A DNA stretch of 62,900 bases, filler included, from Collodictyon triciliatum (Eukaryota): assembly GCA_043381765.1 (NCBI GenBank). It is 6 parts of 6 records of this genome, joined end to end, with 100 filler letters (N's around TTAATTAATTAA, not from the genome) between each part and the next. Parts side by side here need not be neighbours in the genome. Positions count along the whole stretch, not along the records: positions 43,292 to 54,486 come from JBHJMP010002460.1; 5 more parts are not named here. One strand, 5' to 3'. Every line of letters starts with the position of its first letter. Within the stretch, counting starts at the first letter, position 1. Below are positions 1 to 62,900 of this stretch, in pieces. Under the pieces are notes generated by a model. That model had not been told where the DNA came from. It was given only the letters and a program-made list of their open reading frames with translations, and did no database searches. The translations under genes and the position numbers were made by a program.

Positions 1-14500: not shown

Positions 14501-17334
14501 TGGATGTGACAGGGATGCCGAACTTCCGGCCCACGTTTAGATTCTACTCCTGGCCAGTTGCACTTATAGGTGCGATTGTCTCTGTAGTGGTGATGTTTGT
14601 ACTGGACCCGCTAAAGGCAGGACTATCTGTGCTGGTGAGACATTCATGATACCACGCCATAAGTGAGAATATCAGTTAGTATGCAAACGAAAGCACACGG
14701 TCGCAAACAATAATTCATGTATTAGTTTGAAAGAACACTTTGTTGATAACATTTTAGCTGAATGATTTTTTTTTTCAGTTTGCCTTTGGAGTGTTCTTTC
14801 TGATATCATACACAAAGCCAAAGAACACTTGGGGGGACATTAGTCAGGCAATAATATATCATCAGGTAAACATTTTGCTTGTTGATTGATTTTGCATACA
14901 AAGCCATCCATTTTATACAATAAGAAACCAATATGATGAACGGCCTATGCCCAGCCCTAAGTGAGAATGGTTCAAATGGCCCGTACCCTGAGCTATCGCT
15001 TGTGCTTCGTGCTCAAACACACATATGACGTAGGTTCGCAAGTATCTCCTGCGATTGGATAGCAGAAAGGAGCACGTCAAGTTCTGGAGACCACAGGTGC
15101 TTGTGATTATCATGTTAAAGGGGGAATGTCAAGTATACAAGTCTTGTTGATATATGTGTCTCCCACGCTGTTCAAGTCTGATGCTTTATTATGCGAACTA
15201 CTTCATGTCTGAAGTTGGTCAGATGTCTGGTATATTGCCTTTGATATACTCACGGTACTCCTCATACACATACTGGCATGAAACGCAGGTGCTTCTATTC
15301 CTATCTGGTAGAAGCAAGAAGCATGAAAATATGACGACGTTTTGCAACGACATCAAGAAAGGCGGACTGTTTGTGGTGGCGCATGTGAATGTCGGACAAA
15401 TGAAAGACAACATCCACACAATCGAGCTTGAGAGGGAAAGGTGGCTATCGGTCATAGACAGGTATGAAATACGCGGCTGATGCCTCAGCCATAGATATGC
15501 ATCGATGCACGAATATAGAGCTTATTAGTATGGCGAAAGGTGAGGCGTATAGGATAAGCTAAGTTACTTAAGTGAAACTACATGTGGCAAGGATAGCTGG
15601 AAGGTCAAGGCTTTTTTCCAATACACAATATCTCCAAGCCTCAGCAGCGGGATATTGAATGTGCTTCTGACCACGGGATTAGGCGCGATGCGGCCAAATA
15701 CTGTAATAAGAGAGTATAAGTATTAAAGAAAAAAAGAAAAGGAAATAAAAAAGGAAAAAAGATGGTAACTTAGACACCCAAACCCATTTAAAGCAAGCCT
15801 ATCACATAGGTGGCACTTGGACTACCAGCAGAGTTCAGTCCAGACTGTGAGGATATCGCATCCTCCAACGCGATACTACGCGAGATGATGGCAGCAATCC
15901 GGACATCGTACTCGCTCGACAAGAACGTACTCATTCTCAACAACTTTGAGACACTTGACCGTGAGAAAGTCAAGAGCTATATTCCACACCAATTGTTGCC
16001 ACGCCTTGACCTGAAGAAGCATGGGCCCCGGGCGGGAAGCAAAGTAGATCTTTGGCTTCTGGACAGTCTTTTCCATCGGATGACTGAGGTAATTTCACGA
16101 TATTTATGAGTTTTTTTCTATTGAGGAAATGAGAAAAAGATCTTGTGTCTACTTTTGCGCTGACAGCATCAACCCCAAGACCAACATGATATGATGATAT
16201 GATGATATGCTAGTCAAAGTTGCATCATTTTCTTTCTTCGGTATTAAATGTGTATGCATGTTGAAAGGGACATAACGTCGTGCATGATTCTATAGGTACA
16301 GAAGACAGTAGCATTGCAGCTGACACATATTTTCCATCGGTCAGACTTCTGGGTCAAGCACACACGGGTGCGAGTTTTGTATGTAGAGTCAACAAAAGAC
16401 AAGCGACTAGGCGAGACGGTTGAGCGGCTTCTGGATATGACACGGACGTTCGGTGAGGTGGTGGGCGTGAATCTGTTCGACCACAAGCGGCTGCAGGATG
16501 TCTCCAAGGCTGCAGGAGTAGAGAAGTAAGCAACATGAAATGAATATGAGTGTGAAAGTATGGTGACAGAACAGTCAGACATCAAGAATATTTTTCCTTT
16601 ATTCGACTCAAAGACATCGAGGATATTGGTAAGTGTGTAGATGAACGATAAAGTAAATCATACAACGACGAGTATCTGTATGAATGAAAACATCAGTATC
16701 GCCTTACTGGATAACAAAAATATCAAGGACACGAGACAAATGAACAGAGTCATGCTTTTTTGTATCTGACGGTTGCGATTGGTGGGACGTATATTTATGA
16801 TGGGTTATTAACAACACCAATAAAAAAAACACACATACAGGGAAGCAGATTGGAGAGACCAACCAGCCGAATGGTGTGAATCGACCTTCCTTCGCATGAA
16901 ACCGACCCAAAAAGCAAAGGTGCGTATAGTTTTACATACATCATGAGACCGGACAAGATAGTATGCATATTTTTTTTTGAAAGGGGTGGGCCGAAGACAT
17001 GAGGTATGAAGTATCGAAATGTATGGTTGGTTCATATCATAATATAAGACTCGTTTGTGGCCTGAGAGGACTTTGTGAGAAAGTAATATTCAAGCTGTAA
17101 TTTGTGTAATTGGTACAGATACTGAACCGTGTGATTGGCGAGCACTGCAGCAAAACCAGCGTTGTTTACATCGCGGTGACGACAAATGTGGGGTATTTCG
17201 GGTATGAGGGGCAAGAAGTGTCGAGCGAGGAGGACAGAGTGTTTCTGGATAGCATCGGGGAACTGAGCTTCAGCCTTCCGCCAACAACAATAATCCTACC
17301 CACGGACAAAGCTGTTATATCATCAGCGATGTAG
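11542..17334 (+). CDS. SLC12-family cation-chloride cotransporter (SLC12A9/CCC1-like), about 20 exons
   Basis: Motifs: [141 protein letters not shown] at 11542, TAG at 17332-17334. Confidence 0.95.
16577..16627 (-). mobile_element. Micro retro-insertion (LINE 3' tail) with 16-bp TSD
   Basis: AGACATCAAGAATATT [TTTCCTTTATTCGACTCAA] AGACATCGAGGATATT; the two flanks differ at 2 positions. Confidence 0.75.
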
Positions 17335-18082
17335 ATTACTGCATCATCCAGGGCGACCTTCGATCGCATCACACTATCATTAAAGCTTTTGTTCTTTCTT
17401 TTATTCTTTTGTTCTTTTTTCTTTTATCGAGCGCGATTCTATGAATATTTGCATATGCTTTTGTAGTGACCTACAAATGTCTTTAGGCGAAGTTCTTGTT
17501 TTCAATAGAGCGAGTTTTAGATTCTGAAAATATTGCACTTTTTATGCTCCAGTGCCATATTTTTGGTGATGCGATTGATTTAATATGCAATCACTTTGAA
17601 AGTAATAGTGGAGGGAAAAAATAATTTTAATTCGGAGTCGGGCCCAAAATAAATGTGTCTTTGCGCCCCGGACGATGTGCTGGCCTTTTCTTGCGGTTTT
17701 AATCATGCCAACGCCCACCAACCCCCTTCTTTCGTCATTGATGTGAAGATGCCTAAATCGTCCATACAGTTCGCAACTTCCTGGACGATCTGAGAACAAT
17801 GGTTTATTTTCCACTTTCACGGGTCTTCTGTGAATCGTCGCGGATGCGGTTGTGTTTTGTCAGGTTCCACTCTTTCCGCGCAGCGATTCGCCGCAGATTC
17901 ATAAAATATCTTTTGCGGCAAACCCGGCGCGTAATCGGGTATGCCATCGTGAATCAATAGCTGCCACCATCATTCCTTAGCTACTAAAGCTCTTGTTTTG
18001 AGACATGTCTACGCTCAAGAATATTGGTCGGCCTCGAACAAACCACGCCCTCAAAACGCCTTGCCTTCCACGCCAGGTCGCC

Positions 18083-19191
18083 ATGAACTCAAACTCTGCG
18101 CTCGTCCTTGTGGCCCTGCTCGTAGCCTCCGCCCTTTTCGCCTCCGCTGCCCCGCAACCAGAGCGCCGCCTCATTCAGTGGAGCGAGGATCCTGCCTCTC
18201 GCGAGTGGCTGACACTGCCCGAGGTCATTCCTCCACACGTCCTCACTCGCTTTCCCCCATTCTTTTCTTTTCTTTTCTTTTCTTTTCTTTTCTTTTCTTT
18301 TCTTTTCTTTTCTTTTCTTTTCTTTTTCTCTCTTCTTTTATTTTCTTTTTCTTTTTCTTTTTCTTTTTCTTTTTCTTTTTCTTTTTCTTTTTCTTTTTCT
18401 CTTTTTCTTTTCTCTTTTACTTATGTCTCGTCATGCTGGAAGCGAAGTATTCACGTCCCTCTCAAGTCCTCCCCATATCATCAACCCCTTTTTTATGGTG
18501 TTAATGATTTCTTCTTCGTTTTTCGACCCGCAGCTGGAGGAGCGCATAGCTAAGCTCCATGAAAAGAAGGGCCTTGGACTCGGCTTCATGGATGTCACCG
18601 ACTCACTTGTAAGACATACTCACCTCAGCTTTGCTGCTTTTTTATTATTACTTATTTCTCTGCTATAGTGGCACTCTGTTTCTTTTGCATGAAACATACA
18701 CCCACGCATATGCATTCATTCCGAAGGCAGACGCTCATCTACCAAGACCTTCTCATAAAAAAAAAAAAACATGACGTTGTATAGGAACCGGTTCCAGCGG
18801 GACTAAGTGTGGATGCAATCCCCACACAACCATCGAAGCAGGTACAAAGTCATGATATGATGAGATTAAAGGAAAGATAAGAGGGACATATATAGAGTTA
18901 AAGTAGGGGTAACGGCAGACTATTTAATTATCTAATGTGTTTGTATGGACAAGGCTATTGTGAACCCTCTGCTTGGGAAAGTTAGCAGCACCAACCTGAA
19001 GGATACTGTGACCAAGCTATCTTCTTATTTCAATAGGCAATTCATCTTTTTTTTGTATAACACATATATAGGCAATCAATTTTTCCTCGGAAATGATTGA
19101 CTTTGAAAGTCAGTATCGAAATAACATCTATCATTCATCGCCTTGTAATGTAAGATATTACCTCACTGCCACTGGAGCTGAATCAGCCAAC
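18083..19191 (+). CDS. Secreted M28-family leucyl aminopeptidase precursor (5' part; truncated by an N gap)
   Basis: Signal peptide MNSNSALVLVALLVASALFASA, propeptide RLIQWSEDPASREWLT...GFMDVTD, then IVNPLLGKVSSTNLKDTVTKLSSYFNRYYLTATGAESA. This is typical of the LAP1/M28E N-terminus. Confidence 0.85.
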
Positions 19192-19689
19192 NNNNNNNNN
19201 NNNNNNNNNNNNNNNNNNNNNNNNNNNNNNNNNNNNNNNNNNNNNNNNNNNNNNNNNNNNNNNNNNNNNNNNNNNNNNNNNNNNNNNNNNNNNNNNNNNN
19301 NNNNNNNNNNNNNNNNNNNNNNNNNNNNNNNNNNNNNNNNNNNNNNNNNNNNNNNNNNNNNNNNNNNNNNNNNNNNNNNNNNNNNNNNNNNNNNNNNNNN
19401 NNNNNNNNNNNNNNNNNNNNNNNNNNNNNNNNNNNNNNNNNNNNNNNNNNNNNNNNNNNNNNNNNNNNNNNNNNNNNNNNNNNNNNNNNNNNNNNNNNNN
19501 NNNNNNNNNNNNNNNNNNNNNNNNNNNNNNNNNNNNNNNNNNNNNNNNNNNNNNNNNNNNNNNNNNNNNNNNNNNNNNNNNNNNNNNNNNNNNNNNNNNN
19601 NNNNNNNNNNNNNNNNNNNNNNNNNNNNNNNNNNNNNNNNNNNNACTAGAAAACCAAAGGTATTGCTCAAAGTCTTAGACACAATTTAC

Positions 19690-20060
19690 AGGAACTGCTT
19701 ATAACCATTTGCCAGCATCGCCGGTTTCTTGCCGTCTATCATTTTACGTATGTGTTTAATGCCAATTTTTCACTTTTTTGTTTTGATTTTGATCTTCTAG
19801 GAGGCACCGAAACCAACTTATACGATGGACGATGATGAGTTTTTCGCTCGACAGGTTAACCATTTATCATACTGTTCAAAAAAAAAAAGATTTATCATGT
19901 ATGGTGTTTCATAATGCGCATCAGAAACATGCTCCTGGTAATTCGTTTTTGACGGCGTCACTTTTGTTTCTTGTAGGAGAAGGTTGTGGCATTTGTGAAT
20001 GGCAAGCATCATAAAGGGAAGCCTTTCACCCGCATCAAGGGCCCGGTGCAAGGCAAGTAA
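19690..20060 (+). CDS. 3' exons of an unidentified gene (after the gap)
   Basis: Three AG/GT-bounded exons splice to TAYNHLPASPVSCRLSFY / EAPKPTYTMDDDEFFARQ / EKVVAFVNGKHHKGKPFTRIKGPVQGK*. Confidence 0.4.
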
Positions 20061-20359
20061 AGGCACGCTGCGCTTGAACTTCATCTCTGCGCCCATCCCT
20101 GTGTTTGAATCGTGGGATTGGTGGCGGGTTGCGCTGAGTCTTTTTTTCCTTGCACGGCGAACACAACATAAGTACGCGATAATCGGCCATTTGTTCGTCT
20201 GTTGTCCACATCCTTAATGATAATAAAAAATAAATATCAAAAGGAATGGAAACTCGTTCGTCGAACATAACATGTAACCAATTATGAACCCATTTTCTGC
20301 CTTTGTATTCTTTTGTTTCCCTTCTCTTTTTTCCAGTTGTATTCCGTGGTGCTTGGGCC

Positions 20360-20510
20360 GAGAACATTTTCTGCTCGTTTACTTCTGGCTATAAGAAGTA
20401 TATCAATCTTTCGAAAAAAAAACTTGGTGCGCTAGTATCCAAGGTCTCACCACTTTTTTCACAGGTTGTGTAGTGGTGAAGGCTGCCAGGAAAGACCCAA
20501 AAGCCTGATT
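20360..20510 (-). ncRNA. Candidate Fanzor omegaRNA scaffold, copy A
   Basis: Lies 3' of RuvC-III and is shared with copy B. Stems: TCACCACT/AGTGGTGA (20447-20479), CTTGG/CCAAG (20423-20443), TACTTCT/AGAAGTA (20380-20400). Confidence 0.55.
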
Positions 20511-22082
20511 TTTTAGAGAAAGGTGTAGGCATATTTTGTAGGATTAAAAGAACTTTCGTGAGTATATTTTTAGCGCTGTTAAAGTCCCTATCAAGAATAC
20601 ACTTTGTTTGCTTTCTGAGCGATTACATTCTTTACATATGAGACATCTATACACTTTTTTTTATATTTCCTTTCGGTGTCATATATTCCAGTTCTTTTTC
20701 GCAGTTGCAGCACATCTTGGAGGTTTTTAATTCATATACACTGTTTCAAAACGTTTGGATTGTATTTTTCGTAATCATCTTCCGATTGTTTGCATAAAAT
20801 GCTTCACCTGAGATTTTCTGCTCCAGTCTCCATACGCCAGAACAACATCATTGCCAAATGTCTTTTCGATTCGGTCCATAAACAACTGTTCACTTCATTT
20901 TGTATTAACATACTGTCTTCACCTCATCTTTCGAAAAGTCAATTGTTCATAAAATCTGGATAATTCTATCTGGTATTTTGATTTCATAGATACATATTCT
21001 CGAAATTGTTCATAATCGACCGTGCATGAATTATGTTTACTCAGTTCTGTCTCTAAATCGATTAAAGATGCTCTTGATGTCTCAAACCGCTGATTCTCTT
21101 CAAAAGTCCTGACCAAAAGAAACAGCACTTTGTAAATATGTTGTCATCCATATCCCTGAAGCATTGTACTTTTTTTTTTCTCGCGCATGAGTATTTTTTG
21201 ATTTTTAAGAGATTTGCTGTCATGTCTTGTTTGGTGTGCCGTGTAGCGTAATTTCTTACCTGTCTCATCCACCATGTAAACCAAATTAAACTTGCCTGCA
21301 TCTACTCCAACTACATTTTTTTTTTGTCGCTAATAGAGATAACTGCTCTTCGGAAAGTTCATCAATATAAACATATTCTTGGTGGGGTTTTTTTTTATTA
21401 TACTTGGGTTTAGAATTTTGAAATACCTTTCTTTTCTAACAATAATGACATCGCCAAGGCGTGTGTTTGTATCATGTATTTAAAATTCTAGTATCTTTGA
21501 TGAAATATCCTCTTCTTCATTTCAAAGAACTTATCCCATAGGGTCTCTTCGAATCCATATATATTCTTCAGTAATGATGTTTTTCCAGTTGATACTAATA
21601 AATTTATCAAACATGCAGTATCTAGAGCAATATGACATGATATTGTGAGTTCTTATAGGGATTGGTTGAAACAGTTAAGTTGCAATGTCCTCAAAAAATG
21701 CGATTCATGTAAATCAAACATGGTGTGTACTTCTTTGGATTAACTTTGATGTCATATTCGATGCCATTTACCATATCGCTGGGAATGATATGATGCATAT
21801 GCGTTGTAGCCCATTCTTTATATTGTTCCGGTATTTCGAGTTTCTTGAAGATGGCTTCTTTTTTTTTTTTTTAACTTTCGTAACTCTGCCTTTTTAGTAG
21901 CTTCCGTAATATTCTCATCTTTAGGAACTGTTTGATTTAATAAACGCAGTAATATCTTTACAGAATGTTTGTTAATGTTATTATGATAAGCTGTTAACAT
22001 TTGCTTCGCCAAGTATAGTAATACATGAGACAGTCTAACGACGGAAAGCGTTCTTCTCGGGACAAAAGGAATCGAAAACCAT

Positions 22083-22145
22083 AGAGATAAAAAGTCATCA
22101 TTTTTTTTTTCCTTTATTCGATTCAAAGAGATAAAAAGTCATCAT
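22083..22145 (-). mobile_element. Micro retro-insertion (25 nt) with perfect 19-bp TSD inside Fanzor copy A
   Basis: AGAGATAAAAAGTCATCAT [T9-CCTTTATTCGATTCAA] AGAGATAAAAAGTCATCAT. The homologous position in copy B (about 52021-52045) is single-copy and empty. Confidence 0.9.
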
Positions 22146-22458
22146 GTCATCTCTCAAACCTGGTTTTTAATCTTGCTGGTCTATCTTGTGAAACTATTCC
22201 GACTGTCTTTAAAGCGTACAAAAAACGATTCATGGATTGTTGGGAGTTGTTGTGATTTCAATACGTAATATCTTGCAAACATATAAGTGTCAGTAACCGA
22301 ATTATGACACAGTAAAACCGTATCGTTGATTTTCGTGATAGTCGTCCGGATTCTTTACAATCGACTTTAGAGATGTTTTCACATTTAGATAGTGTGGTTT
22401 TATGAATTTTAGATTCTTAGACTCAAGGCTTTTCTTTTCTTCATGTGAAAGTCTTTGT

Positions 22459-22529
<71 letters not shown>

Positions 22530-22629
22530 NNNNNNNNNNNNNNNNNNNNNNNNNNNNNNNNNNNNNNNNNNNNTTAATTAATTAANNNNNNNNNNNNNNN
22601 NNNNNNNNNNNNNNNNNNNNNNNNNNNNN

Positions 22630-22729
<100 letters not shown>

Positions 22730-22850
22730 AAATGAAAATGAAAATGAAAATGAAAATGAAAATGAAAATGGTCACAATGACACATGGATATCAGTTAAGG
22801 GCAAACGGGCAATTTTACTGTGAGTTAAGGAAAGCCTAAATAGACGCTAC

Positions 22851-23000
22851 CGCTCCTCCATGGATGAAGATAAAGACGGGCGGCTTCTTCTCACTTTCTG
22901 CAGGCAAGTACAGGTCCAATGCTACAAGTCTTCCCCATTTTTCACGCACGCCTTCGTCAGGGTGGTATGCAACGTCAAAAACCTCGCGAATGCTGCTCAT
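22851..23000 (-). CDS. First exon of an HGG-type alpha/beta hydrolase (arylformamidase/carboxylesterase-like); the rest is lost at the scaffold end
   Basis: MSSIREVFDVAYHPDEGVREKWGRLVALDLYLPAESEKKPPVFIFIHGGA followed by a GT donor. The DV-x-Y...LDLYLP...PVFIFIHGG signature is present. Confidence 0.8.
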
Positions 23001-23411
23001 ACTTGACCCTCCTTTTTCCCTTTTTTTTTTTTGTAATTTATTTGTTCATTATTCTTTTCATTCTTTTTTATCGTTTCAGAGACAGCACATCCAATATCAC
23101 GCGTTCACCTTTTCTCTTTTCAAGGATGCTCTTCAGCTTATCCGTTTCCACGCTTGAAGCTCTACAGCTTCCTGTGCTGGCAGTGCCAAGCGCGAACGAA
23201 AGCTGCTCACAACGAGGGGTACCACGAGCAGAAGCTGATTTGTGATGTCCAAGCAGATGGCGCCTTTCAAGGGTGTCAGATTTGGTATGGCTGCGCGTGT
23301 TAATGCAACACTTTGCCAGAAGATTGTTCTCATCTGCTTTGTCCTTTCCCATCTCCTTTGTTCTCCTTTATTCTTTATTTTCTTTTATTATCCTTTTTTG
23401 CCACGGTTAAC

Positions 23412-26400
23412 TCAGAGTCTGGACTTGGGCAGCTTCTTTGGCGTCGGCTTTTGGATTCCAAAATGATGCAGAATGTTGCGCACTAACTTCTGAAGTTTTG
23501 CATCGACGCTGACTGCATATCCGGCATTGACGCTCCCAAAGTTCACGACACAGCCTGATGTTCAAATACATCTTAGACACAAGCAACTTCAACATAAAGA
23601 AGCCATTCATGAGAACAAGCATAGAAAAAAAAGAGGGAAAGTTGGATATTTTTGAAGTATTCTAGTTTTGATAAATATGTGCGATGGGGGTTGGGCTCGC
23701 AAACCTCCGCTCGGACGGACCCAGTATATCAGCTCACCAGCCCGGGTAAAGTTGGCTGCAGGTCTCCAAAAGAAGTCGGTGATTATCTTAACCTCACCTT
23801 TCGGTTAAACAAAAATAACACTAGTTTTTAGATGCAATTTTACTTTGTACAAGACTTTGTTCCGTGCATCACATGTGCCAGACAACCTTTCTCTTAAAAT
23901 AAAACAAACAGCTCAATCTCAAAGCACTCTTGAGAGAGAAAATAAAATCGTTACAATGAAATCCTGGTATATTAAAGCAAACCGATGTTGCCTGCTGCCA
24001 GAAGCTGCATGCCAAATGGATCCTTCAAACAAATGGCTCCTACAGGATTTGGTAACAACTGATTCGAGTTAATGGTTGAACATCGCGCGTCCATTTCATG
24101 ACCATTTGCCAAAGGGCCGCCTAATTCCTCTCCGCACCTGTGCGATTGAAAGAGAGGTTGGTTCGAACAACACCACGAATGCACTTTTTTTTGCTGTACA
24201 TCTATTTCCATAAATATCAATTGTAAAAAAACTACTGCATCAGGATACCTCACGCCAACGTTCTCGGGATGCTGGAAGAGGAAATGATAAGGGTTTTCAA
24301 CAATATAAGGCCCAAATTGCTTTACATTATTGGGGTCGGAGCATATCACAGATTCCAACCCATGAATATGTATTCCTGACAATCCACACTCGCGCATCGG
24401 TCCTCCTCGAAGCTTGTCCTGTATTTACGGGTATAATAACTTTGAATATCAAAAGGTCGTTCCTGTCTGATATAAGAGTCGTATCGGTTCCATTTGAGAA
24501 AACATACACACAAAAATACTTTGAGGACACAACAAAATAAAATCTACGTGCAACCTGGCTGTGATAGCACTCTCCTCTTCGCTCTTTAGGCACTTGTTCG
24601 CGCGTCATTTCAAAATCTACCTTTCTGCATTCTATGATTGAATAATCATGGTTGTAACTAACCCTCCAGCTTCCAGTGTTTCCAGATAAGCACAGCAGGT
24701 TTCCTCCGTCCTTTAGATAATTATCCAGACCGTCATACATCCCTTTACTCCAATATTCATTGTGGCCGTTCAAAACAACAACCTGATGGTAGTTCGTTAA
24801 TTCTTTATTCTTTTTTATTCTTCCTTTCAACTTTTTGTGCAGGACCGAGGGAGTTCGTTAATTCTTCATATAATCGAACGTAAACGTACCTTGATTTACT
24901 GCCATAAAATCCGAAAATAGATATATGAAGACCATAGAAGAAGAGATTGATACCACTCGATTTTTCAAAGAGAATTGTTACCTCATAATCTTTTATGCTT
25001 TCGGGGTGCCTATCCAAATCAGAATCATCCATCACATCGTATTGGTAGTTCTCTAGCTCTAGCCACGAGGAAAAATATCTTTCAGCACGAACCAAATGGG
25101 AGTATGAAGTTACGGGAGAATAAATGACGTATGGGCTTGCGACTGGGCAGGGTGTTTTTTTACCCATCTGTGATTTTTTATTCATTAATATATGTTTAAT
25201 ATTGTACATAACCACATGGCTAGGTCATAATTTCATAAAACAACAAACGTAATATGTGCCTTGCCCGGCGCGATGAAATCGATAAAATGAGTGAGCTGGT
25301 GGATTGGAACTGTCATTCTCTATCCCTTGAGTGCTTCTATGTGGCTGTATTAAACCAGGTATGTTTTCTCCAAATCGTGTGGCATTGTATGCATGCCAAG
25401 TATTTGATGATGCAATCAAACAAATGGACGCTTTAGCTTCTACCTTATTTCTAATGGGTCAAAAAAAAAAAGCTAAAATTATAGAAATAAAATATGTTGT
25501 TGTGAAAGCCTTGAATAATTTCATTTGGTCTTCAACTCCGAATACCATATTTGAAGAACCAGACCTACCTCTTCACTAGGAATGTGACACAGTATGTGTA
25601 CTTTAGATCTCCCTCATTGGAGTAGAATTTTGCTGCGTAAAATCCGGGCTTTGCATTTGGCGGTATGGAAATTGTGTGGGATGGCTCCCAACCGCAGTCA
25701 ACAATATCATCTGAACAGAGACGTAATCCATGGCCCCTTGATAGGTCCCGAACTGGATAGTAATCTGAATATCTCCCCACTTTTCCGGCATCAAATGAGG
25801 GTCCCCCAATCATCCATGTTCCATGATTTACCAACACGGCATCAAATCTGTTCATGGAGACGTCTCTACAAGATTCATGATGGAGATTAAATAAAGCCAT
25901 ATACGGAATAAGTAAAAGTGATAAAGATTACTGGACTCGTTCTCCGTCTTCCTCGTGAAAGTCGTAACACAATATAGCGTCTTCCGGAATCTTCAAGGTT
26001 TCAAACGAAATGTTAGTGAAGGTAAAAAAACAGCAAATCAGTTCCTGCTACCTTCAATCCCCTCATGGAATAGAAATAAGCTATTTCATCATCAGACAGC
26101 ACCCCACTATGAACCGAAACCATGGCCAAGTCTCCATCCAGTAAATTTTTGATGTATGGGCCTCTTCAAAAGCAAGTTAATAGGATTCGATGAATATAAA
26201 TACGCTGACTTGTAACAGCGTGTTTCCAGCAAATATTGGCAGATATTATATACCTTAAAGAACCCCCAAGGATGATGCGGCAATTCGATACGCTGATACC
26301 ACCTGCATATTTTTTATTTTATAAGTGTGTAAGATATAATTAATGATTTTTTTTAAAAAAAAACTTTCTTCACTTTTTTCGTATGACCAGTGTGCACAGC

Positions 26401-27162
26401 ATATCCCATCAATCCATATAGACTTCTTGGCTGCATTCGATTCAATCGAGATAACAAAGTGGTGCCACTGCATCCTCTCTAAGACTTTTGACCCGCTGTG
26501 GTCGCCACCAAACGAGCAAAAAAATCTGTAATCCTATTATCATTTTTTTTTGTGCACTCTTTAGTTAATCACCTTTTCCCTTTCTTTTTTAAAATAAAAA
26601 ATTGATCAATCCTTCCAAAAGAAAAACTACTAAACCTTGTCAACAAATATTCCCAACACAAATATGCCCGTGTCCGAGTTGTTGATAGAGAATAAACAGC
26701 TTTCATCCTCCAAAATATCGAAGATTCTTACCCACCCTTGAATGCTAAATGAGCTTTCAAAAACATCCTGCAAAGAGAATCGTCCAAAGGAATTGAAAAA
26801 TGTCTCGCTGGTTGTAGGTCCAATGAGGTATGAACCAGGGTGGATTGGTTGAATCTTGGCTTTTCTGAAATCAATCTGACGGCCTATCTCGAAGAAAATG
26901 CAATTGGTCTCGTGCCCCGGTTTTTTCCCTCAAAATGTCAGCATTTTCAAACGTTGAGGTGTTGATAATGTGCACACTTACCACAATCCAGGGGCAAGTC
27001 TCCTTCCTCTCCATCAATTTTGAGACCAAGACGTGAAATCTTGAGGCTGTAATCTCTATCAGATGACACATACAATCTCGTAGCTTCTCCAGCAAATATT
27101 GATTGGGGCCAAGCATATGCGTGAAGTCCGCGGAGTGATATTGGCCCGCTTCTTGGCTTCAT
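23412..27162 (-). CDS. N,N-dimethylformamidase large (beta) subunit family protein with a LamG-like domain and C-terminal PTS1 (SRL)
   Basis: More than 10 exons give GLHAYAWPQSIFAGE, WHHFVISI...IWIDG (LamG-like), SDDIVDCGWEPSHTISIPPNAKPGFYAAK, SSNTWHAYN, HSFYRFH, SHLVRAERYFSSWLE...YDVMDDSDLD, NGHNEYWSKGMYDGL...GGNLLCLSGN, ANGHEMD, GGCVVNFGSV...LVRNILHHFG...KKLPKSRL*. Confidence 0.88.
24791..24866 (-). mobile_element. 46-nt intronic insertion with a 15-bp direct repeat (second short retro-insertion type)
   Basis: AGTTCGTTAATTCTT occurs at 24791-24805 and 24852-24866, flanking a segment whose minus strand ends in an A-rich tail. Confidence 0.6.
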
Positions 27163-27749
27163 CCGATAGTTTATCCTATCCACGTCAGCAAAATAGAGTG
27201 AAATGAAAATCAATAATTGTAGAGTTTTGGAGGCTCTGATCTGGAGGTTTCATGTCCTGGCTTTTAAATATAAGTTTAACATTTATCGAAGGGCGAATTA
27301 GGTTAACGGCCTAACTTCATGCTCACCAATTTGATTGTCCATGGCTTCATTTTATAGAAAGCAGTGAGATTCGTTTACACAGCACAAAGGCACCACATAA
27401 TGTATGGTATCTAATCATATTATCATTTATCAACAACATATTTCGTCGTAGATAGTCTTTTCGATAATAGTTTTCATCATTACTCAACTATAAATCCCTC
27501 ACCACTTTTAAAAAAGATAATACTGTCCCTTGAAAAATTGAATTTTTTTTGAGAAAAGTGATTTTTAAGGTGTGGTATGTACTTTACATTGGCGTTTTGG
27601 TTTAAGTTCTTTTGAACATATATATACCTATAAATGGCGATTGATTCATGATTTTGTCATCCATACGTTCGCTTTCTAGGTTATATACTGGAAAACATAC
27701 TAATCCATGTAATAAATCTATTAAATAAATCCTTTCGATTCATCCATGA

Positions 27750-30700
27750 GTTATATGTATGCTCACTACGCAAAACCCACAAACATAGATATAAGTACAC
27801 GATTTCAGGTATCTTTTTTTACTAAATAAGTTCTTCAAAGAGGTTAAATTAAATCTGAAATAAACTTAACATAGGTATGAGAGTATATACGACATCACTA
27901 AATGTGTCTTTCAAAAAATCCTTTTGGTTCCTGAAAGAAAATACTGTTGCTCGACGTGCGCTCTTGTTTTGTTTTGTTTTGATTTTTTATTTAGAGGACC
28001 CAACATAGTATGGTTATCATGTGCCTGAAACCAATCCAGAGCGTGCATTATATTGCCCAGTCAATGAAGAGGATTTCAGCATATAGGAGTTCATATCATT
28101 TCGATTTTAAATTCTTTCATAATTCAAAAACTCATGTTGAAAATGATTAAAGAGAGAAAATCAAGATGGGTTGAAAGAGGATATGACAAGTGTGTCAGAA
28201 ATCAAACCATACAAGACACCCATAAGCTTATCAAGGTGATTGTTGACGATTCAATGGGAGCGATGGACAAAAATTTTCTCGACCAAGAGTTTATCATTCA
28301 AAGCATGATTTATATATTCGTGATTTTAATCATTTAAGATATTTGTTTTGGCTCTCTAATAATAATATCAGTAACCTTGCAGCATAATAATACGGAATAC
28401 ATGGCACATGAGTCATGTATACGACATTGACTGATTGTATTGGAAGGAAGAGACAACATTATGGCTATTTTGAGGGAAAAAGCGATGCTACATCTCGATA
28501 TTGATAACTTTGATACTGCTGTTGTTGGTGTAGAGTCTGGTTCTGGGAAATCGGTGATGATGAGCGGACTGGTTCGTGACCTAAACCAGGGCAAAAATTC
28601 GAATCTATTAGTCATCTACCACTTTGTGAGCTGCACAAACCTGAGTTACTATGTGACGAGTAAGTATAACAAAATAATCTAGGCATAATCTAAATTTTGG
28701 TATACATTAATAATCTTTTGAATAGTTTGATGGAGCATGTTGCTCATATTCTTGTTGAAAAACGAAGCAATTGATCTGAAGCTTGACCCGAATAAGGTTG
28801 ATACATCAATAAGATATTTCCTCATATCTCTTGAATCAGATAAAGGGAAAAAGAAAATTTCTCACATATATCACTTTTGATGTATTTTTCGTTACATAAT
28901 TAGAAGCATTTAATTTAGTTTTGTTTATTGTCACAAGTGAGGAAGCATTGAAGAAGAGACTAGACTACATACCCGATTTTGCATCAAGAAACGACTTTAT
29001 TTTGATTTTTATGATTTTTAATCCGATATAATATCTGAAGAACCTGTCAATACAGAAAAAAGCAGGTTGTCAAGGTCATCAATGTATTCAATCAGTTGGT
29101 CGATTCAGAGCAACATAAAATCACCAACATATCCTTGAATAGTTATCCAAAACGACACCAAAGAACACCTTCATCATTACATCAACCATCGACACCGACG
29201 ATTCACGCGATTTTTGTTTATTTTGATTTTTAATAAATTTGAATAATTCCAATATCTTAATATATTTATTCATAATTTAGATGAACCAGAGGCCACTCCT
29301 GTATCGAATATTGACAATGTTGTAATTAGAAAAGCATATATCTCTTTCTTCGAGCGTTACAACAAAATCCTGAACGAGAAAAATATTGATATGGTGCTGA
29401 GTGGCAACGATAATACTGGCGAGTGTAACTAAACATCTGATTTAATCACATTTTATTTTTAAATACATAGAATTCAACCATGGATTCGATAATAGGTCAT
29501 TCACTTTACATGTGCATTGTGCTAAATGAGTGTCGTGTGTTTGAAGTGTATGAAAGAGTAGGCACTCAACTTTTTGAGATGTTGGAGACAGAAAGATCTG
29601 TCAATTTGTTAGACCATGTGATGACTTGTTGGGAAGATAAATTCGGTTTTTTTGGCACATTTAAAGTGGTTTTTTAAATTTGAACGATTGAGTTTTATAG
29701 GTGATTTTAGAAAAGAATATGGTTTGTCCGTCCATAAGTGTTCTTTATGTGTCGTGCATCGGCCTTGATGAAAAAGAGTTTGATAGATTAATGGAACATC
29801 GACTTACCAAGTTTTTAGTCAAATCAACCATGCCATCTGGTATATAGATTCATGTCATACAATAGCGTGTGTAAATGGTTATAAAGTGGATGTGTTTTAT
29901 TTTAAGAAAGTCATTTCTTTTTTCTTGTTGAACTCGCCCTTTTTGATGAATGAGAGATAATAAAGGTATCCAAAAATTTAATAGTCGTCATTTTTAATCT
30001 CAATGTCTCATCTAAGGTACATGTTCTCACCAGCTGTTGACTCGATTAATAAAAAAAAAAAAGCAAAAATTTAAGGATTTATAATTCATAACAAGTGAAG
30101 CGTGTGAATATGGATTGTGGCTGCTGAGTGAATATGGCTCTGACACTGAAGACAAGGATATTGTTGCCAAAACATGTCACAATCTGAATATTTCAAGAGA
30201 ATATGATAGATTGGTGGATTTTATGAAGAATAAAAAGTTGTATAATATTTTAGAAGTACAATTATGGATTTGTTTCAATATAGTTCTTAGGTAGTTTGAG
30301 CATGCTGGGTGGCAACTATCTTTGAGTTTTATGAATGCTGAAGAGCGTTTAATAAGAGCGTATATGACCACAAAGCCGTATATTGAGTTGGACCAGGTGA
30401 TAAAATCAATCGAATATTTGAATAACGAATTCATTTTATTGGGCATGTGTAACAGCAACTGAATCCTGCTGGCTTCGCGCTGGTTTAATACTTTCTCCGA
30501 ATTCAAGAAAATACCTTTTTGATTCCGATTCTTGAGCACCGCATCTCTGTTGAGACGGATGAGAGTTTGGTCTCTTGACTTGAGTTTCTGTGAGGCTATT
30601 GCTGATTTTAATTCATCCTTATTGGAAAAGAAAAGCAAAAATATGGATTTCTTGGAAGTTTTAAACTATCGGCTTGGAAATTATATTTTATTAATATTAA

Positions 30701-30960
30701 TATATATTTTATTTTCATAATTAACTTTTTGTTTAATAGACATTAAAAATAATAGCTGGAATAATGTCACAAATCATTTGAAATTAAACTCAAAGTGTAT
30801 GGAGAAATGCATCCTGATGTCCCGATTTCGTACTTAAATATTGGTAATCAACTCATAAATGGAAAGAAATACAAAGAAGCTCTGTACATGTGCCAAAAAT
30901 CTAACACGATTTTCAATGTTATTAATGTTTCAAAAAATCTCCATGTCAAGCTTTCATAAA
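27750..30960 (+). pseudogene. Decayed NACHT/P-loop NTPase-TPR gene (NPHP3/TTC41-like)
   Basis: Walker A VGVESGSGKS followed by VIYHFVSC; LYMCIVLNECRVF; TPR-like YGEMHPDVPISYLNIG. There is an in-frame TGA (HESCIRH*LIVLEGR) near 28430 and a frameshift near 28760. Intron-like borders are retained. Confidence 0.65.
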
Positions 30961-32057
30961 AGCACATGAGTAATGCTCAGAATAATTACATAAGATACTC
31001 AATAAGTGATTCGTCTGTTCTCAAATTCTACTTATCAACATTATTCTCATATCCGCTCTCATAAACACCCACTTCCAAACGAAAAAGTACAAGCGATTAG
31101 CATCATAATAGCTTCCCGAATGAATGAATACAGATGATTGCTACCCTTTTTTGAATATAGTGGATGAAGAGAATAAAAAATCACAAATAAACTGAAACTT
31201 ACCAGCAAATACCTATAAAGGTTTCATTTTTCCAGTTTTTTGAGGATGATTACATATACACAAGTCACAAGCTTAACAATTATGATGTGTTGATTATCCA
31301 TAGACTACTGGGACTCTATGCTTTATTGGATTTCCCATTTTATTTTTCATTTTCATTTTTTTCACCGTGGTTACAAGTTGAAATATCAGCTTCAATAACA
31401 CAATGCCGTTTATTTTCCTTTTTGCATAATGGTGGGCTGTAACACTACATGCACTCGTTTTGTACGCCTTTATTATGTCTTATAATTTATCATAAATTGA
31501 CAGGCAGTCTGTTCACATCCTTGAATGATTTCATGAAAACTTGTTGAATCTGCAGTTGTTATCGCTGTTGTTCTTGGGTGAAGTTTTTGGTGTTTTTTGC
31601 ATCGTTTGTGTCGTTTTTATAGTCACAGTTCGGTTCGGTTCGCTTTATTCTTTAGGCAATAACCCATTCACTAAAATTTTAAGTCTTGATATATAATTCT
31701 CTTTTCTTCTTTTCTTCTCCTTTTCTTCTCCTTTTCTTCTCCTTTTCTTCTCTATTTTTCTATTTCATTCTCATTGTTTTTATTGTTTTTATTGTTTTTA
31801 TTGTTTTTATTGTTTTTATTGTTTTTATTGTTTTTATTGTTTTTATTGTTTTTATTGTTTTTATTGTTTTTATTGTTTTTATTGTTTTTANNNNNNNNNN
31901 NNNNNNNNNNNNNNNNNNNNNNNNNNNNNNNNNNTTAATTAATTAANNNNNNNNNNNNNNNNNNNNNNNNNNNNNNNNNNNNNNNNNNNNGAATATGTAT
32001 GTGCACTATCTGCCGGGTCAATATTATCTCTATCTATCTTTTTTTTTTTTTGACAAC

Positions 32058-32838
32058 CTTCTCGACGTGATAGAGGACCAGAGGGAGCCCTAGAGGAAAG
32101 GAAATAGATAATTGGGTGAATATTGTCGGGCTGTTTAGAATCATATGTAGCCATCATCATTTTCTTTTTTCCACCAAGAAGGGCTAATATTTAAGACTAC
32201 AAGGGGAAAGAAAAAAAGAAGACCGATTGCCGCAACAAAGAGGGATGCGGTCAAGAAGAAAGCAGCATTCATGTACCTAGGACAGGAGATTCTTGTCAGT
32301 TAAAGGATAACATACGAGTGCCTGTTACGAAAACGTGGCGGTCTGTTTTGCGACCGAAAGTAAATGTGCCCTTCAACGGCAAGCGAAAAGAACCCACTTT
32401 TTGGAGTTTCCAAAGGGGTCATTTGAACCGGCAGAAAGGAGAATCAGTGGCAAGCTGATCATGATGTAGATTGCATCTGTCGGAGTAGTGAAGCTTTCAG
32501 AACTCTGCAGCAACAGCAACAAACAAACAAACAAAAAAAGACAGAGAGAGAGGGAGAGAGAGAAAAGAAAGAGGAAGACAGCAAACAGCGCAACAGGCGA
32601 TTCACTTTCATCAAGGAAATACCAACTTACAGAGAATCATGAGGTAGTAGTTGTTGTACAGAACGCAGGCCAGAATCTGAAGAAGCAGGCCGATGGTGGT
32701 GCCGAGGGCCAGGATGCCAGTGTCTAGGGTTGGAGCAAGAGCAGCACAGCAAAGGGCAACCAAGAGGAAGTGAGTTTGGTGAAGACGGGTGTTTGTTGCT
32801 GTGTTTTGTGCCAGAGGCTTACCCGAAAGTCCGCTCAT
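32058..32838 (-). CDS. VPS55: Vacuolar protein sorting 55 / LEPROT family (3' end lost at the scaffold end)
   Basis: MSGLS / TGILALGTTIGLLLQILACVLYNNYYLMIL / AIYIMISLPLILL...NDPFGNSK / YMNAAFFLTASLFVAAI / GLPLVLYHVEK matches the four-TM Vps55 pattern. Confidence 0.85.
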
Positions 32839-33248
32839 TGTAGTCGGGCCGGGCGGGTCGTGGGATCTGCAGTGCGGCGCAGATTTAGAAAAACATAACG
32901 ACCCCTCGCTCCGCCTGTCAGGGCGCTTCTTTGCTTTGCCTTCGGCCTCCGATCGAAAAACAGACTCCCACCGCCGGCTGCGTCTTTGATAAGGCACGGA
33001 AACCGGCTTCGAGCAGATTCCCAGATTGTGTCCGCATGTGGAATATACAATGTGATCCACACAATTTGTTCTAAACCCCGGATTTAGTCTAAATATGCAT
33101 CGAATAAATTCACGTAAATATATCTGTGCACAGTATGCTCACCGCAACAGCCTACTTGCTAAGCCGGTAGCTCGAACTCCGCGCAGCACTCTGATTGTCG
33201 CCTGCGCCGCCTGCCCAACTGACGCGCCGCTCTCGCAGGTGACCCAGA

Positions 33249-36200
33249 ATGCCGCACAACCACAGCCGCGGACGCCGCCTTCCTCCCGCGCTTCTGATCA
33301 GCCTGCTCGTGTGTGCCGTGCTTTCGGCCGCCGCAGCCACGCCGCACAGCCGCCCGGGTGTGGTTCGCGTCCGCACGGCCGCCGAGGAGCCCGCAACAGC
33401 GATCGCCTGGACTCATGCTGCCGCCCCGGTGCGCCGTTCAGGTTGTGTGTGGGCCGCCCTCTCTGCCTTCTCGCCTTCTCGCCTTCTCTGCCTTCTGTGC
33501 CTTCTCGTGTTCTGTGTCTTCCCTGTCTTATCTGCCCTTTGACACTTCACCTTCTGCCCTCTCGCCACAGATGCCATGGCCGAGCTTGAGTGTGACTCGG
33601 GAAGCATCGCCACTACGTGCATTGTGACGCAGCCCAAGGAGCTTCACCAGGACCTTATTCTGCAGCAGAAGGACTCTGTGCTGCACCTCAAGAGTGGCGG
33701 TGCAATCACGTGCCTCGCTGAAAACTGTAGACTCGACCTTACGCTCGCAAATGTTGTCCTGGAGGCAGGTTGGTTTCCACTCCCTTCTCTAGCTCCCATG
33801 AAATGTCGATGATTTCTCTGCTACGCATTATCCAGCGGGTCCTGACCCATTCAACTTTTTCGTTAATTCTGCTTTTGCCGACTTACCTCCAAGCTTTATT
33901 TACTATCCTGATTTTTGCACGGGGCTAAAGAAAAAAGAAAAAAGATAAAATATGCCACTCACCGTCGGCACATCTTCGCCTCGATAGGCTCTCTGATCAA
34001 GGCAAACGGAGTTATCATCAATGCTGGCGTAATAAATATCCACTGGAATGCGTCCATCACCACCGATGGAACCACCATCAGAAGTGCAGATGCCGATCCA
34101 TCTTCCGGAGCGAGTCATGCTGGGTATACATTTAACTAAAATTCCACTATTTTTTTTTATTCTTCACGACTTTAACTCATCCAATGAAAGATTCATCTCA
34201 CTATAGTTGTCATCTCTTTTATATCTATAAAAAAACAAAGCAAATCAAAAACGATAAACGATAAACGGAAAAAAATATGAGCCAACGCATATTTCTAAAA
34301 GGTCTTTTATTTCATGTTAATTGCCTTGAAGGGGGTTTGATGTGAAACGACAAGGCGTCTGAAATATCCCCAAATAAACTCTATTACAATAGATACGGGT
34401 CCAATTGTCTTCAAAATGCCGTAGGAATTCCACCGTATGGGTCTGCTCTGTCTATCTGTGATGAAAATGAACGCGTAAAGGCTCATTTGTTTGTATTGCG
34501 CCTCTCCTTGTATTTTACGCGACATTATGGCACCAACTAAAATTGTCTAAAATCAAAGATGATACCAATCGATTGCACTTATGATATACGTTAATGTCTG
34601 CATACAAAATGAAAGCAGCACCGTTAACATGTCGCGTTCAAACATTATAATGAAATACTTTTAAATATCCCCGCTCAAAGATTACTTGCAATATGGTTGT
34701 TAAAAAAAAAAAAACGTCGATAGGCCATTTTTGAAGAAATTAAAGAAATCGGTTGTTCAATCCTCTATAACAGGGTCTTTCGACGGTCCTTGATAAAACC
34801 ATCATCGGTGGGGGTGGATACATATCACTGATTGCATCTTCAGAGCTCATTCTAGACGGTACCGTGAGTTCCAATGGAGACTCAGCACCGGTGGATTCTA
34901 CGGCCGGTGGTGCTTCTGGGGGATGTGTTCGAATTCAAACAAACGTCTGTCCAGCCCCCAAAATTAAAGTTAAAAAATGAAACCCTTACATTCCATAGAT
35001 ACCATCCAACCACAAAAGACTCCTTTATTCTATTTTTCTTCTTATCAATCTCTACTCACACTATGAATGCATAAAGTACTTGTCTGGAAACGGAAAAGTT
35101 GGCGCGATGGGTGGCAATGGTGGAAACAGCCAGACTCTACCAGAGGGCGGAGGTGGAGGGAGCGGCGGACGTATTCTAGTGAGGCCCTACTAATTCAATT
35201 ATTAACTGTCTTGCAATTCAGTTATACTCGTACAGCAAGTAAACCGGACTACATGATAATAGATATCACGTCCAGCAGTCGATGGAGTCATCTCCTTCGA
35301 TGCATCTGGAGGAAATTCCTTTTGCAGCAATGCAGCCACAGGTGCAGCCGGGACATTTTTTGTGCTTAGTTCAAAAACCTTGGAAGTAAGTCTTTTTTCC
35401 CGCAGAATTTCCTTATCCTGAAAAAGCATATTGTGTCCACTAGATTGCTAATTATTTTATAAATGAGATGATATTACATACGCTTTTCTCTGTCAAAATT
35501 GACATTTAAAACAAAAATAGGTTGACAATAAAGACAAATCATCACCTTCTGTAACATTGTACACCGAGTCCAGTGCCACAATAAATTCTCTTGTCATCAA
35601 GAGAAATGCATGTCTCGGGACTATCGATCGCCAATACATCATGAGTGCAGCAAAATCAATAATAATAACAGATTATTCTGAGGTATCACAATTTTTCCTT
35701 TATTCCAAAAAAGAGACCCCCTTATACCAATCAGGCTTCATCATCTGACACGTCAATTGAAAATGTGATGTTACGTAAGTTTCTAGGAATTCAACACATA
35801 CCAAACATATAATTAACTTATAGATCGTCGGTGATACTCGAGTTCATTTGATATCCGAGTCGGTGACTATCAGAAAGTCTAGTTCAGTATGTCTTGATTT
35901 CTAGTTCACTGACCTCTTTCTCCTCAGTTTACTTTCTATCGTAATGCTGATGACATAAAGTAACCAAGATTAACTTTAGCATAACGTAATCTAACTTTGT
36001 TCATGTAAATCATAAGCATGAGTCAATAGAAAATATAATAAACTTGATAATATTTTTCATTCGAAATTTACTATGTCGTTGAAAATTCAAGATTAGCAGT
36101 AGCAGCATTTTTATAAGTTCAAAGAATTTTACCTTGGATCGTTCCTCATCGATAGAACAGAAAGAAGTGTACCTCTATGTCTCTGAAAGTGTTGATATAG

Positions 36201-38530
36201 GAGGGTACTTAAGAACCGATAATGAATTTACCATCGTGCAGTTACGGGTGTGTTTGATTATCATCATCACCCAACGTTTTCATATACAGATATTTACGTG
36301 TCTAACCTTGGTATATATTTTTTTTTGTCTACAATCCTTTTGAACTCCAATTCAACGGGGGGAAAGATGAAGCTGAGTATATACATGTTGGTCATAATTT
36401 TTTTGATTATTTTGTTATGATTATACATAATTGCCCTTCTTTTTTCATCTTTTCACCAAAAGGATTCGGCATCTATTTATCGCTTGGTTGTCAATATCAC
36501 ATCAAGTGCACTGCTGTCATCTGCTTACATGGACATAAATTGTACGATTCTTTGGGTAGACGGGCGCCTGTCAAACCTGGGAACTTACTGCCCAGACACA
36601 TGCCAGCCAGACTTGAAGCCGTTGGTTTGTTTTGGTAGATTATTATACCGAGTCATGCCTTTCTGGTCATGTCTCCCAAACTCCATAATTTTTTTATTTC
36701 AGGCAGTCTATTATATCGTTTGTTGATAATATTTCATTCATGTCTATTAATTTTTTCTCTAATCACAATGCACTTTTTTCTTAATTTTTGCAAACACAAG
36801 GAGTATGGTATGAATTTCAAAAGTGACAAATATATTCACGTGGGTAAGAAAGGAAGCATAATCAGCGGCTACTTATCAATCGAAACAGCCGAGATTGTAA
36901 GATTTTGGCCATGAGACCATATCAAATGAAGCGGACCTTTTAAGATAAAAAATCATCCAAATTATATACGTTTCCATCGACTCTGTAAGATTCAATTGAG
37001 TTACTCTTTTATGGTATTTCGTTTTACCGGAATAATATTACTTCCCCTTAGATAAACGCTGGGTATATATCAGGAAGTGGAACGGGTTGTACTAGTGACA
37101 AGGTTACATGCTAAACTTTTTTCTTTTACAAAGAATTATACCTATTTTTATTAACAGTATATTCACATTTTGTTTTATACGATCAGTTAGTAAAATTTGC
37201 GCAATAGTAAATGAAGCATATTGTGCAATATATTTACCTTGATACGACTCAGGGACCAGGGAAAGGAATAGGAGAATTTCTGGCCCCAGGTGGTGGTGGA
37301 GCACATGGAGGAAACGGTGGTAATGGTACGAATGCAGGTTTGAAACACACTATCTTATGACCAACCTCGATACATAGTCACGTTTTTCTTTCTCTCTTTT
37401 TATCAACACTTTTCCTTTATATATAATTTCCCATTTGTCTCTATTTTTCTTTGTTAGAGTTTGTGAATGTTGGTGGGCTTGCATACGATTTTTCAGAAGA
37501 GCCCATCTGCCCAGGTTTAGATTATAAACATAATTCCCTCTCGACGCCACAAAATCAGCATCGCAATTTATGAAGCTTTTTCAATCCGACTTGTGCTTTA
37601 TTCTTCAAAGCAATAGTTCCGGAATCTCCTGAATAGTTGATCCGTTTAATCACAGGAAGTGGTGGTGGAAGTTCATCTCGATATTCGGGGGGTTCTGGAG
37701 GAGGCGTACTTATCATCAAAGCTTATCGTCGCATTCAGAATGACAAGTATGCGCAGTTCGTACCAAAGCCATCATGCATGAATGCACTCCGTAATTTCGT
37801 GATCTTTTGTAAAGGATGTTATTGATACGTGAGAAGTTGTAATGTCGCTTTCTCTTTCAAGCTTCATGATATCTGACGGACGACCAGGAGCTACAGGTGA
37901 TTATCCTGGAGGAGGTGGGGCTGGTGGCTCAATCCAACTACATACTCCTCTTATTCAAGTAACTGTTAAATTCACCCGCATATCCTATACAATATTTTGG
38001 AAGAGTTCATAAAAAGCATTTGGTATTTCATTTCGAAATAAATAATTAGGAGGCTTTTTCAGGTTTTCCTGACGACCCTGATATGTCGCTATAAAAAACT
38101 TTATCATTGTTTTAATAAGAGTCAAATGTACATGAAAAGGGAAATGGCAGTATCGTAGCATCAGGAGGTGCAGGGACAATCGGCAGTGGAACTCTAGGAA
38201 GCGGAGGAGGCGGCGGCGGCAGAATTGCTTTGTTTTTAGTGTCAAAAGATTCAGATTCGAATTTAGCAAAGTCGACCGTGAGTAAACTCTATATCTTGTT
38301 TTTATTTCGGCACCAAATGCGTCTTTACCATAATTTTATGTTCATAATATACTTATATGATGCAATATCCTTTCTTTTATGTAGCTCTCTTTCAACTTTT
38401 CGCCATCGAAAATCCAAGTGAATGGCGGCAGTGGAGCGATGAAAGGAGAGACTGGCACGATTATATCAACACCTTGCCACGCTGGTTATTCTGGAGTTTT
38501 TTGCTTGCCATGTCCAGCAGGGTTTGTGGA

Positions 38531-38568
<38 letters not shown>

Positions 38569-40494
38569 AAAATAATAGAGAATTCGATAGAAGTTCCGAT
38601 AAATATCACAGTCTTATTTTTATCTACTGAGCTTAGCATGTTTTTTTTTTATACAAGGTATTACAAGTCAACAAACGGCAGTGAACCATGTATTATGTGC
38701 ACAAACGCACCCACGCGCTCAATTTATACGGGGACGGGTGAAACTTCACAAGCTTGTTCTTATCGATGTCTCTCGGGCCGCAGATATCCCACATGCTGTA
38801 AAACCTTCACTTATTCTTTATATTTTTGACATTTAATATTGAAACAATATTTTCGACCATTTTCTTCGTTTTTCTGTTTTTGATTTACTTTATGATTGTT
38901 TCTTTGTTTTTTTGTGTTGTTTGTGTTGGATCGTACTAAATATATATATGCTGCATCTGGTCATTGTGTATATATTTTTTAATTTAGGACTAACATTACA
39001 ATTTTAAAGCCACGCATTTTGACGACTTTGTGGATGACGTGGGTGGAGAAATTGTCATATTTGGCGTCCTATGGTGCTTGCTATCCATCACAGCTGCGTT
39101 TTTTGCCCACAAGGTAGTCACTCGAACAAAATTACAATTCTATATCCAACAACCTCTGACTAAAGTTCCTCTTTGCATGATAGCATCGAAAAATTTTCAA
39201 AAAACCCGAAAATGTCCACGCTCGCTGGGAAGCATGGTTTCGCAGTGCTTCTGATGACGGAAGAGGTCTTTCGGACAGTTATTTCCTGTCGAACCAAGGT
39301 GTCAAAGAGGGTAATCCCAGGGATATAAATGCCTGCTCTTCTCTATTTCAGTATAATTGCTGATCTTTTTGAAGAAGACTAATTTAGGAACGAATAATTG
39401 GCATTATTTAGAGACTTATGTTTTCTTGAATATCTATTTACCTACATGAAGTAAAATTCGACTCTAGAGTTGGAATTTTCCTTACCGTTCATTATAACTT
39501 TAATAAATTAGAGCCTTATCATTCACATCTTTCTTATGGTAATCTACTTACTTTGCATCTTCACCATCATTCTTAATTCTTTTCACAAATACTCGCATAG
39601 ACCTTGATTCTGGATTTATCAGCTATCGAAAATATGATGAATCCCTTGCTGAAGACAAATCGATTGGGCCTAAAGACTTGAAGCATCATTTAACTCGCTT
39701 GTATTTCTTGGGAAACAATTCATATAACTATCCATGGAGACTGCAAATGATACCAGAACACCACGAGTTAAAGGTGAATTTAAGCTTGGTCTTCTGATTT
39801 ATATTTGACAGTCCTACACCAACTTCTACCATTTCAAAAAAATTTTAAAAAATTCTGTGATGAGTTGAGGTACCCCTTTTACATCCAATTTAATCAACTG
39901 TCTATTTAATTTGACACCTTCCTAACCATAAATTATTACACTAGGAAAGCAGAGCCGTGATGGATAAGGAATATCAAATATTCACACACCTTTGTAATGA
40001 AAGGGCCTCGTGGAAAACATGGGAGGGGCTGTCATATTTCTTCTTATTACCCTTTTACCCCGTCGCTTACATCTTTCAACACTGGAGGTTTGTATCTTAT
40101 GGTTAATACTTGTACTATTATACATTTATGTGAATTATATTTACGTTATCCGTTTCAACCAATTGTATTTGTAAATAAGACATACTCGATTTTTTTTTTT
40201 GCTCAATCTAATTATGGAATCAGAAATATGTCCGAAATGATATTACAATGATATTTTGTGCATATTTATTTCACACTCTTTGCAGGAGGCAAAAACACTC
40301 GCAGGAACTGGAGCATTTTATTAGAAATTTTTATAACGACAGTTTTTTAAAGTCAAGCCACTCAAAAGCACATTTAAACCCCTTGAAATTAGGAACTTCT
40401 CCTGACCTTTCTATGGCAGTAATTTTTCTTTCTAATAACGAGAAGCTATGTCTAAATGTTGCTATTTTCGGGCTTCGAAATCACTCTTGCAAAG

Positions 40495-40553
<59 letters not shown>

Positions 40554-42991
40554 AATGTTAATGAAATATCATCGATTCCCTAACCGATGGTATACCTTTT
40601 GATACCTGTTGGTAGTACATCGACATTCTTCAGTACGAAGTTTCGTCAAACCTGTCTATCGGATGTCCGAAATTTCCCATGGCGATAATCATTTATGGAG
40701 ATGGGTCATTCTTCTCCCCCTACCAACTCAATACCAGCGATGTATACACCCTTTCAGTTTCCTTCAAGTGCGGATTCAAGGAATGGACAAGAGTTGTGCT
40801 TGAATTGAACAACATCCTTCGCCATACAACCTCTGAGCTACCACATTCACTAACGGAGGTAAACTATCTTAATTTTTTTTTAAAAAAAACAACAACTTTA
40901 TATTGAAAAATTGTATCTCATAAATTCGTGTATATTTTTTGGGATATCTCTATGATTTCTGTATTATGATTTTTATTTTTTCTTCGAAAAAAAAAACGAT
41001 ATTCCGAACCAAATAATTGTCTATAAAAGGCTGTTGAATATTTGAGAAAAGAAAATGACACGACTTTCAAAGCACGGGGCATCGAAGTTGATATCGGGCG
41101 ATATTTCCTATCCACAGAAGGACCGACAGAGCTTGTAATTTCTCAAAGAAAGGAAAGAAAAAGGAAAATAATAGCCCCTTTGTGTAAATTATAGCAGTGA
41201 CTTTATTGTATATGAGAGTTGGTTATTCATCTCAATCAAACAGATATTACTTTATCCAACTCCTGAAAAATAGAGACTAGTTGCTTCTTTTCTTTATATA
41301 TTTTGATTTCCTTGGACGTGCATCCGCTGCTCCGCCTATGTTTGAAGTTCGCTTTTCACCTAATGTAGGCAATAGTTATCAATGAAATCGAATCTGAAGA
41401 CCACATTACGAAAGCCAAACTCCCATTCGACCCTATCCAAGTTTCAAGTGAAGTGGATAAAGTTTCCGGAATAAGCAACGCATATCCATATGGTCGATTT
41501 TCTCTTATATTTTATATTTTATATTTTATATTTTATATTTTATATTTTATATTTTATATTTTATATTTTATATTTTATATTTTATATTTTATATTTTATA
41601 TTTTATATTTTTTTGGAGGTTTCTATGGTGTGCTTTATTAGGAAATCAGTCACGTGTTTATAATGAAGTCACATGGCATAAGAGTGTTACATTTGGTGTC
41701 TTCACTGTATGGTGTATTATGGTTTCTCCTATCTGATATATAGAGAATCAAAAGAGCTTTAGCAAGGCGGTTTACATAGACCAGATAGTACAATTCTTCA
41801 TGCGCAATCGTAAGCCGGTCTCAAGTGGGTTCTTTGGGGACCCTAGAATGCTGTCTATATCACTTGTGTGCCTTCTAATCCTGGATAAGGTTCTTTTGTG
41901 AATATTAGCCAAGAATTTTTTTTATTGATAATATTTTATGATGCATCGATTTATGAACAAAAAGGTAGCACCATATACGCGATACTTCTAAATAATTAGT
42001 ATGCCATTTCTCTGTGAACAGATTATGGTTTTGATTTCGATGGAGGAGATATTCCGATTAAACCAGAGATGCTTTTATACAACCCTTTTCATCATACCGG
42101 CTGCCTTGGTGATGTCCCCGACAGTTGGAGTGACCGCATTCGTTCTGCGAAATACATTTTATATTCGACAGGTTTTTGAACCACGAAAGACAGAAATCCT
42201 CATGTTTATTCCAACCACACCGATGCTGATGTCGCACTCCTATCTACCCACAATTCTGCGTCCACTTTACAGTTTTTGTCTTTTTCCTGAACTTCTTCAC
42301 CCCTTCGACTCGTGCACTTGCAGTATGTTGCGTGGACCACGCTATCAATCGGAAACATCCTATTCTGTGTCGTCTACCTCCTCTTTGCTGGACAAAGTCT
42401 GAACACTGCATTCCTGCTCATGATTGTTGCGGTTCTTGTGAAGGTATGTCGGCACACCACCCCTCTCAAACTCGATACTTGGGTCCGCATCGCTCCATCA
42501 TCCCGTCTTCTGCATCTACAACCATTCTGACAACCCCCAATTGTGCATTTTAGTATCTCTCGTGCTTCGTTGCCACTTCCCTGCTGGGCTGCCTAGAGTT
42601 CGTCTCTCCCGAACGAAGCGGCCTCCACGAAGCCGCGAGCGATGGCGCCTACTCGCCGGGTGACTGATTTGCACTGGACATGTATGCACAAACCTATTCG
42701 GGAGCGTGCCTGCACCTTGTCCGAAGAAATAAAAGCACCAAACCTGACTGATTGGTGGGCACGCTCCTCAAATAGGCAGAATACGAACAGAAACCCAAGG
42801 CTTTGGAACAAACGCCAACCCACAACGCGCAGGCGGCCTCGAGGGATCAGACGGCCCCGCGGCTGGGTGGGCCTGGAGGCGACTGAATCTTGACCGGACA
42901 AGTGCTCATGTGCCTCTCTTCGTTCTGATATCACTCAAGTCTTTTTCTTTGCCCAGTTGAAACCCCAGGTTCGGAATGGATGCACTCCTGA
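33249..42991 (+). CDS. Large glycine-rich, Cys-rich multipass membrane protein (Arabidopsis At5g47020/At4g32920-like family), more than 30 exons
   Basis: Signal peptide; repeated GGGGSGGRI / GGGAGGSI / GGGAHGG motifs; GETGTIISTPCHAGYSGVFCLPCPAGYYKSTNGSEPCIMC...CSYRC; TM segment; RLYFLGNNSYNYPWRL; WEG motif; IIIYGDGSFFSPYQL; C-terminal TM helices. TGA at 42989-42991. Confidence 0.8.
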
Positions 42992-43676
42992 GCGAAGCTT
43001 TCGAGGTGGTCGAGCTGGCCAATCGGCGGGAGATCGAACGACGCCGAAAGATTCTCAAGATCACACGCGAGGTACTCTCTTGAGTTTTTTTCTTTCCTTT
43101 TTCTTTTCTTTTCTTTTCTTTTCTTTTCTTTTCTTTTCTTTTCTTTTCTTTTCTTTTCTTTTCTTTTCTTTTCTTTTCTTTTCTTTTCTTTNNNNNNNNN
43201 NNNNNNNNNNNNNNNNNNNNNNNNNNNNNNNNNNNTTAATTAATTAANNNNNNNNNNNNNNNNNNNNNNNNNNNNNNNNNNNNNNNNNNNNAAAAGAAGA
43301 GAAAAGAAGAGAAAAGAAGAGAAAAGAAGAGAAAAGAAGAGAAAAGAAGAGAAAAGAAGAGAAAAGAAAAGAAAAGAAAAGAAAAGAAAAAGAAAAAGAA
43401 AAAGAAAAAGAAAACAGAGAAAATAGAGAAGAGGAAAAAGACGAGCACTTCCTGAAGTACGTTGATTATTATTATTATTGCTTTTAAAAATTTCCTCAGA
43501 AAACGAAGTAAAAAATAAGGTCAAAACCAAAAAACCAAAAAAAAAACAAAAAAACAAAAAAACAAAAAAACAAAATCAGGAACTTAGTCCGACAGAAAAA
43601 AAAAACACCTCTTAGAGGCCGTATCCTTTATTCCAACGGAGGCTAAAACCCCCTTCACGACGGTAAAGAGTGTAGA

Positions 43677-45134
43677 ATGTCCGATGCGCCGACTGAAGGA
43701 GACGCCACCGATCCAACCCTGTGTGGCCAGCTTGATTCGCTTTCACTTGGCGACGGTACTGAGACTCAGCCCACAGAGCCCACTCCGAAACAGCCAGCGC
43801 GACCCTCGAGCCAGGACGAAGCAGCTAGCAAGGGTAACCGATAAACCTTTCCCGTTTCTTTGGCTTTGATCTCCTCCCAACGCCGCAGTTTTATTAGCTC
43901 TCAGACGTGGCAAACAGTCGATCATTAGTTAAACCATGTGCATTTTATTCATTTCTTGGCCTTGAACTTCAAAACATGCTTTCCACTGCATACCTAGGAG
44001 AAGGGATTGCATCTCCAGATGCGCAAGAAGATTCAGTCTTTGTCCAAACAGCCATGAAGCACATAGGCGACGTGTCTGCTCCTGTGAGAGAGAGGCTGAG
44101 GGAGTTGATTCTGCTGCAGGAAAGGCGAGATGCGATGGAGAAAGAGTTGGAGCGGCAAATCACTGCGATTGAAAAAAGCTATGAACCGAAATTCAGCGCA
44201 TTTTACCAACAGCGGAGCGGTGTATTGTCTCATGGTGAAGAGATACCTGAGTTCTGGTTTACTTGCATGGTGCAAGTTAATTTGATTGCTAATCTCATCC
44301 AGGAGCAGGATGAAGATGCTCTTAAACATATCCTTGATATCCGTGTGGAACCACTGGCCGAGTTTGTGAATGGTTTTAAGCTGGTTTTTCAGTTTAGAGA
44401 GAACCCTTTCTTTGAAAATGCACTCTTGGAAAAAACCTATATCCTTGAAGAGACTGATGTATTGGATGAGTTGAATATCAAGGAAATTAAAGGTACAGAG
44501 ATAAGGTGGAAACCAGGAAAGAACCTGACTGTAAAAAAGGTTACGCGAAAGAAAGGGAGAAAAGGTTTGCTTTGACTTTATCGGAAGCGCCGTTCGTCCA
44601 GCGTATTCATTTTATCACATTTTCATGATTCTGTTCATTTTCTTGGGTTTTCTAAATGAGGTAGTAAAAGAATCCCCTTCTCACGACTGGCCTATATTTA
44701 TGTGTATGTATTTGGACCTCTTACCGATTTCAAACACCACTGATAAGGATCGAAACCCAAATCCGAAAGTAAGGTTGAACCGGTTGATAGCTTCTTTAAT
44801 TTCTTCAACCCTCCATCTGTTCCAACCGAGGACGAAGAATCTGATTACATTATGGTGAGTTGCCTTTGAAGTATGACTGATGGTCTCCTCCCAAATAATT
44901 AGAAAATAGCCACCAAAGTTTAATTTTTCTTTTCAAGCGGCATATTTACATGTATCATTTTTTTTTCTAAAGAGAATCAGTGAAATCCTGGAAGCAGATT
45001 ATGAAGTGAGCGCTAGTTTCAAAGACAAACTCATTCCGAAGGCTGTGAGTTGGTATTTGGGTGAAATTCTGGATAGGGACGGCCAAGACAATTTCATCGA
45101 AGATGGTGCTGAATCTGATGGTGATGACGCATAA
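43677..45134 (+). CDS. NAP1: Nucleosome assembly protein 1
   Basis: Four exons. Motifs IPEFWFTCM...IQEQDEDALKHILDI, FKLVFQFRENPFFENALLEKTY, GTEIRWKPGKNLT, DSFFNFFNPP, ADYEVSASFKDKLIPKAVSWYLGE, and an acidic tail. Confidence 0.96.
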
Positions 45135-45353
45135 AATATTCATCCCTATAAGCTCTCACTCTATATAATTTTACTACTGACTCTAATACAACCAAAACAT
45201 CAAACGCTGGGCCGAAAAAAAAAACCAAGTGCAAATCCCAAAAAGAAAAAAAGTATTCGCAATTGTTTCTTTTCCTCCTTCATTTGGTTTAAGGGAAGGA
45301 AGGGGGTTAGTTGTTTTTTTTTCTACAGTCTGACGTAATTGTTTGCGCCTTGA

Positions 45354-45991
45354 AGTATTCACAAACGTTTTTTCCCCCCTTTATTCGATTCAGAGCGCAG
45401 CAAGGTTACGCCATACAAAGGGGTGAGATAGGTGCGCATGGTGGAGAGCAAACGCGAGTAGGAGAAGACACTGCCGTGGAGAGGGTAGCACTGGAAAGAA
45501 GTCAGTGATAGCGAGCTGGTCAGGTGGGCGTCCCAACTGTTTGATTGGTTGTGTGGGTAATAATGGTTGAATATGTTGCGGGAGATATCGCACGACACAT
45601 TCCCAAGTCTCTCTTCGCTTGCCGTCAGAGTAGCGAAGAATGCAGGTGTGTTTCAGCAGGCTGTTCAGGAAGCTGTATTGCACGAGGCTTTCCAGCCTGG
45701 ATACATTGATTTCTGTTTCGGGTGAATCATTAGAGCGAGAGAATGCGCGCACACTCCATAAGGACCACAGCATATGTCCCCTTGTGACTGTCCAGAGTAT
45801 TCTAGAGTTGTGGGTCGTTTGGTATTGTGGGCCAAACAGGATGTCGGGCGCGCTGAGACGGTTGGGAGCATAATCAAGCTCAGAGAGCATCTTGTGGGTA
45901 GATTCTGTCACTTTTTGAGCAAGAGAGCACTTAACCAAATGTGTGTTCGATAGATTTATCTCCACTATGGCACATGTAGTATTCACAAATG
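45354..45991 (-). mobile_element. 5'-truncated non-LTR retrotransposon (L1/Tx1-like ORF2 C-terminus plus 3' UTR) with 14-bp TSD
   Basis: Intronless ORF fragment with HLVKCSLAQKV and LWTVTRGHMLWSLWSVR, resembling the zf-RVT tail and the LW-x-IW-xx-R motif. It ends GAATCGAATAAAGGGGGG-A(n) and is flanked by AGTATTCACAAACG (45354-45367) and AGTATTCACAAATG (45978-45991). Confidence 0.8.
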
Positions 45992-46546
45992 CTAATCAAG
46001 AACATGTCAACTCTGACACCTTTCTCCCTTTCTCCCTCTCCTCTCTACCTATTTGATTATTCCTGAAATCTCTCAAACACTACACTCCCGTGATGACCTC
46101 ATAATCCATTTCTTCATTTGATTTCAACCCCCAACACGGTAAGTTACATATCTTCCTATCTGCTGGTAAACAATGCCAAAACCCACGCGGGGCTTCAGGC
46201 ATCATCATTCCCCCCTTTGCCTCCACAAAACAAAAACATATTAAACACCAACCAGCAGACGCAAAGGCCGCCGAAATATATACTGTACTTTTTAACTCAT
46301 AACATTGTTACAGCACCGGTGCTGCAGCATGCGACATGCCCGGAAGAAGTTGATCAGGCCACAAGGAACAGGCAGCAGCGATCGCCCCAGGCAAAAACGA
46401 TCTGTAGAATGTTCTACGACCGCATCAACACAAACATCCGATAACTAAAAATATATCAACCAATAATACTTATTGATATGAAGAATATATCGATGGCTGA
46501 ATATATAATAAAGTAAATCGCAAAGAAATAAAGGAAACTTGTATAC

Positions 46547-46708
<162 letters not shown>

Positions 46709-46743
46709 GAACACAATAATCCACCCAACCAAAGGAGCAGAGT

Positions 46744-49700
46744 ATGAGCCGACGAAAAGATAAAAAGGCCAACAAGCCAGTCCCCGTCCACTTTACAGAC
46801 ACAGAGTTGGCAGTGCCCTCACAGATCGGCCTGACTTCGCCTGACTCGCTGGCTTCTGATGAGACGGCCCTCGATCCCCAAGAGGGAAGAAAGATCCTTC
46901 TCCTTGTCTTCCTTTGTATGCTTTCTATTCACATCCCTTTGTCATATGTCACAACGCTCCGTGTCGTGAGGTCGGCAGATTCTTAATTTTGCAAGTTTTC
47001 TTCTTTTTACAGAAAGGATGTACCCTCATCCGAGAAGGTTTATACATGTACTCGCCCTTTCATCGCTTTGTATGCTACGCTAGATATGCTCCAGGGAATC
47101 CCACTTGGTTTGATCCAGGGTCCCATCCCTCTCACACTCCAAGAGAAGCAAATATCATACAAGGACGCAGGCATTTTCTCCCTCACGATGTATCCGTATG
47201 CAATGAAGGTTTTGTGGTCTCCCTTTGTTGATTGCTATGCGCTACCAGGTTTTTGCATGCGTCTTTTGTGTATATAACCTTTCAGATCCGAAACTGCTTC
47301 CTTTTCTGTGTATACATGGCTTTAGTTTACCTTCTTCAAATTACGCTTCTCTTCCGTCTTTTTTTTTTTTTTTAAGAAAAATAAATTCGATTCGTCGTAG
47401 AAAGGAGACAAGCTGCTTCTAACATTTTTTTTTTATAAAATTCTGCCTGTGTCATCGTGCGTATTAGGAGTTGGAAGACGCAAATCGTGGATCATTCCAA
47501 TACAGATTATTCTATCCATATCTCTCATCGTACTGAGTTACTATATCGAAGATCTAATGAGCACACATGAGAATATATACCTTCTCACGGGAATATTTTT
47601 CTCCATGGTTGTCCTTATTGCCACGCAAGATATAGCTGTTGATGGTACCATTACTCTACCACAATTTCACGCCATAACCCCAATTTACTATGTCATATTC
47701 ATTCATAAGAGACTTAATTTATTTATTTATTTTAATTTTCCTTCTTGTTACCCTTGTCGTCCTTAAGGCTGGGCAATATCGTTGATGACTGGTCAGAATG
47801 TACGATATTGTGCTACATGTCAGGTCAGTTCAATCATCTATATTATGATTCGTTTTTTATTTTTAGATTTCAATCCCAGAAACAAAGTTGAATGCACACA
47901 ACACTTCTATTCATCCAGTTACAACTATACTTTGCTAGACGGTCGGGCTCACTTTAGGACTATTTGTTTCTTCTGTTGTTTTCAGCGTCCTCAATTCATC
48001 AACGCTTTGCGAATATTCTTTTCTAAGCTGTACAGATGATAAAGTTTACATCACCCTGCCTCAATTTATGTACTTTTGGGGGGTAGCGTTTGTATTTATT
48101 ACTGTTGCTGTGATACTATTTGAAGAGCCTGAAACCAAAGCAGATGAAAGTTCTATCGGCGATTTTTACAAGTCTATGATCAAATTAATACGCCTCCCAG
48201 GTTTTTATTAGTCGCTTTACTGATATGACCCCTTGTTGCCTAACCAAGTGCAGAATACAATATAGGAGCTAATCATACTTAGATTATTTGGTATTTTTTA
48301 TCGTTTATTTAAAATTCTTTTTTTCTTGATTTTTTTTATATCTCATCGGGTCATTGGGAGTCTAGCTGTCATGAAGCTGCTGATCGTCTTACTTATATCA
48401 AGATATGCCTTTGTGTCACTGGAAGGTATTGCCATGGTCAAGTTACAAGAGGTATTTTCTGACTATCTAATCATCATCACTAAAATTCCAACAGAAAGGA
48501 TTTTCCTCCTAAAAAGTAATTTTATGTTGAGCAATCTTTACTCATTCATAAATATTCGTTCTTATTCGTTCTTATTCAACCAGAAAGGGGTCCGGAAGAA
48601 TAATTTTGCCATACTATCCTTGATAGGTAGGTATTAGCACAACGTAACCCTTCCTACATGTGTGACCATTTAGTGATTCATTCCATGTTTCTTATCAATC
48701 TGCTCTAGATATTTTTATATTATAGTGTCCTATATATTTATTAAATGAGCCATCAATTGGTCTAGATTTTCCTTTTCAGCTTATCTTTGTTGGAATTGCG
48801 GATGTCCTGATCACCAAGCAAAAAGGAAAATTTATGCCGGTAGCGTCCCTTTTATTTTTAGGATAGATTAGTAAACGGCACATTCTTTCGCTAACCCTAT
48901 TTTCTTTCAACAAAATTTTAGTGGTTTGTCGGATTTGGTGTAAAATATGTGATCACATTGGTCACTGTTATTTTTCGTATGACTTATTTTCTACTCTTTA
49001 ATCACCTTTTCATTCCAAATGTACCTGCTTCGTGTGTCATGTACGTGATATTACTATCTGTTTATTTCAATCCAAGAAAATTGTTTTATTATCATATTTC
49101 CTCTTCATAGTCATCAGCATGCCCGTCGTCAGCATCGGGTCGTCTGTAAATTGGGACATTATGGTTACTGTGAGCTTTCTTCAGATTGTTTCTTCCGCTG
49201 GTTCTATACTGATGTTTGTTTGTATGGTAAGTCTAGTAACAAGACTTTTGTATATTTTCTTGACCTCAATCTTTTCTCTCTGCCATTTGGCTTGGAATAG
49301 TAAACAACATATTATCTCTTTCATGTCTCTCCATTTCGGCATCAATTTTCCCTTCGATATGTGACACTTATCTATGTTGTTCAACAAGCTAAATATCCCT
49401 TTTCTACGCAGGGCGCGTTTTTTTCGGAGGTTGCTGATCCTGAAATAGGAGGTAGCTATATCACCTTACTAAACACAGTCGGCAACTTCGGTGGCACATG
49501 GCCCAAACTTGTTGGCTTTGCATGTATGTAATTGCTCAAGAGCCATTGATATTTTGTTGAAGTATGTATGCATAAAGAATAGTTTATCTTCCTTTTCCTT
49601 TTTCCTTTTCCTTTTTCCTTTCAATCTCAAGATACCGAATCATACAGCTAAATATCCCAAGAGAAAGTGTTCCCATTTACCATAATATGATTTTCTCATG

Positions 49701-50198
49701 TGCGATGCATTTCTACCACATATACATTTTAAAGCGATGGATTATTTTTCGAGCCATTTCTGCAACGGTATATCAATTCTATATTAATAATCACAATTAA
49801 TCCCCGCGCCTGATGTTGTGTTGAATATACTATCTCTCCTGTCTCACGTTTCTACCAGACCTTCATATAGCCTTATTGCGATTTACAGGAATCAAGGCAT
49901 ATCCCTGTGAAACAAACAGCGACTGCGATGTCTTTGGCTTCTCCCCCGGCCACTGCATAACCGCAGACGATGGATTCATGATTGTATCTGCTTCATCTTT
50001 CGTTATTGGTAAGTCCCAAGGCATATCTTGATATTTCATGATTCTTTCCATGTAAAATAATTCAATATCATGCCTGGCACTTTGTTATATTTAAATTAAA
50101 AAAAATTGTAAATAGGACTCGTCTTTTTCTTTGTCAGCCGCAAAATCCTTCTATCTCTTCAGGATACAAACATGTCTCATTGGCGAATTCAGAAATAA
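46744..50198 (+). CDS. SLC33A1: Acetyl-CoA transporter AT-1 (MFS, SLC33A1 family)
   Basis: LLLVFLYMLQGIPLGL, FSLTMYPYAMKVLWSPFVD, GRRKSWIIPIQ, IATQDIAVDGWAISL, YCATCQTVG, AFFSEVADPEIGGSYITLLNTVGNFGGTWP, and a terminal HWRIQK*. Confidence 0.95.
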
Positions 50199-51182
50199 AT
50201 AGATATATAAATTTGCAGGCTTTGTTTCTTTGTTTCTTTGTTTGCGTGAGGCAAATTCCCCAAAAGTTTCTATAATATGCCTCACAATGTGAATAAATGT
50301 GGTGAACACACTGAGAGAGAGAGACTTCAGAAGAACAATAAATAAAAAGTCGCAATAATTGAGAAAAGTCTCTTTTGCTGAGAAGCAATAAACACACTGA
50401 GAGGCAAAAGACACATTCTCCAGAAAATAATACCATTAAACTGGCGTTCTTTCCTTCTTCTCGCGGTTCAACACATTCTAAAGCCGAAAAAAAAAACACG
50501 CAAGCGAACCCGAGAAGGACGAGACCACCTACCAGGATACAGGCGCCACAACTCTGCCCCATGGAATGCCTACGGATCGTACGCGAACTGAGAAGGCCGA
50601 CGCAGCCAATGCAGAGGGCGAAGAGGTCACTTTACTACATCCTTTGCAACACAGGTTATGCACCGTGACACACCGACGATCAAGGCGCCAGCTGCCTCCG
50701 ACCCGTGAGCACAACAAACTACTAATAAGACGGAGCGAGCTCTTTGAAACGAATAAATAATAATAATAAAGGGTTGAAAGACATCAAGTTCTAGCCATCA
50801 ACCCACGGGTTGCAAGATAAGTATAAATGTAATGCTCTGTATTAGTTGCTATGATTCATTTACCTTCCCTTTTTCTTTTTTCATTTTTCATTTTTCATTT
50901 TTCATTTTTCATTTTTCATTTTTCATTTTTCATTTTTCTTCGGTTTCATTCAGTCTGTAATTGGATAAACTTAATTACAAAGGTTGTGACAAACTTGGGT
51001 TTATCCCTGCCAAGGCACATCACTTTTTATACAAGGAAAGTGTACCCACATATAGCAGTTTATCGCACAGACAACCATCAATTTAAATCTGGATTGACAA
51101 AAGCAGGAGCCTTAATGAATCCAAGAAGCAACCTGAATGATATAATAGTATAATTAGTATATGCAATAAGATTTAAAAAATA

Positions 51183-51243
51183 CTTTATAATATCATTCTT
51201 TTTTTTTCCTTTGTTCGATTCAAAGGCTTTATAATATCATTCT
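51183..51243 (-). mobile_element. Micro retro-insertion (27 nt) with perfect 17-bp TSD
   Basis: CTTTATAATATCATTCT [T8-CCTTTGTTCGATTCAAAGG] CTTTATAATATCATTCT. Confidence 0.88.
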
Positions 51244-51685
51244 ATTCCTATAATCAATTTATATTTTATTTTTCATTTATGTAATAGTACTATTAAAATT
51301 CAAATCCAAAAATTACAAACAAGCCCTTGCGTTGGCTCAGACAGAACCTTCCCTATAAACCTGCCACCAAACATGTATTCCAAAAAAGCATACTATCCAC
51401 ACTTGCGGCGGTAATCATGTTGTTTGGGGCCGATATGTTGACTTTCAGTCCCAAGGGCTATACAGCCGTCCTTTCGAACTGGCCGAATCGGCTCTCGGCG
51501 TTTTGTCTCAAATCACTTGTAAAAAAAAAACTTTGTGTGTTTGTTTGCCACAATGCACAGATTTTGAGAGTCTCGGTAGATGCTTAATTTTACATAAATC
51601 GATTTTGTGCAGTTTTCTTATTTATGTATTAAATTGACTGATTGACTAAAGTCTTATTAATATTGAAAAACTCGGTATTTTTCTA

Positions 51686-53760
51686 AACGAAAAAGTAAAA
51701 CAAAGGCTATCAGACGAAGAAAAGAAAACGTCTTGAGTCTGATAATCTAAAGTCTGTAAAACCACACTATCGAAATGTGAAAATATCTCTTAAGTCGATT
51801 GTAAAAAATCCGGATGACTATGACAAATTCAACGATACGGTTTTATTGTGTCATAATTTGGTTACCAACACTTATATGTTTGCAAGATGTTACACATTGA
51901 AATCACAACAACTCCAAACAATATATGAAATGTTTTCTTTTTGTACGCTTTAAAGATGGTCGGAATAGTTTCACAAGATAGACCCGCAAGTTTAAAAAAC
52001 CAGGAATGAGAGATGAGTAAAGACATGATAGCTTTTTATCTCAATGATTTTCGATTCATTTTGTCCCTAGAAGAACGCTTTCCGTTGGTAGGACTGTCTC
52101 ATGTACTACTGTACTTGGCGAAGCAAATGTTAACAGCTTATCATAGTAACATTAAGGAACATTTTGTAAAGAGGTTACTGCGCTTTATAAATCAAACAGT
52201 TCCTGAAGATGAGAATATGACGAAAGCCATTAAAAAGGCAGAGTTACCAAAGTTAAAAAAAAAAGTCATCTTCAAGAATCTCGAAATACCGGAACAATAT
52301 AAAGAATGGGCTACAACGCATTTGAATCATATTATTCCCAGCTGTATTGTAAAAGGTATCGAATGTGACGTTAAAGTCAATCCAAATAAGTACATTTGTG
52401 TCTGATTTACATGAATCGCATTTTTTGAGGACATTGGAGCCAAACTGGTTCAACCAATCTCTATAAGAACTAACAATATAACATGTTATATTAACCTGGA
52501 TACTGCATGTTTGATATATCTATTAGTATTATCTGGAAATTTGTCATAACTGAAGAATATATTAGGATGCAAAGAGACCCTATGGGATAACTTTGAAATG
52601 AAAAAGATGGTCTTTAATCAAAGAGACTACAATTTTAAATACATGATACAAACAGACGGCTTGGCAGTGACATCGTTGTTTGAAAAGAAAGGTTTTTCAA
52701 ATTCAAAAATAAATCAAAAAAACCCAAAAATATGTTTATATAGATGAACTTTCCGAAGAGCTGTTATCTTTATTAGCGAAAAAAAAAATAGTTGGAGTGG
52801 GCGCAGGCATGTTTAATTTTGTTTACATGGTGGATGAGACAGGTAAGAAATTACATTACACGGCACACAAAGAAGATATGATAGCAAATCTCTTGAAAAT
52901 CACAAAATACTCATGCGTGAGAAAAAAAAATTCAATTATTTGGGGATATAGATGGCAACAGATTTACAAAGTGCTATTTTTTTTATTTTTTTTTTGTCGC
53001 ATGACTTTTGAAGAGAATCGGTAGTTTGAGACATCAAGAGTATATTTAATCGATTTAGAGACAGAACTGAGTAAACATAATTCATGCACAGTCGATTATG
53101 AAAAAATTCTAGAATATGTATCTATAAAATCAAGAAACCAGATAGAATTTTCCAGATTTTATGAACACGTAACTTTTCGAAAGATGATATGGAGACAGTA
53201 TGTTAATACAAAAAGTGAACAGTTGCTTATGGACCGAATCGAAAGGACATTTGGCAAGGATTTTGTACTGGCGTATGGAGACTGGAGCAGAAAATCCCCA
53301 GATGAAACATTTTATGCCAACAATCGGAAGAGGATTACGAAAACTACTATCCAAAAGTTTTGAAACAGTTATTGTAGATGAATTTAGAACCTCCAAAATG
53401 TGCTGTAACTGCGAAAAGGAACTGGAATGTATGAAGCCGAAAGGAAATTCAAAAAAAAAAAGTTGTTTAGATGTCTCATATGTAAAGAATGCAATCGCTC
53501 AGAAAGCAAACAAGGTGTATTCTTGACAACGGACTTCAACAGCGCTAAAAATATAATCAACAAAGTTCTTTCAATTCTTCAAAATATGCATACACCTTTT
53601 AAAAAACATGCTGTCGGGTCTTTCCTGTCAGCCTTCGCCACTGTGCTATCTTTGTGAAAAAAGTGATGAGACCTCGGATGCTAGCGGACGAAGTTTGCCA
53701 CTCGAAAGATTGGTTTGCTCTTCCAAGTAAATGAATATATCGAAATTGTGTTAATTCGGC
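51686..53760 (+). mobile_element. Fanzor1-like (TnpB-derived) element, copy B, near full-length but frameshifted
   Basis: VKISLKSIVKNP...NDTVLLCHNLVTNTYMF; YLAKQMLTAYHSNIKEHFVKRLLRFIN; YMIQTDGLAV; RuvC-I IVGV(G)AG with Asp replaced by Gly; LETELSKHNSCTVDY; LAYGDWS; MPTIGRGLRKLL; IVDEFRTSKMCCNC...CKEC; DFNSAKNI. The coding span of about 1.95 kb implies roughly 640 aa. Confidence 0.9.
53605..53760 (+). ncRNA. Candidate Fanzor omegaRNA scaffold, copy B
   Basis: Aligns with copy A 20360-20510. Contains a GAAA-tetraloop hairpin CCACTC-GAAA-GATTGG (53698-53713), TTTGCT/AGTAAA (53714-53731) and the GGTCT/AGACC pairing (53617-53621 with 53669-53673). Confidence 0.55.
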
Positions 53761-54284
53761 TTGTGAGTTCCATAAATAGTGCTTCAAATATTTTATTTAC
53801 ATTGCGTTTTTTCTTCTTTCTCTTTTTCCTTTTCTTTTTCTTTTTCTTCTCGAGACTTGGTATTTTCTCCACGTGTCTTCTCATGTTTTGGGCCGACAGA
53901 AGGACACTAAAGTTGTCTTTTGTGCCTGTGGCAGTCACAAGCACCTCAGAGTGATGAAAACCAACCCATGCTAAAGGCAGTTTCCCATCTCGTTTGTCCC
54001 ACCAAACTTGTGTACGGTTGCCTACCCAAAGGGCGGGTTGGGCGTGCGAGATGGAAAGAGCGAGTGCGGGATGCCATGCCACAGGATTGTGCTTGTGCGC
54101 AATCGCTATGATCCTGTCTTTTACCTTGCACATCTGACACTGAAGATGTTGTATCGCCTCATGCTGGCCAGGAAAAGATAGGAAACTCGGCTGAAAGGAA
54201 GTAGATAAGGCAAAAGTTCTGGCGATCATACTCACAAACAAACAAAAAAAACACTAGCTTTTATTTATTTGTTTGTTTGTCTAT

Positions 54285-54331
<47 letters not shown>

Positions 54332-54586
54332 CTTATTTACTTATTTACTTATTTGCTTATTTACTTATTTGCTTATTTACTTATTTTTTATTTGTTTGTT
54401 TATTATTTGTTTGTTTATTATTTGTTTGTTTATTATTTGTTTGTTTATTATTTGTTTGTTTATTATTTGTTTGTTTATTATTTGTTNNNNNNNNNNNNNN
54501 NNNNNNNNNNNNNNNNNNNNNNNNNNNNNNTTAATTAATTAANNNNNNNNNNNNNNNNNNNNNNNNNNNNNNNNNNNNNNNNNNNN

Positions 54587-54631
<45 letters not shown>

Positions 54632-54686
54632 NNNNNNNNNNNNNNNNNNNNNNNACACACAATTAAAATAATTGCTTTTTTTTTAC

Positions 54687-57600
54687 CCAAATTCTTGATA
54701 TTTGCTGCTGATTGGTAGGCGAGCCTCTTGGCGATGTTCCTTCATCCCCACTATGAGTATGTTGCTTTGATTGGCCAAGAGGACCAGAGCTCTTCTTGTC
54801 TCCCTTTGATATCGTGTCATATAATTCCTCACCAGCCCTGATATGGTGTCACATTATATATTAAAAATATTGTCGCAAAAAATAATGAACCCCCATTATC
54901 ATTTTATCGCACCTTGGCTGGCCAGATGTGATAATTTGTTGCAAAGCCCTTATTGAATCTCGTCTAAACGGAGACATTCTTTGTTGTGCGCTAGTAATAA
55001 AAAGTTCAATGATATTGTTATATGGTTTTTGGAATAAAGTTTAGGACTATATATTATTCCTACTCTGACTCCTGTGTTTTGTTCATATTTCCTTCGCTGT
55101 GGTCTGCGTTGTGTACGTCAAGAGTGTTTCGTCCCAAAATGTTGCTATTTGATGCTTTTGTAGAGCAGTTTGTCAAAAACATAAATTATGCTAAGAAATG
55201 TGTAGATGCTATCATAACATGACAAAAGTAAAATTATAATAATAATAATTACCTCGCCTGCCCATAAGTCGACTATTCTCGAGTCCACGTTTTTCAAGCA
55301 AAGAACTATTAAACACCCCAAAATATTCATCAATGTGCCGATATGTGTGTTATATAAATCAATGAAATCATTAATAACAAAGTAACCACTCACTTAAATT
55401 TATCCTCATCCCTAGTCGCCTCCTAAATAAGAAGCACGTCATATAATGAAAAGTCCAATACTTGGTTTTAGTTTTTCGGTCAATTTACAAGCCAGTAAAT
55501 AGATTGAACAGTAGTTACGTGATATCTTGGAGTCAGTTGGACAGATTTATCCTCATATTGCGAACCAGAAGTCTGTATTTATTGTTCTTTTTAATTTTGA
55601 AGCGAATGGATTTTTATTTTTAAAGCATAGAGGCGTTTTGGGACATTGATTAATTTTTAAAATTTGAATTGGTGTTGTGGGGAAAAAAAACCTTAGATTG
55701 CACCAATATTTTTCTACTTTGATCTAAAATCGTTTGAAATTGAGAACTTTGTAAAGTAAAAAAAAGAAAAGAAAAGGATTTTTTTTATTCAAGAATTTTT
55801 TGAAATAAGAAAAAATACGTAAAATACACAATCAATAACCTCCAGTAATCAAAATAGATATAGAGTGAACGAGGGAGCTCAGTTTATCCTTCAATGCCTC
55901 AACTTGATCTGACTTATTCAAACACAGGAATATATCCAAATGTCTTCCTAGCTCGGATAAAAAGAATGTCCCCAGCACATTAGCCTTTTCGAACTTCTCA
56001 CCCAGAATATCTGAATTAATTCTCTCGATAGACTCTATCTTGGGTAGAATGGATTCACTTTCGTCATCAAACTGAGTCTCTGTAAATGCGTCTGCCTTTC
56101 GAACAAGAACAACCCTCATCGGAGCAATAGTCCCCGCTGTTTCTTGATCGGTAATGATTTCTTGGTTATATTCCTCTTCCTCTCCAAAGTCTTCATTGAA
56201 TTCTTGCAGCCCGTTCTCCTCGTCTTCAAAGGTGTGGTCGACATTTTCTTGGTTCATACTGGCGCTAGAATGGCTCCCAACGATGGAGTCTGTATTGAAG
56301 GAATCCCTCGACATATCTTTGTCCTCTTTAGATTGGAGTGAACCCTTGCTTAAAGATTTCTTGCTGCGGGTGGTTTTTTTCCCATCCCCACGTGCTGCAA
56401 ACTTGGACAACTTCAGCTGTGACCCCGATCTGTGTTCTGTCGCATCAGAAGATATGGATTTGCCACTGACATCTCTAGGGAGGAAGGATGATGTTGAAGA
56501 GCTTCCAGGAATCACTGTCACCGGGTCTGTGTTGACTCCGATCGAATGGGTTGTCGTAGTAATTTGGTCTTCACCATCCAAAATGGTAGAATATCTTTTT
56601 TTGTCCTTCAAAGACCTCGACATCCTTCGACCTCCAGAAGCCCCTACCTTAGATTTTCTTCGTCGTGAATCGGAGGCTTCTGCTTCGTTCGCCAGCGAGT
56701 CCAAAGAATCTGGCTCTTCTGAAATAGTAGGAAACTCATCATCTTCTTTGTTCTCTGGTGTAGGCACTGTGTCATTCTCCATTCCTTCTTGATCAGCTCT
56801 ACCCAAGCCGACCGCATCCTCAGCCCTGGTCTCTTCATATACTTCGTTTTCTTCCTCTGCTTCAGTTTCTCCCAGTATTTCGTTCACGCTGTCTGTATCT
56901 TTAGGTTTGAGGCCATCTTTGTTTGAATCGACTTCTTTCCTCTTTGTAGTTTTCGATACCTTCCGTGAGGACTGCTGAATTTCAGATGATTTTGATTTTG
57001 TGATATTCGATTGCTTCTTCAGTTTTTCAGAGACAGAACCCTGGTTCAGTTTCTTACCCATAGATGGTGACTTTGATACCTTTTTAGATACCCTTACTTT
57101 CTTTCCTTTTTTCGAGTCTCCGTCTCTATCTCTGGACGACCTGGGAGAGTCAATTATCTCAATTTCGTCTAGTATGGAATCAAGTTCTGAATCATCATCA
57201 GAGTAAGCTTCGCTAGTGCGCTGGTCGTCTCCAAATGATGTGTACGAGTCATCACCATAAAAATGGTTTGATGTTTCCGACTTCAACGAGTTGGTATCAG
57301 TGGATTTGTCACTCTTATCGATGATCGGTGCTGGTGGTGCTGAATGAATGATGATTCTTTCATAGTCTATGAAATTTATGAGGATTGTTAAATGAAATCG
57401 GTAAGAAATGCTCTAAAGATAAAATTAGCTGGAATGTATATAATATAACTGAGCCATTATCATGAAAAACTAGATATCTCACTTAGCAAGTCTTGGGGTT
57501 TCAGTTGCTCAACGGAAGACACTACCCCCTATTCGATGTACCGAGTGGGCGTGTTTGAATATAGCATGATTGTAAAATGTAAATGGAGTTGTATTCGCTT

Positions 57601-60600
57601 TATCTTCATTTAAACTTCATTTATATTTGTTTTTTTTAAAAAAAAAAATATGGACATGCCATAAGAATAAAACAACAGGTCAAGGACAAACCTTAGAATC
57701 AGATACTTGAAGGTCGGCAGTTGATAACCTGAATAATATATTTTATCGAGATATGAAAAAGAAAATATCGATTATACTTTATCAAGATAAATTTAAGAAT
57801 CTATAAGGTAGTGTTTTTTTTTTCGATGATATGATTCTCAAAATTCTTACATTGGTTCCAACACAACCAGAACTTGAGGCGGTGTTGCCTGACAGGACGA
57901 CTCTAGGGTTACGCACAATCTTGCCTGAACTGCTTTATCACAGTTCATATTGAAGGTTGGCTGTACGTCCACATTTGCAAAGGTATTTATCAAGGCGTCT
58001 ACATTCTCAACTTGGCCTACCCCTCGTCCATAGTTCTTTTTTAAAGAAAAAAATTGTTAATCAAAATGAATAAAATATAAGAACAGCCATTCTTAGTGAA
58101 TCATTTTCTGTAATGTTCTTAGGTTAAGTGATAAATTTATTTATTTATTTATTTATTACAAAAAGAATAAACATTACTGGCCCCAGTCTTTCGATGCGCA
58201 TATTTGGATTTTCATGAGGAAGGCGAAGAAGCATCTTCAAATTGTTCGACGAGGCAAATGACTTTAAGGGGCTGACTTCAGCCAATATCTCTGTCTTGCG
58301 GTTGAGCTTTCTAAAGTCTTCACATGAAAGTTGTCGACGAAATCTTCTCAATACTTGAGAGTTATGGTCACTGAGCTTGAATCGCAGAGGCCCTGATGGC
58401 CATACTTGTGTGTCTCTATTCTCATAACTTACTAGATCTGTTGTTTGAATCTCTATCTCGGTAGTTTCCTGTACGATTTTGACTTCCTGCTCTGTTTGAA
58501 TCTCAACAGTTCGATACAATCCAGAGTTGGTTTGCTGCTGGATGAAGGCTTCTCTTTGCCGTTCTTTTTCGTCAATATTTGTGCGAGGAATGTCATCTGC
58601 CAGCGATATGACCGATTCTGTCTCTGTGTCACTTGAGAAGGAGGTACTGCGATCTGAAGAGAGCCCATCCATTTTAGAACTTGCGTGCCTGAGTTTTGGG
58701 GCCTCAAATCGTTCCGGGTAAACTTGTTCCAAGATATTAAGGTCTTGAAGTGACATCGAGCCTCGCTCCTTCATCGTTGCTTTCAGTCGATACGCCGCTT
58801 TATATATGATGAATAAGAAATTGTAAATTCTAACACCTTCTATGGGGCTTTTGAAATCACATTAGAATAGAAAAACATATCTCTTTTCGTTTTTTAATTT
58901 TATTAGAAAAAATAAAAGGGGCATGATCAGGGGTAGAATCAACATGTGAGACTATAAATTTTGACCGATTTCGAAGGGGGACTAAGATTTCGATGGTTAA
59001 AAATTACCCGTTCCTGCAGCTGAAGCATTCTCATTTTCTATATCGATTCTCTTTTTTAATTCAACTTGTAATTTTTCTGGAATGCAATATAATTAGAACT
59101 ATATTCTTTTCCTCTTAATTTCATGATGAAAATTTTCTCCTGATTTGGAATAGACTTGCAACAGGACATTTACTTGCGTTGATTGATTACCTATTGTTTC
59201 TCGGAGTCTAACAATTTCTTTTTCAAGTTTGTAATGCTTCGATGAATTCCTCGTAATCATGTCATCGATTTTCCTCTCCAAGTTTTCGCATTCTTTGGTT
59301 TTTTTTGCTAGTGATGTCTTCAGTCTAGAATTTCGATTGAAGAAAGTACAGCGTCAAGAGATCTCGATATATTAATCACTATTCCAGTTTTGTTCACGAT
59401 ACTAAATTGGTAAAGAAATTATCAAAAATACCCACATAAAATATTCAGCCAGTTTCCTCATCGCATCCTGTCTTTCAGACTCTTTAGATTCTGTTCAATT
59501 TCAAATTACACGTTCAGTATATTATTTTTCAAAGGTTATTCGTATCGTAAAGTGTACGTCTTGGTCACCAAGGTGACAACATGGGAAAGCTGGTGTATTG
59601 CAGCTATGAATGTACTCAGAATCATATCTGTGGTGAAAAAAAAAAAAATTCAAACCAAAGTCGATTATCTGCCGTCTTAATCCAACCATCACAGTTTCGG
59701 ACTGTTTCAGGTCAAATGACAATCGAAGTATTTTTGTGTCAGCCTGTCTTTTGTTTTCTTCGGCAGAATTCTTTTCTCTGTGGCGCAGTATATTTGGATA
59801 TTTTATTGAATCGAATAAAGGGGAAAAACTTGCATATCACATTTAAAAAAGCATTGGTAAGTAATGGTTTTCTAATTTGTACATTTAATTACTTTGTCAA
59901 GTCTTCCATTTGGCTCTTTAGACTGCTGATATTTTCCCTGAATCTATGCATTACAATTTATCGGTATTGCTAAATACTTGGTTTGAAAAGCTTTTTTTAA
60001 AAAAAAAAATTAATCCCCACTTCAGTTTGCGCAAAATGATAGGATTTTCATTAAATAAATAAATAAAAAGGAGAGCATATATCTATTAATAATGTAGCGT
60101 TGAATTTCGGGCTTACATATGACCATCCGTCTTCAAATCAACTATAGATTCTTCAACTGGTTTGACCACAATCCGGCATAATGGTTGGTAATTCGTTGTT
60201 ATTATTGTTGTTTTTTATCAAAAGGTTCATAAAATTTAACAAATCAGACTAGATAAGGATTGAGAATCCCAGCAAATAATAGTTTATTCAGGTCGGGAGA
60301 AAAAAAAAGTAAATTTTCTCACGTTCGGCTATTGTTTTCCTAAGCTGGTCGTTGTCTGATATTAGCTTCTTGCTCATAGCTGACATATTATTCCACACAA
60401 TCTCCAGCAAATCACCACGTTCTTGGCATGTGACAGAGACCTGACGGATTAATTCGTGATAGCATGCTTCAAATACCTGATAGCTTGTGTGAATTTGATC
60501 CGAGGCTACATATTTTACAGATGGTAATTAAGAAGAAGGAAAAAAAATTCTTAGACGACAAGCCGGAAACCATGTACACTGATTTATAAGAACTTTATAT

Positions 60601-62380
60601 ACATGTACCTATGAGTTCGCTGGAATAGAACATTGAGTCATAATGCTCTTCTGGTGATGACTTCAATTTGTCGATTTCCTTCTCCATCCACTTTTGCAAA
60701 AGTATAACCTCCTTTCGGAATGTCGGGCACCGGGGCGGAAGCATTTGGAATTGCCATTTCCCATCAGCTAAGCAGAGCAAGCAAGTTGATAAAAGATAGG
60801 GAAGAAAATATTTGTGATTTTTCGTCAGCAAATATATTAAATAAATTGTTTGCATATAAAAAGTGTCGAAGGAATGGCTCAGTCTTTTGGATTGTTATGA
60901 AAGGTAATTACATCCTATAAATGGTGGTTGAAGTTCTTGGGGTTCCTCCTTAGGAAGAATTGGTGGGACAATTCTTGGAAGGGATGCCTTGAATAGTAAA
61001 TTTATCAAAAGAAAATAAACTCAGTAAATATTGGAACTTAAGGGGAATTAACAATTTAGTATTTCTTCCATTTATAAGGATTAAAAAAAAAAGTACATCT
61101 TGGATGGTATATAGAGAAGTATCTTGCTGCAATCTTTTTGATGATTTCTATAGTTAATTTCCAAAATGGATTAGGGTTCAAAATTAAACATCTACTGATG
61201 ATGAGAGCATCGTGCAATTGAAAAAATTTTAGTAATAATCATGTGTGTGCTTCAGTTTCGATCTACTTCCATACAGATCGTAGTTCAGGAATATCCGTCC
61301 TTGTTGTATTCCCTATGGTATTAAATAAATCAGATATGATCGGAATCATAACAAGAATAGGAAACACATTCAAGAGTGATAATTCATCCCAAAAAAAAAA
61401 AAAAAGGCGACAAATACTGCATTCGCCTAAAGGAACAGGAAACCAAAATACCATAGTGCGAGCAATATTACAAGGGAAATCTAGATTATGTCAACTACCT
61501 TGCCCCCCATACACTCTATTATCATCCTCAGATTCTTTCACTGATGCAGTTGAATCTATAACCAAGTGGTGAAGTCAGGGTTCCTTGTAAGTAAGATCTC
61601 AATATAATGGGTGTGAAACAAAACATGAGAATGGAAGTATTTTATTTCCCCTTTTAAAAACGTGCTGTTGTGCTGATGGAAATGATAAAATCGATATATA
61701 TATATATTCATGTATGTTTTTTTTTCATTCTTCCTTTTAATTTATGCAGGATGGTGGATATGTATTCATGCACGGCATCGTTCCAGACAAGTCTAAAAGA
61801 TAGTACCTCTTTGGGACAAAAGAGACTCCTTCCATCGAGAGGATGCCTTTGTCATTTGTGAACTTCCTTGGTCCAACATCTCATCTTTGCTAATGACAGA
61901 GGATGAAAACATCAGTCGTGGCCGCTCATCTGCAGGTAGATGCCTCCGCATCTCAGGCCTTTGCGAATTGTCCACATCCATGGACGAAAATCGACCAGAT
62001 TGGTTCTCTGGAAAGGCTGATGGTGCCGTCTGCGTGAGAGATGAACTCTGGTGCTGATGCTGGCCTTGTCCAAGCATATCGCGCACGTACTTGGCCTGCA
62101 CTCTGGACGATGTGTTTGTGATGAAGAGGCGATCGGCCGTCTCCTCAAAGTCTCGCGGTTGTGTTGGGGTGCGTTGACCGAGTGGCAGCAGAAATGAGTG
62201 GCTGAGGTTGGGCAGAATCAGAGCTTCCTTGTGAAAGCCTGTGTGATCGCCTGGGCTCAGGGACGAAACAGACAAAGGCGAAGGTGATGCATGCTTTGCA
62301 ATCGGTCGACGCTGCGGTGTTTCCGGCGGATTCATCGAACCGGGCGCAGTGCGAGATATTGACCCTTGTTTCTGGGCCAT
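54687..62380 (-). CDS. Large coiled-coil/low-complexity protein with an axonemal dynein light-chain (p28-like) domain, AXDND1-like; 3' end lost at the scaffold end
   Basis: Exons give PTFRKEVILLQKWM and VFEACYHELIRQVSVTCQERGDLLEIVW, matching the ELIRQV-xx-C-x-ERG-x-LL signature. Heptad-rich exons follow, then long acidic/Ser-rich exons (55832-57360, 58177-58790). Confidence 0.75.
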
Positions 62381-62676
62381 GGCTTGTGGGTGTGGTTTTC
62401 AGCGTATTGGACGGTTTAGTGTGGGTTTTCGAAGGGAGCTTGTTGGTCGGACACGATTTTTACTTGTCTTTCTATTTTTACTCTTGCGTTGGTGTGTCTT
62501 TTTCTTTGGCCAAGTTTTATATTCATTTTCTGTATTTTCCTCTATTTTTATATTTCTTATGTATCAAATTGCTCTCCAATATCATATACTTTGCTATTTT
62601 ATTTTTAATTATTTTTTTAGTTTTATACTTTATTTTGATGTTTTGAACCTTTTTTTTTTGTTTATAATCGTTTTAT

Positions 62677-62734
<58 letters not shown>

Positions 62735-62900
62735 CCATGTTTTTGTTTTTTGTTTTTTTTTTTTGGTTTTAATAATTTGCTTTCTTGTTTACTTTTTTAC
62801 TTTTTTACTTTTTTACTTTTTTTACTTTTTTTACTTTTTTTTACTTTTTTTACTTTTTTACTTTTTTACTTTTTTTACTTTTTTTACTTTTTTTACTTTT

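Follow-up and report, generated by a model that had tools for sequence, protein, structure and literature searches.

Two decayed copies of a Fanzor1-encoding repeat in Collodictyon triciliatum

Introduction

Fanzor1 proteins are eukaryotic relatives of bacterial TnpB and CRISPR-Cas12; they are TnpB-type, guide-RNA-directed RuvC DNA endonucleases carried by DNA transposons. Structures have been solved for SpuFz1 (PDB 8GKH, 9CEU-9CEZ), PpFz1 (9CF0-3) and GtFz1 (9CER-T). The metal-coordinating residues of SpuFz1 are D383, E541 and D606 (Saito et al. 2023), and a rearranged layout of the RuvC triad has been described by Jiang et al. (2023). DPG at RuvC-I is given as a Fanzor1 motif, and TDG as the hallmark motif of the Fanzor1 WED domain (Yoon et al. 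2023, PMC10711439). Two mobile elements are close points of comparison: PUl-4, a Fanzor1-only element with mariner terminal inverted repeats and TA duplications (Bao & Jurka 2013, PMC3627910), and the non-autonomous SfAV element, which encodes Fanzor1 alone (Yoon et al. 2023, PMC10711439).

Here we describe two related stretches of DNA from the eukaryote Collodictyon triciliatum (GCA_043381765.1). Like the PUl-4 and SfAV elements, they form an approximately 2 kb Fanzor1-only unit, present in more than one copy and belonging to a family with viral and cellular hosts. The ends of the PUl-4 and SfAV elements are marked by clear inverted repeats, with short target duplications beside them, whereas the copies studied here have no demonstrable ends; likewise, the SfAV element makes abundant guide RNA, while no supported guide-RNA fold was found here.

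Results

Extent and identity of the two copies

The window, i.e. the whole stretch of 62,900 nt that was analysed, consists of six contig pieces split by spacers of N44 + 12 nt + N44. Copy 1 lies in the piece at 43292-54486 (JBHJMP010002460.1) and copy 2 in the separate piece at 11314-22529. Positions 51690-53712 (+) and 22468-20404 (-) align with 83.7% identity in 2098 columns (blastn), and the ungapped columns of a global alignment are 87.8% identical. This confirms the sequence-only reading of two colinear elements of about 2 kb on different scaffolds, whose coordinates (51686-53760 and 20360-22465) were correct to within about 50 nt. The intact relative P0005 (634 aa) matched copy 1 at E 9e-73 and copy 2 at E 1e-65 (tblastn), well outside what chance would give; both are colinear with it, the order being kept along the whole threading, and the inferred gene length is approximately 645-667 codons. 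Searches of the window by tblastn with four relatives as queries gave no third locus at E<=1e-3.

Homology between the copies stops sharply just 3' of the gene, and end alignments showed the 3' flanks to be unrelated. Upstream of copy 2, a poly(A) run (22469-22529) leads to the contig end; on its 5' side, copy 1 is thus delimited only as far as the copy 2 contig reaches. Freshwater metagenome contigs with approximately 10% divergence were also found, which show that further copies of the repeat exist. The features of both copies are listed in Table 1. Elsewhere in the window, a telomere-like repeat at about 1380-1430 proved to be (AAATCC)n, which is not a telomere unit.

Table 1. Coordinates of the repeat copies and their features within the window
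Feature	Position	Strand	Remarks
Upstream stretch, membership in the element uncertain	50974..51689	+	Matched in part by diverged contigs from metagenomes (50974-51146, 51367-51559)
Copy 1 repeat unit	51690..53715	+	From blastn and end alignments; extent as definable from copy 2
Fanzor1 pseudogene, copy 1	51714..53637	+	Threads onto P0005 residues 2-616 of 634, 43% identity
REC-like in-frame fragment (LSHVLLYLAKQMLTAYHSNIKEHF...)	52085..52405	+	Best PDB match GtFz1, E 7e-4; served as search query
TDG motif (QTDG), WED domain	52652..52660	+	Coordinates counted by hand
RuvC-I motif	52791..52808	+	VGVGAG in copy 1, VGVDAG in copy 2
Insert common to both copies relative to viral P0005	52935..53045	+	From threading; holds 3 of the 6 copy 1 stops
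GDWS at the canonical RuvC-II position, without Glu there	53277..53288	+	Present in both copies
DEFRTSKMC with relocated catalytic Glu (about 53380-53382), then first CxxC	53377..53412	+	PpFz1 match, E 2e-6
Second CxxC (CLIC) and RuvC-III	53472..53555	+	TDFNSAKNI in copy 1 (Asp at about 53532-53534), RDFNSAKNI in copy 2
3' tail, conserved between the copies as far as they match	53638..53715	+	Presumed right end; place where a guide-RNA scaffold is expected
Copy 2 repeat unit with Fanzor1 pseudogene	20404..22468	-	Threads onto P0005 residues 4-625, 42% identity

Family assignment

A profile of 31 full-length relatives retrieved three Fanzor1 chains from the PDB at E values of 1e-95, 1.6e-92 and 4.8e-87; the next match was only at E 0.033. 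Chains labelled Fanzor2 or TnpB were absent from the matches at E<=10. Searched singly, P0005 matched SpuFz1 (9e-37), PpFz1 (7e-34) and GtFz1 (7e-16), with no further PDB match at E<=1e-3. The best PDB matches of fragments from the window itself were Fanzor1 proteins in the right order, GtFz1 (7e-4), SpuFz1 (1e-3) and PpFz1 (2e-6), of which the SpuFz1 match ends on the shared GDWS and the PpFz1 match includes DEFRTS; no PDB match was obtained with the RuvC-bearing copy 1 fragments 52716-52934 (RuvC-I) and 53457-53620 (RuvC-III). Pfam searches with seven window fragments gave only PF07282, sub-threshold at E 0.0087; of ten relatives, five matched this profile at E<=0.01 and one exceeded its cut-off.

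The structure was modelled on P0005 as a proxy and not on the window's own protein; the window copies share only 43% identity with this proxy. The AlphaFold model of P0005 (pLDDT 86.2, pTM 0.83) aligned with SpuFz1 at TM 0.78/0.81 over 632 columns, compared with 0.24/0.31 for ApmFz2 and 0.21/0.33 for ISDra2 TnpB (Foldseek). The proxy model thus predicts a Fanzor1 fold with an enlarged REC lobe. As judged by sequence statistics and predicted structure, the window family is Fanzor1, not Fanzor2 or TnpB. The sequence-only reading had preferred Fanzor1 over TnpB and Fanzor2 and had proposed a profile search and a superposition on SpuFz1; run with the 31-relative profile and the P0005 model, respectively, both bear it out. 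It had also taken a length of about 640 aa and the N-terminal region as Fanzor1 traits.

Active-site layout and motifs

In the family-profile alignment, D372, E530 and D581 of the family fall on SpuFz1 D383, E541 and D606. Copy 2 keeps all three catalytic residues, namely D (VGVDAG), E (YELKTS) and D (RDFN). In copy 1, the corresponding positions hold G, E (DEFRTS) and D (TDFN); its VGVGAG sequence means that the catalytic Asp was lost to Gly at about 52800-52802. The DEFRTSKMC of copy 1 corresponds to YELKTSKMC in copy 2 and aligns with LLDEYKTS of SpuFz1, and a C4 zinc finger (OrfB_Zn_ribbon / TNB; CCNC...CLIC) lies between this alternative Glu and RuvC-III in both copies. The earlier proposal of a GDWS at the canonical RuvC-II position combined with a Glu moved to just before the zinc finger is upheld. 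The motifs it cited were all found, but divided between the copies: VGVDAG and RDFNSAKNI occur only in copy 2, and DEFRTSKMC belongs to copy 1.

The layout resembles that of the solved Fanzor1 proteins in the RuvC-I Asp, GDWS, the Glu within xDExxTS ahead of a C4 zinc finger, the Asp in NRD, the TDG motif and the length of about 640 aa, and homology to the family is full-length for all three, although P0005 is only 19-23% identical to them in the Foldseek alignments. TDG is present as QTDG in copy 1 and P0005 and as a decayed QTHA in copy 2; among the 31 relatives, T318 is invariant and G320 occurs in at least 90%. The RuvC-I of both decayed pseudogenes has Ala for Pro, reading DAG in copy 2 and GAG in copy 1, in contrast to DPN in SpuFz1 and to DPG in the relatives, where D372 is invariant and P373 occurs in at least 90% of the 31. 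The extra RuvC insertion of the PpFz1 type is absent, P0005 having 634 aa compared with 722-726 residues in PpFz1 chains. The N-terminal stretches K-x-SLKSI and Y-H-x-NI-x-x-H are found in both copies.

Decay of the copies

Threading onto P0005 revealed that the copy 1 gene is broken by approximately 9 frameshifts and 6 in-frame stops, and the copy 2 gene by approximately 12 frameshifts and 9 stops. At the start codon, copy 1 has ACG (51714-51716) where copy 2 keeps ATG (about 22444-22442), followed by a 1-nt deletion. Differences between the copies number 61/549, 56/550 and 75/551 at the three codon positions (p=0.19); the divergence is even across codon positions and hence neutral. Contigs from other sequencing runs (X3 record 15 and X1 record 8), which cover copy 1 only in part, show 0-1 differences to it and span the frameshift at 51934, the stop at 52007 and the frameshift at 53441; since these runs match, the three lesions are not assembly errors. 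With their frameshifts and stops, both copies are pseudogenes, and neither can make a nuclease now.

The lesions lie mostly at different sites, with a copy 2 lesion within 12 nt of only 5 of the 15 copy 1 lesions. Co-located lesions that were inspected lie at homopolymer runs or are of differing kind: the pair 51934/22225 is +2 versus -2, and the pair 52007/22149 consists of different stop codons. One identical +1 T frameshift is common to both copies (52423 / 21696) and lies in a T-run.

Compared with the viral P0005 element, the window copies carry an extra insert of approximately 60-110 nt. In copy 2 it lies at about 21169-21109 (-) and reads GTACAATG...TTTCTTTTGGTCAG. Only this copy has GT...AG bounds, and the frame across an A-run is ambiguous; the 61-nt stretch is possibly an intron and is considered here as a candidate.

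Element ends, transposase and guide RNA

No terminal inverted repeats were detected around the copies in the repeat search, no target-site duplication is readable at either copy, and the best match to a transposase in the window, obtained by tblastn with a viral DDE_3 transposase, had an E value of 7.6. An inverted match between 51010-51040 and 53646-53677 was rejected as not significant: its score of 27 was reached in 8 of 500 shuffles and is equalled elsewhere in the same contig. The 3' tail gave no guide-RNA fold beyond expectation (z +1.22, with 182 of 200 shuffles folding at least as well), and one of 35 pairs is compensatory in a comparison limited to the two decayed copies.

Relatives and phylogenetic position

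The REC-like fragment of copy 1 has 76 relatives at E<=1e-3 in public protein sets of 1.84 billion representatives, in which the intact members closest to it are 55% (partial protein) and 46% (full length) identical. Two protein fragments called elsewhere, P0001 and P0004, share 80-81% identity with the query where they match it, and P0001 reads through the site of the frameshift common to both window copies. Among intact full-length relatives, the closest come from IMG/VR viral contigs, which include a 254-kb contig labelled GVMAG. Viral relatives (L003; L004-L006; the P0005 cluster) sit in a Tc1/mariner-type transposon; the L003 element measures 3.3 kb, has perfect 32-bp inverted repeats and encodes a divergent transposase of 346 aa (DDE_3 + HTH_28). 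A quick tree placed the window copies in the P0005 subgroup (SH-aLRT 92), beside the viral clade and not inside it, with P0002 as their nearest relative.

Viral-contig scans with a window fragment, P0002 and P0003 gave no match, nor did a genome-contig scan with P0002. In the scan of metagenome contigs, the only matches were two relatives, both distant (36-37% identity). Word-based protein searches with 54-aa and 92-aa fragments gave no match. Among sequencing runs sharing words with the window, the DNA shares were at most 0.11, and no RNA runs were listed.

Discussion

With high probability, both stretches derive from a single dispersed repeat with a former Fanzor1 gene, about 2.0 kb long and possibly as long as 2.8 kb; the two copies are old and decay independently. 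The ancestor would have been a functional Fanzor1 travelling on a cut-and-paste transposon, moved by its own transposase or in trans, with a guide RNA made from its 3' end as presumed for the intact relatives on viral contigs. At some point, the lineage would have exchanged such elements with large DNA viruses, in one direction or the other. We infer transposition only from family membership and the different 3' flanks. The copies resemble viral P0005 with 43% (copy 1) and 42% (copy 2) identity at approximately 600 aligned positions and share a basic N-terminus with it (MKRKK... in P0005, MKKRK... in copy 2). In contrast to the viral element, with its 32-bp inverted repeats and transposase, the window copies show neither, and their reading frame appears to reach the end of the shared DNA.

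Fanzor2 (ApmFz2, PDB 9B0L) and TnpB (ISDra2, PDB 8H1J) have the RuvC and zinc-finger core in common with the window family, Fanzor2 the relocated Glu as well. According to Jiang et al. (2023) and Yoon et al. (2023), the relocated Glu and zinc finger are also common to Fanzor2 and TnpB2, and together with the weak PF07282 match this would be the case for a Fanzor2 or a prokaryote-type TnpB. Such an identity is nevertheless refuted by the profile search and the fold comparison, and its probability is close to nil; the length, the REC-like N-terminus matching GtFz1 and the TDG motif argue against it as well. Both groups lack a sequence match, are shorter, give TM values of 0.2-0.3 and occur in an IS607 or IS200/605 context. 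A Fanzor2/IS607-type element was rejected on the missing ApmFz2 profile match and on length (about 640 aa versus about 400-500 aa), and no recombinase was seen adjoining either copy, where an IS607 context would call for a serine recombinase; TnpB of IS200/IS605, a protein of about 400 aa with a canonical RuvC-II Glu and a prokaryotic IS context, was rejected since GDWS replaces that Glu, the fold match is poor and the contigs are eukaryotic. Within Fanzor1, the copies might instead represent a live, uncatalogued, lineage-specific family whose intact copies elsewhere in the genome were missed by gene callers. The diverged freshwater contigs indicate more copies, copy 2 keeps its ATG and three catalytic residues, P0001 reads through the shared frameshift site, and sampling around the host is poor, with only 2 relatives of its NAP gene at E<=1e-10 (44-47% identity). 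We nonetheless consider this reading unlikely: both copies are dead and diverge neutrally, no intact member among the 1.84 billion representatives is closer than the 55% (partial) or 46% (full-length) relatives, and the 76 relatives and the virus-borne members contradict the lineage specificity claimed in the sequence-only reading. Its claim that gene callers miss the family is only half true, given that P0001 and P0004 were called as proteins elsewhere.

How the copies arrived has also been weighed. Their closest intact full-length relatives being on viral contigs, including the 254-kb contig labelled GVMAG, and virus-derived Fanzor1 elements being described inside eukaryotic contigs by Bao & Jurka (2013, PMC3627910), they could be pieces of an integrated giant-virus genome rather than transposon insertions in host DNA. 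This origin is highly improbable: the shared DNA amounts to only about 2 kb with unrelated 3' flanks, the same contigs carry microsatellites and ordinary eukaryotic genes, namely NAP (E 4e-39) and an AA_permease-type exon, GC content has no step at the copies, the tree places them beside the viral clade, and the scan of viral contigs gave no match to P0002. Alternatively, the gene could have been dead before a segmental duplication copied it, which would account for the identical +1 T frameshift, for the 5 of 15 copy 1 lesions with a nearby copy 2 lesion and for the inverted repeats and target duplications not being found. Such a duplication appears quite improbable, however, as T-runs are slippage hotspots and the shared lesion sits in one, the other inspected co-located lesions differ in kind, homology ends sharply 3' of the gene and further diverged copies exist. 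A bolder version of the dispersed-repeat reading would see a Fanzor1-only element of an undersampled freshwater eukaryote, sister to the mariner-borne viral Fanzor1s and recording virus-host transfer, without classic inverted repeats, with a reading frame extending to the element end, an intron gained in the host and intact members that are still active elsewhere in the genome; we regard this combination as improbable.

In summary, the gene type is already well known, and the two copies are dead members of Fanzor1. For annotation, we advise masking both stretches as repeat DNA of Fanzor1 origin rather than treating them as unexplained broken reading frames; beyond that, the finding is of little importance. 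Should the genome contain an intact copy elsewhere, this would add a single compact RNA-guided nuclease candidate to the thousands listed. What the copies contribute is modest and concerns evolution: C. triciliatum, a poorly sampled eukaryote, has fossils of a Fanzor1 lineage, and the nearest intact relatives of that lineage are found in a Tc1/mariner transposon on viral contigs. This fits the idea, put forward in publications of 2013 and 2023, of large viruses as agents that spread Fanzors from one eukaryote to another.

Family assignment

The identification as Fanzor1, a eukaryotic TnpB-type RNA-guided nuclease, which the sequence-only reading had proposed for two broken copies, proved correct, since in-frame fragments, an intact relative and a family profile all match Fanzor1 proteins with solved structures (SpuFz1, PpFz1 and GtFz1). 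Each of three distinct in-frame pieces of copy 1 has a solved Fanzor1 as its best PDB match, and the matches are colinear with the proteins (see table); two further copy 1 fragments had no Fanzor match in the PDB, and Pfam returned PF07282 alone for the window fragments, below threshold. When fragment 52085-52405 was used as an HMMER query against the full set of 1.84 billion representatives, 76 relatives reached E ≤ 1e-3 and 10 of these reached E ≤ 1e-10; many of the 76 are full-length proteins of 570-755 aa. Two short protein fragments, P0001 and P0004, share 80-81% identity with the query where they align to it, and the closest full-length relative among the 76 is P0005, an intact viral Fanzor1 of 634 aa. 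P0005 matches SpuFz1 (9e-37), PpFz1 (7e-34) and GtFz1 (7e-16), with no PDB match beyond these three at E ≤ 1e-3. A profile built from 31 full-length relatives matches the three structures at 1e-95, 1.6e-92 and 4.8e-87, followed by LaTranC at 0.033; no Fanzor2- or TnpB-labelled chain was found at E ≤ 10 in this search of structures. The superposition on SpuFz1 suggested earlier was performed with an AlphaFold model of P0005 as a proxy, computed from the 31-relative alignment and confident (pLDDT 86.2, pTM 0.83). TM scores were 0.78/0.81 for SpuFz1, 0.71 for PpFz1 and 0.65 for GtFz1, and far lower for mimivirus Fanzor2 (0.24/0.31) and ISDra2 TnpB (0.21/0.33).

Coordinates of window features. Frameshift and stop counts come from a frameshift-aware alignment to P0005; they are approximate and vary with the scoring scheme.
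Feature	Position	Strand	Details
Copy 1	51720-53637	+	P0005 residues 2-616 of 634; 43% identity; ~9 frameshifts, 6 in-frame stops
Copy 2	22439-20437	-	P0005 residues 4-625 of 634; 42% identity; ~12 frameshifts, 9 in-frame stops
Copy 1 fragment	52085-52405	+	GtFz1, E 7e-4 (PDB)
Copy 1 fragment	53025-53300	+	SpuFz1, E 1e-3 (PDB); match ends on common GDWS
Copy 1 fragment	53299-53460	+	PpFz1, E 2e-6 (PDB); with DEFRTS
Nucleosome assembly protein (NAP) exon	43898-44575	+	Intron-free, 225 aa; E 4e-39
ORF with N,N-dimethylformamidase beta-subunit-like C-terminal domain	24327-24857	-	PF20254, E 5e-15; eukaryotic contig
Open frame, Ser/Asp/Glu/Lys-rich	55832-57412	-	526 aa; without Pfam match
Open frame, Ser/Asp/Glu/Lys-rich	58145-58861	-	238 aa; without Pfam match
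tRNA gene	10187-10259	+	Rfam RF00005, 65 bits; sole Rfam match in the window

Active site

Two magnesium ions are bound in SpuFz1 by D383, N385, E541 and D606 (Saito et al. 2023, PMC10432273). In the profile alignment, where 394 residues were subtracted from the SpuFz1 numbering for the MBP fusion, these metal-site residues land on three family columns. The motifs cited in the sequence-only reading are all present, but divided between the two copies: the DPG aspartate (P0005 D372) lies in VGVDAG in copy 2 and corresponds to VGVGAG in copy 1, the glutamate of IDExxTS (E530) to DEFRTS in copy 1 and YELKTS in copy 2, and the aspartate of NRD (D581) to RDFN in copy 2 and TDFN in copy 1. Whereas family relatives carry Pro in DPG, both window copies have Ala there. 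GDWS occupies the position of the canonical TnpB RuvC-II glutamate, and the layout of the window active site is the rearranged one that Jiang et al. 2023 (PMC10530073) describe across Fanzors as a whole and in TnpB2. Copy 1 also has, as QTDG, the TDG motif termed characteristic of Fanzor1 (Yoon et al. 2023, PMC10711439).

Viral relatives and phylogeny

Viral contigs in IMG/VR, including a 254-kb contig labelled GVMAG, encode intact proteins 80-88% identical to P0005, and another viral contig carries a 49% relative. In viral locus L003, on the 254-kb GVMAG contig, the Fanzor1 gene lies inside a 3.3-kb element (3637-6952 of L003) bounded by perfect 32-bp inverted repeats, with a divergent 346-aa transposase (DDE_3 and HTH_28) on the minus strand and the intact Fanzor1 (634 aa) on the plus strand. 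The element is complete and apparently intact, with the Tc1/mariner-type layout that Bao & Jurka 2013 (PMC3627910) had reported for giant-virus Fanzor1. No remnant of the L003 transposase was found in the window. Three further viral contigs (L004, L005 and L006; 57, 173 and 82 kb) are 99.99-100% identical over 7.3-11.9 kb and therefore seem to be assemblies, one per sample, of a single virus. The Fanzor element that they carry shares 74% DNA identity with that of L003.

A quick tree (midpoint root, SH-aLRT support only; n = 39) comprised 32 of the 76 relatives (length ≥ 570 aa), two partial proteins, three viral loci and the two window copies. The window copies are sister to each other (99), followed by the partial protein P0002 (95), and these fall into one group (92) with P0014 and a clade of P0003 and the viral P0005, L003 and L004 (97). 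The window copies are adjacent to the viral clade and outside it; the direction of transfer is not given by this midpoint-rooted tree. Published work on Fanzor1 already covers intron capture, N-terminal nuclear localisation signals, non-autonomous elements that carry Fanzor1 alone and the intermingling of its members with viral lineages (PMC10530073, PMC10711439, PMC3627910).

Extent of the repeat unit and genomic setting

With 50501-54600 as a blastn query against the whole window, the sole partner was 22468-20404 (-), which aligns to 51690-53712 (+) with 83.7% identity over 2098 columns; a global alignment of the copies gave 87.8% over ungapped columns. N-runs (44 + 12 nt + 44) mark the window as six contig pieces placed one after another. 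The copies lie on different pieces (43292-54486 for copy 1, 11314-22529 for copy 2), and tblastn with four intact relatives recovered both and no third locus in the window at E ≤ 1e-3. On the 3' side, the match ceases at ~53712-53720 / 20404-20396, past which the flanks are unrelated. Copy 2 is bordered at 5' by a poly(A) tract followed by the contig end, which leaves the true left boundary of the unit unreadable. Since diverged metagenome contigs also span 50974-51146 and 51367-51559, 5' of copy 1, the unit may reach as far as ~700 nt 5' of the Fanzor1 gene. Just 5' of this region, a (TTTTTCA)-like short repeat (50869-50937) draws numerous unrelated metagenome contigs; depth there is high and therefore uninformative on the element.

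A repeat search found no inverted repeats that stood out; the score of one candidate pair (51010-51040 / 53646-53677) was reached in 8 of 500 shuffles and matched elsewhere in the same contig, and the pair was rejected. The 3' tail conserved between the copies is the usual coding place of the Fanzor1 guide RNA. A guide-RNA fold in this tail was unsupported, being no better than shuffles (z +1.22), with 1 of 35 pairs compensatory.

Genes of an ordinary eukaryotic kind, the NAP exon and an AA_permease-type exon, are found on the flanking contigs. A database search with NAP yielded just two relatives at E ≤ 1e-10 (44-47% identity), so the eukaryotic host lineage is poorly sampled. PF20254 is a mostly bacterial and fungal family. 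The copy 1 locus was seen at low depth in freshwater/aquatic metagenome runs of four studies. Long simple repeats, namely poly(A), (TTTATTTG)-like arrays and (AAATCC)n, lie at contig ends (22469-22529, 54244-54486, 1380-1430) and probably broke this assembly.

Decay of the copies

Copy 2 retains an ATG start codon, followed directly by a 1-nt deletion, and copy 1 reads ACG and has lost the RuvC-I aspartate. Across the frameshifts at 51934 and 53441 and the stop at 52007, contigs from other sequencing runs show 0-1 differences from copy 1, so these lesions are not assembly errors, unless one of these runs was the source of the assembly. Other contigs, ~10% diverged, were also found, and further copies therefore exist. 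Both copies share an insert relative to P0005 (~60-110 nt, 52935-53045), which contains three of the six copy 1 stops; as it reads GT...polypyrimidine...CAG across 61 nt in copy 2, it may be an intron, with the frame over the adjoining A-run ambiguous.

A copy 2 lesion lies within 12 nt of 5 of 15 copy 1 lesions. One co-located lesion, a +1 T inside a T-run, is identical in both copies, and two others that were inspected are unlike in kind (+2 versus -2 at 51934/22225; different stop codons at 52007/22149). On this evidence, the two copies look to have decayed mostly independently. The three codon positions carry similar shares of the differences between the two copies (61/549, 56/550 and 75/551; chi-square p = 0.19), which indicates that selection on the protein was absent as they diverged. 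Knowledge of Fanzor1 dates back to 2013, its RNA-guided nuclease activity was shown in 2023, and the survey of Jiang et al. 2023 (PMC10530073) lists 3,655 Fanzors, drawn from 22,497 assemblies; the window holds a pair of dead Fanzor1 copies, of a gene type already known.

Follow-up and report, generated by a model that had tools for sequence, protein, structure and literature searches.

A candidate eroded omegaRNA scaffold at the 3' end of two decayed Fanzor1 elements from Collodictyon triciliatum

A stretch of 62,900 nucleotides of Collodictyon triciliatum DNA (the window) contains two related sequences whose 3' ends are rich in potential stems. An earlier note, made from the sequence alone, took this 3' end for the scaffold of a guide RNA of the TnpB and Fanzor kind. 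The question raised by the locus is whether the 3' end is, or once was, such a scaffold. That it is the eroded remnant of the omegaRNA scaffold of a dead Fanzor1 element, in both copies (Table 1), appears reasonably probable, with considerable room for doubt. Its position, the protein family and the scaffold found in relatives speak for the proposal, but no structure is demonstrable in the window itself.

Two decayed copies of a Fanzor1 element

Two copies of a Fanzor1 element of ~2.03 kb, designated A and B, are present in the window, inverted relative to each other as the earlier note implied. Over 1987 aligned bases the two are 87.7% identical, with 108 gap columns in the alignment; according to blastn, identity is 83.7% over 2098 columns. 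Copy B is delimited on the left by five contigs with unlike sequence before position 51679, and on the right by the point where the two copies cease to be significantly similar. The 5' end of copy A abuts a poly-A tract and an N linker.

Table 1. Features of the two element copies in the window and the evidence for each
Feature	Position	Strand	Basis or remark
Copy A, decayed Fanzor1 element	20404-22468	-	blastn and pairwise alignment with copy B
Candidate eroded omegaRNA scaffold, copy A, better kept	20404-20512	-	Minimum-energy fold with three hairpins, z -1.35
Copy B, decayed Fanzor1 element	51680-53712	+	Aligned with copy A and protein P0156
RuvC-III motif DFNSAKNI, last catalytic motif	53532-53555	+	Translation; aligns with RDxNSAxNI of relatives
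Candidate eroded omegaRNA scaffold, copy B, 3' limit corrected	53605-53712	+	80.0% identical to copy A; fold z -0.27; unmatched by models R1 and R2
Hairpin 1 of the earlier note (TGCTGTCGGG / TCTTT / CCTGTCAGCC)	53609-53633	+	Within the coding tail; without counterpart in relatives
GGTCT (53617-21)...AGACC (53669-73), probable nested closing helix round an inner hairpin	53617-53673	+	Two-copy consensus fold; covarying helix of relatives
Hairpin 2 of the earlier note (TCGCCACT ... AGTGATGA)	53635-53669	+	Region aligned by R2 to P1/P2 of the relatives' model
Stop codon TGA, last frame of copy B	53655-53657	+	Translation
Hairpin 3 of the earlier note (CTTGG...CCAAG in copy A)	53673-53693	+	At the position of hairpin P3 of relatives
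Flank, element membership without support	53713-53760	+	23/49 aligned bases identical to copy A

Protein homology places the element among the Fanzor1 elements. P0156 (648 aa), its closest intact relative, shares 60% identity with the read-through translation of copy A (P0001), and through P0156 full-length homology to the solved Fanzor1 nucleases was established: GtFz1 (E 2e-28), PpFz1 (E 3e-24) and SpuFz1 (E 4e-23). Residues 2-633 of P0156 align to copy B over 51717-53618, and the alignment with copy A continues down to residue 643. A further protein, P0003, matched the SpuFz1 structure 8gkh with E 9e-37. Pfam matches were weak and in the correct order, with OrfB_IS605 (E 0.0026) followed by the Cas12f1-like TNB domain (E 0.0071), and phmmer returned 1276 relatives at E <= 0.001. 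Giant-virus and metagenome relatives have 39-45% protein identity to the window's protein, and none of the 80 metagenome loci exceeds 45%. Scanning of viral sequences gave no loci with P0156 as the query and 12 loci, all at <=39%, with the query A9. No relatives were found in the prokaryote genomes scanned, and the last 76 residues of copy B, searched against proteins of 41-133 residues, gave no candidate.

Both copies are pseudogenes of the Fanzor1 family. Translation reveals frameshifts and TAA, TAG and TGA stops in both. The start codon is ACG in copy B and ATG in copy A; RuvC-I reads GVGAG in copy B (D>G) and GVDAG in copy A. Neither copy has an intact RuvC D-E-D triad and a CxxC...CxxC zinc finger in one open frame. 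The motifs that can be recognised are VGVDAGK in copy A and DEFRTSK, CCNC, CLICKEC and DFNSAKNI in copy B. Stop-codon reassignment was ruled out by the occurrence of all three stops, together with frameshifts, in both copies. An insertion of ~35-45 residues after RuvC-I was considered as an intron and dropped, its equivalent being an open frame in the intact P0156 and in the fragment P0002.

The element extends only ~30 nt 5' and ~55 nt 3' of the ORF and encodes the Fanzor protein only, without a transposase of its own. Contigs of two repeat-rich runs (X6 and X8, over 300 contigs in each) span the whole element on both strands, and the two organisms behind these runs have hundreds of copies. 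The two runs carry a tentative RNA label only and give no indication of expression, and none of the sources listed for the stretch is recorded as RNA. In addition, four contigs from two runs join upstream sequence to 53598-53610, which is a weak hint of internally deleted copies keeping this 3' end. Comparison of the left and right ends for terminal inverted repeats gave A-rich low complexity only. The inverted-repeat score of copy A was reached by 209/500 shuffles; that of copy B was reached by 3/500, but the match lies outside the similarity between the copies. A brief inspection of up to 400 nt upstream of the relatives' ORFs revealed no consistent left end, with unrelated matches in 4/12 loci.

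A close published parallel is the Spu-1 element of Spizellomyces punctatus, which is ~2.1 kb long and carries a Fanzor1 gene only (Saito et al. 2023, PMC10432273). Spu-1 and the window elements share the ~2-kb size, the Fanzor1 gene alone and the protein family, whereas the 30-nt inverted repeats described for Spu-1 (PMC10432273) were not found in the window elements. The window element is an ordinary decayed representative of a known kind.

Extent and predicted fold of the 3'-terminal stretch

The flagged stretch consists of the last ~17 nuclease codons and ~55 non-coding bases and begins ~50 nt after RuvC-III. As expected of an omegaRNA, it occupies the 3' end of the nuclease ORF and extends to the right end of the element. 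The earlier note had cautioned that the reading frame can enter this region, and the stop codon of copy B lies inside it. Homology past the last catalytic motif was also confirmed, and it extends through '...TCGAAAGATTG'. However, it does not continue to 53760 / 20360 as had been proposed: the last significantly similar positions are 53712 (copy B) and 20404 (copy A). Identity drops sharply at this point, from 80.0% before to 47% after (two copies only). The 23/49 identical bases over 53712-53760 resemble unrelated flank, and the local alignment of the two tails was equalled or beaten by 269/2000 shuffles. Counting against the scaffold reading, contig depth drops in both repeat-rich runs, from ~250-400 to 55/17, then 16/0 and finally 0 in the three terminal bins. 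As the 3'-terminal module of a dead element, the flagged stretch ends at the right boundary. Because significant similarity ends there, a guide, if any, would begin near 53713 / 20403 and not, as the earlier note placed it, beyond 53760 or below 20360.

The stretch is less conserved than the gene, with 84/105 (80.0%) identical bases vs 1611/1825 (88.3%; Fisher p 0.02). The earlier note had called similarity here not clearly higher than in the rest of the element; it is lower.

As for the structure, the window's RNA fold is indistinguishable from chance today, and the expected advantage over shuffled controls did not appear for the single copies or for the pair. Single-copy folds gave z -0.86 (38/200 shuffles as good), -1.30 (18/200), -1.35 (18/200) and -0.27 (74/200), and the cores gave z -0.01 and +1.23. 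For the two-copy consensus fold, z was -1.94 (42/1000 column shuffles), with -0.46 (298/1000) and -1.03 (146/1000) for sub-regions. Variable columns are rarer at paired positions (2/32 vs 10/31, Fisher p 0.011), but 62/460 column shuffles, counting those with at least 80% of the paired-column number, match this, and the bias therefore largely reflects the choice of structure. Among the predicted pairs, two have both partners changed from one copy to the other; both are long-range and lie in the weakly aligned 3' part, and only two dead copies enter the comparison. No stable structure supported by covariation was seen in the window, in contrast to the relatives; a decayed fossil would lack it too. 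The Rfam search at E <= 10 gave nothing on the flagged stretch and one tRNA in the whole window.

The serial hairpins that had been described do appear in the minimum-energy fold of copy A (hairpins 1-3). The 10-bp first stem is found in neither copy and arises only when the two are combined, 9/10 pairs forming in copy A (3 of them G-U) and 8/10 in copy B. The TCACCACT/AGTGGTGA stem is perfect in copy A, where hairpin 2 is a helix of 7-8 bp, TCACCAC(T)/(A)GTGGTGA, that encloses a CACA/TGTG hairpin and bears an A6 bulge, but copy B has one wobble and one mismatch. Hairpin 3 pairs in copy A as proposed, and in copy B only in a register shifted by one base. The CCA(C)TC-GAAA-GATTGG and TACTTCT/AGAAGTA stems are each present in one copy and neither in both; the latter is found in copy A only, beyond the end of significant similarity.

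The segments GGTCT (20497-93 in copy A) and AGACC (20447-43) are complementary and identical in both copies, as noted earlier. The pseudoknot built on them is another matter. Because GGTCT overlaps the top of hairpin 1 by two bases and occupies the 5-nt loop of this hairpin, only one of the two pairings can form. The consensus fold of both copies makes a nested helix instead, with 11 pairs, GGGUCUUUCCU / AG.UG.UGAGACCU, around UUCRC/GUGAA. The relatives' counterpart, GUCUU/AAGAC, forms a nested closing helix that shows compensatory variants, and GGTCT/AGACC is probably of the same type, not a pseudoknot. The omegaRNA of the ISDra2 TnpB, whose scaffold derives from the gene's 3' end and the element's right end and whose guide comes from the flank, has a pseudoknot. 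The window elements would have this general logic of a 3'-end scaffold and a flank guide in common with it, whereas the pseudoknot, from which the idea in the earlier note originated, is unsupported in the window.

The scaffold of giant-virus and metagenome relatives

A covariation-supported RNA scaffold was found at the same position in the relatives, in 143 distinct aligned rows. These include 65 distinct viral 3' ends and the metagenome hits (76 distinct of 80), some metagenome loci, such as L082 and L001, being the same contigs as in the viral set. Among the 65 viral 3' ends, 86.4% of cells pair vs 46-52% with slid partners, and the covariation score of 0.315 vs <=0.128 was reached by 0/500 shuffles. 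Two covariance models, R1 and R2, were built from this scaffold. R1 recovers it in 78/80 metagenome loci with 51-155 bits, the two misses being loci that end soon after the protein match. In the R1 hits, 94.2% of cells pair vs 46-56% when slid, with changes on both sides in 20/29 pairs. Single folds of relatives gave z -4.59, -5.53 and -4.97, with 0/200 shuffles as good. The many U-G/C-G alternations indicate an RNA of the sense strand. The scaffold is ~145 nt long, reaches ~100 nt past the stop codon and has a fixed ...GGTGTAA end. Rfam matched no family in three of the relatives' loci, finding tRNAs only.

Neither model gives a significant match to the window. In the whole-window search with R1 at E <= 10, no hit fell on either 3' end; in targeted searches, the sense strand of copy B scored 0.1 bits (E 2.5) and copy A 2.5 bits (E 0.84). 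R2 likewise had no whole-window hit on the 3' ends and nothing useful in the targeted search of copy B. Its targeted match to copy A, with all three helices kept, was the best of either model (7.2 bits, E 0.12). On relatives as distant, with 40-45% protein identity to the window's protein, R1 gives 51-79 bits. The top window hit of both models, at 19015/19072-19118 on the minus strand (14.6 bits, E 0.56 and 1.2), is not significant, has no adjoining Fanzor remnant and was rejected. According to blastn, the 3' region has chance-level hits only in the 80 viral loci. A window DNA pattern with 15 specified bases had 63 matches in viral contigs, none extending beyond ~21 bases, and these were set aside as chance.

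The link between the window and the relatives consists of short motifs in common order and a similar layout only, as read from the aligned sequences. In the window, GGGTCTTTC stands 5 codons after the ...PF motif; in the relatives, (C)GTCTTTCAC or GACCTTCAC stands 3-4 codons after RPxxF. The window's AAAAAAGT..AGACC matches AAAAAGT(A/T)AGAC(C) of the relatives, and a hairpin and ATTGAT follow. A descriptor of these motif features, composed post hoc, matches 136/160 of the relatives' loci and finds copy A only in 125.8 kb, vs 0.23 hits per shuffled window. The likeness comprises the position relative to the RPxxF motif, the kept order of G.CTTTC, AAAAAGT..AGAC and ATTGAT, and a closing helix with an inner hairpin and an A-rich 3' bulge followed by a second hairpin. 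Unlike in the relatives, ~12 additional bases follow GTCTTTC in the window and 4 more precede AGAC. The 3' half of their scaffold (hairpin P4, GTTTTAAATG and a terminal helix that ends in GGTGTAA) is missing there, and only ~55 nt, instead of ~100 nt, follow the stop codon.

Interpretation of the 3' end

Fanzor and TnpB guide RNAs originate from the ORF's 3' end together with the element's right end, some of them overlapping the ORF (PMC10432273, PMC10530073). At the right end of its element, SpuFz1 has an omegaRNA with a 75-nt scaffold of two stem-loops and a guide of 14-15 nt from the flank, demonstrated by small-RNA sequencing and pull-down (PMC10432273). That scaffold lies wholly downstream of the stop (PMC10432273), whereas about half of the window candidate is within the ORF; the SpuFz1 RNA was seen experimentally, and the window candidate is known from the sequence of dead genes. 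The Guillardia theta GtFz1, the best solved match of P0156, is closer in that the final 17 codons of its ORF are overlapped by the omegaRNA (PMC10432273), which has, like the Fz1 omegaRNAs of 75-150 nt in general, a 7-bp first stem-loop, SL1 (Xu et al. 2024, PMC11423790). The GtFz1 RNA is 150 nt long with four stem-loops (PMC11423790), as against ~95 nt and two or three in the window candidate. Compared by description, the window stretch (~78-96 nt, two stem-loops) falls within the Fz1 range (PMC11423790). Its first helix in copy A, UCACCAC/GUGGUGA, is 7 bp long, and P2 of the relatives has 7 pairs; copy B shows one wobble and one mismatch there, and SL1 may correspond to this or to another window helix. 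A text search of the Fz1 structure paper gave 0 occurrences of the word pseudoknot (PMC11423790).

We infer that the stretch most likely was a scaffold once, and the exact helices and any guide described here have the same standing. The 3' part of the live ancestor's Fanzor transcript would have formed a closing helix round a small hairpin bearing an A-rich bulge, which in copy A would correspond to GGUCU...AGACC and/or UCACCAC/GUGGUGA around CACA/UGUG. The second hairpin, CUUGG/CCAAG, would come next, followed by a short linker ending ...GAUUG. The transcript would have continued ~15-20 bases into the flanking DNA, those bases serving as the guide, and the nuclease would have bound the scaffold and cut TAM-flanked DNA matching the guide. 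Because both nuclease genes are dead, the stretch is a fossil unless a nuclease served in trans.

The most serious alternative, though on balance unlikely, is that no RNA element was ever present here, and that a weakly constrained C-terminal coding tail and a short 3' untranslated end show stems by chance. The chance-level folds of each copy and of the pair, the non-significant variable-column control, the faster divergence of the stretch than of the gene and the failure of both covariance models all favour it. So does the coding nature of the tail in the intact P0156, where FKKQAVG... aligns with FKKHAVG... of copy B, FKK.AVG being common to both. Against it, an omegaRNA occupies this place in every characterised Fanzor and TnpB (PMC10432273, PMC10530073, PMC11423790), and the relatives have a scaffold with strong covariation here. 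The motifs common with the relatives keep their order and their distance from the ...PF motif. Finally, a lineage with the intact P0156 must encode its guide RNA, and little room is available for it on either side of the ORF.

A second alternative, which we regard as improbable, is that the stretch is mainly a DNA-level signal for right-end transposition, a binding or hairpin site for a transposase acting in trans that was conserved for mobility. An element without a transposase needs end signals, and internally deleted copies seem to keep the 3' end (four contigs). However, no inverted repeat joins the left and right ends, and the many G-U pairs of the relatives function only in sense-strand RNA. 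The two roles are also compatible, the SpuFz1 omegaRNA spanning the 3' inverted repeat of its element (PMC10432273). The exact model of the earlier note, with four or five serial hairpins, the GGTCT/AGACC pseudoknot, a scaffold to ~53760 / 20360 and guides beyond, is very improbable: its complementary segments are present and invariant and its first three hairpins occur in the copy A minimum-energy fold, but its pairings cannot coexist, the equivalent in relatives is nested, the last two stems are confined to one copy each, the last lying beyond significant similarity, and the whole is without fold support.

If the eroded-scaffold reading is true, the locus is a further decayed example of the published Fanzor design, with a right-end guide RNA overlapping the gene end. 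It would add an Fz1 lineage resident in eukaryotes, of which at least one relative, P0156, is intact and could be tested as a compact nuclease. It is a long shot that this lineage (copies A and B, the intact P0156 and the fragment P0002) has a short omegaRNA of its own design. Such an RNA would be ~95 nt long, half of it in the ORF, with a three-helix stack broken by a bulge of 12-13 nt, one further hairpin, the end ...GAUUG and no inverted repeat. It would represent a class invisible to giant-virus models, with copies including guide-only deletion derivatives that keep the 3' end.

The locus also carries a caution: stems taken from two related dead copies, with the better allele chosen each time, can look convincing and yet fail shuffled controls. 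As a by-product, the analysis yielded many diverse Fz1 loci from giant viruses and lake metagenomes whose ~145-nt scaffold is supported by covariation, and this collection can be used as a reference for the annotation of Fanzor guide RNAs.

Two decayed Fanzor1 elements

The window has a eukaryotic look (GC content of 29–51% per 2 kb, plentiful simple repeats). Linkers follow one another at a spacing of ~9.4–11.3 kb, the joined contigs being about 9–11 kb each, and their N runs give rise to false repeat families in a repeat search of the window. Exactly two copies of the element were found, in opposite orientation and on separate contigs; since the window is a chain of such contigs, the distance between the copies is meaningless.

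Features of the window
Feature	Position	Strand	Basis or description
Linkers	11214–11313, 22530–22629, 31891–31990, 43192–43291, 54487–54586		44 N + TTAATTAATTAA + 44 N, all identical
tRNA gene	10187–10259	+	65 bits; no other Rfam match in the window reaches the gathering score
Copy B, Fanzor1 element	about 51680–53712	+	alignment with copy A
Copy A, Fanzor1 element	22468–20404	-	alignment with copy B
Lineage-specific insertion of ~35–45 residues after the RuvC-I region	52930–53025 (copy B), 21180–21090 (copy A)	+, -	
Best window match of both scaffold models	19015–19118	-	14.6 bits, E 0.56 and 1.2

Between the copies, identity is 87.7% across 1987 aligned bases, and the alignment has 108 gap columns. 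According to three-frame translation, each contains one long gene interrupted by frameshifts, often falling at A runs in both copies, and by TAA, TAG and TGA stops. In copy B, ACG occupies the position of the start ATG of copy A, and the first catalytic Asp (VGVDAGK in copy A) is replaced by G. Judging by sequence, both copies are Fanzor1 elements, about 2.03 kb long and reduced to pseudogenes, in which ~30 nt precede the ORF and ~55 nt follow the stop codon. The left end is marked by five contigs with unlike sequence before 51679.

Pfam matches were weak and in the correct order (OrfB_IS605, E 0.0026; Cas12f1-like TNB, E 0.0071). Read through with X in place of the four TGA codons, copy A (P0001) retrieved 1276 proteins at E ≤ 0.001. 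Of the intact ones, P0156 (648 aa) comes closest, at 60% identity, and its alignment covers nearly the full length of both copies. The assignment to Fanzor1 follows from its similarity to the solved Fanzor1 nucleases GtFz1 (2e-28), PpFz1 (3e-24) and SpuFz1 (4e-23); another relative, P0003, matches SpuFz1 at 9e-37. The insertion after the RuvC-I region, which the giant-virus relatives do not have, was dropped as an intron candidate because it reads as an open frame in P0156 and in the fragment P0002.

Contigs of two small sequencing runs of two organisms, X6 and X8, were compared with window positions 51650–53800. The element was fitted at 85% or better (85–99% likeness) by 321 and 313 contigs, many with internal deletions; thus, the family is present at high copy number in two organisms. 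In these runs, contig depth declines along the final 200 bases and reaches zero past 53738. Freshwater metagenomes contained mere traces of the family, and none of the runs with matches is registered as RNA.

The 3' scaffold of giant-virus and metagenome relatives

In viral contigs, 557 relatives were confirmed. The best 80 of the 557, with full-length genes and many on contigs labelled giant-virus genome bins, made up the viral set, and a metagenome scan gave 80 further loci; identity to the window protein is 39–45%. The 3' ends of the relatives have a common nucleotide pattern that begins 3–4 codons after RPxxF, inside the ORF. It opens with (C)GTCTT-TCAC, a variable hairpin, (G)AAAAAGT(A/T), AAGAC, CATC and a hairpin with the stop codon; then come TATTGATTTTACAyyTTTT, a T-rich spacer, a hairpin, GTTTTAAATG and AAAAGGTGTAA. 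Beyond the pattern, the flanks are unlike in all 66 distinct sequences listed.

For a structure drawn by hand on 65 viral sequences aligned with MAFFT, 86.4% of cells pair, versus 46–52% with slid partners, and the covariation score is 0.315 versus at most 0.128 (reached by none of 500 shuffles). RNAalifold alone recovered two helices of this structure, in which both sides had changed in 8 of 9 pairs. The closing helix GUCU/AGAC varies as GCCU/AGGC, GACC/GGUC, GUUC/GAAC and GUCC/GGAC, and single folds have z of −4.6 to −5.5. The structure is evidently real, and the many U-G/C-G alternations show it to be that of a sense-strand RNA. A covariance model of this scaffold, R1, matched 78 of the 80 metagenome loci (51–155 bits), each match lying where it was expected; the other two end soon after the protein match. 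In the matched loci, 94.2% of cells pair versus 46–56% when slid, in an alignment fitted to R1 that includes some contigs of the viral set.

This structure, overlapping the ORF end and stopping at the right end, has the look of a Fanzor omegaRNA scaffold, as described for GtFz1, SpuFz1 and ApmFz2 (PMC10432273, PMC10530073, PMC11423790). None of the Rfam families matched the scaffold in the three relatives' loci tried.

Solo matches to the scaffold 3' half (model positions 81–142; 32.4 bits, E 8.5e-4) lie at L137:240–295 (-) and L143:1013–1068 (-), ~2 kb from a full Fanzor locus and on the other strand; these may be gene-less "ghost" ends. Extra GC-rich hairpins of up to ~45 nt occur in the 3' hairpin region at L039:4757–4947, L121:2400–2563 and L095:3204–3354, and the 3' halves are mosaic between clades in appearance. 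In the P0003 clade (P0003-like tails; 3' ends of L001 and L081–L083), the ORF continues through the scaffold. The peptide GLT.T...EKVGQSVDFTVGKAT is there a translation of the conserved RNA motifs GACCTTCAC and GAGAAAGTTGGTCAATC.GTTGATTTTAC, and the protein tail seems to be dictated by the RNA. The Fanzor1 gene of the 254-kb giant-virus contig L001 is preceded, 1.4 kb upstream, by a cluster of four tRNA genes (L001:1289–1602, -).

The 3' end of the window copies

The segments 53605–53712 and 20512–20404 are best read as what is left of an eroded omegaRNA scaffold of the element, a reading that we consider more likely than not. The scaffold would be ~78–96 nt with two stem-loops, within the 75–150 nt and SL1-plus-variable design given for Fz1 omegaRNA in PMC11423790, and a guide, if any, would start near 53713/20403. 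On this reading, the window element is a decayed further example of a known Fanzor1 design; of most interest are its intact relative P0156 and the scaffold family of giant-virus relatives, which is well supported.

Identity with the relatives' scaffold is formally not established. Over the whole window, R1 gave no match at E ≤ 10 on either 3' end (0.1 and 2.5 bits when targeted), and neither did R2, a model of the scaffold 5' domain only from 23 diverse sequences (targeted: copy A 7.2 bits, E 0.12; copy B nothing). BLASTN of the window 3' region against the 80 viral loci found nothing. By motif order, GGGTCTTTC, five codons after ...PF, stands at the place of the relatives' G.CTTTC, and AAAAAAGT-GGTG-AGACC corresponds to AAAAAGT-(A/T)-AGAC(C); a hairpin directly next and then ATTGAT are common to both. 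Relative to their scaffold, ~12 extra bases follow GTCTTTC in the window, and the whole 3' half is missing. A descriptor of the shared motifs matched 136 of 160 relatives' loci and, in 125.8 kb, copy A only, versus 0.23 matches per shuffled window, a nominal rarity that overstates the evidence, the descriptor having been composed after both sequence sets were seen. Copy B misses it through one A>G change. The helices can be mapped in two ways: either GGUCU/AGACC closes the structure (consensus fold of both copies), or UCACCAC/GUGGUGA does, with CACA/UGUG inside (R2 alignment); GGUCU/AGACC and UCACCAC/GUGGUGA can also be stacked as one helix with a 12–13-nt bulge.

The best window match of both models reads GACTT-TCA-AAGTC, AATC, the hairpin TTTCC-GA-GGAAA and ATTGATT, resembling the core of the relatives' scaffold but lacking its inner hairpin. 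The match is situated 1.3 kb beyond the right end of copy A, on the same strand and contig, and adjoins a 453-N gap; as a scaffold it was rejected, being not significant and with no Fanzor remnant beside it.

Chance stems in a coding tail with a short 3' end are a less likely explanation, though a serious one. The tail of P0156 (LFKKQAVGYSSTALTVTHKRMRM), whose ORF passes through the first proposed hairpin into the second, would suit an ORF-overlapping scaffold and plain coding sequence equally. Conservation is lower in this 3' stretch than in the gene (84/105 versus 1611/1825 identical, Fisher p 0.02). Single-copy folds gave z of −0.86, −1.30, −1.35 and −0.27 against shuffles (cores −0.01 and +1.23), and the two-copy RNAalifold consensus −1.94, with 42 of 1000 column shuffles as good (sub-regions −0.46 and −1.03). 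Present-day sequences thus fold no better than chance, which the earlier note itself had named as grounds for refuting its scaffold. Variable columns are rarer at paired positions (2/32 versus 10/31), a difference equalled by 62 of the 460 column shuffles that had 80% or more of the real number of paired columns.

A DNA-level end signal, compatible with an eroded scaffold, appears improbable. In four contigs, upstream sequence is joined to 53598–53610, as would be expected of internally deleted copies keeping this end. A search for a terminal inverted repeat at the element ends found none.

The detailed model of the earlier note, serial hairpins with a pseudoknot at 53605–53760, is very improbable. 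Significant similarity of the copies stops at 53712/20404 and not at about 53760, which places the TACTTCT/AGAAGTA stem in the flank of copy A alone; 53712–53760 resembles unrelated flank (23/49 identical; 269 of 2000 shuffles align equally well). The first stem reaches 10 bp only when alleles of both copies are combined, the real copies pairing 9/10 (three G-U) and 8/10. The GGTCT/AGACC pseudoknot is absent in every nested version of the fold and sterically at odds with the first hairpin, GGTCT lying in its stem and 5-nt loop. The stretch starts ~50 nt 3' of the last catalytic motif (DFNSAKNI, 53532–53555), and the last frame's stop codon (53655–57) falls within it; the listed stems can be located in it, and GGTCT/AGACC is unchanged in both copies.
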